DNA of 64,000 bases, taken from Bugula neritina. Taxonomy: Eukaryota > Animalia > Bryozoa. The stretch lies in contig OZ037773.1 in the NCBI GenBank assembly GCA_964035545.1, forward strand, positions 215,751 through 279,750, given 5' to 3'. The notes under the pieces were generated by a model, which did not search any database, was not told where the DNA came from, and worked only from the letters and a program-made list of their open reading frames with translations. Below, one piece after another: positions 1 to 64,000 of this stretch. How positions within the stretch are numbered: position 1 is the first letter of the stretch; each line of letters starts with the position of its first letter. Made by a program: the position numbers and the translations under genes.

Positions 1-3
1 GAC

Positions 4-1844
4 CTATCGCTATTATTTCTACTCTTCATAGTTTCAAGTAGTCTGTTTTTCTCCTCCACCGTGTCTTGCAATGTCACCACCTGTCAGCAAAGAAAAACAG
101 TTTTAGTTGCACTTCAGTTGACTCACTGATGAGAAATATACTTCAAATAAAATAATATTTGCTGAACACTTAGTTTACCTGAGCTTGAAGAGAGGACAAC
201 TCTGAATTCACTGTGGAGACCGTGAGCTTGGAAGACTCCAGCTGCTTAGAGAGCTGCAAGACTTCCTTATGTTTGTCAGCTAATTTGACTTCTAAATCTG
301 TTAGTTGATCTTTATACTTGGCACCACTGAGCTCTAAAGTTTTCAGACTGATTTCCAACTCAGATATATGAACTGCTTGTCTTTCCAACTCAGATTTGAA
401 TTTCAATTCGTTTCTGTAATCAGATTTAGGATACAACATCAATACCCTTCCTCTTCGCATAGTGAACGTACTAACTTCATATACTATACATACTTACTCT
501 TCATATACTATACACACTTACTCTTCACATACTATACATACTTACTCTTCACATACTATACATACTTACTCTTCATATACTATACACATTTACTCTTCAT
601 ATACTATACATACTTACTCTTCATATACTATACATACTTACTCTTCACATACTATACACACTTACACTTCATATACTATACATACTTACTCTTCATATAC
701 TATACACACTTACTCTTCACATACTATACACACTTACACTTCATATACTATACACATTTACTCTTCATATACTATACATACTTACTCTTCACATACTATA
801 CATACTTACTCTTCACATACTATACACACTTACTCTTCATATACTATACACACTTACTCTTCACATGCAGCTAGTTTTGCCAGCAGATTAGCGTCTGAAG
901 CTGAGGAAGTCACATCTTCTGTCTGATTCCCCATAAGCAATGAGATCTTCATTTCTAGTTGTGATATGAGTTTATTCTTTTCACTGATCTCTTCGCCATA
1001 CTTAAGAACTGTTGCAGCGAGATTAGCCCGACGTGATGTTGGCTCCATTGTAAGTGTTGCTGGTACCTCTTCACTCCTGGCGCTGTTTACTGGCGTCATC
1101 ATAACGACTGTGTTGGCACCAGATGTGACATCACCAGATGAGTCATCTCGGTTATCAGTGACTGAACTAGCAGCAGCATCAGGATTGTCAGTAAAGTTTA
1201 TCTGTTTGTGTGCAGAGACTGTCTGGGTTTCGGCAGTTGATTCACTGATGGAATTAGTTATGGATTTCTCTAAAACAAGCAACTATGAAGTCAAATAAAA
1301 TAAAAAAGCTGATTTAAAATCTGCTGATACAATTTTATAAATAAAACGCAACACAAAATTATAGATATACACAACACATATTTATTTAGTGTCTCAACTG
1401 TTTTCTAGACATACAGTTGGATCCTTTTTGGTTAGCTGGGACCTCATACGATCAGGTTACTTAGGTGTGTACTGACTACAGCTTATAGACGGAAACAGCG
1501 TAGTTAGTTGAGTGACTAGTTGACAGTTGAATGAGCATAGAGAAACACTAACAGTGAGTGACACTGACAGTGAGTGACACTGACAGTGAGTGACACTGAC
1601 AGTGAGTGACACTGACAGTGAGTGACACTGACAGTGAGTGACACTGACAGTGAGTGACACTGACAGTGAGTGACACTGACAGTGAGTGACACTGACAGTG
1701 AGTGACACTGACAGTGAGTGATACTGACAGTGAGTGACACTGACACAGGATAAAATTTGAAGACTGACCAGCATGCTCAGAGACCTTGACCTTAGCGTTA
1801 GGAGAGCCCTCTTGCTCTATCTTCTGCTTCAGTTTCCTAAACAT
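4..1844 (-). CDS. GOLGA4: Golgin subfamily A member 4 (golgin-245)-like coiled-coil protein, 5' part; the gene continues beyond the window start
   Basis: ATG at 1844 gives MFRKLKQKIEQE, matching the N-terminal MFKKLKQKI motif of GOLGA4-type GRIP golgins. In-phase exons 1844-1769, 1269-858, 413-179 and 80-~4 encode heptad coiled coil (e.g. LKYGEEISEKNKLISQLEMKISLL, LTDLEVKLADKHKEVLQLSKQLE). A probable 5'UTR exon donor lies at 3873 with an acceptor at 1860. The GRIP domain is not in the window, so GOLGA1 is not fully excluded. Confidence 0.7.
474..866. repeat. 24-bp minisatellite (~16 copies) in a golgin intron; the unit contains the exon end plus the GTAAGT donor
   Basis: Unit CATACTTACTCTTCACATACTATA; on the - strand it reads TATGTGAAGA|GTAAGTATGTATAG, matching the real donor at 858/857. 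Confidence 0.95.
1550..1745. repeat. 16-bp minisatellite (CAGTGAGTGACACTGA) x~12, intronic
   Basis: Directly visible tandem array. Confidence 0.95.
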
Positions 1845-4800
1845 CACTGAGCTGTTCTTCTAGAAAAGTAATGAATGACATTTCACCTAAAAATATTCAT
1901 GCAATGAGTGCATTAACAGAACTGAGCACACAGCTAACTGATGGCAGTAAATTAGTTTATTAATTAATCAAATATAAGTTAAACAATGAAAATAATTAAC
2001 CTAGCCCAGTTCAGAGCAGCATGTGTGAAATAATGAGTGAATTATAACTTACACTAACTTATCTTAAATAAATATAGACTTGATTATACTCACATCACCT
2101 CACCACTAGCATCCTACATGTTTTTATAATCTTTAATTGAAGAAAATGCAGAGAACCAAACAAAAAACGGAAGGATTACATATTTTGAGGCACTGAAATA
2201 AGTTTTGTAAATTATTCACAATTAATTGTGTATCAAGAGAGGCAACATCTCTAGGTGCCTATCAGTATATAGAGATTTGCGTAACACTGGAAAATTTTCA
2301 TGCCATAGGCTGATTAGGACACAAGAGTCTGCTTCTCATTGCACGATAAACCTAGAAAAAGTTCCTGGGAAATTAATGAGTTATGAGATGGTAGGTAGGA
2401 AAGCTTAAAAAGCTTTGGCCCCCTCTAGAGACAACCAGCTAAGCTTGAACAACTGTTCAAATTAAACAAGCTTTCAGTTTTTTATATAACATATGAAGCG
2501 CAAAAAAATTTTTATCTTCAAGTTTATCTATAACTCACTTAAAATTATTTATCAAACTGCATAGAAAGACCTAAGGCTCATGACTAAAAAGACAGTGTTT
2601 CGCATTATAGAATGTAGCATGTATTGCCTACTTAATAGCAATATGAATATTAAGCATTGAAAAATCACGTTCACTCTACTCATATATAGCAAGAATTTGT
2701 CTAAAATCCTCACAGTATGAAGCAATATAATTAGAAGGCTAATACTAATAGCAATACTGATAGTAATAGTAATTTATCAATTAAAAAATAGCCATAATTA
2801 AAGTTTGTATTTTATCAACTACTACTAGTACTACTAGTAGTAGTACTACTAGCAACATAACTTATCGATAAGCATTTCAATAATCGATAAGCATTTCAAC
2901 TGACAAAAAGCAAAAGCATGTTTTTAAAATCAGTATGACTATGAGAATGACTATGATAGTAAAATTATTATGATGGTCATGGCATTGAATTAATTATAAT
3001 TATTATTGAATCACTCAACCAGAAATGAGTAATGAACATCAACATGTAATATTTTAAAAATTAAATTTAACGATTATCATTATGATTATAACTATAACTA
3101 TAAGTTTAAGTATAACTATAAGATTTAATTTGCCAAAATCTAAATAATAAACAAGAATCAAAATTGTCAATTTTACATGATGATGATGATGATCAATTTT
3201 TCGTACTCATAATAATATATATAATTATTGAGCGATTTTAATTAAATGATTATTATTCATACTAAAATTCATATTTAATCATTTTTATAGTTATACTTGT
3301 TATATCGAGACATGGAGTTTAAAGTTGAAGTAACTGTAACACTAACTGTAAGTCAAAGTGTGTCTATTCAGCTTATCGATATAGCTGTCTGCTGGTAGGA
3401 CAATCACAATGACAGTCTTAAGACCAATACAGATACTGATAGTAATATGCAGACAGCCAATACCGTATGCCAGCCAATGTTAGCCACTAAATATAAATAG
3501 TAAATTACCATTATAACATACTTATAGTAATACTATAACTATAACTATTAGTATTAGTATTACTATTACTGTATTAGTATTAGTATTACATTAGTATAAG
3601 TATTAGTATTACTATTACTAATTTTTATTATCAATTAATGAATTATGGTTTATTATAATTATTTTAGTTAACGTCGATTTGTTACCAATTTTTATTTTAT
3701 TGTATATGTGTAATTTCATACTCAAACTTAAACTTCTAAATTAACTTGAAGACTTTTATTCTAAAACTTCAAATACTAGTAGAATTAAAACTAAAAGTAA
3801 AACTAAATGCAAAACAGAAACTCGAACTGTAAAACTAAAGGAAAAGGCAACGATGTTGTATCACGATTTTTACCTTAGTTGTAGTTGTCTCCTTTTAAAT
3901 ATTTTGTTTATGGAGGGTGCACAACTCCGTTTGGGTATCATAGTCAAAATAATTATTACATCAATAAAATATGTATGGATGGAACAGATATAAAACAGAT
4001 GTGTTTATGAGAGATTGAGGAGACTGAGTGGTTGAAGATTATGATTAAGAATTATGGACAGAGCAGAAAAGAAGTGTTTAAATACAATGATGCTCATTAC
4101 GATTATTTATAAACATTGTATTTCCAATGTTTTACTCTAATTATATTTTTTCAAGCGTGCTTTCCAAAATAACTAAGCTGTGCCATGTATATATTGGCAA
4201 TTGTTGCTAATTTTGTCTATTAAAAAAACTTTTTTGTTTTTGGTGTGCTTTCTTCCTTCTTATGGGCACTTTCAATGTATATTATACTTTCAGTTACCGA
4301 GTTTTGTCTTATGGTTTTTTTTATTTTCACTGTTTATGCTAAGTTTGTTTTATTAGACTTAGAGACTGATTGAAGAATTTGTGATAGTTCATTGCTCTAG
4401 ATATCAAAGGTCAACTTCAGATAGATCTATACAAGCCAAAACTGACTATTATGAATAACACAAGTAACACTGTGTAAACATTTATACATCAAGACAAGGC
4501 ATATTCAGCATATCATCAACACTGTTTAAAAAAGTTGACAAAAGTTTACATATTATAGGGTGGTTATATTCTTTAAAAGAAGCATTGTGTGATTGGTGAT
4601 CAATAGGTTAATAACTATATATGCCAGCTAATTTGATTGCATTATTTGCTCAGTTACAGCCTGCATAGTTTTTCTTTGTAAAATATTTTAAATGTGAATG
4701 GAACAGGAAAGCGTGCAGCAGCCATCACATGACCAGTAAATGCTTGTGCACATGCCGCATGTGTTTCATATAAATATTTTACTATTAGAATATAATCCAG

Positions 4801-5248
4801 CAATCCAAACAGGACAAATGGGAGATAGGTGAGTATAGGTCCGGAAATCATAATGATGTTAAAAATCTATGACAACTGATTGTGATGCTTAATTTTATAT
4901 CGCGTTTGTATTTTTTTAATAAGTCACGTAAAATTGCAAAATCAATTAATAATTCTAATGAAATAAATTATATTAGAATTCAAAATAATGGCAGTTAGTA
5001 TACGTGTAAAGGATAAAAAAAGTAATATCACAGCTCAGATGTTAGTTTAAAGGCCATTCCTCAGCAGTATTTGCACAGTAAATATATTATATTATATCAG
5101 AATAATATATATCTCGAGCTAGCATAGTATTAATAGTATAAAATATCATATAAGGCTGCAAATCAGATCATATTATTATGTAGCAAACGATGCTATGCAA
5201 ACCATAAAATAATGATAAAGTCAAGCTGGTGGATAAACAAAAAATTTC

Positions 5249-8200
5249 TCATCCAACTAGCCAATAAAATTGAAACATGAAAATGAGGCTGACAGATGAT
5301 AACACTTTTGACATCGTGTTACATCTATCTCCTTTGCATGAACACTTCAGAGTCCTGCTCCGAATATTTGGTTCTCTGTAAATATCTGCATCTTTGTTGA
5401 GACACTCAGAGTTGTCATAGATGGAGCCACATGACCTTGTTACTGCAATAGTGATCAGTTAGAATAAATAAACGATTGTAGCCAGTGTACGTGTGCATTG
5501 TATGTGTGTCTGTGTGTACATGTATGAGTGTTCTCTTATGCTCTAAATTACTTACCACCGGTGGTCTTCACCCCGGAGATACGAGAAATCACTTTGAGTT
5601 TTGTGCAGCCACCATTTTCCAGAGTGTTAAATTTTTTGTCGCAAGAAACTTCGTGTTTTACATTTCCTTCGTAGGCATCGCCGCAGTCACTGTCATAACC
5701 TGTACACTCATAGCACACCGTGGCCTTAGCTCCTGCAGTGATGTATAAAATATATGTTTACAATTGTCCTTCTTGCCTTTAAAGAGTTAATTGTTACTGA
5801 CTAGCTTTTAGCTCTGAACTTCATCACTACAGTTATAGGAACCTAACACCCCATAATTATTAGTTGAGCATTTATGAAACTTGCCCCCAGTCGCTATATA
5901 GTAGTATAGTATTAATTTTATTCACTAGCTCTGCAGAGAAGGCACAACTACAAACTGAGCATATTAACTACAACAATATACAAAGGTGTGGCCTGTGTGA
6001 TAGTTATGAATAGCTTGATAGGAGAGTATACAGGTGATAGAGAGAGTGTATTTATCTACAGAAAGATAGTATAGAGTGAGTATATAGAGAGAGTATATAG
6101 AGAGAGTATATAGAGAGAGTATATATAGAGAGAGTATATAGAGAGAGTGTGTATAGATATAGTATAGAGAGTATATATATAGAGAGTATATAGAGAGTAT
6201 ATAGAGTGAGTATATAGATGGTATATAGAGTGAGTATATATAGAGAGAGTATGTAGAGAGAGTATAGAGAGAGTATATAGAGTGAGTATATAGAGAGAGT
6301 ATATATAGAGAGAGAGTATATAGAGAGAGTGTGTATAGATATAGTATTGAGAGTATATATATAGAGAGTATATAGAGAGTATATAGAGTGAGTATATAGA
6401 TGGTATATAGAGTGAGTATATATAGAGAGAGTATGTAGAGAGAGTATAGAGAGAGTATATAGAGTGAGTATATAGAGAGAGTATATAGAGAGAGTATATA
6501 GAGAGAGTATATAGAGAGAGAGTATATAGAGAGAGTATATATAGAGAGTATATAGACGGTATATAGAGAGAGTATATAGACGGTATATAGTGAGTATATA
6601 GAGAGAGTATATAGAGAGAGTATATAGAGAGAGTATATAGAGAGAGAGTATATAGAGAGAGTATATATAGAGAGTATATAGATGGTATATAGAGAGAGTA
6701 TATATAGAGAGAGTATATAGAGAGAGTATATATAAAGAGTATATAGAGAGAGAGTATATAGACGGTATATAGAGTGAGTATATAGAGAGAGTATATAGAG
6801 AGAGTATATAGAGAGAGTATATAGAGAGAGAGAGTATATATAGAGAGTATATAGAGTGAGTATATAGACGGTATATAGAGTGAGTATATAGAGAGAGTAT
6901 ATAGAGAGAGTATATAGAGAGAGTATATAGAGAGAGAGTATATAGAGAGAGTATATATATAGAGAGTATATATAGAGAGTATATAGAGAGAGTATATATA
7001 GAGAGAGTATATAGAGAGAGTATAGGGAGAGAGAGTATATAGAGAGAGTATATAGAGAGAGAGTATAGAGAGAGAGTATATATAGAGAGTATATAGAGAG
7101 TATATAGAGAGAGAGTATATAGAGTGTATATAGAGAGAGTATATAGAGTGTATAGAGAGAGTATATAGAGTGAGTATATAGACGGTATATAGAGGGTATA
7201 TAGGGAGAGTGTGTATATCTACAAAGAGATAGTTTAGAGTGAGTATAGAGGGTATATAAAGAGAATGTGCAACAAAAGAGAGATTTTTAATAGATAATTT
7301 AGGAATGCTGCTACATCTAGAGACTAGAAATGGCCTATTCTACTATTAGGCTGTTATACCTTGTGCATAGCTGATACACTCACACTGTACGTGTCAGAAG
7401 ATTTTGTTTTTTATAGTTATAACATGAATAACATAGTTCTCTCTCACATATGTTCTTAGTAGTGAGTATAGCAATAGACAGGTTAACATAGCAGCTTGTA
7501 TGTAATGCTGTCAAACATTAATTAGTTAGCTCCTAGGTAATCAGTAGCAAACTAATTGAAGACAATACATATAGCTTGACAGTCAATACCAGCTACTCTA
7601 GCTACAATGATGACAGGGACAATAACAGCTACAAATAATGAAAGACTATCTGCTATTAATATTACATATTGCTCTATGCAGGACTAATTATGCAACATGA
7701 TACACATTAGCATAGCTCTTCACTGCTGTCCCGAATTCTGATATTGGATAACAAGTGCATACACATAGACATGCATAACATGAAACCCCCAGCTTGGTAG
7801 TCCCATATCAAAGGCTCACTCTGCTTGCTATCTCTCGTTTTGGATATAATGTATATCCACTGATGAGATGATTAGAAGATTGATTAGACTTAGAATTGAA
7901 AGAGAGAGACAGCAAGTGAACAGTGAGATAAAGATTCTCAGACTAGACAGCCACCAGAATACCTGGTTACTTAAACCAGAATAAGCTAACATTCCATCAA
8001 TGCTATTTGTTTGCAGTTAGAATCATCAAGTTAAAGTAGCCGAGCGAGAAGTTAATTATTTTGGGCTTAACAACATTGTTTGAAGTAGTTATAAGGATGT
8101 TTTAAAGTGCTTAGCCTAGGAACCTAGACATATACCCTGACCTGGAGGTTCAACCTTCCTTACAGATTCAGTTAGGGACTCGAGCTAATCTCATATAGCC

Positions 8201-8563
8201 TAGCAATATGTCTCAATGCACCAACCCCAAGCTTGACTTGTTTAGTAATTGATTTGACTTGGTTAGTAATTGATTTGACTTGGTTAGTAATTGATTTGAC
8301 TTGTTTAGTAATTGATTTGACTTGTTTAGTAATTGATTTGACTTGGTTAGTAATTGAGAAGATTTGATTTGCTGTGGCTTCAACCTCTCTCTACTGAGAA
8401 AGAATAGTTGTAGTATTGCTACATTATGCAGTGTGGTATTAGTATTGTTATATCATTATATATTATGTATTATTGTTATATTATTAACATTATACATCTA
8501 CTTACCAGAAAACAGTGTTAATACAGTAACAAGCGTAAAAACACTGATAGAGATAATATGCAT
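5249..8563 (-). CDS. Ly6/uPAR three-finger protein, Quiver/Sleepless-like, with predicted signal peptide and GPI anchor (142 aa)
   Basis: Exons 8563-8506, 5732-5556 and 5442-5249 (both introns phase 1) give MHIISISVFTLVTVLTLFSGAKATVCYECTGYDSDCGDAY...GCTKLKV...VTRSCG...CSCKGDRCN...LIFMFQFYWLVG*. It has 10 Cys, the CYxC start, the CxxDxCN end and a hydrophobic C-terminal tail. The ORF track misses it. Confidence 0.85.
6065..7260. repeat. (GA)n-GTATATA compound microsatellite, ~1.2 kb, in intron 1 of the Ly6 gene
   Basis: Irregular GAGAGAGTATATA units. Confidence 0.95.
8234..8356. repeat. 21-bp minisatellite x~6
   Basis: TGACTTG(T/G)TTAGTAATTGATT in tandem. Confidence 0.9.
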
Positions 8564-9394
8564 GTTCCAACAGGATTTAGTGTACCAGCACACCAGTTTA
8601 TTACAAACTTATATTGACTGCGCCTACATCCGTACCAATTAGTACTTAGTAGTCCGGGGTACTACTATCAACACTATTTCTTTTGAATATACTATGTATT
8701 ATGCTCAACAATGCTGCATGAATGCAGGCTTTTGTATTATTGAGATGCAACAGTAGAATAAAAATCAATGTGGTTTATGTTGTCCATAGCAACAGCCTAT
8801 AGAAGTGCTAACGCTAGAAAATGTTATTATCCAAAGCAGTCCAATCGAGAGGGCTGTAAGACCCGATGATGTTTTTTACAAAATGATATATTAACTCTCC
8901 ATTTTACCCTAGATGAGTTTAAAAACATTGTAGATCAGTAAAAGTTAATAAACAAAACTGCATCAAGAGTGCAATATGTTCAAGTATACTTTTTACTAGC
9001 AGTAAACATCACAGTATATAATTAAGTTTAGTGTATAGATGCTTCAAACTTTGTCTGAAATAAAATACATACCAGCATATCTTGTAAGTTTGATTTCACG
9101 AAAGAGTTATTACAACAAATTCAGAAAATACAATTGGTAGGTAGGCTATAATGTTGATAACAAACTGGCAACATGAGCAGTTACAGATAATTAGTTAAAT
9201 GACACAACACCAAGCATCAATTTCAACAGTTGAACTTAGAATTACAAACTCAAGCTACGGGCAAAGTTCTTCTCTGCATCAAATTAATTAGAAACTCACT
9301 GTAAACAGTGAGATAATCTTGGAGTGATTTAGTGTATTATCTGCATACATGCTATCATGATTAGCTAGCTGTTGTCTGCACTTTAAACATCTCT

Positions 9395-11266
9395 TTAGCG
9401 CACTACATAAAGTAGAATCATTGTCACTGCTAACAAATATGCAGGTGTCACAGTAAGGTGTATGCAGCTGTTTTCTTTCCTTGTTAGCTCCCATGTCAAA
9501 GTGATCTCTTTCCCTGCAATATTTGTATATGAATAATATGAGGTACATTGAGGTACACATTCAACTATACTGGTAACTAGTTATAGTAATAGAGTCTTGA
9601 CTATAATCAGTATATACTAGTATTGTCTACCAACCCCTTCAGCTGTCTAGTCTATAATGTTTGACATACAACCTACACTTTGGTGCCAATATTCAAAGTA
9701 TACAGTAGTCCATAGCACAATATAGGAAAGGTAATCAACTTAACTAACCAAGACCATTGCTAGCACGACAGATCACTTTTTCATTAGTTGTGTTGGCTTG
9801 GAGGTTGACTATGTATGAACCAGAAGACTCTGCTAGTTCTAATAGCTGCCATTCCCAAGTAAAGTTGGTTGGTGAGGGGTTTGCTGTTAGATGCTCCCAA
9901 GTAAAGTTGGTTGGTGAGGGGTTAGCTGTTAGATGCTTGATGCAGTTTAAAGTTATCTCCAAGTCGTTGGAATTAAACTCAACAACAATAGGGTTGTCTG
10001 TTCCAGTTTTAATATCAATATCTGCGTGAACAGACTGCTCAAAATTATATGGGAAGACTTAAAGCATCTGTCTAATGATGTAGCTGAGCGGACAAATATC
10101 TACCTGATTTTAGTGATTAGTCAGTAAACATAAAGAAAACAGAGCAATAGAAAGAGCTAAATTTAATTGCTTACATTTTGGTTTGACATTGGTTTGAGTA
10201 TAAACATTTCCTCCTTTCCAATTGACATGCACCATATCTCTGCAAGAGAGCGTTACTCCCGCTCTGTCCTTTTTAGTAGGCGAGTATTGTTTCGTTTCAT
10301 TCCAAATATCTCCATTAAGTTCTGAAGAGAAAAAGAAATCTCGCCATGATTGAAGAAGAAAAATTAGGTATGTACATACTTATACTTATATATACATATA
10401 ATATTTATTTGTACACATATAGGTATTTATACCCATATATACCTATACAGATATACATATATACCTATACAGATATACATATATACATACACATATACAT
10501 ATATATATATGCAACACTTACCATACACATATACAGATTTTGGGATAGCATTTGAGGAATTACAACTGAACCCAAACCATTTATCTTCTTCCACATTACC
10601 ATGTATGGTGAGAGATAGATTCTGTGGGGCAACTAAAAATATTATAATTGAATGAGTGTATACGTTCACTTTATCACAAAGTCCATAGGTACTGTGAATA
10701 ATTGACGCAATATCTATTTTCACAGTAGAAGAGTTTGAATTTTTACTTTACTGTAGCTGCAAGCCTTATTATAAAAACTGTAAGTTATTTATTTAAAATG
10801 ATGTTTAATAAATTAATAAATTAAAGCAAATTAAGATATTAACATACTAATAATACGTGATACAGATGTGCTTATTCACACAATTGGTCGGAAATGCTAA
10901 CTTAATTATTTTGTTATAATATGCATTACACCAATTAGAAGTACTGCGTATTTGAGTACCTATATTTAACAAAGGTTCTAAATCAACTCAATTCAATTAT
11001 TGTTTATAAAACTGCCGTGTGCGCTGTGTATGTAGGCATGTGTGTATGTAGGTTTGTGTGTATGTAGGTATGTGTGTATGTAGGCATGTGTGTATGTAGG
11101 TTTGTGTGTATGTAGGTATGTGTGTATGTAGGCATGTGTGTATGTAGGTATGTGTGTATGTAGGTGTGTGTGTATGTAGGTATGTGTGTATGTAGGTATG
11201 TGTGTATGTAGGTATGTGTGTGTGTGTGTGCGTGGGTTTGTGTGTGTGCGTGAGTTTGTGTGCGTG

Positions 11267-11298
<32 letters not shown>

Positions 11299-11992
11299 AG
11301 TAGGCAGAACAAGTTATAGAATGGTATTTTTATTTTAAGTAACGACACCTTTAATAGCAACTCTATGACGTAATGAGTCGACAGCTTGAGTATTCTCCCC
11401 TACTCTCTCAAGTCCTGAACAATAAAACTCTCCAAAGAAAGACTCCGACACTATTGTGAGATTCTGGACCAAGTTGAATCCAGTAGTTGACCCTACCGAT
11501 CTGCACTCTTCATCAGAGATTGGAGATGCCTGTACGGCACTGGTGTCATTGTTGAAGGACTTTGATAACCAATTGTTCTGAAGGTTTATAAAACAGCCTC
11601 TTTTGTAAGTCCTCTTCAGATAGTCAAATTTAAAATAAAGAAGTCTTAAGTTGGTGAATCTCGAGGGAGCACATGTCCATTTCATGACATCGTAGGTGTA
11701 AAAGTCTGGTGAACTTGGATTTGCTAAGCGAACTTGTAAAGCTGGCTGAGCAAATGCATGTTCTATAACAGACATGCACAAATATTTTTATAAATAACCA
11801 TATAGTAAAATATGCTTAGAAAAATAATTTGCTACATTATAAATATATGTGTTGAAATGTTATTGTTTTAGTCAGCATATTCTAAGTGCATACAGGATAC
11901 TCTTAGTATGGCTCAATATTTTTACCTGAAAAGTATGCAAACTTTAGTACAGTTATCAGGAAAAACAAAGCATTGAAGTCTCCAGCTTTCAT
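9395..11992 (-). CDS. Secreted/GPI-type protein with three Ig-like domains (~388 aa)
   Basis: Exons 11992-11926 (signal [22 protein letters not shown]), 11762-11349, 10632-10522, 10321-10175, 10057-9749 and 9513-9395; all introns are phase 1, as is typical of IgSF genes. Ig motifs include WTC...[17 protein letters not shown]...TLSC and LNC...[10 protein letters not shown]...[10 protein letters not shown]. The C-terminus is a hydrophobic tail, [15 protein letters not shown], with no cytoplasmic domain. Confidence 0.75.
11015..11300. repeat. (GTAT/GT)n-type microsatellite, intronic
   Basis: TGTGTATGTAGG(T/C)A units grading into (GT)n. Confidence 0.9.
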
Positions 11993-12879
11993 TGCAACTT
12001 TTGCTGTTGACCAGCATTTCTGATTTTATAATTAAAATTTGTTTCAATTGTTACGAGTTGAGCCACAGAAGTTACTATGATTGTTAAATACCAATAACTA
12101 AGTTTATAGCTAGCAATATTGTTTGTGCGCTCATTGCTATTGTTGTAATGTTTAACACAAAAGTAATATATTTCAGCAATAATCATTTTGTAATGAACCA
12201 TCAAGAATGACACGTTATAGAATACTTACTAAATCACTTTTAGAAAACAAACTATAAAATGTGTACATGTTGGAAGTGAATTTGTATACTTGTAGAAATA
12301 AAGATATTTTGCAACAGATAGGAGTGATAGCGTGCACCACATAAGAGAGGAACAAGTGGTCACCATCACAATATTGCAAGAAAGGACAAAACAGAGCTGG
12401 CTATTGCTGTTGCTCAACTTACTCTGGTCTGTAGCTTGTAATAGCCTCTGTTAGATAATATTGTCATGGGATAACTGAGGAACTGTTATTATCTTATAAG
12501 CATGAGTTTCTAGGCTTTACATCTGAAAGTGGTACCCTTGTTTATACTCTAGAATTTTGAGCTGTTAGAAAAGTAATTATGTAAAAGATTGCTTTGTAGT
12601 TATTTCATATGCACATAAGGAAACACATATTGGTTTGTCAAGCCTAAATTATACTTTATTGGAAACAATGGCATCCTGTGACAATAAGAATAACCCCTGC
12701 ATTCATATTAAACAATCCAAGTGAGTTGGAGCATTACACATATGTTAATAATTGTCATACAAACTTCAATCATGGAGCATAATTAATTTTACAAGTCAGT
12801 AATAATTTAGTGTTTCTCCAGCTATCTGTGTGTCTAAGGCTATTGTTGTTAGCCTAAGGCTACTGTTGTTAGCCTAAGG

Positions 12880-15800
12880 CTACTGTTGTGAGCAAGACGG
12901 ACCATGACCATGCATACCGTCCATTTCATCATCTTCACTGTCGTCATAATGTGCTGAATGGAAGCCATGATACCCAGGGAAGCCTGGTGGATAGCCATGG
13001 AAATGCTGCAACACAAGAAGTCATTATAGTAATACTGATAAGGAAGTAGTAGTGATACTGATAAGGAAGTAGTAGTGATACTGATAAGGAAGTAGTAGTG
13101 ATACTGATAAGGAAGTAGTAGTGATATTGATAAGGAAGTAGTAGTGATACTGATAAGGAAGTAGTAGTGATATTGATAAGGAAGTAGTAGTAATACTGAT
13201 AAGGAAGTAGTAGTGATACTGATAAGGAAGTAGTAGTGATACTGATAAGGAAGCAGTTAAAAGCAGCCGATAGCTACGTCTCGAAACTAACCGGGTGCCG
13301 CTGCTGCCGCTGCCTTCTACGTGACTCATCGTAGTCAACAAGCGGTACTTCCTCTGCTATCCCAGAATGCATCACATCAACTCGCTTGGGTAAAGATTTT
13401 TCTAGAAGCTAAAAATTTGACAAGAATTAGAGGTGATGATGTCCAAACCTCTAGCACATTATAATCCATACAGTAATCATCAAAAGAGCTCATTGTAGAG
13501 ATTCAACGACCTGTAAGTCAACCTGTATATAGTTTTGCATTTAACAAAGGACGTTTATGACGCAAACTCCAAGAGAACAAAATTGAATAGACAGTATTGG
13601 AGCCGTCAGGAGTCAGAGTCGTCCAACAACATATACGATGACCAAGAATAACTGTCCCTTCTCCAAACTAAAACTTCCCCCTAAATAAAAAAAAAACATA
13701 AATACCTTCAACTTTCTTTCCGGGAGGTAGTTTGGTGGAGGAAAGGCGACAGTAAACTTGATGAGGAGTTGACCCTTGTTGAAAGGGTTCCTGTGTTGAG
13801 GCATGCCTTCACCTGTGATAGCACGGAGGGCGTTGTGTGGCACCACTTTACCTGAGATTAAGAAGCAAAAGCATTTAGACATCCACTAGAAAAGTGCATT
13901 AAGGGATCACAAAAGCATTTCAGATGCATTTCTACTCTCTAGCAACCATTAATATAGGAAATGCCAAAATAATGATGATGAGAAGGAAACTGGAGATGAG
14001 TCAGACATACCAGGAGGGGATTCAATGAGTAGCACCCTTTTATCTAACGTCTTGATGGTCTTCTTAAACCCTATCAATGATTCTGTGATATTGATCTCCA
14101 TGTCCATAGCCAGGTCTGAAAGTATGTAACAGGAAGATACTACTGCTGCCGCTGCTACTACTACTACCACTACCACCACTACTACTGCTACTACTACCAC
14201 CACTACTACCACTACTACCACTACTACCACTAGTACTACTACTACTGCTGCTGCTACTACTGCTACTACTACTACTACCAATACTGCTGCTACTACTACT
14301 ACTACTACTGCTACTACTACCACTGCCACTACTACTACTACTACTGCTGCTGCTACTACTACGACTACTACTGCTGCTACTACTAATACTACCACTACTG
14401 CTACTATTACTACTACTTGCTGCTTACACTAACCTAACTCCTGTCTCTTGAACACTTTGTGAGGCAGCTCGTGTAGGATTACGAGAATGTCACCAGGTTC
14501 TATTCCGGGTTCCTGATCTCCTTCGCCATGGAAGGTGATTTGGTCGCCATCTTTCATTCCTACATTGATATAAGTAAAAGCTGTCACTACGCGCTTATTA
14601 CTAGTCACTAGTCTACATGACAGTGAGTAATAGACTGCAATTATTGCAGACTTGTAATGAGTTGGGTAAAACATAGATTTACGATTAGGGTACGAAGTAA
14701 ACTAACAGATGAAAAATTGTGTAATAACAGGCATTACAAAACCACAAGGTAAGACAACTGTTTCAGTGTAAGCAGTGAATGTGTCCAATTTAATGTGAAG
14801 TGAAAAATAAAGAATTATTATTAAACTAGGTATGAATTTTGTTTATTTTCACAGACATCTAGACCTACCTTTATCAATGTGAACTTCCAACACTTTCTTT
14901 TCACCAACAACTTTTTTGGAGTTACAGTCCTTGCACGCATACTGTGGGTCTACTATTTCCCCTCGACCTCTACAGTCCTTGCACATTCCCTGCGTCTGCT
15001 GCATCATCCCTAAACCGATCTGCGGTGGTAAACAGATTATTCAATACATAATATATTAGAATACTATGTATAACCTAATATATACAATGTATTGAAGTAC
15101 TATGTATTATTACCTAATAAATAATATGCAACATCAGACTGAAGTGGTAACAGACAGTCCCACCTACCTGCTGAAGTTTAACTTGTATACCAGTTCCCTT
15201 ACAGCTGTAGCATTTCTGTACGGCACCTTCTTTAGTACCACCAGTACCTACACATTTACACATAGGCTCAATGTCAAGGTCAAATTCACTATTGTAGTTT
15301 CTTTGGATAAATGTGTGCAATATATATGAGCAACAATCACGTACCTTCGCACCCTTTACAGATCACATTTTTATTCGCAGCAATTTTCTTCACAGTACCA
15401 TTATACAGGTCTTCTAGCGTTACCTGCAGTGAAATGCAGTTCCAGATCAAATGAGTAGAAAGTGACATCAGCAATTTATAGTAACTTTCAGTACACACGT
15501 AACCAGCACAACTTACACTATACAAGTAATGTACACTACACAAGCAACCTACACTAACTAAAGTGACTTACACAACACGAGTGACTTACACAACACGAGT
15601 GACTTACACAAAACAAGTGACTTACACAACACGAGTAACTTACACTACAGGAGTAACTTGTACAACAAATGAAATATAAACACAAAAACCTAAACACATT
15701 TATTGTTTGGTTTGAAAACCAGGTGATTGTTAACTCAAAGTGATTTTCGGGGAGACTTAATTGACAATTAGACAATTACAACTTCTAACTAACGTCATTT

Positions 15801-16989
15801 CAGCTGATATTTGATAAGACTTTATATCTTTCAGGCAGTAAAACTGTGTACTGGAGACGCGTCACGAGTCTCTCTCTCTCGAAGTAGATACTGCATCACC
15901 CACCTTCAGCTGATGCTTGGTACTCCTGCCCTTGCGAGGACCTTGACTTTGCTGCCTCCTCCCTCCACTTCCACCAAAGAACATTTCAAAGATATCCATT
16001 GGCGAATGGAAAGCTCCGTCACCACCTGAAATATGCGGCTACAGCAATGAGACCAGCTGGTGTAGAATACCTCTACATATACCCCCTACCTGCATATACC
16101 CCCTACCTGCATATACCCTCTACCTACATATACCCTTTACATATACCCCCTACCTACATATACCCCCTACCTACATATTCCCGCTACTTGCATATAACTT
16201 CTACCTGCACATATACCTTCTACCTGCATATACCCCCTACAGACATATACCCTGCCCCTACCTGCATATACTCTTTAAAAGCATGTACCCCTTACCTGCG
16301 CCCTCTCTGATAGCCTTCTCCCCGCCTTCATCGTACAACTTTCTTTTATCATGGTCGGCTAATACCTCGTATGCCTGACTGATCAGTTTGAACTGTAAGC
16401 ACACACAGCAAGTATTAATATTTAAAAGAAATTCACAGGTTTAGGCTAACATTTTAAAAAAATTGAATAAAAAAACTGAAAAACATAAAACAAAATGCTG
16501 AAAGGACTTTCTATATAATTCCACTGTTACTATTTCACTGTTACTATTCCACTGTTACTATTCCACTGTTACTATTCCACTGTTACTATTCCACTGTTAC
16601 TATTCCACTGTTACTATTCCACTGTTACTATTCCACTGTTACTATTCCACTGTTACTATTCCACTGTTACTATTCCACTGTTACTATTCCACTGTTACTA
16701 TTCCACTGTTACTATTCCACTGTTACTATTCCACTGTTACTATTCCACTGTTACTATTCCACTGCTACTATTCCACTGTTACTATTCCACTGCTACTATT
16801 CCACTGCTACTATTCCACTGCTACTATTCCACTGCTACTATTACTGACCTGCTCAGCCTTCTCTTCGTCATCAGGGTTTTTGTCGGGATGGAGTTTTAGT
16901 GCTAATTTACGATAGGCTTTCTTTAGCTCAGAGTCGCTGGCAGAGGTACCGACCCCCAGCAGGTCGTAGTATTTAGTTTCCTTCACCAT
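12880..16989 (-). CDS. DNAJA1: DnaJ subfamily A (type I Hsp40, DNAJA1/2/4-like), 429 aa
   Basis: 11 in-phase exons: 16989-16849, 16392-16296, 16025-15904, 15423-15345, 15247-15168, 15019-14869, 14559-14434, 14115-14011, 13851-13706, 13408-13292, 13005-12880. It has a J domain [13 protein letters not shown]...LHPDKNP, a G/F region ([12 protein letters not shown]), CxxCxGxG zinc repeats, a C-terminal domain ([20 protein letters not shown]) and the CaaX end CSQQ*. The paralog assignment within DNAJA is uncertain. Confidence 0.93.
13025..13253. repeat. 23-bp minisatellite x~10, last intron of DNAJA
   Basis: AGTAGTAGTGATACTGATAAGGA in tandem. Confidence 0.95.
14138..14417. repeat. (ACT/ACC/GCT)n trinucleotide tract filling a DNAJA intron
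   Basis: Source of the spurious poly-Val ORF 13949..14395. Confidence 0.95.
16068..16300. repeat. Degenerate 17-bp repeat containing copies of the DNAJA exon-2 donor
   Basis: TACCTGCATATACCCCC units; the - strand reads GCAG|GTAGGGGGTATAT versus the real donor GCAG|GTAAGGGGTACAT. Confidence 0.85.
16519..16843. repeat. 14-bp minisatellite (TTCCACTGTTACTA) x~23, abutting the donor of DNAJA coding exon 1
   Basis: Directly visible; a T>C variant is clustered at one end. Confidence 0.95.
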
Positions 16990-19519
16990 CGTCTAATCTG
17001 TATAGTCTAAAACATATTTCAGTTTTATCCTATGTCAGAAATGAGAATTTCATAAACACAGAAAATCATAATTTCTATCCCGTAACTACATGGAAAAGGA
17101 CAAAAAAACTCAACAGTTTAAGGCCTTAAATTTAGCTATGTATACAGCAAAGAGAAACTGAAAAAATCTGCAGCTTCTGAGTTACAATAGCAATTATGAA
17201 AAGAAATATAAGACTGAATTATTCATACTGAAACCAACAGCTCATACTGATGCTTTTATTCCAATGTTAAACTAAAGCAATAGCAGTTAGAATTACAGCA
17301 GACACAAAGTTGTTACTCAACACTAAAGTTTATAAGAGCCTGATTTATGAAGCGAAAATAAAAACGTGCATATGAATCATTAATTATCAAATATAGATAC
17401 CAGAACTCAGTGTTATTCAATAAACAAAAACCAACTGCTTTCAACTAACCACAAATCTATAACAGATCTACTGATCTCACTACCAACAACAAAAATTATT
17501 CTATTTGAATTGATGACATATAAATTTCAATACTATTCAATAGGCCAAACTGGTTACCTAATTGGTATTGTCAAAGTTTCAATAACTAAATTGGAAGTAA
17601 AATATTTGTGAAACTCATTCCTCAAACTAATTGAGTATCACAATTGCCGAGTTTCAGCTAAAATGTGAGTTCAAATACAGTAATAAAATATTAGCAGCAT
17701 GTTTAGGCCTGCTACTAAAAGATATAACTACAATACATAACCCAATAAACAATAATTATCGATTATTGAGTAAACCATAGACAGAGTTCGGGGGTGCATA
17801 CTGATCTTGCGCCTACGTGTAATTTAAATAGTTTAGGTAAGACTTGGGGCTAGTCACCATATCTAGTAAAAGTATCAGAATCAGTGAGAGTTGAGTATTA
17901 GTACGAGTACTGGCAATAGTATGCTATGCATTAGTATTATGATTATCACTTTCACTATGACTCATCACTGACAAGCGGTTAGTGATAACTATGCTAGGAG
18001 CATGTGTCACTTCAAGCCGACATTTATCTATAAATATCATCGAAATTATAAATATAACACTATTAAAGCAATAACGTAATATTTATGTAATCATAGTAAT
18101 TAGTACTACTATTGTCTTTGGGTTAATTTTAGTAACAACTCTAAGGTTTTTTCCATAGACCTGTCACTAAAACTGTGTAATACTTGTGTAATACTGAATT
18201 GAATAGTAATAAGTAATAAATAATACCGCATAGGTAAATAAGTAAAAATATTAAATAAATAATAACTAAATAACCATAAACCATTGAAAATATATATGAG
18301 ACAACCACTATCACTTATTAGAGTAGCAGACAGTTGGCATTAATATCGGCAGAGAAGAATGTTCACTACAACAGCTTCTTTTGAACAATATGAGACTTGA
18401 GAATAAATATAATAACAAAATCAGCAATGTGTCATATCCACAGTAATGTATAAAGGGATGCATTTAACTTGCACATTTTGTGATAATTAGATGTTCTATG
18501 GACATAGAGTGGGTAGAGTGAGAGTATGACCATAACTAACAGCAATGTGATAGCGATACTGTGTTAGTGATTACTCATTAGACATTGAATGCCTAATGAG
18601 AAATGACTAACTTAGCCTCACTACCATGTATAGTTAAAACTATTACGATGAGTATGAGGACATAAGTATGTATGACTATCTTTATTACTATTAGAAATGC
18701 TACATTGGTAAATTATATTCCTAAATTTACAGCTAGTGTTACAGTTTTAATAGCAACACTAACTGTAAGTTGATGAGTATAATTTATTATTAGTATTACT
18801 ATTTACTGATTTCACGATTAAAATGACCACTATGTTAAAATGCATATTCTAATAGTAATACTAATAGTAATACTATTATCATTACCATTAAACTTAGTAT
18901 CTAATATCTATCATTTATAATTATATCAATATTCATATTAATATTATAAGTATAAATCATTATGATCATCATTATGATTATGATTAAGTTCAACGAGCAT
19001 CCGATTTAGTATAAGTATTACTTATCTGATTTACTTCCAGTACGAGTATGGCATTGACTATCAGTATGAGTATCACTATGACTATCAGTGTCACTATGAG
19101 TTAAACTTGAAGCATAACTAAGTATTACTATTAGTATTAGTATAAGTAATCCGAGAGGTCTTGGGACTTAACCCAATCAAGATCAAGATCAAGTATGACT
19201 TATTTATTATAAAATATCCTCCTTAATTTTAAAAGTAGTAGTAGTACTAAGAGTAAGAGCAAGACTAATCCTAAGAGAAAGACTAAGAGAAAGAGTTAGA
19301 GTAAGTTTTGTTGTTGAACTGCAAGAGTCTCAATCTGAATCTGCAATTTTACTTTCACTTTGTCTTTTACTTTAACTTTAAGGAAATGCAGTTTCAGTTT
19401 GAGTTTGTATTTGAAGAATAAAAATACTTTAAGTTTATTATCGGTTAAAGTTGAAAACAAAGTTTTGTAAGTTTACAGTATTATTAAATTCAGTATTATA
19501 CAACATAGTTTTGAGGAAC

Positions 19520-19930
19520 CCTTTCCCTTTGACCTAGTCATATGGCCTATGGGTTATGACTCGATGTGAACGAGTGACTACGCAATGAAATAAAACTGAT
19601 TACACAATGGTCGCAACTATACACGCTATCGTAAGCCGCTATAGCCAGAGTGGTATACACCACACTGCTATAGCCAGCGTGATGTAGGAAAAACAAAGAG
19701 GAGATAACTCTATGCTGAAAGTTTTTCCTCTTCAGTTTCTGGAATCATTATGTTCTTTTCAACTACAATTATTGTAGCAAGCAAAACTAATAAAAATGAA
19801 TATATTTACAAATTCAGATTTAAAAAATAAAAAAGGTATAATAAAGCTATGAAAAAAACATAATCCTGAGCGGTGACACGGCATGTCGTAGCGAGTAAAA
19901 TTATTTTCTGTTTTTCAGACTCACGTAAAT
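19520..19930. promoter_or_regulatory. Probable bidirectional promoter region shared by DNAJA (-) and SRP54 (+)
   Basis: The genes diverge and each has a splice acceptor just 5' of its ATG (17007 on -, 22992 on +), so both have upstream non-coding exons. This block is the CpG-richer, non-periodic island between the two periodic tracts, with candidate donors at 19895 and 19925. The TSS positions are inferred. Confidence 0.45.
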
Positions 19931-21329
19931 AATAATCCTACTGACTTGAAACTCATGACAATCATCATGATCTTTATACATTATGATTATCATTATATTA
20001 TTCTTATAATATTGTTCATACCCATATTGGTTTTGAATGGGTTGTTATTGATGTCTAAATTGTCATTTGTAAAGGTTGCTCATTATCTTTTGCACTTAGA
20101 GCTAGTCTTACACTTACAGTTTGACTTTCACTTGCTCATGCTGGCAGTGGCTTACACTTACAGTTACTGTTAGTGTTACGCTTGCAGTTGCTCATATTGA
20201 TATTGATATTCATAGTCATAGTGGTAGTGATAGTCTGTTAGTCATTCTTATTTTAATTCTTATTATGATTTTCATACTCATAGCCATAGTCATAGTGATA
20301 GTATTATTTTTATTATTATTATTAATATTATTATAAAATTATCTTTAAGTTTAACTTCAAGTTTAAGTATACTAAATTTAATACAACTACATAATGATTA
20401 TCATATTCATATCGATATTCAATTTTATATTTATATTCATATTGAAAGTGATATTGATATTAATTAATTTAAAAAATAGTAGTTTGATTTTAATTTGCTT
20501 TTAGTTTTAGTTAAACTTCGAGTTAAATTTAATCACAATGAACAATCAAATATCATAATCAAAATGGTGAAATTAACAACATAGCTTAAAGCTTAAACTA
20601 TCACTATGACCCTAAGAGTATAACTGAAAGTGCTTTTACTCACTTAGGAGCGGTAGTATACTGGTAAGTCATCAGATAAGTGGGGTATGCCATGTAACAT
20701 GTCTAAGAGCAAAATAATTTATACTAATACTATACAAAATCCTTCGGTGTTTCACTGAAGCTAGGTTAAAGGTTCTATAAGCATTTATCAAAGGAAATAT
20801 TAGATACTAGAAAATGTTTAGGTAAAGGTAAAAAAGCTATCTACAGGGTTCTTGATAAAGCGCAATTGATTGCATACAAAGCATTGCGTCTACTGCACCT
20901 TGGGACCCAACCTGCAAGAAGGCTATTTATGACTTGAAACAAATACAAGTAGATCATATACAACTTGTAGCCAGTATCAATCTTGAAAGCGCCATGAAGA
21001 AACTTTAGCTACAGTCCCCTGAATAAAAAAAAACTAAACGTCTTAATTTTCTTTTGAAAAATTTTGGCAAAGAAGGAAAATATCTGGCGCTCAGCTCTGC
21101 TTATGATGATATGATTAGTTGCTGCACAAGCCAACCAACATTACTATACAAACTCGCTTCCAAGCAAGGGGGGGGGGAGCAGTTTCGATCATTCAGGCTA
21201 ACAATACCAAGTATCTCAACAGCTTTCTCTTGAAAACTATCTGAAATTTAAAGAAATCTCACACAGGTTTATAGTCGCCATCCCTGTGAGAAACCCCTGA
21301 TGGAAAGGGGTTTTTTATTAAATCAAGCT

Positions 21330-21471
21330 AAGGATTCATTTAGATGGGTCACAGAAGCAATTACGACTGGATGCTCTTTTTAACATTACCAATGGCCTTT
21401 TTTTCCGGGGTTTGAACTCATGACTTCGTGTCTACTAAGCAAACGCTTTAACCCTTAAACCACGGCTGCGC
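21330..21471 (-). mobile_element. tRNA-derived SINE head plus conserved body segment (Meta-domain-like)
   Basis: The - strand reads GGCGCAGCCG TGGTTTAAGGG (A-box-like) ... GAGTTCAAACC (B box), followed by CATTGGTAATGTTAAAAAGAGCATCCAGTCGTAA. This resembles the GGAAGGGCATCCGGCCGTAA core of invertebrate tRNA-SINEs. The 3' boundary is uncertain. Confidence 0.6.
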
Positions 21472-23031
21472 CCAACTATCAGGGATTTGAAGATTGGTTT
21501 AAATCAACCCAATAACTCAGAGATCTCTACATAGACAAAATTAAGTTCCTGTTTAGTCACTTCAACTCAGCATGTATTAACTGTATGACTATTGTCAAAT
21601 GACTGCCCAATTTATTACCCATATGCAGCACATCCTTTCTTCCTTTTATACTGTTTCAGTGTGATGATCACTTTGAGCAATTTAAATTTAGTAAGTCCAA
21701 GTAAAGTTAAAATAACTAGGAATTTACTTTAAATTTAATTCAACTAATACTAATCTAAACTCTGAACTTAATCTGATGTCACTCTCAACTTGATAACATT
21801 ACATATGAAATAAAATATAATTATACTAGTAGTTGTATAAAATTGAAAATTATTTCAACTAGACGCGACACTCACAAGTCACAATTGCACTTAGTCTCAT
21901 TCTTGGATTTGGTAGCTTCTAATTACTGTTAGTGATAGACTTAGTGTTAAACTTAAAGTGAATACTATTATTACGTCAAACAGCGTTAGCGCCTAGTCTT
22001 AGACTTAGAGCTTGTTTTATCAATTACACTTGCGAATATCAGGTCTCCTAGCTACAGTAACTGGCAATTCGTATGTTTACATTCGCGAAATTTTTTCTGT
22101 CACATTATATTCCATTTTTTGACTGGTAGACGATCGGGTTTTGCTCTTCTGAAATTCATGAAATCTTCACCACTACCAATTGCCAAAATCAGATAATCAT
22201 TTGTTTTTCTTATGTTCTCCTTCTACTATCTTCTTGCAGTCACTGAAAATACTTGTCTCTTGCATCATGCACTAGTTGCTGCCTTTTCTATTATTGTAGT
22301 CATATTTCCTAATGGGAAGTATCTGATCTTGCCTTTAACAACTCACATACCAGTTTCAAGATCCTGTTATTGTTATCACCTATTTGTTTTCTCAATCCCT
22401 TTGTCACTGTGAGGTGCTCCTCTAATTAGGCTCTTTGTAAATTTTTCTTCCTATGTAAGCTGCCGAGCTGCATTTTGCAGGCCATTGTCATTCTTAGTCT
22501 GCTAGTTTCTTTCTCTTAACATACAGTCTGGTAACTTTTGGTGTGGGTTGAGTGCTCATTGCAATTACTTTCCTTGTGTTTCCATTTATCTCTTTTCAGC
22601 TCATTAACCTTTCAGCTGTAACTTCAATTGTTTGATATAATAATATATTAAAGGTTACCTGCTAACAGCTGATTTCCTTGTTCTATATGTTTAAGTTTTA
22701 TCATTCATTTAGAATTTCAATTTTCAAAATATTTGAATCTTGGCATATTGTAAATGTAGCCCGAGACTACATAAACTGTACTGAGCATTTCCACCCAGTT
22801 TCAGGTACTAAATTATCAGCTTAAAAGTAGAACTACGTACATAGTTTGATTTTGACCATATTTGTTGATCGTTGTTGGTAGTGTCATTAACTGTTTTTAG
22901 GAGCCTTGAAAATATATGTGGCTATGAAGTCCAGTAGATTGCTTTCTTAAATATTAATGATACAAGTCTTGTACAAGTTTATAGATTTTTAGGTTAGATT
23001 TTTCACAAACTGAGTCCAAGTTGGAGCATAA

Positions 23032-28850
<5,819 letters not shown>

Positions 28851-29956
28851 TGCAATACCAACACAAACACTCCGAGTATGAATATAACTGTCATGGTGTT
28901 TACACAATATGGAGACGTAATATTTTCATTTTTATCTTCAAGGAGACACACTATTTTTATAATAATATATCATGGAAGTCTTACCATTAAATCTTCACCT
29001 TCTGCTTCTACTATTTTCTTACTGCCTTCTCGCCATCTCCTTCTTTATAGTCTGGTTTTCAGTCTCTTTTCTCTTGCATTCAGTCTCCTTTCATTGGCTA
29101 CTCCTCAATCTGTTCAGGCCTGCTCTTCAGTCTTTCTTTCATCAGCGTCAACTTAATCTGATTTTCAGTCTTTCCAGTGTCTGGATTTCAGTCTACTCTG
29201 CAGTCTAATTTTTGGCCATCTCAAGTGTCCATTCTTATGATATAAACTAATGAGAAATTATGTCATCCTGTAACTGTCCTCTCATTAAATTCCCAACGCA
29301 TCTCAAAACTTTATTAAATTTGTTTGTTTGTTGTATTAATTACTTACTAATAAAATGTTGTTGTAAAGTTAACATTCATGGCATACTCTGAACGCAAATG
29401 ACACGCAGCTGCAACACAAACACTTCATAAGTTGTGTAAACTCCTGCCATGTTTAAGAGGACATAACTCCTTACATCACCACAATAATTATACTCAATTA
29501 CAACTCTAACCTCTATTAGCTGAGTAATTTTGTTCAGCCAGGAAGAAGCAAGTAATGGTAGCATTTTAACATCCCATTCTTTAGTTACTGTTTATATGTT
29601 TTACAACATGCAGCTATGAAAGTCTATTCAGTTATCGCGTTGATGTTGAAGAAGTATAGAAGTCTTGCAGAGCTCTTGTTGTATTGTCTCCTCCGGTTCC
29701 TGCAGTATCTTGTTATTCAACAGAAAGTAACAGCATGTCTCCTTTGTACTAAGTATTTGTGAAGTATGACTTATACATGGTAATATTATAACATAATATT
29801 GTTCATAGGTACTTTCGTTAAATTAGTAACTCTAATTATTGAAAATTAGCATCAAAAAATTGTCACTAGTTTATAAAAGTGTAAACACTGAGTTAAAGTT
29901 GAATGTAGTCTAAAGAGCCAACAAGACAGCCTATGATTGTTAATAATCTTACTTAA

Positions 29957-30725
29957 AGGATTGCTCAATCTTAGTTTATTACAATCACATTATAATTATG
30001 AACTATAATTTAATGTGTATGCAAACAATTGTGACTTTGCAAAGGGATATGTGCCTAGAAAACAGCTTTTCAAAATTCCAATTTTGAGGGCGGTAAAATT
30101 TTCAGCCATGAAAAAGAATAGCCTAATACGTGACGTGTGAACGCCAGTAACTATGCTGCACGTGCTAACTATAACGCTAGTATTCAAGGTTGCTGAGCAC
30201 AATATCAACCAATAACGCTCAAGCAGTTACAGTGCGCTATATAGGTCAACTTTGGTGCGCCCGTAATATTGCACAATCTGACCTAGTTTAGATCGATCGC
30301 AGGCATTCATCCTAAAGAATGCATGCTTTTGCAATGCTTTTTTCTAATGGTTACAAGCAAAATATAGCCTAATGTTATTACATACATGTTATTTAAAATG
30401 TCAAAAAACTATAGATTAAGAGAATTCACATTTGCACTTCTATAAATATACAAATTACGAGCTGAAAGATCACATCTCACAGTCATATTTCTATAGTTAT
30501 TCATTTGTATAGTCACGTGACCAGCAGGAATGCTGGCGCTGTTACGTCACAGTTCCCAGCTCATTTCAAAATCGGTGTTTTGGCTGTTACCAATCTACAC
30601 CCTCAACTTCAACTAACTTTTTCTACCTTTGGTCAAATGCTTTTTGTCAATGCATGCTTAGAAAAACACAATATTATGTGTGTTTGACCTAAATGGCCAT
30701 TTATTAAACAAGATAGAGCAATCCT
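29957..30725. mobile_element. Non-autonomous DNA transposon (MITE), Kolobok-type
   Basis: TTAA at 29953-29956 and 30726-30729 flanks the terminal inverted repeats AGGATTGCTCaATCTT.../...AAGATaGAGCAATCCT. A TTAA target duplication with AG..CT termini fits Kolobok rather than piggyBac (CCY termini). There is no transposase ORF inside. Confidence 0.75.
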
Positions 30726-32530
30726 TTAAACTCAGTAGTATGCTATAGAGTTGTCTTCTCTATAGGTTTATTCACTCGCAATGAAGCTACGGTAATTGCA
30801 TTCTAGGAATAAACAGTTTTTGCCATGATAACAAATGTACATGTGATTGTAACCTGGACTGTCATTAACTTTGTAATTGTCACTCAACTGCCTTGACTTC
30901 TTCTAATTATACACTTCATTTGTTGTGTGCTGTGAACTGTAGACATCATTGCATGGGCAAAATATGTCATTCTGTATGCTGTCGCCACTGCCAAACATAA
31001 TTGAGAGTTTACAGGAAAATTTTACTTGCATTGAAAAAAGTAGTCAATTGCTAGTGGTACTGTGTGCTATGATTTAGCAGGACTATTGACTGTGAAGCAT
31101 TCTGCAGTCGCGGGTGTTCACAAACGTTACTAATTTTGCTATTGACTTTTTTCAATAAGTTTCATTTTCTATTCTAGATGGTTTTGTTTACAATTTATAA
31201 TATAAATATTCTTTTAGTCTCTCATGACTCCCAGACAAGTGTGTCAAAGGTGACTCAAATTGTTTATACGACACTCTAACTTCCGCTGATATGCATTTAT
31301 TCACCATATCATTTACATCTTTGTGAACATATCTATTACCAATGTAGATTTTGCTCTCTACCACTTGAGCGCATGATTAGACAACTTTCATTTTCTTTGC
31401 TGGGATTTCGAACTAGTAAGGAAGTTGTAAAGCTATGTGTTGTAAATCTACCTAGTGATTAGTTTAGTTGCTAAAACAACATATTGAAATGGGACTGCTT
31501 AGGCCTTAGTATAGTGTAGAGTTAGGAGTGAAGGGCTGTCCACAATGTTAAACTCTCTTGTTCAAGGACATTCATTGCAAGTATAGTTTATCTAATCAAA
31601 GTAATGAAAAAAGAAAATACACATTTTATTTATTTGGACATCGTAACTATGAGTCGTTTTGGTAGAAATAAGACAGAGTATTCAATCATCTTTCTTAAAC
31701 TATGCATATTTTAAGTTCTAAAAAACTATAAAACGCATATTTGATCACTTTTACAAAGAAATAAACTGCTTGAGGAAATGTATACATTATAATCTTGGCT
31801 ACACAACCTTAGCCTACTAGTTTGATAGTTTATGATCAATAAACTTTCCCATAATGCATGAACCTCTAAGAAATTACTCAATTTAGTTTGACAGAATTGT
31901 AGACATGAAAGAATCGCAGTATTGCTATTTTATGCCACAAAAGTAGAACTAACAGAGTCTAATAATCAGACAAAGGGGGTATTCAGAGTAAAAGATGACT
32001 TTATTTTAGTGTTTATCCAGCATTCGATAGTATAGAGAGAAAAACATTTATACATGTTCGCTAACAAAATTACAATAAGGAACCCCCCCCCTCTGGAGAG
32101 TATTGCTTGTGCCACACCTCCAACTGGCAGCTACAACAGAGGAGGGTTTGCATTTATATGTGGAGGTTGGTGGAAATACAGAAGTTTTAGTGCAATATGT
32201 TGACATCTAACAACATAAAGTGTCCTATATTTTATTATATTTAGTGTTCCATTCAAATTGAAATCAGTGCATTGCACAATACCTTCCTTATCAGCATATA
32301 ATAGATAAAACAATGTTTGCTGAAAGGGGTGTGTGTCTCATGACATGTAATCAATGTGTCATCAAATTCACAAGTGGGGCGTTTACCTATAAACCCAATG
32401 TTGAAGCCTAGTTTTAGGAACTGAGTCTTCATTTATCAGTTTGTGCAAGAATCTCTTGCAACTTGCTAGTCTATTCAGTTTTCTGCCATAGCTCTTACAG
32501 GCACATCTCTCCGTCACTCTAAGCTGTATC

Positions 32531-35500
32531 ATGGGTAACGAACACGGAAGTATGGCATTTGCCCCTCTCTATAATCCAGTAAGTTATTATAATAACAGTT
32601 GAAGTCAGTTATGTTGCAGTAATATATACTACTTTTAGCAGCTAGAGTTCATTTAGGCTGTGAGTTTACCGTGTACCATAGTATACGAACTCATTTATCA
32701 CACATAGATGTATTGTTCTCAGCACTGTAACTGTCTATTCATACTTCTTTCCATAGCCTGTTCCGTACAGAGGGTTTTTGCCTATGGCTCCTAGTAGTGG
32801 CTCAACTGTGGTCATCAACGGTAGCGTCCCCACGTGGTGCAACAGGTATGAAGGCTAAATACTCTCTCATTTATTTTTTCTTCTTTTAGGATTCTTATAC
32901 GTAATATAGTCTTGTGCACATCATGAAATGCAGGCGCTGTCTGATTGATACTGTCTGAGTGCCCCTGTGTCCTTCTGATGCTGAATAATATCTGCAATAG
33001 TAAACTACATATTATATCTCACTGCATTTATTCAGGTTCCAGTTCAACTTAGAGACTGACAGTGGCGATGTAGCTCTACACTTCAATCCGAGATTCGAAG
33101 GGATGAATTCTGTAATCCGTAACACGTGTCGCAGTGGCTCCTGGGGTCAGGAGGAGAAACACGGGTCTTTCCCATTTCATCTTGGAGGGGGGTTTGAGGT
33201 GTCCATCACTATAGAAGATCCTCATTACAGGGTGGGTTGGTTGTACTAGCTCTGATATGTAATACTATGCACTATTCAAACTTTGTATTGTATTACTATC
33301 AATAGTCTGAATTTTTTCTCCGAGTAGAATAATTTTCCTCAATGTTGTGCTCTGAATTGACAGTCATTCTTTTTCATCACCTGGATTATTATGGTCATTG
33401 TCATAGAAATTTCTATATGAAGTTTGTAGCACTTTTGATTGCCGCATGTATTATAGCCTATACTGTTCTACGTCTGTGTTGTTTTCTTGTAGATTGATGT
33501 CAATGGTCGCCATTTCTGCAATTATCGCCACAGGATTCCTAAAGATTTTGCCAAGCAGTTGACTATTGAAGGGGACATCCAAGTTAGTCAAATTCACTTC
33601 CGGGGAGTGAGTAATGTAAGTTACCTAAATATTTATACAGTACATAGTAGAGCATTATCACGTAGTGTATAGTGGAAGTGCATAATGTGTACTGTAAGTA
33701 TATATAGGGCAGTATTGATATGCAATGTGTAGTGTGCACTTACAGTCTAATATAACTATATAAATAGATATGTGAATAATCATCACACCAACAAGAAAAA
33801 TAATTTATTTGTCAGTTTTAATGTAACAAACCTAAACATACACGTATGTTACTAAATATTCTTTAATCATTACCTTCTTACGTTGATTTATTTTTATGTA
33901 TGGAGTTGTGCTACCTTTTGTGACTATTTATTGGTGTGTGTTTCTGTTGCAGGCTCCTCTTTATAACCCGGTAAGTGTTTCCTTTTATATTAGTTTCATA
34001 GCACGCAGTCTAACATGTATAGCACACAGTCTAACTTGTATAGCACACAGCCTAACTTGTATAGCACACAGTCTAACTTGTATAGCACACAGTCTTACTT
34101 GTATAGCATACAGCCTAACTTGTATAGCACACAGTCTCACTTGTATAGCACACAGTCTAACTTGTATAGCATACAGTTTCACCTATATAGTATACAGTCT
34201 CATTCGTATAGCACACAGTCTAACTTGTATAGCACACAGTCTCATTCGTATAGCACACAGCCTAGCTTGTATAGCACACAGCGTAACTTGTATAGCACAC
34301 AGTCTCATTTGTATAGCATACAGCCTTCATCAGGAAATATAATCCAATAAACATATTTTAATGGTCCCATGACTTTTATCTTTCTAATCATTACATCTCT
34401 TTATATATGTGACATTATCTATATAATAAATTAGTGCTACTTTATACACAGCTGTTACGGTAGGTTTTATATTTGTAGCCTATGCCAGTGAATATTCCGG
34501 TAGCTGGTGGCATGCATCCTGGTAAGATGATCAGGATCAGTGGCCAACCGTCGTACAACCCAAGCAGGTTCGGGAGAATACACCATGCTGTTATATACTT
34601 TGATTACCAACAGCTTTAATGATCGTTTCTATGAAGTGAATACTTGAATCTATATGGTATGAGCCAATTTCTTCTCACCTTGACCTATATGTTTCAGATT
34701 CAATGTCAACTTAGTTCAAGGTCGTGGTTTCCATAGCAACGCAGATATTGGCCTCCATTGTGATGTTAGGTAAGCAGATTTTATGTGTATATATATAAAA
34801 TTTACTAGGTGGCATGGTGGCCGGTTTTTTTTCTGATTACCGTAGTTAGATTGCTAGACTCTGGTCCTTCTTACGGCTGATGTCTAAACACTGATAGAAT
34901 ATCTCACAAGTAATTATACCTAAGGCTTCATTTGATTTAAACTGTTTCTCTCGACAAAGGCACATTATTTCAGTTGCTGCCTGTTGCTGGTTTGTCTTCT
35001 AGCTAGTAGCTACAAACCCAGAATGTTGACTTGAAGCGCTCTTCATTATAAGATCTACGATATTTAGTGCAAAACAAGACATTCTATAAACGAAAAAGAG
35101 GAACTCTACTCTACCTTCATATGACATGAATAGTAAAGTTGGTATAAGCTGGTGAAGAGTTAGTTGTATCGTGAACTATGTTAGTGCAAATTAAACTATT
35201 CGGTATATCATCGAAATATAAAAAATTCCATTACTAGAAAATTCTAAAATGGTGGTTCACAGAAAGCAATTAAACACACATTTTATTGCAAATATTTTTT
35301 AGCAAAAACAGATTCTGGGACAACAAAATTTAATTAATATATAATTAGTCGAACTACTATAACGGCCCCATCTTTTGTCTTGTCATAATTCGATTATGTT
35401 GCTCTAGTCTTATCTTTTAAAGATGTTGTTACCAAAAATTGAATAGTCCCACCTCGGAGCTGAATCTGTGTGGCGACTCATACAAACTATTTTTAGATTC

Positions 35501-36052
35501 AACTACGGACAATCCCGTAACGTGGTTGTGAGAACACACCGTCAACATGGCGGATATGGCCCAGAAGAGAAACATGGTAGCTATTTCCCTTTTGTACCAG
35601 GACAACCGTTTGAACTACTGATAAGAGCTGAGCACGACAAGTATATGGTAGGTCTAACAATCTATTTACTCGCTCACAGCATTTACTTGTAGTGTAGGTG
35701 TGTAAAATATGTCAGAACAGTACTAACATGGTGGTACCTTGTTATCTTCTCTACTTTCATTACTTAGTGTCTGATTTTTAGTGTTTCATACTTTTTATAA
35801 AATGGAATCGCAAACAAGTGCAAAAATATTACAAGACTTATATAAATATTTATAAATAATTAGTATTAATTATTATTATTTGTATTACCGAGACTACATA
35901 ACAATATGTATTGTATACTCTTTATATTCTTTCAGATTGCTGTGAATAATCAGCACATGTTTGAGTTCCATCACAGAATGCATCCCATGAACAGATTTGA
36001 CCATCTTTACATTGAAGGAGATGTTAATATCAGTATGATACAGTTCCAGTGA
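32531..36052 (+). CDS. Tandem-repeat (bi-CRD) galectin, ~300 aa
   Basis: Exons 32531-32578, 32757-32845, 33036-33231, 33493-33615, 33953-33970, 34479-34567, 34698-34769, 35497-35647, 35936-36052. CRD1 reads ALHFNPRF...VIRNT...WGQEEK...FPF...YRHR; CRD2 reads GLHCDVRF...VVRTH...YGPEEK...FPF...FHHR. The ORF track largely misses it. Confidence 0.92.
33997..34325. repeat. 21-bp minisatellite x~15 in a galectin intron
   Basis: TAGCACACAGTCTAACTTGTA in tandem. Confidence 0.95.
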
Positions 36053-36949
36053 TTGGCTTCTTCGAATGTAACTTTCAATGAGATTTGTTGTCGGTGTTTG
36101 TTTTGCATTTAGCGTTTCACATTTGAATTGCTGTATGTCAAACAGACTACTAACCACTAAATTTAATGTAGCAGTAAATTCCGTTTATCTATTGACAACC
36201 AAAGTCCACGCTCCATGTCTAGTTTTCATTTAGATTTGTGATTGTCATGCTTTTCTTTTCAATCTTTTCCGCAATATTTATTATCTTTTTAATGAGAGCA
36301 AATAAAATGGAGCGGTTAATCTTGCAATACGTAACATAATATTCCATGTGCTCTAGACTCTAGACTCATACTTTTAGTAACAATCTATGTTATTGCCGTC
36401 CACTACTCACACACATTTGAGCAAAAACATTGTATAATGCTGCAGTAATTGGACTAATTCATTTAGTTAATTTCTAGGAAAGTTGTGAAATGTTAGTGAT
36501 TTCTTGTAAACGCTGTTCCTTGTGGTTAAACTGGGTAATGACTAAAGTTTTTCTAGTTCTTGTATTGGCAGGTTTATTATAGCCCTTTTATTCACTATTA
36601 ACAAATATGAACACTGTGCAAGCCTTTCGTACTATGGCTTCTACATTATTTAGTCTTTGTTCTGAGGTTATGATTGTCATAACTTTATAATCAAAACTGA
36701 AAGACCACACATTTGTAGTGGAGTTTCAACTAAGTTGAAGTTATCTGCTATTACTATTAGCCTACATATATAGGAAGAGAGCGCAACTCTATCTAAGTAT
36801 TCTAGTTGCATTCACATAAATATAATGTAAATTTGGCCTCCATAATGCAATTAGTATAAAAGAAAGCATGTGTGTAAAGAGTAGTGAGAAGAGAAAACAG
36901 TTGGATGAAGAATAGAGATATTGAGAGGCTGCGAGTGAACTGTTGAGTA

Positions 36950-37151
36950 TATATAGATCTGCGTGTACGGACACAACATCATGTGTTGGGGTGTGTTGGT
37001 GAGTGCTAGCACAGAATCCTAGACTGTGGACCACCACCAGACTAATACCCTGACCCAGAGACCTAATTTCCACCTATACAGATTGATAGGAGCTGGAGCT
37101 ACCTTGCCAGCCGAGCAACACATACTACGACCATTGAGTTAACCTGGCAGC
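36950..37151 (-). mobile_element. Degenerate SINE-like fragment with a tRNA-like 5' end
   Basis: The - strand begins GCTGCCAGGTTAACTCAATGGTCGTAG (A-box-like) and is a GC-richer island within AT-rich DNA; the B box is degenerate. Confidence 0.35.
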
Positions 37152-37673
37152 TACAACATATAATATTATATAGACAGTTCACAAAATAGCAGATTTCTGT
37201 TTCAACAACATGAATGGAGAAGAGCATGAAATCAAAAATTTCGCTATACACTGATTAGCTCATTTTATTCAAAATAAGCTCCTAGGTATAAACAAGTGAG
37301 CTGTATTGGGAGAAATAGATATTATATTTGCTCTATCCACAAATATTACCTGGCAGGAGAAAATCATTTAAGTATACAAAGGAAAATCTTAGGAAATTAA
37401 AAGCATGTCAAAATTTGAATCTGAAGAGCGACTCAAATTTTACAGCCATTATAGCTAAATGTTGGTTATAATTTCACTGTACCTACCTATCCAATACATA
37501 ATTATTGCTAATATGAAGTCATCAGAAAATATATTGATATCACCATTAAAAAATAGACATGTTGGTTGCAGAATAGTAACCTCGTTCACAATATGTTGAT
37601 GCAGACGTTGTAATGTATCACATGTAATAAATTGATTACTATAAAGACATCCAAATTAGTAACTATAACACTT

Positions 37674-37746
37674 TTGCTCCTATTAATTAGAACCCGAGAC
37701 CTCTAGCTTACAAGCAGGTTGGTAAGCTAACCAGTACACCACTGAG
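37674..37746 (-). mobile_element. tRNA-derived SINE head fragment
   Basis: The - strand reads CTCAGTGGTGTACTGGTTAGC...GAGGTCTCGGGTTCTAAT, with A- and B-box-like motifs at tRNA spacing but no complete cloverleaf. Confidence 0.5.
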
Positions 37747-37889
37747 TAAACTCAACACAATAGTAAGCAAATTTTAGGGAATTATATTGTTTTAAAAGGT
37801 TTGTTTCTACATAATAACTTAGGTATGAATTAAAGAGTTTTATAATATGAAATATGCAGAAAAGTACAATTCAACTTCATATAATATGG

Positions 37890-38560
37890 TGTGTTTTGAA
37901 GAAAATATACTATCTGACTAGGACAATAAAAAGGCTTTTTTTGGTAATATACCAAGCAACTGTAGAAACTACCGAAAACGAGCCGCTGCAACATACATTG
38001 GCCTGAGTGATGAGTAACTAACAAAAACATTAAACACATTTTAAGTTAGAAAATATTAAGGAAAGCGAAACCATACAACACAATTACCAAAAGGTGTAAT
38101 TCATGCCTATGGGAATGTTTCTTTATTTTTCACAAACCTAACATGTGTACTTTAAACAAGCGAAACGAGCTGTTGTCAACCTGCCGACACTCAAAAAAAT
38201 TCTTACTGTGCAACCACAAAACCTAGAAACTCTGTAGCCTATTTATATTTTATGTACGCTATAGTAAATAATATCCAGATACCTATAAAGTACAATCACC
38301 CAACAAAAACTTCATGCATCTGCTATAAATTGTGTTTTTACATTATGTGTTGCTTTTATATATTTAATTACACTTACAAACCTATATAACAACAAAGCCA
38401 CTGCTATGTTTGCATTACGTTTTACGTTATGTTCAGCATGTTGATTTTCTTAATGTAAAAATTTAAATCCATCAATATTGTGCCTGAGGAGTGCCGAAGA
38501 GGCATGAAACTACTAGTAGCACAATAAAACATCCAATTAAATTGCTCTTTTCTTCAATAA
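37890..38560 (+). mobile_element. 5'-truncated, decayed Penelope-like retroelement (GIY-YIG endonuclease relic plus 3' terminal repeat with a hammerhead)
   Basis: From 37941 it reads LVIYQATVETTENEP[frameshift]ATYIGLS (GIY-YIG motif). 38047-38226 reads [53 protein letters not shown], the typical PLE endonuclease C-terminus. A hammerhead, AATAAA and a (TA)n flank follow. Confidence 0.82.
38476..38526 (+). ncRNA. Type I hammerhead ribozyme
   Basis: Stem I TATTGTGC(38476-83)/GCACAATA(38519-26); core CTGAGGA(38484-90); stem II GTGCC-GAAGA-GGCAT; GAAA(38506-09); stem III ACT-ACT-AGT; cleavage triplet GUA, with the cut after 38518. Confidence 0.85.
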
Positions 38561-38600
38561 TATATATATATATAATATATATATATAATATATATATATA

Positions 38601-38806
38601 TATAAATAGGTATACGAGAAACATTGTTATTTATTACTTTATTAGGTAAAGTAATTACACTGATATTTCGGGTACCACTGTACCCATCTTCAGAGTAGCA
38701 ATGAATTGCTACTCTGAAGATGGGTACAGTGGTACCCGAAATATCAGTGTAATTACTTTACCTAATAAAGTAATAAATAACAATGTTTCTCGTATACCTA
38801 TTTATA
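38601..38806. repeat. Perfect inverted repeat, 102-bp arms with a 2-nt spacer, inserted in (TA)n; fold-back Penelope-type terminus
   Basis: 38601-38702 is the exact reverse complement of 38705-38806; it is flanked by TA microsatellite on both sides. Confidence 0.95.
38704..38754 (+). ncRNA. Minimal type I hammerhead ribozyme (mirror copy on the - strand at 38653-38702)
   Basis: Stem I AATTGC(T)ACT/AGTGTAATT; core CTGAAGA(38714-20); stem II GGGTAC-AGTG-GTACCC; GAAA(38738-41). Stem III is reduced to the palindrome ATAT; the triplet is AUC. Confidence 0.65.
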
Positions 38807-38835
38807 ATCAAATTGCTAGCTCGTAAAGATATATT

Positions 38836-38913
<78 letters not shown>

Positions 38914-39812
38914 ATAAATTGAATGGGTAGCGCAGAATATACTATTGAGGAGTGAGGACTAAGCAAATAACCATTCATAATAATTATAGATTGATAAAAA
39001 TTACTACAGATAAAATTATATCCTATAGAGTTATCTTTCTCTGTGCAGGTACCGCTGCATGGATAAAAATGTATGCAACATAATTATTATAGAGTTTGCT
39101 TTCTCTGTGCAGGTATTACTGCATGGAAGCAACACCGACTCGGAATGACTAGAAGCACAGTATTCGTATACACATCGTCTTTACCACTGAACTGAAACTA
39201 TAACTATAATTATAGTTCAATGGTCTTTACCACTGAGCTTATCGAGTTCATTGGCCTTTACTCCAAATTAGGAAACGTTGGCTTTATGCAACCCCCAATT
39301 CAGTGCTGTTTCTAGTCACTATCAATAATCGCAAATTTTACTTTCTGCTCTTCAATATTTTTCAACCCGTTTTACGTTCTCACGTGAGTTCTCCTGTCAC
39401 TGAACAAAGATTGTTGCCGCTAAACCTTTTGAAGTTAAAAAGGCGGGTCAAATAAAACTAAAAGTATCTCAAGGAACAAAGTGAAAGCTTTTGATTACGA
39501 TCGCAGTGGCTCTAGCTGTTGATAACATAGCAATTACTGTAGCTCACACCATGACATAATGATGATAATTCAATGGCTCACACACTCACAGGTGTCAATG
39601 GACGTAACACGTGTGTAAATGTAATCATCTTAGATTTTAACATTAGTAGTAGTACAACTACTAGCATTAGCAGTACCACCAGTACTAGTAGTAGTAGTCC
39701 TAGAGTCTAGACCGAGACTGAATGTAAACAAATTGAAATAGAATTTGATATTTGATTTTTTCATCAATTTTATAAAATTAAATATATAATTATGATATAG
39801 TAATTTATAATC

Positions 39813-42800
39813 ATGAAACTAAAGAAATTGTACAGAGATGAGTATCGAGATGTAGTAGATTCAATTACCTCTTTCAAGGAGTTACCGTTGGTCATGGATC
39901 ATCTAAAACAAAACTTTTCACAGTAAGTATTCTGTTAAATATTGAACTGTTGTATTTTTAATTTTTCTAGTTCTATAGAGTTGGTGTTACTTTTGCTTTA
40001 GCACAGAACCCCTGAAAGTGAAAACTTAAAAATACTAAGGAAACTGTAAACGTTTCCGTTTTAATTTTATTGTTAATTAATATTTTCACCACTACAAATA
40101 TAATTAACATTATAAGTATAACTTTCGTTTATAAAATTAAGTAATTTAGTATTAGAATGAAACTAGTCACTACAATAAATATAATACCCATACTGAAAGT
40201 AACTATAATAATAAGCCTATGGCCGAGTTAGTAATATGAATATTGAATATGAATATCTGAATATGAATATGGGTTGGATTCAGTCAAAACAATTCCATTA
40301 GTAAATTACTACATTTTAGTTTATGTTGATAGTATTAATTGAATCAGATAAGTCTATTGAACATAACTATAATTTTTGTTGTCAATTGACCATTCAAACT
40401 TGGTAGCTCAATTTGAAAATGGCATTTATGCACTATGGTTATGCTGAGCTTTTACTTTTAGGTTTGAACTTGACATTGATGAATGAAGTAAGGAGTAATG
40501 ATAGCTATAATAATAATAATTTCTGGTGTGCTTATAATTGGATTACATTTATTCCTTGAGTATTTAATGATTCACTATTTATTATTTTATGAATTTCATT
40601 ATGATTGTCTTGGAGCTTCTTAAACTAAAATTGCTCCGACTGTGTAATACTGACTTTATTAGAAATATAATATTGTTGTAGTTTTATGCACTACTCAAGT
40701 GGGGTATTATTGTATACAAGAATTACTGCTGCATGTATTACTACGAGATTGCGAGAGAAGTTGAAGTAGTTGACATTTATAACAGATTTATGTCTAATTA
40801 GCCTAAGTACAAAGAAAATTATCAATGATCATAAAAGTACACATATGGAACAGTTACGCAATATTATCCTAGTCTACATGACAGGTATTCTCCAACTGCG
40901 ACTGGGCCCTGGGAGGGTTGGCTCTGATTGGCCGGTGGGGGTTCTGGTGGTGCTACCATATGGAGTTATAATCTCTTGGAACTTTTATAATGACTTTCAT
41001 AATATAATACAATGTCACGACTTCTACTGCAGGTAGCCTACTTATACATGGGAGGTTTGGGGGTAGGCCTATACCTCCCACAGCCACTACAATATTCATA
41101 TTGACATTACATATATACCCAAGCATCACATTTAAGTTTGATGATTACATTATTGCTATTACTATCACAACCCTTGTAGTTGAGTAATGAAACTATGGTC
41201 ATCCGTATATCTGAAATCATCATGGGAGGAGAAACAGTTAATTTTGGCATTTTTAACTTTGTGTTGTAATATGTGGTTAGACACAAAAGTTTAGAGTGAG
41301 ATGAAGATTTATATGTTGGATTTCAACTGCTTGTATGCTATTCTCAAGACTTTGGTTTGAATTTCTGTAGTATCAATGAAAAGACGCTATGGAGCATTCA
41401 CAATACAAGCTATAAAAACAGGATGAAAAAAAGAACCCCATTATTAAAGTCAGAATCAGCTTTCATCCATGAAATCTATATTCCGTAAGTAGTACCTCTT
41501 TTCTCATAATAAACACTCAGCACACCTGCAACAAGTGGCTTTATGTGTTTCAATTTCTATGGCTTAAATTTTGTCAGGTTATAAGGGCAAAGCCATTTGC
41601 AAAATCAAAATTACTTAATAAATACTTCTGCGGTGCAGCAATACAACTTCCAGGGTCTACGTGCCCTTGTAGCAAAGTAAATTGTTAAATACATTCATCA
41701 GGAGGTAATGGTTATCAGGAAATCTTTAAAAAAAGTGTAAAATTTAAAGTTTTAAATGTAATCAATAAAGTATGGATCCCTTTAGCTAATCTATATATTC
41801 TTGTCATGATTACACATAAAAACTGCAGCAAATGATGTTTATCAGTGTGAAACTTTAAACTGTTTTTATAGGTACTGTGAACAAGCGGCCAAAGATTGCA
41901 CGACTTTGCTGCGAATATCACAGCAGGTATAAGACTATATAATACCAAACTAGTGACAAGTAATATTATATATTGCTAAAAGATATGACAGATAATATTT
42001 TATATGCTACTGAACTATATGGTGCTAGAATTCTACAACTGGTTTCTGTGCCTACCCCTGTCATTGCTGAGTTTGTGCTCTGCAGGTGGACATTTCCCCA
42101 GCTCTGGTTGCTAAGCGACTGCTTGAATACATGCTGACCACCCAGTCAGTAACCACTCAGTCAGTATCCACTCAGTCAGTATCCACTCAGTCAGTATCCA
42201 CTCAGTCAGTATCCACCCAGTCAGTATCCACTCAGCCCGTATCCACTCATCCAGTATCCACCCAGCCAGTATCCACTCATCCAGTATTCACTCAGCCAGT
42301 ATCCACTCAGTCAGTATCCACCCAGCCAGTAGCCACTCATCCAGTATCCACTCAGTCAGTATCCACCCAGTCAGTAACCACTCAGTCAGTATCCACTCAG
42401 TCAGTGTCCACTCAGTCAGTATCCACTCAGCCAGTAACCACTCAGTCAGTATCCACTCGTCTGACTTCTACCAGTCAACTTCTGCACCACCCAGACTTCA
42501 CTGACTGCACAAAAAGTGCTGAACTGCCTGGAACTTCTGCAGTCCAGCAAGAGACGTGTGAAGTCAACACCGCACCTATTAGCTCATTTCCTGTGACCGC
42601 AGAGAAAGAGTTTGACCTGCCAAATGCTACACCATTTCACTCAGTACATCCAATGGTTGATGGTGTACAGGGTGAAGGTCAAAGGGTTGATGGAAGCTCA
42701 GTGTCTTCTTTATGTCTTCTGAACCAGTATCTGTTACTTAATCAGGTTTGTTTGTAGACTATTTCTCAACATGTCAGTTTTGTTGTTAAGTTTTACATCT

Positions 42801-45800
42801 ATATATAAGCATTACCACAGTTACATTTGTCACCATGCCAATGGACTGAGTATATAAGACATATAACTATCATCCAGTAAACTGAAGTTACTTCTTGTAG
42901 CCAGGGATCTTGTTTGGTCACAATAGATCTGCCTCAACCTTCCAGTCCCTCTCAACAAGTGCATACATTTTCTTTGTTTATTGAAACTCTACTATGTCTA
43001 TTTCGTCATACAGATGACTGCTAGTTGGGAGGTGGGGCTAGCATCTACACAGTTGTTATTCACTGCTCAGCTCTCCGTCTATACTGGCAAGCATTGCCAG
43101 AAGTTTGAAGGTGTGTTTATTCTATTGGTTTATACTCTCTATATACTCTCTCTATAAAGTCGTATTTTCTCTCTATACTCTCTCTATATATATACTCTCT
43201 ATACTTTTGTATACTCTCTCTATACTTTCTCTATATACTCTTTCTATATACTCTCTCTCTATATACTCTCTCTATATACTCTCTCTATATACTCTCTCTA
43301 TATACTCTCTCTCTATATACTCTCTCTATATATACTCTCTCTATATATACTCTCTCTATATACACTCTCTATATACTCTCTCTATATACTCTCTCTCTAT
43401 ATACTCTCTCTATACACTCTCTATTTACTCTCTCTATATACTCTCTCTCTATATACTCTCTCTATATACTCTCTCTATATACTCTCTCTATATACTCTCT
43501 CTATATACTCTCTCTATATACTCTCTCTATATACTCTCTCTATATACTCTCTCTCTATATACTTTCTCTATATACTCTCTCTATATACTCTCTCTATACA
43601 CTCTCTCCCCATATACTCTCTCTCTCTATATACTCTCTATATATACTCTCTCTCTATACACTCTCTCTATATACACACTCTCTCTATATACTCTCTCTAT
43701 ATACTCTCTATATATACTCTCTCTATATATACTTTCTATATATATACTCTCTCTATATACTCTCTCTATATACTCTCTCTATATACTCTCTCTATATACT
43801 CTCTCTATATACTCTCTCTATATACTCTCTCTCTATATACTTTCTCTATATACTCTCTCTATATACTCTCTCTATATACTCTCTCCCCATATACTCTCTC
43901 TCTCTATATACTCTCTATATATACTCTCTCTCTATACACTCTCTCTATATACACACTCTCTCTATATACTCTCTCTATATACTCTCTCTATATACTCTCT
44001 CTATATACTCTCTCTATATACTCTCTCTCTATATACTTTCTCTATATACTCTCTCTATATACTCTCTCTATACACTCTCTATATATACTCTCTCTATATA
44101 CTCTCTCTATACACTCTCTATATACTCTCTATATATACTCTCTCTATATATACTTTCTATATATATACTCTCTCTATATACTCTCTATATACTCTCTCTA
44201 TATATACTCTCTATATACACACTCTCTCTATATACTCTCCCTATATACTCTCTCTATATACTCTCTATATATATACTCTCTCTATATACTCTCTCTATAT
44301 ACTCTCTCTCTATATACTCTCTCTATATACTCTCTCTCTATATACTCTCCCTATATACTCTCTATATATACTCTCTCTATATACTCTCTCTCTATACTCT
44401 CTCTATATACTCTCTATATATACTCTCTCTATATACTCTCTCTCTATATACTCTCTCTATATATACTCTCTCTATATACTCCCTCTATATACTCTCTCTA
44501 TATACTCTCTCTATATACTCTCTCTATATATACTCTCTCCATATACTCTCTCTCTATATACTCTCTCTATATACTCTCTCTCTATATACTCTCCCTATAT
44601 ACTCTCTATATATACTCTCTCTATATACTCTCTCTCTCTATACTCTCTCTATATACTCTCTATATATACTCTCTCTATATACTCTCTCTCTATATACTCT
44701 CTCTATATATACTCTCTCTATATACTCCCTCTATATACTCTCTCTATATACTCTCTCTATATACTCTCTCTATATATACTCTCTCTATATACTCTCTCTA
44801 TATACTCTCTCTATATACTCTCTCTCTATATACTTTCTCTATATACTCTCTCTATATACTCTCTCTATATACTCTCTCTCTATATACTTTCTCTATATAC
44901 TCTCCCTATATACTCTCTATATATACTCTCTCTATATACTCTCTCTCTCTATACTCTCTCTATATACTCTCTCTCTATATACTCTCTCTATATATACTCT
45001 CTCTATATACTCCCTCTATATACTCTCTCTATATACTCTCTCTATATACTCTCTCTATATACTCTCTCTATATACTCTCTCTAAATACTCTCTCTATATA
45101 CTCTCTCTATATATACTCTCTATATACTCTCTCTATATACTCTCTCTATATATACTCTCTCTATATACTCTCTCTATATACTCACTCTCTATATACTCTC
45201 TCTATATACTCTCTCTATATACTCTCTCTATATACTCTCTCTATATACTCTCTCTATATACTCTCTCCCTATATACTCTCTATATATACTCTCTCTATAT
45301 ACTCTCTCTCTATATACTCTCTCTATATATACTCTCTCTATATACTCTCTCTATATACTCACTCTATATACTCTCTCCATATACTCTCTCTATATACTCT
45401 CTCTATATACTCTCTCTATATACTCTCTCTATATACTCTCTCTATATACTCTGTCTATACACTCTCCCTATATACTCTCTATATATACTTTCTATATATA
45501 TACTCTCTCTATATACTCTCTATATATACTCTCTCTATATATACTCTCTCTATATATACTTTCTATATATATACTCTCTCTATATACTCTCTATATACTC
45601 TCTCTATATATACTCTCTATATATATACTCTCTCTATATACTCTCTATATACTCTCTATATATACTCTCTATATATATACTCTCTCTATATACTCTCTCT
45701 ATATACTCTCTCTATATATATACTCTTGTATACTTTTTATACTCTTGTATATTTATGATGTTAGGAAGTGGGAGGAGCAAAGCGGCTGCCAAAGAAAAAG

Positions 45801-48800
45801 TTGCAGTGTCTGCCATGATCTCTTTTCTGCCTTCCATCACTGATGACTTGCAGCGTTGTCAAATAGAGTCGCATATCATTGAGGGGCAAAAAAGGTGCCT
45901 GAACTTACATATAATACTACGAATATACGCTACATATACTACATACACTACACATACTACATACACTACATATACTACATACACTACATTATATTACACC
46001 TTACTATACTATATACTATACCATTACTGTTTTATGCTATACTATATACTACACAGTTACTGTGTTATACTATACTATATGTTATACTATATACTACACA
46101 GTTACTGTGTTATACTATACTATATGTTATACTATATACTACACAGTTACTGTATTATACTATACTATATGTTATACTACATACTACACAGTTACTGTGG
46201 TATACTATACTATATGTTATACTACATACTACACAGTTACTGTGTTATACTATACTATATGTTATACTATATACTACACAGTTACTGTGTTATACTATAC
46301 TATATGTTATACTATATATACACAGTTACTGTATTATACTATACTATATGTTATACTACATACTACACAGTTACTGTGTTATACTATACTATATGTTATA
46401 CTACATACTACACAGTTACTGTATTATACTATACTATATGTTATACTATATACTACACAGTTACTGTGTTATACTATACTATATGTTATACTACATACTA
46501 CACAGTTACTGTGTTATACTATACTATATGTTATACTACATACTACACAGTTACTGTATTATACTATACTATATGTTATACTATATACTACACAGTTACT
46601 GTGTTATACTATACTATATGTTATACTACATACTACACAGTTACTGTGTTATACTATACTATATGTTATACTACATACTACACAGTTACTGTATTATACT
46701 ATACTATATGTTATACTATATACTACACAGTTACTGTGTTATACTATACTATATGTTATACTACATACTATACCGTTACTGTGTTATACTATATGTTATA
46801 CTACATACTACACAGTTACTGTGTTATACTATATGTCATACTACATACATTACATTACTGTAATTCTTTTCAGATCTCCTAATACTACTGACTACAGACA
46901 CCCAGCACTGACTGTCACACCTAAGAATACCTCATTTACAGGTGAGACAAGTTTCCTCAGTGCTTCCCTGTACCAGAGGATTCTTTTAGTTTCTGTCTAC
47001 ATGAAGTAGTAGAGATACAATGTCTATACCCCTATACATTGTAGGCAAGAAGGCAATCAATGAGCTCTTAAGAAAGCCACACAATATACCAGACCCTGTG
47101 TTGGCTAAGAATGTAGAGCTCTGTGTAGCTGTTGATGATCAGTATGGTCCAATAGCCATGGCTCTTCACGCCAGTCTGGGCAGTGAATACGAGTTCCTTC
47201 TCTTGCAGCTAGTTAAGAAGCACAAGCTACATTTCAAAGGTAGGCTATTTGTCTGGTCACTCCTGCTCTCTAAATCTGTCACAAAGCTGGTGTGCAGTGG
47301 GACGTTCCGTTTAAAAAATCTCAAGTCTCTGAAAATATCGAGATGTCTATTTCTGCCAGAATTACAGATAAAATGTCTTTTCGTAGTATAGTGGTCTTTG
47401 TTGAGCTTTATTATTGGTATCAACTTTACAAGTAAGGCATCTGCTTATATAATAAGATGATATAGTCTAGACTCTAGAGAATTCTATTGAATTCCACTCT
47501 GTGCACGAATCTTGTGGAACAGGCATTATTTATATATGACAATAAGGACTGACTAAGCATTGCGAAATAATGGGTTGCAATAGACTTGTTTGCCATACTA
47601 TTTATAAGTGTAGGCTAAATAACTAAAGAGTATGATATATATTTTATATATATAATAGTTTATAAAGTATAATTTGTGACAAAATGCTTTCAGTTTGAGT
47701 GACGGCGTTTCATGTCAAATGTTTTGCATCCCCTGTTGACAGATGAGAGCACACTGCGTAGTCAGGGCTATGACAAAACACCGGATATTAAATTAGACGT
47801 TCCTGTCGCAGTGAATGGTCAGGTGATCAACTGGATTGAAAGTAAAGCAATGTTCGGCGACGAAGAAACTCATGCCAGGTACCTGGATGATCAACTTTGG
47901 AGTTACTGGAACAGGTGAAGTAATAGTCATTTTGGGAGTTGTGTCATCAGTTGATTTACCATTTATAGTGTCGTGTAGCAACATACTCATAGTATATTAC
48001 TAGTTATACTATGAGTATGTTACTAGTTATACTATGAGTATATTACTAGTTATACTATGAGTATGTTACTAGTTATACTATGAGTATATTACTAGTTATA
48101 CTATGAGTATATTACTAGTTATACTATGAGTATGTTACTAGTTATACTATAAGTATGTTACTAGTTATACTATGAGTATGTTACTAGTTATACTATGAGT
48201 ATATTACTAGTTATACTATGAGTATATTACTAGTTATACTATGAGTATGTTACTAGTTATACTATGAGTATGTTACTAGTTATACTATGAGTATATTACT
48301 AGTTATACTATGAGTATGTTACTAGTTATACTATGAGTATATTACTAGTTATACTATGAGTATATTACTAGTTATACTATGAGTATGTTACTAGTTATAC
48401 TATGAGTATGTTACTAGTTATACTATGAGTATATTACTAGTTATAATATGAGTATATTACTAGTTATACTATGAGTATATTACTAGTTATAATATGAGTA
48501 TGTTACTAGTTATAATATGAGTATGTTACCAGTTATACTATGAGTATGTTACTAGTTATACTATGAGTATGTTACTAGTTATACTATGAGTATATTACTA
48601 GTTATACTATGAGTATGTTACTAGTTATACTATGAGTATGTTACTAGTTATACTATGAGTATGTTACTAGTTATACTATGAGTATGTTACTAGTTATACT
48701 ATGAGTATGTTACTAGTTATACTATGAGTATATTACTAGTTATACTACGAGTATGTTACCAGTTATACTATGAGTATGTTACTAGTTATACTATGAGTAT

Positions 48801-50095
48801 ATTACTAGTTATACTATGAGTATGTTACTAGTTATACTATGAGTATATTACTAGTTATACTATGAGTATGTTACTAGTTATACTATGAGTATATTACTAG
48901 TTATACTATGAGTATGTTACTAGTTATACTATGAGTATGTTACTAGTTATACTATGAGTATATTACTAGTTATACTATGAGTATGTTACTAGTTATACTA
49001 TGAGTATGTTACTAGTTATACTATGAGTATGTTACTAGTTATACTATGAGTATGTTACTAGTTATACTATGAGTATGTTACTAGTTATACTATGAGTATA
49101 TTACTAGTTATACTATGAGTATGTTACTAGTTATACTATGAGTATATTACTAGTTATACTACGAGTATGTTACCAGTTATACTATGAGTATGTTACTAGT
49201 TATACTATGAGTATATTACTAGTTATACTATGAGTATGTTACTAGTTATACTATGAGTATATTACTAGTTATACTATGAGTATGTTACTAGTTATACTAT
49301 GAGTATATTACTAGTTATACTATGAGTATGTTACTAGTTATACTATGAGTATATTACTAGTTATACTATGAGTATGTTACCAGTTATACTATGAGTATGT
49401 TACTAGTTATACTATGAGTATATTACTAGTTATACTATGAGTATGTTACTAGTTATACTATGAGTATATTACTAGTTATACTATGAGTATATTACTAGTT
49501 ATACTATGAGTATGTTACTAGTTATACTATGAGTATATTACTAGTTATACTATGAGTATGTTACTAGTTATACTATGAGTATATTACTAGTTATACTATG
49601 AGTATATTACTAGTTATACTATGAGTATGTTACTAGTTATACTATGTGTATGATATGGGTAACTTGTAAGTTAGAAGTTTCGATCAACTTCTAACAGGCT
49701 TAACTTCATCTAAAACATTTCATTGATTTATTTTATGATGAATTTTGATAGTTCTGTGTGATGGTCTCTCGTGCATAGTCTTATCACCTTTTCTATAATA
49801 TATAATATCGCCCAATACTCTGACATCTTTTGTTATTTACAATGCTTATATTTTCTATTATTTTATGACATGCCCAGAGCTGATATTTACATGCATTGTA
49901 TTGTGGTATATTTTTCCTGTATTTGCCTTGTACTAGTTTCTGAATAGGTACAATGTGCTCTGTAGGTTTGGACCAGGTATGGTGATATATTGGTTTGGTT
50001 ACGTTACAGAAATGGAAAATATGTCTGAAGGAATCCTATTGGCTCACTCGTTCCCTCATAACCTTGAGACGCTTAATTCCTGCAGCTCCAGCTAA
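39813..50095 (+). CDS. CDIN1: CDAN1-interacting nuclease 1 (C15orf41) ortholog with an inserted TQ-repeat region and dsRNA-binding domain, 576 aa
   Basis: 10 in-phase exons: 39813-39922, 41371-41484, 41872-41926, 42086-42745, 43014-43110, 45765-45894, 46874-46941, 47045-47239, 47743-47914, 49966-50095. Conserved blocks: [31 protein letters not shown]...DDQYGP...[20 protein letters not shown]...[12 protein letters not shown]...[19 protein letters not shown] (PD-(D/E)xK core). Confidence 0.9.
42140..42454 (+). repeat. 15-bp in-frame repeat x21 encoding T[QH][SP]V[ST]
   Basis: ACTCAGTCAGTATCC units within the open exon 42086-42745. Confidence 0.95.
43130..45725. repeat. (CT)n-TATATA compound microsatellite, ~2.6 kb, in the intron splitting the dsRBD
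   Basis: TATATACTCTCTC units; reverse complement of the 6065-7260 family. Confidence 0.97.
46035..46860. repeat. 45-bp minisatellite x~18 in a CDIN1 intron
   Basis: TATACTATACTATATGTTATACTACATACTACACAGTTACTGTGT; contains the hairpin ACACAG-TTA-CTGTGT. Confidence 0.95.
47997..49647. repeat. 23-bp minisatellite, ~1.65 kb (~70 copies), in the last CDIN1 intron
   Basis: ACTAGTTATACTATGAGTAT(G/A)TT in tandem. Confidence 0.97.
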
Positions 50096-51052
50096 GGAAT
50101 TGTGTGGTTTAATTGCATAATTCAGCAAGCATTATATTTTTTTTATTTCTGTATATTGCGTTAGTAATTTTACGAATTTTTATTCTTTTTATCTTCTACA
50201 TTTGGTGTATGTATCTAAAATTTATCAAATAAAGTTTTACTTTTAGAAAAATAAAAAACTGTTTAAGGTTTTCTTAAATACTCTACTTCAGAAATACATA
50301 AAAATATTTGTAACTTTAACAAAAAATTGAGCTCTTTATCACTGCTCAGCAACATAGTTATGTAAATAATAGTTTTACAGTTTACATGCGCTTTCATGTA
50401 ATGAATAAGTTCAAAATATAAAAACATAGAAATGAATGACTTTATATTATATAGGAGTACTTGTTGCTATACAAAGCTCCAGAAGTCTTCAGGTCACAAC
50501 TTCTACATGTATGTATACATTATACAGTGTCCCGTTACAGTTCTGTTGTGGTTGGAGTTGTGACATCATAGCTTTTGAATACATATGAACAGCTTTGTAA
50601 TAGCTGAGAGCTGAATACACGTGTGAGCAACTGGGGACTTATGATTTTAGGGTGAACCTGGTGAGTTGTGCTAACCCTGCATATATAGTGTGTCTAAACA
50701 CCTGCTGTAGCTCATCTGTAGTATTGGTTTAGCTTTGAGAGAAATTATTTTAAGCTAATTTATTTCATTGTTATAAGTGATCCTAGTTTTTTTTAAAACT
50801 TAATTTCTTTCTAACAAATGTCTCCAAAATTTCTGAAAAATGTTTTCTAATATATATAAGTGCATTTTAGGTATTTTAGCGACAATCAGCACCATGCTAT
50901 AGTGGAAATTTTACACATCAAAGTTATGTAAAATATGCATGTTTAAGCATTCTGGTATTTTAAAAATCTGTTTCATCTAATAATATTTTTTGTTCTGTAT
51001 TGAAATCTTTTTATGTTTTAGTAAATGTTGCACAACTCAAATTTCTGTGATA

Positions 51053-52231
51053 ATGAATGATCCATTTCACAGCTTCTGCACCCATGCAATAGTGAAGCTA
51101 GCATGCAAAACAGTGAATGGTAATCGGTGCTTCAGATGTGATTTCCTAGATGAAAGTGGCCAGGTTGCTGATGCTGTTGTCTACGAAGTCAGTGAGAATG
51201 GGGGTTATGTGGAAATGACAGTTAAAAATCTATATGGTCAGCCAAAATATGTAGTTTACGGGAAGTCAAGAGACAGCATGAAGATGAGCTCTGCATTTGA
51301 TTGGACAAATTGTGAAGGGTTTATTCAATGTGGCAGCATATTGGACTCTAACAAACAGCAGCTGGTGAAACTAGAAAACTCGTCCCATGAGTGTAAAGCT
51401 CAAATGCTTTCCCCGCTTTCCTTGAAGCCCATGGTGAGTTTAGAGGTGGAACTTACAGCTGTGAGTGTAAAACTGCTCGAAACTATCAAACAAGATAATT
51501 TTAAGTGCCTGATTGTTGCACTAGCATTAAACTTTGCCTGGGCTCTGGGCTCACTGCCCACAGGAAGGGTACCAGCTGGCAACTTCTTTTACACAGATCT
51601 TAAACCTGCTTCGGTTAGTAACACACCACTAAAAATAGATTCACTAGCTTTGGGATCACCCAGCTCCAAGCTCCCACCTTCTAAACAACAAACTGTTTGT
51701 TCCTTGAGGGAGGAGACAGACTTCTCTCCAGCTAATCCAAAGAGTGGCCTGGGTTTCAGCCAGAACCCCAAACCCCAAGAAACACTATCGGGATTTGAGT
51801 CACAACCAGAATCCGGTTCTGCTCCGAGAACTCCGTTGATGGCTAAAAGTGAGTCAATGCAAGCCAATTCTGTCGCCTGTGAAAGAGTAGAGGCGCTTTC
51901 AGAAGGCACCTACCTTACATTAGATGAAAAGAAGATCATTGGTCACATTGATCGACCAACACCACTTATGGATTTTTACTGTTTACGATATGAATCCAAG
52001 AGAAGCTTGAAATTGTTCAACCAATCTGTTCCGAACTCGTACCGAGCACAGCAGGCATTGATACTAGGACATCCTACAAAAAAGCTGGCAAAGGAAGTAG
52101 CAAAAGTTACTGAGCAATCTGCAAACAAGCCCTGCCCACCCGAAGGATCTCAAACAGACGTGCCTTCCGCTATAAAGACAACTGAAAAGGTGACGCTTGA
52201 AGCAGATGATGGTGATGTGGAAAACTATTGA
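51053..52231 (+). CDS. Uncharacterised protein with a single coding exon (392 aa); the N-terminal beta-rich domain is possibly scramblase/Tubby-C/LURP-like
   Basis: 1.2-kb non-repetitive ORF. It has an acceptor TTTTAG at ~51021 upstream of ATG 51053, a candidate 5'UTR donor GTGAGT at 50661, and AATAAA at ~52398. The fold assignment is inference from a beta-strand pattern ending in the helix KCLIVALALNFAW. Confidence 0.7.
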   Translation: MNDPFHSFCTHAIVKLACKTVNGNRCFRCDFLDESGQVADAVVYEVSENGGYVEMTVKNLYGQPKYVVYGKSRDSMKMSSAFDWTNCEGFIQCGSILDSNKQQLVKLENSSHECKAQMLSPLSLKPMVSLEVELTAVSVKLLETIKQDNFKCLIVALALNFAWALGSLPTGRVPAGNFFYTDLKPASVSNTPLKIDSLALGSPSSKLPPSKQQTVCSLREETDFSPANPKSGLGFSQNPKPQETLSGFESQPESGSAPRTPLMAKSESMQANSVACERVEALSEGTYLTLDEKKIIGHIDRPTPLMDFYCLRYESKRSLKLFNQSVPNSYRAQQALILGHPTKKLAKEVAKVTEQSANKPCPPEGSQTDVPSAIKTTEKVTLEADDGDVENY

Positions 52232-54970
52232 ATGATAACACAACTCCCATTATCATGTGCAAAACTGATGTTTATAGAAGTATGAAATAAGTTGGTTTCG
52301 TTGCAATCAGTTTGACTTTTAGCTATTTGCAGTAAGGCAGCTGCAGAACTATGATATTTATGTAAACAACAAGACTAATTCTGCTGTTGCATTAAGTAAT
52401 AAACAAGTGCACTGTGTATATTATACAATATTTTACTTAGTTTCTATGTCTAATATTTTAGTTCATGTTAGAATTGACAAGCAAGTGTCTTATTTAATAT
52501 CTATAAACTGAAACTTGACTGATTTCGTTTGAAGATATAGATGAAAGAAATAGTATTTCATTACTTTGAAAAAATTAAATAGGGCAGTATAGAGTTCAAG
52601 ATACTACACATAAAACAACTCACAGTCATGTAATACTGAATACAAAGCTCTATCAAAACAACTTATAAATTTTCAAGTGTTTCACTTATCGATTTCAATT
52701 TTTTCTTCTGGCTATCCATTTAAGATTCTATCAACTCGTTAACCACTTCATGCAATACAATACAATATATCATCATATATAATTTGTAAGTAATCAGTTT
52801 TATTTATGATGTTCAGGAATATCATATGAAGCTGGTAAATATCTCTGTGAGCAGGTGTGCGAGTGCAGGTTAATCTGTGTACATGCAGCAGCCATTTTTT
52901 TAGAGCAATTTTCCTACTATTAGCACATAACAAAATACCATGCCGCAATAGAAAAGTGATATTTGAAAAGTGTCTAAATTTGTGCCAGTTGCAGGGCTTA
53001 AGATTTTATGAACAATATTTGGCTCCTATAAATCCAACTAACAAGCTGATGTCAAAGTATAGTGGCCCAAGGCCTAAGTTACATAATTTATTAATTACTA
53101 AGACATCAGAGTATTATAATTACAAAATCTGAGCAAGTAAAAATCAATTTTTTCTCATGAGCAATGTTGTAAGCTTGTATTTATAATTAATAGAACATTT
53201 CTTTCAACTGTTCATCCCATGTAGTTCGGCTAAAATGAATAAATTGATTTTAATAAATCATTTAGAACCTCTCTGCATACTCTCCATGCAGTGTATAACT
53301 GTACCAGATAAAGTAGAGTTCAGCAGCTGTAGAGGATGAAATTAAATAGATAACTACACTTTATTATTGGACAAATTAATGGCATCTTTCAAGAAATGGC
53401 TGAAGGGTAAAAATTCTAGAAATTTCTTTATTATGATTGAACAATTTATCATTTTATTTCATTCAGTTATAATTTTTTATTTTATATGGGCTTTACAATT
53501 AAGTGTAGTTTTCCAAAAACTTTTTAGTATACACTGCAGATGGCTAGTGTATAACACATGCGGTGTGTTGCTGGCTTTGGCCTTGACCTGTGGTATGATA
53601 ATATTAGGCAACTTGTTCAAGATATTGATGTTCTGAGACCATCATTGCAGTCAGCCTCTCAGCAGGTTTTACCTGCAGATGGTAGGCCAGTTGCTCAGCC
53701 TACAATCTCTTGAGTTTCCAACATAAAAAGTTGCTAAATTTACATTTGAAAGTAACTCTCTAAAATGTAAAAACTAATTATTATGATATCACACAAAATA
53801 ATACCTATATAATAAGTGTTACATAATATAATATCTTAGAATATAATATAATTATATATTATTATTTATATATAAATTATACTTATATATATATATATAT
53901 ATATATATACAGCATAATATAATATGATATGACATAATATAAGATAATAAAATAGTACAATAGATTGCAATACAATATAGTATAATATGATATAATGCAA
54001 TATAGCATATACTACAATGCTATATAATACCTAAATAAGCATTTATTCTGGCTAACAATTCTATTTACTCAAATATGAGCGTCTGAACTCTTATACTACT
54101 TCAGATTTATTCAAAGTTTGTTAATAAACTGTTCAAAATAGAAACACAGCAACTAAATATATCACCTCCACATCTGCTTCTTTCATCCTTGACTGTTTAT
54201 TTTTTTCAAAGTTTCATAGTACCTACTGCAGAATTATTAAACATTTCTCTCACGTTGTATCAAAAGATCTTGCCCTGTAGGTTTCAAGTAAAACATAAAT
54301 TGTTGCAGTTTCTGATGATAATTATTCATAAACACTAAATAAGACTTTCTTTTACTAGGCTATGGCTAGTGGCTATGGCTATGGCTAGGTATGGCTAGGT
54401 TGCTCTAAAACTAGTAAATGCAGCCTGGTCAGGTCTGCTATAATTTTAGGTTATCTTAGAGTTATATCTCCATGACTTCAGAGTTAGTATGTTGATTTAC
54501 CATGCTATGTTGATTTAATAAACCACACATCTTTGCTTTCTTGCTATAAAACGATACATTATAATATAATAGCAGCTGCATGCATTCCTATGCTGAAGTC
54601 GCCATTGCGTTGTTTTTATATGTTCAAAGGAACATATTATAACTCAACCAAGTGAAATATATGGATCTCAAGCTAAACAAAAAGGGTTGTTTGGAAGTAA
54701 ACAATGTAATCTCATGTTAATTTGCTAGCATTTGGTATAACCAATGGCTAAATTGTAAATAATACATTTTATTTGTAAATTTAACATATTATCTTAATTA
54801 AATTATATCTCTACTATCTACAATGCAATTAAATTAAGTCTTTTGAGTAGAAGAAACATCAATCGTTACATGATCATCAAAAATAGTTTATTTAGTGCAT
54901 AGCCTGTGTTCTTAACCTTATTACAAAATATAACTCATTTTAACCTGTCTTCCTAATAATATAGTTGCAG

Positions 54971-57900
54971 CCGTTCTCTTGACATTCGGACAATGTCAAG
55001 GGCAGAAGGTGAAACAGTTCCAAATGTTAGATGTTACTGAGGATGTGAACTTCCATACTACACTCAGCCCCGCCCAAAGTATAGTTCACTGTGCAGGTTT
55101 GTGTGCAGACACGCCCAGCTGCTATGCCTTCAAATACACGGCTACAGAAAACTGTCAGATCTCTCACTGCTTGGATCCAACTGCAACTTTCCCATCAACC
55201 AGTGCTTCAGATAAATTCTACTTGTTAGTGAACAAAGAAGTTGGTCCAGTGAATGAGCTTATAGCTAGAAGTGAGTAATTGGTATCAGCAGTACATGTAA
55301 TCTTGTGTAGGCCTATACCAAAATTACAATAGGGGTGCCTTACTGGGGTCTCAGTATTTAAGTTTTAGTTTATTGCTACAAGCAAATGCTCCTGAATATT
55401 TTGAACCACCATCTGGTATTATAATCAGTTGCACAGAATAAAAACATGACATATTCTTTTCAGGGCTATAGCTTGTAAGAAAATTTTGGCTAAGGTTTTT
55501 TATTTTGCTATAAATGTTTAAAATCAAGATTGAAAGCAAAAAAAAACTGAGATTTATAAATTTATTTCTTTCCTCTCCATCAGCCTTATTCCAAACAGAT
55601 ATAATTATAAAACAAGAATATGATAAAATGTTTGTTGGTTCCAAATTTAAATTGAAGGCCAAAATTTCTTTGTTAGTATACAGGAAGAACTAATATATAT
55701 TAACCAGCTGCATTGTTCTAACTTATGAGTATAATAGTAGGACCTAATATTGTTAATGATTGTATAATTGCGGGTGTGGAACACAACAGCTATAACATTC
55801 TACAGTTTATAACTTTGAAGCTTGTAACTTGTGTGCCACAGTGTACTTCTGCTGCTGTGTTTAACTACTAGACAAGCCGGCCTCACTCTCATCTGTGCGG
55901 AATGGCAAGGAAGCTTCCTACTGCAACGATGGTGTGTATCAAACTGATGACTGGTCCGCCATTTGTCATTCTGAGTCGGAACAAAACCCCTGGTGGAGAG
56001 TTGACCTGCTGGCAGCGTATTGCGTTGTTGGGATAAAGATTCTAAATCGAGACCAACTCTGTGAGTCACAACAGTACAGAGTAGTATATATGTATAACAG
56101 TATAGAGTAGTATATATGTATAACAGTATAGAGTAGTATATGTGTATAACAGTATAGAGTAGTATATCTGTATAACAGTATAGAGTGGTATATCTGTATA
56201 ACAGTATAGAGTGGTATATCTGTATAACAGTATAGAGTAGTATATCTGTATAACAGTATAGAGTAGTATATATGTATAACAGTATAGAGTAGTATATATG
56301 TACAACAGTACAGAGTAGTATATCTGTACAACAGTATAGAGTAGTATATCTGTATAACAGTATAGAGTAGTATATCTGTATAACAGTATAGAGTGGTATA
56401 TCTGTATAACAGTATAGAGTGGTATATCTGTATAACAGTATAGAGTAGTATATCCGTATAACAGTATAGAGTAGTATATATGTATAACAGTATAGAGTAG
56501 TATATGTGTATAACAGTATAGAGTAGTATATGTGTATAACAGTATAGAGTAGTATATCTGTATAACAGTATAGAGTAGTATATCTGTATAACAGTATAGA
56601 GTAGTATATCTGTATAACAGTATAGAGTAGTATATCTGTATAACAGTATAGAGTAGTATATCTGTATAACAGTATAGAGTAGTATATCTGTATAACAGTA
56701 TAGAGTAGTATATCTGTATAACAGTATAGAGTAGTATATCTGTATAACAGTATAGAATAGTATATCTGTATAACAGTATAGAGTAGTATATCTGTATAAC
56801 AGTATAGAGTAGTATATCCGTATAACAGTATTATAGAGTAGTATATCTGTATAACAGTATAGAGTGGTATATCTGTATAACAGTATAGAGTAGTATTTCC
56901 GTATAACAGTATAGAGTGGTATATCTGTATAACAGTATAGAGTAGTATATCTGTATAACAGTATAGAGTAGTATATATGTACAACAGTACAGAGTAGTAT
57001 ATCTGTATAACAGTATAGAGTAGTATATCTGTATAACAGTATAGAGTAGTATATCTGTATAACAGTATAGAGTAGTATATCTGTATAACAGTATAGAGTA
57101 GTATATCTGTATAACAGTATAGAGTAGTATATCTGTATAACAGTATAGAGTAGTATATCTGTATAACAGTATAGAGTAGTATATCTGTATAACAGTATAG
57201 AGTAGTATATCTGTATAACAGTATAGAGTAGTATATCTGTATAACAGTATAGAGTAGTATATATGTATAACAGTATAGAGTAGTATATCTGTATAACAGT
57301 ATAGAGTAGTATATCTGTATAACAGTACAGAGTAGTATATATGTATAACAGTATAGAGTAGTATATCTGTATAACAGTATAGAGTAGTATATATGTATAA
57401 CAGCATAGAGTAGTATATATGTATAACAGTATAGGGTAGTATATCTGTATAACAGTATAGAGTAGTATATCCGTATAACAGTATAGAGTAGTATATCTGT
57501 ATAACAGTATAGAGTAGTATATCCGTATAACAGTATAGAGTAGTATATCTGTATAACAGTATAGAGTAGTATATGTGTATAACAGTATAGAGTAGTATAT
57601 CCGTATAACAGTATAGAGTAGTATATCTGTATAACAGTATAGAGTAGTATATATGTATAACAGTATAGAGTAGTATATCTGTATAACAGTATAGAGTAGT
57701 ATATCTGTATAACAGTATAGAGTAGTATATCTGTATAACAGTATAGAGTAGTATATATGTATAACAGTATAGAGTAGTATATCTGTATAACAGTATAGAG
57801 TAGTATATCCGTATAACAGTATAGAGTAGTATATATGTATAACAGTATAGAGTAGTATATCTGTATAACAGTATAGAGTAGTATATCTGTATAACAGTAT

Positions 57901-60900
57901 AGAGTAGTATATCTGTATAACAGTATAGAGTAGTATATATGTATAACAGTATAGAGTAGTATATATGTATAACAGTATAGAGTAGTATATCTGTATAACA
58001 GCATAGAGTAGTATATGTGTATAACAGTATAGAGTAGTATATATGTATAACAGTATAGAGTAGTATATCTGTATAACAGCATAGAGTAGTATATGTGTAT
58101 AACAGTATAGAGTGGTATATATGTATAACAGTATAGAGTAGTATATCTGTATAACAGTATAGAGTAGTATATCTGTATAACAGTATAGAGTAGTATATTT
58201 GTATAACAGTATTATAGAGTAGTATATATGTATAACAGTATAGAGTAGTATATATGTATAACAGTATAGAGTAGTATACCTGTATAACAGTATAGAGTAG
58301 TATATATGTATAACAGTATAGAGTGGTATATCTGTATAACAGTATAGAGTAGTATATCTGTATAACAGTATAGAGTAGTATATCTGTATAACAGTATAGA
58401 GTAGTATATCTGTATAACAGTATAGAGTAGTATATCCGTATAACAGTATAGAGTAGTATATATGTATAACAGTATAGAGTAGTATATCTGTATAACAGTA
58501 TAGAGTGGTATATCTGTATAACAGTATAGAGTGGTATATCTGTATAACAGTATAGAGTAGTATATCTGTATAACAGTATAGAGTAGTATATCTGTATAAC
58601 AGTATAGAGTAGTATATATGTATAACAGTATAGAGTAGTATACCTGTATAACAGTATAGAGTAGTATATCTGTATAACAGTATAGAGTAGTATATCTGTA
58701 TAACAGTATAGAGTAGTATATCTGTATAACAGTATAGAGTAGTATATCCGTATAACAGTATTATAGAGTAGTATATCTGTATAACAGTATAGAGTAGTAT
58801 ATCTGTATAACAGTATAGAGTAGTATATCCGTATAACAGTATAGAGTAGTATATCTGTATAACAGTATAGAGTAGTATATCCGTATAACAGTATAGAGTA
58901 GTATATCTGTATAACAGTATAGAGTAGTATATGTGTATAACAGTATAGAGTAGTATATCTGTATAACAGTATAGAGTAGTATATATGTATAACAGTATAG
59001 AGTAGTATATATGTACAACAGTACAGAGTAGTATATATGTATAACAGTATAGAGTAGTATATCCGTATAACAGTATAGAGTAGTATATCTGTATAACAGT
59101 ATAGAGTAGTATATCTGTATAACAGTATAGAGTAGTATATCTGTATAACAGTATAGAGTAGTATATCTGTATAACAGTATAGAGTAGTATATCTGTATAA
59201 CAGTATAGAGTAGTATATCTGTATAACAGCATAGAGTAGTATATGTGTATAACAGTATAGAGTAGTATATATGTATAACAGTATAGAGTAGTATATCCGT
59301 ATAACAGTATAGAGTAGTATATCTGTATAACAGTATAGAGTAGTATATTTGTATAACAGTATTATAGAGTAGTATATCTGTATAACAGTATAGAGTGGTA
59401 TATCTGTATAACAGTATAGAGTAGTATATATGTACAACAGTACAGAGTAGTATATCTGTATAACAGTATAGAGTAGTATATATGTATAACAGTATAGAGT
59501 AGTATATATGTATAACAGTATAGAGTAGTATATCCGTATAACAGTATAGAGTAGTATATCTGTATAACAGTATAGAGTAGTATATCCGTATAACAGTATA
59601 GAGTAGTATATCTGTATAACAGTATAGAGTGGTATATCTGTATAACAGTATAGAGTAGTATATCTGTATAACAGTACAGAGTAGTATATCTGTATAACAG
59701 TATAGAGTAGTATATCCGTATAACAGTATAGAGTAGTATATATGTATAACAGTATAGAGTAGTATATGTGTATAACAGTATAGAGTAGTATATGTGTATA
59801 ACAGTATAGAGTGGTATATCTGTATAACAGTATAGAGTAGTATATATGTATAACAGTATAGAGTAGTATATATGTACAACAGTACAGAGTAGTATATCTG
59901 TATAACAGTATAGAGTAGTATATCTGTATAACAGTATAGAGTGGTATATCTGTATAACAGTATAGAGTAGTATATCTGTATAACAGTACAGAGTAGTATA
60001 TCTGTATAACAGTATAGAGTAGTATATCCGTATAACAGTATAGAGTAGTATATATGTATAACAGTATAGAGTAGTATATGTGTATAACAGTATAGAGTAG
60101 TATATGTGTATAACAGTATAGAGTAGTATATCTGTATAACAGTATAGAGTAGTATATCTGTATAACAGTATAGAGTAGTAGGCCCTATATATGTATAACA
60201 GTATAGAGTAGTATATCTGTATAACAGTATAGAGTAGTATATCTGTATAACAGTATAGAGTAGTATATCTGTATAACAGTATAGAGTAGTATATCTGTAT
60301 AACAGTATAGAGTAGTATATATGTATAACAGTATAGAGTAGTATATCTGTATAACAGTATAGAGTAGTATATCTGTATAACAGTATAGAGTAGTATATCT
60401 GTATAACAGTATAGAGTGGTATATCTGTATAACAGTATAGAGTAGTATATCTGTATAACAGTACAGAGTAGTATATATGTATAACAGTATAGAGTAGTAT
60501 ATCTGTATAACAGTACAGAGTAGTATATCTGTATAACAGTATAGAGTAGTATATCTGTATAACAGTATAGAGTGGTATATCTGTATAACAGTATAGAGTA
60601 GTATATCTGTATAACAGTATAGAGTAGTATATCTGTATAACAGTATAGAGTGGTATATCTGTATAACAGTATAGAGTAGTATATCCGTATAACAGTATAG
60701 AGTGGTATATCTGTATAACAGTATAGAGTAGTATATCCGTATAACAGTATAGAGTGGTATATCTGTATAACAGTATAGAGTAGTATATCTGTATAACAGT
60801 ATAGAGTAGTATATATGTATAACAGTATAGAGTGGTATATCTGTATAACAGTATTATAGAGTAGTATATCTGTATAACAGTATAGAGTGGTATATCTGTA

Positions 60901-62221
60901 TAACAGTATAGAGTAGTATATCTGTATAACAGTATAGAGTGGTATATCTGTATAACAGTATAGAGTAGTATATCTGTATAACAGTATAGAGTGGTATATC
61001 TGTATAACAGTATAGAGTAGTATATCCGTATAACAGTATAGAGTAGTATATCTGTATAACAGTATAGAGTGGTATATCTGTATAACAGTATAGAGTAGTA
61101 TATCTGTATAACAGTATAGAGTAGTATATCTGTATAACAGTATAGAGTAGTATATCTGTATAACAGTATAGAGTAGTATATCTGTATAACAGTATAGAGT
61201 AGTATATCTGTATAACAGTATAGAGTAGTATATCTGTATAACAGTATAGAGTAGTATATCTGTAGTGTCTAGATTCTAGAGTACCACAGTTGTGAACTAC
61301 TCTCGGAGGGCCAAACTGCACTTAATATACATGATTTACTAGGTGTCTAAACCATCAAGACTTGTAATTAACAATTTTCTTTTTCTGCTGTTGTAGGCCT
61401 ATGTATCGTATTTCCCTTCTACTTTTGACCAAATATAACAAAACAAAACAAACATGTGACATATATAGAGTAAGCGTAAGGCCACAGCGGGTTACCAGCG
61501 CAGGATGTGCGGGAGAACCTGTCTAGCCCGAAAATGGGCTGTGGTGTGCGGGTTTTCATGCTGAGCGGGAAGTGCAGAAAACTTGTGCTGGTTTGATATA
61601 ATTGGCTGATTACCATTTGGCGAGTACACTTTTTTGATTTCAATTTGAGGTTTAGTTTTTAGCGAACTGAATTAGAACAGCTTCATATAGTTTGCATTTC
61701 CGCTTTTATCTGTAGGCGAGCAGTAAAGTTAAACTCCAAGATAGTTAGCTAATAAATATCCACACCCACAACACACGCATTGTGTGTGGCAGATTGCTCC
61801 GAGACAGGCTTTCAAAAATTTGAACCTGCATGAGGGAATCCTCTGTCGTTTGGCCTTACGCTTACAGAGTTAACTGAAAGATAAAAGTTATCAATAAATA
61901 GTTTGTTATGAGGAGAGGAATTCAAGGCAAAATTTCTAAGTTTCAAAAAGACTGGAGTCTATTTTCTGCATACTTATTTATTTTGTAGCATACTGGAAAA
62001 TAACAAGGAATGTTGCTGTTACCGTAGCAACAAGTGAAGATGAGATATTCTATGAACCTGGAATAACCCAAGACAACATTTGCTACTACTACGATGGCAT
62101 ATTGAACCAGAAGTACACAGTAATCAGGTGCAACAGGCCAGTGTATGGCCGATATGTGCAAATACAGCTGCTAGTTAATGATCCCCTTCACTTGTTTGAG
62201 GTGGAGGTGCATGTGAGATAA
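54971..62221 (+). CDS. Secreted PAN/apple plus F-type lectin (fucolectin/F5-F8C-like) domain protein; first exon(s) uncertain
   Basis: Exons 54971-55270 (SIVHCAGLCADTPSCYAFKY...NCQIS, PAN-like), 55872-56060 (NKPASLSS...CNDG...ICHSESEQNPWWRVDL...IKILNR) and 61989-62221 (...CNRPVYGRYVQIQL...LHLFEVEVH); all phase 1. Candidate signal-peptide exons are 53396-53406 and 53539-53591. Confidence 0.85.
56069..61263. repeat. 26-bp satellite, ~5.2 kb (~200 copies), inside the F-type lectin intron
   Basis: TATAACAGTATAGAGTAGTATATCTG in tandem, with occasional 29-bp variants. Confidence 0.98.
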
Positions 62222-62633
62222 CTCCTTATCAGATTCAAACAATCACTGCTAGTTGGAATGCAAAGCTAGCAAAAGCATGTAGTGTTTTGTGTAAGAGATG
62301 TTGTAACATACTAATTAATAACTCTATTAGTACAAAAAAAAGTAAATCCTTAAAGGACAAAAGCCAATAGTTTTATTATAAGAAATATTAGTGCATTTTG
62401 TGTTGAATGTTTCTGTATATTTGTGTAGGTGTGCAAATATAAACAAATGAAATTGACACAGCGTAGCGTAACGTAACATCCTATATGCAGTGCTTCAATA
62501 GTATTTCTATTATATTCGAACAATGAATTTTGTTTATATTAGTGATCTATGTTTTAATTTGAGGCAATAAAATCAAATCATTTAAAATAGTAACATATTC
62601 ATAACGCATAAATCAAAATATAACTTTGGAATT

Positions 62634-62834
62634 GCCACTAAACACTCCTACACTACCCATAGCCACTAAACACTCCTACACTACCCATAGCCACTAAACA
62701 CTCCTACACTACCCATAGCCACTAAACACTCCTACACTACTCATAGCCACTAAACACTCCTACACTACCCATAGCCACTAAACACTCCTACACTACTCAT
62801 AGCCACTAAACACTCCTCCACTACTCATAGCCAC
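62634..62834. repeat. 28-bp minisatellite x~7 just 3' of the stop codon of the - strand gene
   Basis: GCCACTAAACACTCCTACACTACCCATA in tandem. Confidence 0.95.
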
Positions 62835-62851
62835 AGCTGGTAAGACTATTA

Positions 62852-63505
62852 TTAGTGATCTGAACTGCTATTCTGTAAATTCGGTAGAGTGGGCGGAGTC
62901 AACATACCAGAGGAAGATGTGGCTGCACAAAATACATGTGAAGTAGTGTTACAGGTGGGTAGATTGAGGTGAACAGTTGCCTGGAAAGTTGGAATAGTAT
63001 CGGGTGGAGCAATATTTATGTTGGGTGGAGATTCATTTAAGGTGGGCGGAACTACGTTGGTGGGTGGGGCTTCTTTGGTGGGTGGAGATGCATTGGCTGT
63101 AGCTGCAGTTACATCTTCCCCAGTCACTAGAGCAACAGATGGAGAGTTTATGATGGCCCCAGACACACATGCAGCAGGTAGAGGCTGAGCTGCTCCACAG
63201 TCAGAAGGGAGGATAACTCCTGCTAACCTATTGATTACAGGCACCTTGCGATGTGCTTTGGCTGGATATTGCTTCTTGGTCTACAATAATATAGTATGGC
63301 TGCTGAACTGATTAATTCCAATGCTGAAGTACCGGACATCTAGTATCAACATTTACCAATACTACTACCGCTGCTGCTACTACTACTACTACTCCTATTA
63401 TTACTACTACTACTATTACTACTGCTACTACTACTACTACTACTATTACTACTACTACTACTATTACTACTACTACTACTACTACTACTACCACTACTAC
63501 TACTG

Positions 63506-63539
<34 letters not shown>

Positions 63540-63609
63540 CACTACTACCACCACCACTACTACTACCACCACCACTACTACTACCACCACCACTACTACT
63601 ACCACCACC

Positions 63610-63641
<32 letters not shown>

Positions 63642-63867
63642 CACTACTACTAGTACTACTACCACCACCACTACTACTACCACCACCACTACTATCACTA
63701 CTACTACTACTATTACCGCTACTACTACTAATAGTCTAATACTACTACTACCAATACCATTATTACCAATACTACTCATATCAATATTACTTTTATCAAT
63801 ACTGATCTTATAACCCTACCGTTGCAGCCTGGGTACTGTGAAACTTGACATGTCTGTTCAGGTTAAC
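62852..63867 (-). CDS. 3' end of a probable C2H2 zinc-finger protein; the gene continues beyond the window end
   Basis: Exon 63867-63820 (VNLNRHVKFHSTQAAT, the LxxHxxxH finger tail) is spliced in phase 0 to exon 63280-62852, a Pro/Thr/Ala-rich tail ending SSSDH*. Confidence 0.55.
63358..63735. repeat. (ACT/ACC)n trinucleotide tract, intronic
   Basis: Source of the spurious poly-Val and poly-Tyr/His ORFs. Confidence 0.95.
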
Positions 63868-64000
63868 CTGAAAAATAAATTTAAAATCACATCACTCTGC
63901 CCTACAGCAGACAACAGGAGAATAATTTGTTAACTAATATCCTGAACACAACGAGAACCATGAGTAGTACAGTACATACAGGTGTCACTACACAGACAGG

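Follow-up and report, generated by a model that had tools for sequence, protein, structure and literature searches.

Long AT-rich tracts with a 6-bp period, built on one degenerate lattice (A-S-T-A-W-T), recur across the genome of the bryozoan Bugula neritina. They appear to represent a previously undescribed class of repeat DNA beside promoters. Similarity within a tract fades over a few units, the units vary in an unusual way (G and C exchange freely while A and T are kept), and the tracts are self-complementary. We propose that these repeats are produced by hairpin-assisted, in-register slippage and that they gather beside putative promoter islands; we give this explanation about even credence. 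The preliminary description, which was made from a single stretch, knew of no account of such DNA, and our literature searches on 6-bp periodicity or on the lattice found none.

The tracts were noticed in a 64-kb stretch of DNA (the window), between the first coding exons of DNAJA and SRP54. The DNAJA exon is at 16810-16989 on the minus strand (ATG at 16989, the start of the open reading frame; 13 protein letters not shown). It encodes the J domain, with a match to PF00226 at 16849-16974 (C9:232599-232724), and has an acceptor-like AG directly upstream. An exact-protein look-up of this exon found no record. The SRP54 exon, from a translation scan, is at 23047-23125 on the plus strand (ATG at 23047; 10 protein letters not shown), with an acceptor-like AG upstream and a GT donor after it. 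Two core tracts lie between these exons: one on the DNAJA side at 18600-19440 (18679-19433 according to our tract caller, with 6 as the best lag), and one on the SRP54 side at 19940-20600 (19951-20577 according to the tract caller). On the plus strand (the sense strand of SRP54), the right core has more T than A (0.44 vs. 0.32). Separating the cores is a presumed divergent promoter region (19434-19950), which is not periodic (z = 1.8 at lag 6). It contains 14 CpG, with an observed/expected ratio of 0.98 versus 0.41 across the whole sample, and the A/T skew reverses sign within it. So the tracts do flank an aperiodic island, as originally described; CpG is not depleted in it, and we found this architecture again at other genes.

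To quantify the periodicity of each segment, we compared its lag-6 identity to 300 dinucleotide-preserving shuffles. Lag-6 identity is 0.51 in the left core (vs. 0.27 at neighboring lags; z = 14.1) and 0.56 in the right core (vs. 0.29; z = 14.0). There are also two weaker patches, at 17880-18150 (0.40 vs. 0.27 at neighboring lags; z = 3.9) and at 21650-22030 (0.42 vs. 0.29; z = 5.3). The sequence between the right core and the outer patch (20600-21650) is non-periodic (z = -0.5). It includes a very high-copy short repeat at 21232-21415, where contig depth is 255,115 (baseline about 136). On the left, the preliminary description had reported one continuous tract of 1.6 kb. Within it, 18150-18600 is not periodic (z = 0.9), and what remains is a small patch and a 0.8-kb core. 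Over the ranges that were originally reported (17880-19500, 19940-20650, and 21650-22030), lag-6 identity is 0.43, 0.55, and 0.42, compared with 0.26-0.30 at lags 4, 5, 7, and 8 and with 0.31 at lag 6 across the whole window. The hexamer strings that were quoted from these tracts are located as reported (TAAGAG from 19248 and CTTACA from 20151). Elsewhere in the window, drifting hexamers are found at 2705-3850 (lag-6 identity 0.49 vs. 0.29, with 6 as the best lag) and at 40005-40265, preceded by a weaker stretch that starts at about 39450; the latter tract adjoins a CpG-undepleted stretch (39050-39550). Altogether, drifting-hexamer tracts cover 5% of the window. Many tandem arrays of varied periods are found throughout the window, and arrays of pure (CTA)n and of pure (TAC)n lie at 14155-14417 and 63360-63776.

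With z = 14 in both cores, the 6-bp period is real, and the tracts are not microsatellites. Tandem Repeats Finder detects no more than short patches of period 6 (66-86% matches), so there is no fixed unit, as had been claimed. These patches have 3-15 copies inside kilobase-long tracts whose lag-6 identity is only about 0.5. Nor are the tracts a trinucleotide repeat, since identity at lag 3 is well below that at lag 6 (0.33 vs. 0.43-0.55 between DNAJA and SRP54, and 0.34 vs. 0.50 when all tracts are pooled); a decayed trinucleotide repeat was among the explanations that the preliminary description had named as fatal to its reading. Its analogy to the periodic An/Tn clusters (PATCs) of nematodes fails at the level of sequence. 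Pooled identities at lags 10 and 11 are 0.287 and 0.270, which is background, and runs of five or more A or T are depleted by 2.5-7 times relative to DNA of matched G+C. (Duplex stability is nearly the same as in matched DNA, with a difference of 0.01-0.02 kcal per step.) Given the strength of the periodicity and a similarity that decays with distance, the tracts belong with cryptically simple, or degenerate tandem-repeat, DNA.

Besides the window, we examined 200 kb of additional genomic loci, all of them anchored at gene 5' ends; the window is the comparison that was not anchored. The 40 tracts, from 21 loci, all follow a single reverse-complement-symmetric lattice, A-S-T-A-W-T. A cyclic hidden Markov model with six states gains 0.09 bit per base, while models with periods of 5 or 7 gain 0.000. 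Its successive states emit A (.70), any nucleotide (C.30 and G.29), T (.67), A (.51), T or A (.49 and.34), and T (.46), and the tracts have about 27% G+C. Because of the symmetry, only the position of W carries orientation, and the choice between ASTA and TAST was a weak orientation marker. Pooled identity at lags 6, 12, 18, 24, 30, and 36 is 0.50, 0.41, 0.375, 0.353, 0.336, and 0.327; the excess at multiples of 6 decays geometrically and has vanished by about lag 48, where identity is at its baseline (0.31). Thus, the correlation length is about 5 units, and phase is not kept across a tract. This rapid fading points to local copying rather than a long-range lattice. Short near-perfect arrays with periods of 6, 12, 18, or 24 are embedded in the tracts, and neighboring units share their rarer variants: a G or C between two As or between two Ts is identical in 88% of neighbors. 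The A/T centers are identical in 76%, versus 52% expected.

The preliminary description had viewed each 6-mer as an edit of one or two nucleotides from the previous one. Neighboring units are indeed related, but their differences are not ordinary point changes: exchange of G and C within A_T and T_A dominates. At lag 6, pairs of G with C are 1.8 times as common as expected, while every other class of mismatch is at 0.6-0.7 times expectation. Counts of same versus swapped are 319/394 at A_T and 213/214 at T_A, but 78/11 at A_A and 60/8 at T_T. So whether a site within A_T or T_A holds G or C is not inherited, while A/T, and G/C within A_A or T_T, are inherited. In other words, G and C are free, or alternate, only where their flanks are self-complementary. 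The same rule is seen across the whole genome, where AGTAAT-AGTAAT occurs 6,185 times, AGTAAT-ACTAAT 10,294 times, ACTAAT-AGTAAT 12,760 times, and ACTAAT-ACTAAT 7,492 times. G/C is swapped between neighboring units in 63% of cases, which is alternation, while W is kept in 87% (36,731 vs. 5,277). Positive memory is absent for G/C at every lag, although A/T within those same units has it. In the window's other tandem arrays, differences between units are mostly transitions, and only 8/586 are exchanges of G and C. Inversion of units is not the source of the exchange: the outer, non-palindromic context stays the same (TTAGTAT 67 times vs. TTACTAT 65 times), and A/T centers in the same flanks retain their memory. 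A deaminase-type C-to-G process is also disfavored, as there is no excess of transitions at the exchanging sites and a single-strand enzyme would not be expected to act within A_T and T_A while sparing A_A and T_T. This rule is a clean quantitative signature that separates models and can be checked in any related genome.

Alternation of G and C raises hairpin potential because AGTA pairs with TACT. The right core folds better than its shuffles (z = -4.30), as does the left core on the presumptive DNAJA sense strand (z = -3.05). Across 90 tract windows, the mean fold z is -0.84, versus -0.05 for AT-rich windows outside of tracts (P = 6e-5). In one set of DNA reads, assembled into contigs, we saw no 6-nt or other informative length variants within tracts. 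The same reads show one 14-nt insertion at 17568, which is outside the tracts.

Four consecutive copies of ASTAWT occur about 22,800 times in the genome (11,438 + 11,373), while the same pattern written backwards occurs about 1,650 times (812 + 843), and contig depth within a tract is up to 89,520 versus a baseline of 136. The tracts might be pieces of a dispersed transposon or satellite family, or decayed perfect tri- or hexanucleotide microsatellites. The window does contain triplet arrays, (CTA)n and (TAC)n, in pure form, and PATCs reportedly derived from Helitron minisatellites (bioRxiv 10.64898/2026.08.08.743475). We nevertheless consider this origin very improbable. When the 500-bp flanks of the 40 tracts were compared all-against-all, the only matches across loci were low-complexity (23-128 bases, mostly under 50), and matches of the tracts themselves elsewhere in the genome (60-170 bp at 69-93% identity) reflect low-complexity similarity only. 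That is, we found no homologous flanks, termini, or common monomer. Decay of a microsatellite is also hard to reconcile with the low identity at lag 3 and with variation so unlike the transition-dominated decay of the window's other arrays.

Several observations suggest that the tracts are linked to promoters. Tracts are found upstream of the first coding exon, at a distance of 1-5 kb, in 16 of 20 Ras-family genes, and are absent from the other 4. Around first coding exons at the 5'-end loci, tracts cover 13-26% of the sequence from -5 to -1 kb (with the maximum of 26% at -4 to -3 kb), 6% of the final kb before the exon, and 4% and then 0% of the two successive 1-kb bins after the exon start. 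Of the 16 nearest upstream tracts, 15 have more T than A on the sense strand of the gene, and 9 of 12 tracts are within 700 bp of a switch in A/T skew (P = 0.004; the skew-switch tests gave P = 0.004-0.03). Seven loci have the tract-island-tract layout, and where the gap between paired tracts is at least 380 bp, its CpG ratio is 0.74-1.07 (vs. 0.41 overall). The association of tracts with CpG-undepleted islands ranges from P = 0.056 to P = 0.007 depending on the threshold, and CpG density is weakly raised within 0-400 bp of all tract edges (P = 0.06). A search for shared 8-mers in the gaps between paired tracts, as candidates for a common promoter motif, gave AT-rich words only. The preliminary description had tied the tracts to transcription start sites, and four proxies (position, sense-strand T excess, skew switch, and CpG islands) agree with that; as proxies, they suggest a link to promoters with modest statistics (P = 0.004-0.06).

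Alternatively, the tracts may have nothing to do with promoters and would just be the commonest simple DNA of any long AT-rich non-coding stretch in a repeat-rich genome, with their proximity to gene starts reflecting long unconstrained 5' introns and intergenic spacers. The window is certainly rich in tandem arrays of many periods, but its other AT-rich stretches, and DNAJA's and SRP54's internal introns, contain arrays with periods of 13-53 bp and no drifting hexamers. It is also true that every additional locus was picked for being at a gene's 5' end and that the association tests are only modestly significant; on the other hand, the fall in coverage toward and past the first coding exon, the seven loci with islands between tracts, and the excess of T on the sense strand in 15 of 16 nearest tracts speak against this alternative. 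Given that 4 of the 20 Ras genes lack a tract, and that some tracts are several kilobases from any CpG island, we leave this alternative some weight, but we think that it is unlikely.

As for how the tracts might arise, we propose that sequence is duplicated locally and in register, 6 (and 12, 18, or 24) bases at a time, by replication slippage or by unequal exchange, and that this generates the tracts and keeps reshuffling them. Alternation of G and C at the S site would let AGTA pair with TACT, so that single strands could form long imperfect hairpins, and these hairpins would stabilize slipped intermediates. The A-S-T-A-W-T lattice would be favored because its alternating form folds in this way. 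Tracts would gather around short islands in which CpG is undepleted and which lie 1-5 kb upstream of first coding exons, filling the adjoining 0.2-1.5 kb on one side or on both. As the islands probably represent unmethylated promoters, the tracts would occupy 5'-UTR introns or outrons as well as the upstream flank. We infer, then, that slippage generates the tracts, that hairpins account for the lattice, and that the site is the promoter. On its own, hairpin-assisted slippage leaves unexplained both the loss of G/C memory in units whose A/T memory is kept and the gathering near promoters.

The G/C rule would agree no less well with a constraint that selection imposes on the double helix. The tracts might be a selected, sequence-encoded mechanical or chromatin element beside unmethylated promoter islands, which we view as possible but rather doubtful. 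In such a helix, a TA step would recur every 3 bp, A/T runs would be missing, and units with dyad symmetry (ACTA-W-TAGT) could extrude hairpins or cruciforms. The element might absorb supercoils, organize or exclude nucleosomes, or act as a barrier to methylation or silencing, and it would be an analog of the C. elegans PATCs in function, not in sequence. If what matters is the identity of double-stranded trinucleotides, then AGT equals ACT and TGA equals TCA, while AGA and ACA are not interchangeable, which is the rule that we observed; but AAT and ATT are also one double-stranded trinucleotide, and there memory is kept (76-87%). Positions with G or C persist in DNA with 27% G+C, even though the window's other arrays change mostly by transitions, and a single lattice is found across unrelated loci, although a correlation length of about 5 units with loss of phase is hard to square with a long-range lattice under selection. 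The depletion of A/T runs at matched G+C and the adjoining CpG-undepleted islands count in favor of such an element, and PATCs are a precedent for sequence-encoded mechanics (PMC4947018; bioRxiv 10.64898/2026.08.08.743475). However, the 6-bp period does not match the helical repeat, so there would be no intrinsic curvature, and duplex stability barely departs from that of matched DNA. A more specific version is that the lattice is a selected mechanical element that flanks unmethylated islands on both sides and that arose from slippage-prone repeats as an independent, period-6 counterpart of PATCs. It would work by extruding hairpins or cruciforms, by torsional softness, or by unusual nucleosome organization, and might, for example, buffer supercoils from transcription or shield the island from methylation or silencing. 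We think that this version is improbable.

If the link to promoters holds across the genome, then the flanks of many promoter islands are marked by a specific and recognizable DNA lattice. This would allow promoters to be found from sequence alone in an unannotated genome, and it would offer a natural system for studying the interplay of repeat dynamics, hairpin-forming DNA, and transcription. It might also be a second independent case, after PATCs, of non-coding DNA that acts by its mechanics and not by protein motifs. Even if they are neutral, the tracts would record an unusual, context-bound process that generates repeats and is concentrated at gene starts.

Among the closest known systems are cryptically simple DNA and degenerate or compound microsatellites, reportedly described by Tautz, Trick and Dover in 1986 as products of slippage. 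In these and in the tracts, related short motifs are locally over-represented without a fixed unit, neighbors are most alike, and a slippage-type origin is the natural explanation. Unlike cryptically simple DNA, the tracts have one reverse-complement-symmetric hexamer lattice across the genome, extend for up to 1.5 kb, have one lattice site where G and C alternate or vary freely although the rest are inherited, and gather beside promoter-like islands. Self-complementary units are also familiar from expandable triplet repeats and from palindromic AT-rich repeats, whose folded single strands favor slippage and instability. Each of those hairpin- or cruciform-forming repeats occupies a single locus and has either a fixed unit or one large palindrome, whereas the tracts have a degenerate lattice with predicted 4-bp arms (AGTA/TACT) every 6 bp, at thousands of loci. 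Tandem repeats are found in yeast promoters as well. Short tandem repeats near promoters (Sawaya et al. 2013, PMC3566118) resemble the tracts in being tandem-repeat DNA at gene starts (according to proxies, for the tracts). But those repeats are mostly short, with fixed units, are often G+C-rich in humans, and are inside promoters, while the tracts are kilobase-scale, AT-rich, and drifting, and flank the island rather than filling it. Finally, the PATCs of C. elegans are periodic An/Tn clusters that are associated with genes and introns (PMC4947018; bioRxiv 10.64898/2026.08.08.743475), and they reportedly arose from minisatellites that were reshaped by transcription-coupled mutation (bioRxiv 10.64898/2026.08.08.743475). 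Both PATCs and the tracts are abundant, non-coding, periodic, AT-rich DNA that accompanies genes, and PATCs are proposed to act via DNA mechanics. PATCs are also linked to germline-expressed genes and to protection from silencing. PATCs have a 10-bp period with runs of A or T that give curvature, while the tracts have a period of 6, no signal at lags 10 or 11, and a depletion of such runs.

Three segments near the divergent gene pair DNAJA/SRP54 show an excess of base-to-base matches at a distance of 6. Identity at lag 6 is 0.43 in 17880-19500, 0.55 in 19940-20650, and 0.42 in 21650-22030, versus 0.26-0.30 at lags 4, 5, 7, and 8 in the same segments. We compared the lag-6 signal to dinucleotide-preserving shuffles, segment by segment. 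The signal is very strong in two core tracts, at 18600-19440 on the DNAJA side (z = 14.1) and at 19940-20600 on the SRP54 side (z = 14.0), and weaker in an outlying patch at 17880-18150 (z = 3.9) and a separate patch at 21650-22030 (z = 5.3). No lag-6 signal was found by this test at 18150-18600, at 20600-21650, or at 19440-19940, which is the presumed promoter region between the core tracts (the "island"). The preliminary description was thus right that the tracts halt at the island, but the left tract is shorter than it stated, as 18150-18600 lacks the signal. The motif strings that it quoted are present where it placed them. Its statement that the period persists while the motif wanders is correct: besides the lag-6 excess, Tandem Repeats Finder reports only short period-6 patches in the tracts (66-86% matches), and lag-3 identity is far below lag-6 identity. 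The window contains further hexamer tracts at 2705-3850 and ~39450-40265. One DNA run confirmed the sequence piecewise, and words from the tract match a huge number of contigs that come from other places (depth as high as 89,520; baseline ~136). A contig from a public read run has a 14-base insertion behind position 17568, relative to the assembly, which may be a haplotype difference.

DNAJA is on the minus strand and its J-domain exon begins at the ATG at 16989; SRP54 is on the plus strand and its first coding exon begins at 23047. Acceptor-like sequence lies ahead of both exons, so each gene would have a 5'-UTR intron or a trans-splice outron that extends toward the island. The island (19434-19950) contains 14 CpG, with an observed/expected ratio (o/e) of 0.98, versus 0.41 in our whole sample, and the A/T skew flips sign within it. 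A very high-copy short interspersed repeat (21232-21600) separates the right core tract from the 21650-22030 patch, with contig depths of 255,115 at 21232-21415 and 11,510 at 21416-21599 (baseline ~136). By eye, part of its minus strand resembles a tRNA; ARAGORN called no tRNA in it. Just 3' of the first coding exon of SRP54, at 23168-23332, is a 53-bp unit in 3.1 copies (98% matches).

To describe the tracts as a class, we pooled 40 of them (24.2 kb). At lags 6, 12, 18, 24, 30, and 36, identity is 0.50, 0.41, 0.375, 0.353, 0.336, and 0.327, and the 0.31 baseline is reached near lag 48. Order thus extends over about five units, with no long-range lattice, as it should if units arise as altered copies of their neighbors. 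A cyclic 6-state HMM recovered a single common lattice from all tracts: A (.70), N (C.30, G.29, T.25, A.16), T (.67), A (.51), W (T.49, A.34), T (.46). The gain is 0.09 bit per base at period 6 and nil at periods 5 and 7. Written (ANT)(AWT), the lattice reads the same on both strands. Set against neighboring non-tract DNA, tracts have an excess of ACT/AGT (o/e 2.14 versus 1.12), CTA/TAG, GTA/TAC, and TCA/TGA, and a deficit of AAA/TTT and purine runs.

Variation between neighboring units follows an unusual rule. G<->C pairs occur at 1.8 times the composition expectation, the remaining mismatch classes all fall to 0.6-0.7, and transitions are not favored. Context matters. Between A_T flanks, G/C was the same in 319 cases and swapped in 394, which is a coin flip or slight alternation; between T_A flanks the counts are 213 and 214; and in these self-complementary flanks, G/C identity is still ~50% at lags 12-36. 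In A_A and T_T flanks, G/C is inherited (same/swapped 78/11 and 60/8), as is an A/T center in self-complementary flanks (76% same versus 52% expected). Inversion of units is rejected as the source of the swaps, because the outer non-palindromic context is retained (67 TTAGTAT and 65 TTACTAT). Whole-genome counts confirm and sharpen the rule. Writing the lattice as A-S-T-A-W-T, where S is G or C and W is A or T, the neighbor pairs number 6,185 for AGTAAT-AGTAAT, 10,294 for AGTAAT-ACTAAT, 12,760 for ACTAAT-AGTAAT, and 7,492 for ACTAAT-ACTAAT: S is swapped in 63%, and the W base is retained in 87% (36,731 versus 5,277).

From unit to unit, other tandem arrays in the window (periods 3-53) differ mostly by transitions, and only 8 of 586 differences are G<->C. 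Two long, pure trinucleotide arrays of the ANT class, (CTA)88 at 14155-14417 and (TAC)139 at 63360-63776, vary between copies mostly by transitions, unlike the hexamer tracts. A 23-bp satellite at 47983-49652 (72.6 copies, 95% matches) has a hexamer-periodic monomer (0.43 at lag 6 and 0.41 at lag 12) and contains AGTA/ACTA/TACT words, as in the tracts, as though a stretch of hexamer-lattice DNA had been amplified to produce it. The window also contains a 5.2-kb array of a 26-bp unit (56070-61264, 199 copies) and two long arrays of one 13-bp unit (TATAGAGAGAGTA and its complement) with extreme G/C skew, 36 kb apart and in opposite orientation, at 6070-7210 and 43168-45718.

Because AGTA and TACT are reverse complements, alternation at S makes the lattice a quasi-palindromic 12-mer. 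By inspection, a single strand can pair with itself at ~10/12 positions with alternation and 4/6 without. Both core tracts fold better than their own shuffles (z = -4.30 and -3.05). In a set of 90 tract windows, fold z averages -0.84 and is below -2 in 20%; for AT-rich non-tract windows the values are -0.05 and 3% (P = 6e-5).

Tracts of this kind recur across the 216-Mb genome. The strict 24-base pattern (ASTAWT)x4 occurs 11,438 + 11,373 times, versus 812 + 843 for a control read backwards. We also took 20 Ras genes and examined the 10 kb surrounding the first Ras-domain exon in each, so that all of the extra loci are anchored at 5' ends. We used large contigs only, as small contigs are probably ciliate contamination: several carry intronless Ras and myosin-head genes with many in-frame TAA/TAG codons and almost no TGA, a ciliate-code pattern. 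Tracts with lag 6 as the best lag were found at 16 of the 20 Ras genes (36 tracts; median 550 bp, longest 1,488 bp).

Three proxies (position, strand composition, and CpG) concur on a link to promoters, and none is decisive. The tracts lie upstream of first coding exons. At the Ras loci, they cover 7-9% of the sequence from -8 to -5 kb and 13-26% from -5 to -1 kb, with a peak at -4 to -3 kb, then 6% of the final kb before the exon and 4% and 0% of the next two. As a gene-body control, from the window only, internal introns of DNAJA and SRP54 contain arrays of other periods and no drifting hexamers. In 15 of 16 loci, the tract nearest the gene is richer in T than in A on the sense strand. We then masked the tracts and located the switch from A-rich to T-rich sequence, used as a stand-in for divergent transcription. 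A tract lies no more than 500 bp from this switch in 7 of 12 loci (permutation P = 0.03) and no more than 700 bp from it in 9 of 12 (P = 0.004). Seven gaps between paired tracts (380-770 bp) have CpG o/e of 0.74-1.07, versus a median of 0.38 for 500-bp windows. CpG islands have a tract within 300 bp more often than under circular shifts (P = 0.056, 0.04, and 0.007 as the o/e threshold rises); a cruder test of CpG at all tract edges gave P = 0.06. Over the window and the 20 extra loci (264 kb), CpG is strongly depleted (o/e 0.41), with rare islands of 400-1,200 bp (o/e 0.8-1.0). This layout is vertebrate-like, with global depletion and presumably unmethylated islands.

How might the tracts arise? 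Similarity fades over a short range, perfect micro-arrays are embedded in the tracts, and rare variants are inherited, as is W. This suggests that units are copied in register, by slippage or by unequal exchange, 6 bases or a multiple of 6 at a time. In other expandable repeats, hairpin-forming units slip more readily. The same preference here could account for the self-complementary lattice, the G/C alternation, and the fold scores. We give this combination, slippage or exchange favored by hairpins, about an even chance. It has trouble with G/C, which shows no positive memory, yet A/T in the same units does. This might reflect a double-stranded constraint on trinucleotide identity, the S sites turning over under it, or else a short template switch. 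It also leaves the gathering of tracts beside promoter islands unaccounted for, for which open or supercoiled DNA that favors slippage, recombination-associated repair, or selection are options.

Selection for a mechanical or chromatin element would fit both the G/C rule and the placement of the tracts, but the short correlation length and a 6-bp period that is mismatched to the helix weaken this idea, and we consider it possible but rather unlikely. The tracts could also be nothing more than the ordinary simple DNA of long non-coding regions, though we think this rather improbable. We think it very improbable that they derive from a transposon, a satellite, or a decayed perfect repeat. A dispersed element is ruled out because tract flanks have no homology between loci, and this also argues against a known repeat family, which the preliminary description had raised against its own proposal. 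It had raised a decayed trinucleotide repeat as well, which does not fit the low lag-3 identity. As it had argued, the tracts, with only short, imperfect period-6 patches, are not ordinary microsatellites.

The preliminary description knew of no account of such DNA. Likewise, our literature searches turned up no report of a 6-bp lattice with reverse-complement symmetry, of the rule by which its G/C alternates, or of tracts like these on the flanks of promoter islands. The value of the finding hinges on whether the tracts prove enriched genome-wide at transcription start sites. Tandem repeats are already known to be enriched at gene starts (PMC3566118), and a periodic AT-rich non-coding class proposed to act via DNA mechanics is also known (PMC4947018; bioRxiv 10.64898/2026.08.08.743475). 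The suggested likeness to PATCs (the periodic An/Tn clusters of C. elegans) holds in that both are periodic, AT-rich, and non-coding, but the tracts are not PATCs: at matched G+C, A or T runs of at least 5 are 2.5-7 times rarer in tracts. In kind, the tracts are cryptically simple, slippage-type DNA.

Follow-up and report, generated by a model that had tools for sequence, protein, structure and literature searches.

A CDIN1 gene of Bugula neritina with a large in-frame insert that carries a dsRBD-like strand-helix motif

We found that a CDIN1 gene in a 64,000-nucleotide stretch of Bugula neritina DNA (the window, in whose positions all coordinates are given) encodes an insert of about 318 residues (~300-320) between its N-terminal helical region and its PD-(D/E)xK (TPD) core, and that the CDIN1 mRNA contains the spliced insert exons and depends on them for its open frame. 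The insert begins with a T-Q-S-V-S repeat of variable length and continues with a fast-evolving linker, a ~70-residue module and another linker, and the C-terminal strand-helix motif of the module is, as judged from its sequence, like that of a double-stranded-RNA-binding domain (dsRBD). In the explanation that we favor, while giving it slightly less than even credence, the locus is the CDIN1 orthologue, present in one copy, of an invertebrate with a small genome, the connector between the two halves of the protein has grown into this insert, and the module would be a divergent dsRBD descendant acting as an accessory grip on duplex RNA. The architecture is known from one species complex only.

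The N-terminal half is encoded by three exons and the beginning of a fourth, all on the + strand. Exon 1 (39813..39923), with the start codon and the N-terminal region, is an ATG-led open reading frame (ORF) ending at CAG|GTAAGT. Exon 2 (41384..41485) has a strong donor, CCG|GTAAGT, and an uncertain acceptor (41371 or 41384), of which 41384, not 41371, is in frame with exon 1; because of this uncertainty our model has 581 aa and the model of the initial annotation 576 aa. Exon 3 (41846..41926) is joined at its 3' end to 42086 in RNA contigs, and exon 4 (42086..42745), an open frame of 220 codons, begins with 17 conserved CDIN1 residues (42086-42136), after which the insert starts. Compared with contig L004 of a sibling lineage, exon 1 shows an in-frame 6-nt indel and exon 3 an internal in-frame indel of the same length, while exon 2 is ~95% identical, versus ~78% in its surroundings. 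We take the N-terminal region to be colinear with that of human CDIN1.

The nuclease core is encoded by three colinear + strand exons, which match the TPD profile PF14811 above its cut-off and cover profile positions 2-135 of 138. Exon 8 (47045..47239) holds the start of the TPD / PD-(D/E)xK core (positions 2-50, 28.2 bits), exon 9 (47743..47914) its D-K-T-P-D and E-S-K motifs (positions 50-108, 90.9 bits), and exon 10 (49966..50095) the TPD end with the stop codon (positions 107-135, 29.9 bits). The nearest Atlas cluster of exon 9 is 'CDAN1-interacting nuclease 1'. The PD-(D/E)xK signature is intact, with W-I-E-S-K-A present and no stops or frameshifts in the model, and we assume that its catalytic residues are those assigned by established knowledge of the family. 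A CDIN1 is expected to bind Codanin-1 through the C-terminal helical bundle of the latter, and the same genome contains an exon of Codanin-1 (Codanin-1_C, PF15296, 51 bits).

Between these halves, exon 4 continues with the TQSVS repeats, the linker and the first predicted helix of the dsRBD-like domain (~42686-42745), and is followed on the + strand by exon 5 (43014..43110) with predicted strands 1-3, exon 6 (45765..45894) with the helix-2 motif and then linker, and exon 7 (46874..46941), a 23-residue linker placed by canonical splice sites and frame logic. All four exons are preceded by a polypyrimidine tract and AG and followed by GT, and they keep a continuous frame from the CDIN1 segment at 42086-42136 to the TPD exon at 47045. 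This agrees with the initial annotation, which had described a CDIN1 with ~300 extra residues over four exons (human CDIN1 has 281 aa, PMC13370696) and had given the intron phases that we obtained, 0 for 42745|43014 and 1 for 43110|45765. It had also proposed RNA junctions as a check. Our RNA evidence consists of assembled contigs from 4 runs of 4 studies, derived from a sibling lineage ~8% divergent and compared over 41950-43200, and contigs of all four runs contain the joint 42745|43014, with GT..AG borders and 268 nt skipped. Other contigs join the upstream CDIN1 exon (end 41926) to 42086, and exon 4 is covered at 42082-42190 and 42393-42742. Past 43110, contig ends continue into 30 letters that match the start of exon 6 (from 45765) except for 4 substitutions, of which 3 are synonymous. 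The contigs reach 784-849 nt past the exon at 43014-43110, where 695 nt of coding sequence and a short 3' UTR are predicted to follow; this length and frame logic, rather than RNA joints, support the junctions 45894|46874 and 46941|47045. The frame is kept by two paths only, the full exon set or the joint loss of exons 6 and 7 (45765-46941): exon 7 is the only bridge that keeps the frame between the phase-2 end of exon 6 and the phase 1 required by exon 8. We also considered a short canonical isoform with the TQ array spliced to the core, and rejected it since the phases do not fit and the RNA contigs contain no such joint.

Three lines of sequence comparison connect the module with dsRBDs. 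A phmmer search of the PDB at E≤10 returned three matches, all of them dsRBDs (ADAR2, 0.0047; ADAR2 dsRBM2, 0.53; ILF3, 0.99), and the matches to ADAR2 and ILF3 map to exon 6. A profile built from the same genome's own dsRBD exons gave the module 10.7 bits, a score reached by 0 of 3000 shuffles and left unchanged by shuffling the N-terminal half. When a two-allele profile of the module was in turn run against 3067 ORF peptides, four of the best 15 matches were C-terminal halves of genuine dsRBDs. The module carries the C-terminal strand 3-helix 2 motif G-x-G-x-S-K-K-x-A-K-x-x-A-A-x-x-A-L in the form F-E-G-S-G-R-S-K-x-x-A-K...A-x-x-A-M, and all dsRBD sequence signal is confined to this motif; a small profile of dsRBD N-terminal halves gave no signal for the module. 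In a MAFFT alignment, the whole module is colinear with dsRBDs and has a matching hydrophobic periodicity. On the other hand, a Pfam-A hmmscan of the 101-aa spliced segment returned 0 families at E≤10, dsrm included, and the module exons are absent among the 20 candidates of a genome scan for dsrm (PF00035). The initial annotation had called a dsRBD and had offered the dsrm profile match as a test of its own call; that match failed, and the call holds for the C-terminal motif, which is significantly dsRBD-like, but not for the N-terminal half, where no signal is measurable.

Structure prediction gave a similarly divided answer to the dsRBD fold anticipated there. From the single sequence, AlphaFold produced a low-confidence all-helix model (pLDDT 56), and the dsRBD fold (H8-18 E22-30 E35-44 E47-55 H58-73, pLDDT 84.5) appeared only when an alignment of dsRBD fragments was supplied, which biases the fold, so that this result is not independent; all five of the five alignment-guided models agree on the fold (pLDDT 83-84.5). 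With this model as the Foldseek query, the matches listed were nearly all dsRBDs or dsRBD-containing proteins, STAU1 'RBD'5, PACT D3 and DRB7.2:DRB4 among them, and the highest target TM-scores (~0.8) belonged to Loquacious dsRBD3, TRBP dsRBD3 in Dicer complexes and Staufen dsRBD5. The three RNA-contact regions are preserved to different degrees. In region 1, helix 1 reads L-N-Q-Y versus L-x-E-Y/F, with glutamine for glutamate; in region 2, four residues are missing from the strand 1-strand 2 loop, which in the window allele is G-L-A-S-T-Q and has neither the P nor the H of G-P-x-H, and in the sibling allele this loop contains P-x-H. Region 3 (K-K-x-A-K) reads S-K-A-A-A-K, the partial lysine replacement already noted in the initial annotation; the first and last lysines are present, the middle lysine is missing from both alleles, and there is an arginine two residues upstream. 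Since the G-P-x-H loop is shortened and degenerate, RNA binding by the module, if any, would probably be weaker than in canonical dsRBDs.

The same features bear on an alternative that we consider unlikely, though the least so of those weighed here, namely that the module has the dsRBD fold as a 'type B', protein-binding domain, which would dimerize or dock to Codanin-1 or another RNA-processing factor without contacting RNA. The top-scoring structures are precisely such protein-binding dsRBDs, the short loop of the window allele and the helix-1 glutamine point the same way, and conservation usually confined to the C-terminal third, a trait of type B dsRBDs, is what the module displays. However, two of the three motif lysines and the arginine are kept, P-x-H stands in the loop of the sibling allele, the details of the model depend on the alignment-guided fold, and human CDIN1 acts on duplex RNA, so an RNA-binding role has a ready purpose. 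The caveat of the initial annotation that the domain might bind protein is the best fit to the predicted model by its top TM-scores, but the retained lysines and arginine count against it.

Comparison of the two lineages shows an insert that changes unevenly. The coding 15-nt minisatellite in exon 4 (42138..42458, +; Tandem Repeats Finder (TRF) period 15, 21.4 copies) comprises 21 units of T-Q-S/P-V-S/T in the window and 10 units, likewise in frame, in the sibling lineage, where P0001 of L004 is the counterpart of exon 4. The module is split by an intron with a 13-nt microsatellite of ~189 units (43168..45718; 2.55 kb by TRF), matching the ~2.6-kb microsatellite intron described initially, and the L004 array spans ~0.7 kb. 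Between the window and sibling alleles, the dN/dS of the module core is 0.33 (15 substitutions, 7 synonymous and 8 nonsynonymous) and that of the linker 1.67 (4 synonymous, 20 nonsynonymous), and the 22 residues preceding the first junction are identical in both alleles. On these few changes the module evolves more slowly than the linker, which is the outcome, against one sibling lineage, of the dN/dS check proposed in the initial annotation.

Searches for relatives of the module gave little. Among 1.84 billion representative proteins we found none that is credible. Five phmmer matches at E≤0.001, to bacterial multi-repeat Calx-beta proteins, were taken as spurious, repeat-inflated compositional matches: their scores are summed over 3-15 stretches, with 25% identity over 63 residues, and we rejected them, since a Calx-beta sandwich needs more residues than the module has and Pfam finds no Calx-beta match in it. 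A homologue search with exon 4 matched only its counterpart in the sibling lineage, on a JGI metagenome contig, and one with the ORF holding exon 6 matched nothing; a metagenome scan with the exon-4 tail also found nothing, and no paralogue of the module turned up when the animal's own genome was searched at the protein level.

These searches are compatible with a second and less probable alternative, in which the module is no dsRBD but a spacer that evolves fast and is specific to the lineage. The likeness of its G-x-G-x-S-K...A-K...A motif (20 residues) to dsRBD helix 2 would then be due to chance or convergence, and the insert would serve as a flexible linker only or have no role. Large libraries without a homologue, the failed Pfam and N-terminal comparisons, the failure of the single-sequence fold, a linker dN/dS above 1 and a two-fold difference in repeat number between lineages would all be expected of such a spacer. 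Against it stand three separate tests that each gave a significant motif match, an alignment that is colinear along the entire module and agrees in hydrophobic periodicity, stronger constraint on the core than on the linker, and the agreement of 5/5 AlphaFold models on the fold. Finally, it is very improbable that the exons reflect an artefact of annotation or transcription (a retained intron, read-through or non-productive isoform) beside a functional CDIN1 without them, for although 45894|46874 and 46941|47045 lack direct RNA joints and the RNA contigs are assemblies, which drop rare isoforms, the spliced exons occur in the dominant contigs of four independent studies, skipping them shifts the frame of the nuclease core, no GT site in the repeat (phases 0 or 2) fits the phase-1 acceptor of the core, and the indels between lineages are in frame.

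We therefore return to the expanded connector with a dsRBD-derived module. Under this explanation, the insert would have grown out of the short stretch that connects the N-terminal helical region with the TPD core, and the ~70-residue module would descend, much diverged, from a dsRBD. Held on two flexible tethers, it could act as an accessory grip for duplex RNA and might locally concentrate the 3' exonuclease core at dsRNA-containing substrates, the kind that human CDIN1 prefers. A 2026 report describes the human CDIN1-Codanin-1 complex as an RNA exonuclease in vitro, with a preference for substrates that contain dsRNA (PMC13463051). The fusion therefore makes sense in light of the human preference, but it does not provide the earliest clue to the substrate, and the claim of the initial annotation that it is such a clue has been overtaken by that report. 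A stronger claim, that an invertebrate lineage has recruited a working duplex-RNA-binding domain into CDIN1 and that the physiological substrate across animals is duplex or structured RNA, seems to us rather doubtful. If true, a dsRBD-like module tethered to the CDIN1 core would lend an RNA-duplex substrate independent support from comparison and would serve as a natural experiment on the effect that an added binding domain has on the enzyme; as a natural 'Rosetta stone' fusion, independent of the human biochemistry, it would make the material bound by the domain a handle on the RNA substrate. Its value is bounded by a domain assignment that is only partly proven, by the single species complex and by the prior publication of the RNA-substrate idea.

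Compared with known systems, the protein shares with human CDIN1 (C15orf41) the TPD / PD-(D/E)xK core with its D-K-T-P-D and E-S-K motifs, but the human protein has 281 compact residues against ~581 here, where ~318 are inserted between the halves as a repeat array, two linkers and the dsRBD-like module. It resembles RNase III, Drosha, Dicer and ADAR in tethering a duplex-RNA catalytic core to a small alpha-beta-beta-beta-alpha module (here a predicted one), with ADAR2 dsRBM1/2 as the closest sequence match; however, its catalytic fold is PD-(D/E)xK, neither RNase III nor deaminase, and its module is internal rather than terminal, fails Pfam dsrm and is without the canonical G-P-x-H loop. The third comparison is with TRBP/Loquacious dsRBD3, PACT D3 and Staufen dsRBD5, the best structural matches to the model (target TM-score ~0.8), which the module resembles in being conserved only in its C-terminal third and in having degenerate RNA-contact regions 1 and 2. 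Type B dsRBDs of this kind are C-terminal in proteins with several dsRBDs and interact with Dicer, Miranda or themselves, whereas the module described here is present in one copy, inside a nuclease.

In a scan of the genome with the Pfam profile TPD (PF14811), by which CDIN1 is recognised, three exons of the window match in colinear order, at 47092-47238 (28.2 bits), 47739-47915 (90.9 bits) and 49961-50044 (29.9 bits), and the middle one falls in the ESM Atlas cluster 'CDAN1-interacting nuclease 1'. The window (G000:C9:215751-279750) is part of a eukaryotic, AT-rich assembly of 216 Mb, and elsewhere in that genome there is a Codanin-1_C exon. Based on splice signals, reading frame and conservation against a contig of a sibling lineage, we modeled CDIN1 as ten exons encoding 581 aa, namely, 39813-39923, 41384-41485, 41846-41926, 42086-42745, 43014-43110, 45765-45894, 46874-46941, 47045-47239, 47743-47914 and 49966-50095, with end phases 0, 0, 0, 0, 1, 2, 1, 1, 2 and 0, respectively. 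The acceptor of exon 2 is uncertain: a strong site at 41371 breaks the frame with exon 1, whereas a weak site at 41384 keeps it, and a small extra exon between 39923 and 41371 is possible. Both motifs of the PD-(D/E)xK core, D-K-T-P-D and E-S-K, are intact. About 900 nt past the CDIN1 stop, an uninterrupted 413-aa ORF lies on the same strand (50990-52231, +).

The initial annotation described the four exons in 42086-46941 as an insert of about 300 residues ahead of the nuclease core, and this observation is confirmed: their splice sites are canonical, their phases are as it gave them, and about 300 residues are indeed extra, as the human protein is 281 residues long and almost entirely well ordered (PMC13370696). 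The architecture is that of a CDIN1 carrying an internal dsRBD-like module. The first 17 residues of exon 42086-42745 run colinearly with the last part of the CDIN1 N-terminal region; after them come a coding repeat with 21 units of 15 nt, T-Q-S/P-V-S/T (42138-42458), a linker of about 80 residues and, at the 3' end, an amphipathic helix-like segment. In exon 43014-43110 hydrophobic residues alternate as in three strands, and exon 45765-45894 starts with [18 protein letters not shown]. Each long CDIN1 intron also contains a large minisatellite with its own unit (13 nt x ~189 at 43168-45718, 45 nt x ~18 at 46033-46833, and 23 nt x ~73 at 47983-49652); the 13-nt array spans 2.55 kb here versus about 0.7 kb in the sibling lineage, so such arrays change length quickly.

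The claim that the module is a dsRBD holds at the sequence level for its C-terminal motif, but not for its N-terminal half. The Pfam check for a dsRBD profile returned no family at E<=10. A phmmer search against all PDB sequences gave three matches at E<=10, every one a dsRBD and all on the strand3-helix2 motif: ADAR2 with both domains (E 0.0047), ADAR2 dsRBM2 (E 0.53) and ILF3 (E 0.99). Using in-house profiles built from dsRBD exons of the same genome, we obtained C-half scores of 5.1 bits for the window allele (8 of 2000 shuffles as high) and 9.9 bits for the sibling allele (0 of 2000), and no signal with the N-half profile; the signal is therefore real, but limited to the C-terminal third. 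When all fragments were aligned with MAFFT and the query was left out, the resulting profile gave 10.7 bits (0 of 3000 shuffles as high), and shuffling the N-terminal 35 residues alone did not lower this score. When a profile of the two alleles was run against 3067 ORF peptides, four of the 15 best matches were true dsRBD C-half exons, each weak singly. In the MAFFT alignment the whole module is colinear with dsRBDs, placing L-L-N-Q-Y under V-L-Q-E-Y and T-A-S-W-E-V under T-A-T-Y-D-V, with the strand-2 phenylalanine in register and a loop four residues shorter. We consider it probable that the module is dsRBD-derived.

Structure prediction gave a divided answer. From the single sequence AlphaFold returned an all-helix, low-confidence model (pLDDT 56), but with an alignment of 16 dsRBD fragments of the same genome it returned helix 8-18, strands 22-30, 35-44 and 47-55, and helix 58-73, at a mean pLDDT of 84.5 (all five models 83-84.5). 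As the alignment steers the prediction and there is no control fold, this shows that the sequence is compatible with a dsRBD fold, and is not independent proof. Among the Foldseek matches listed from PDB, nearly all are dsRBDs or dsRBD-containing proteins; the top target TM-scores (~0.8) belong to Loquacious dsRBD3, TRBP dsRBD3 and Staufen dsRBD5, and further protein-binding domains are listed (STAU1 'RBD'5, PACT D3, DRB7.2:DRB4). Helix 1 has a glutamine where most dsRBDs have a glutamate, the shortened G-P-x-H loop reads G-L-A-S-T-Q in the window and P-x-H in the sibling allele, and the K-K-x-A-K position reads K-A-A-A-K with an arginine nearby. In these residues, the RNA-contact profile is intermediate between type A dsRBDs, which bind RNA, and type B dsRBDs, which bind proteins. 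That a dsRBD-derived module serves as an RNA tether is our tentative reading; that it is instead of the protein-binding type, an alternative already raised by the initial annotation, is somewhat less likely.

The module is single-copy in its own genome. A phmmer search over 1.84 billion representatives found nothing beyond five bacterial Calx-beta repeat proteins (P0002-P0006), which we rejected as spurious, their scores being summed over many repeats (one is 25% identical across 63 residues). The E-values of these matches to a short, T/S/A-rich eukaryotic query go as low as 1e-7, an example of repeats inflating whole-sequence E-values. Additional searches for relatives by word and by pattern were blank. 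There are hints that the module arose by exon shuffling. Its phase-1 intron (43110|45765) lies in the first glycine of G-x-G, near but not identical to the position in another dsRBD gene of the genome (L008, G000:C1:7256400-7259900, ~400-815), where a phase-1 intron interrupts a glycine codon that precedes G-x-G by two residues.

When exon 4 was used for a word search, a single protein (P0001) was retrieved; it lies on L004, a JGI metagenome contig of 4.4 kb that is syntenic with the window from exon 1 through exon 6. This contig has 10 TQ units versus 21 in the window, in frame in both, and its linker is 3 nt shorter by an in-frame deletion; 7.5% of intron 1 sites differ. Between the lineages the linker has a Nei-Gojobori dN/dS of 1.67 (4 synonymous, 20 nonsynonymous changes) and the dsRBD-like core one of 0.33 (7 and 8), and the last 22 residues ahead of the first junction are identical. 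Although the substitution counts are small, this pattern fits a putatively constrained module between unconstrained spacer. That the module is itself a spacer and not a dsRBD is unlikely.

Four runs (X1, X4, X6 and X10), each from a different study, gave RNA contigs that, compared over 41950-43200, are 90-95% identical to the window and confined to exons. One contig per run has the 268-nt GT..AG intron of 42745|43014 spliced out, which marks the contigs as RNA-derived, and continues past 43110 for 30 letters that are exon 45765 onward, bar four substitutions, three of them synonymous, with the reading G-S-G-R-S-K-T-A-A-K retained. In separate contigs the exon that ends at 41926 is spliced to 42086. 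The 3' contigs reach 784-849 nt past exon 43014-43110, where the model needs 695 nt of coding sequence to its stop; they fit a transcript through the TPD exons, junctions 45894|46874 and 46941|47045 being predicted by the model. The nuclease core goes out of frame when any insert exon or group of them is skipped, the sole exception being joint loss of 45765-45894 and 46874-46941. The TQ array has 21 GT sites in phase 0, 14 in phase 2 and one poor site in phase 1; core acceptor 47045 requires phase 1, so those in phases 0 and 2 cannot splice to it in frame, and no joint starting in the array was seen in these contigs. Therefore, as far as the data go, the insert is a constitutive part of the CDIN1 mRNA, and that its exons are an artefact is highly improbable. 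At exon sites the four RNA runs are about 8% divergent from the window; they match L004 instead, sharing its variants, and carry the organism label of a near-identical DNA run (X14), which suggests that one species name covers two deeply divergent lineages.

Human CDIN1 (C15orf41) requires a free 3' end, and together with Codanin-1 it becomes a versatile RNA exonuclease, reported in 2026 to favour substrates that contain dsRNA (PMC13463051). Given this biochemistry, a duplex-RNA-binding accessory domain on the enzyme is biologically coherent. Experiments have already established the substrate class, so the fusion corroborates it rather than reveals it.
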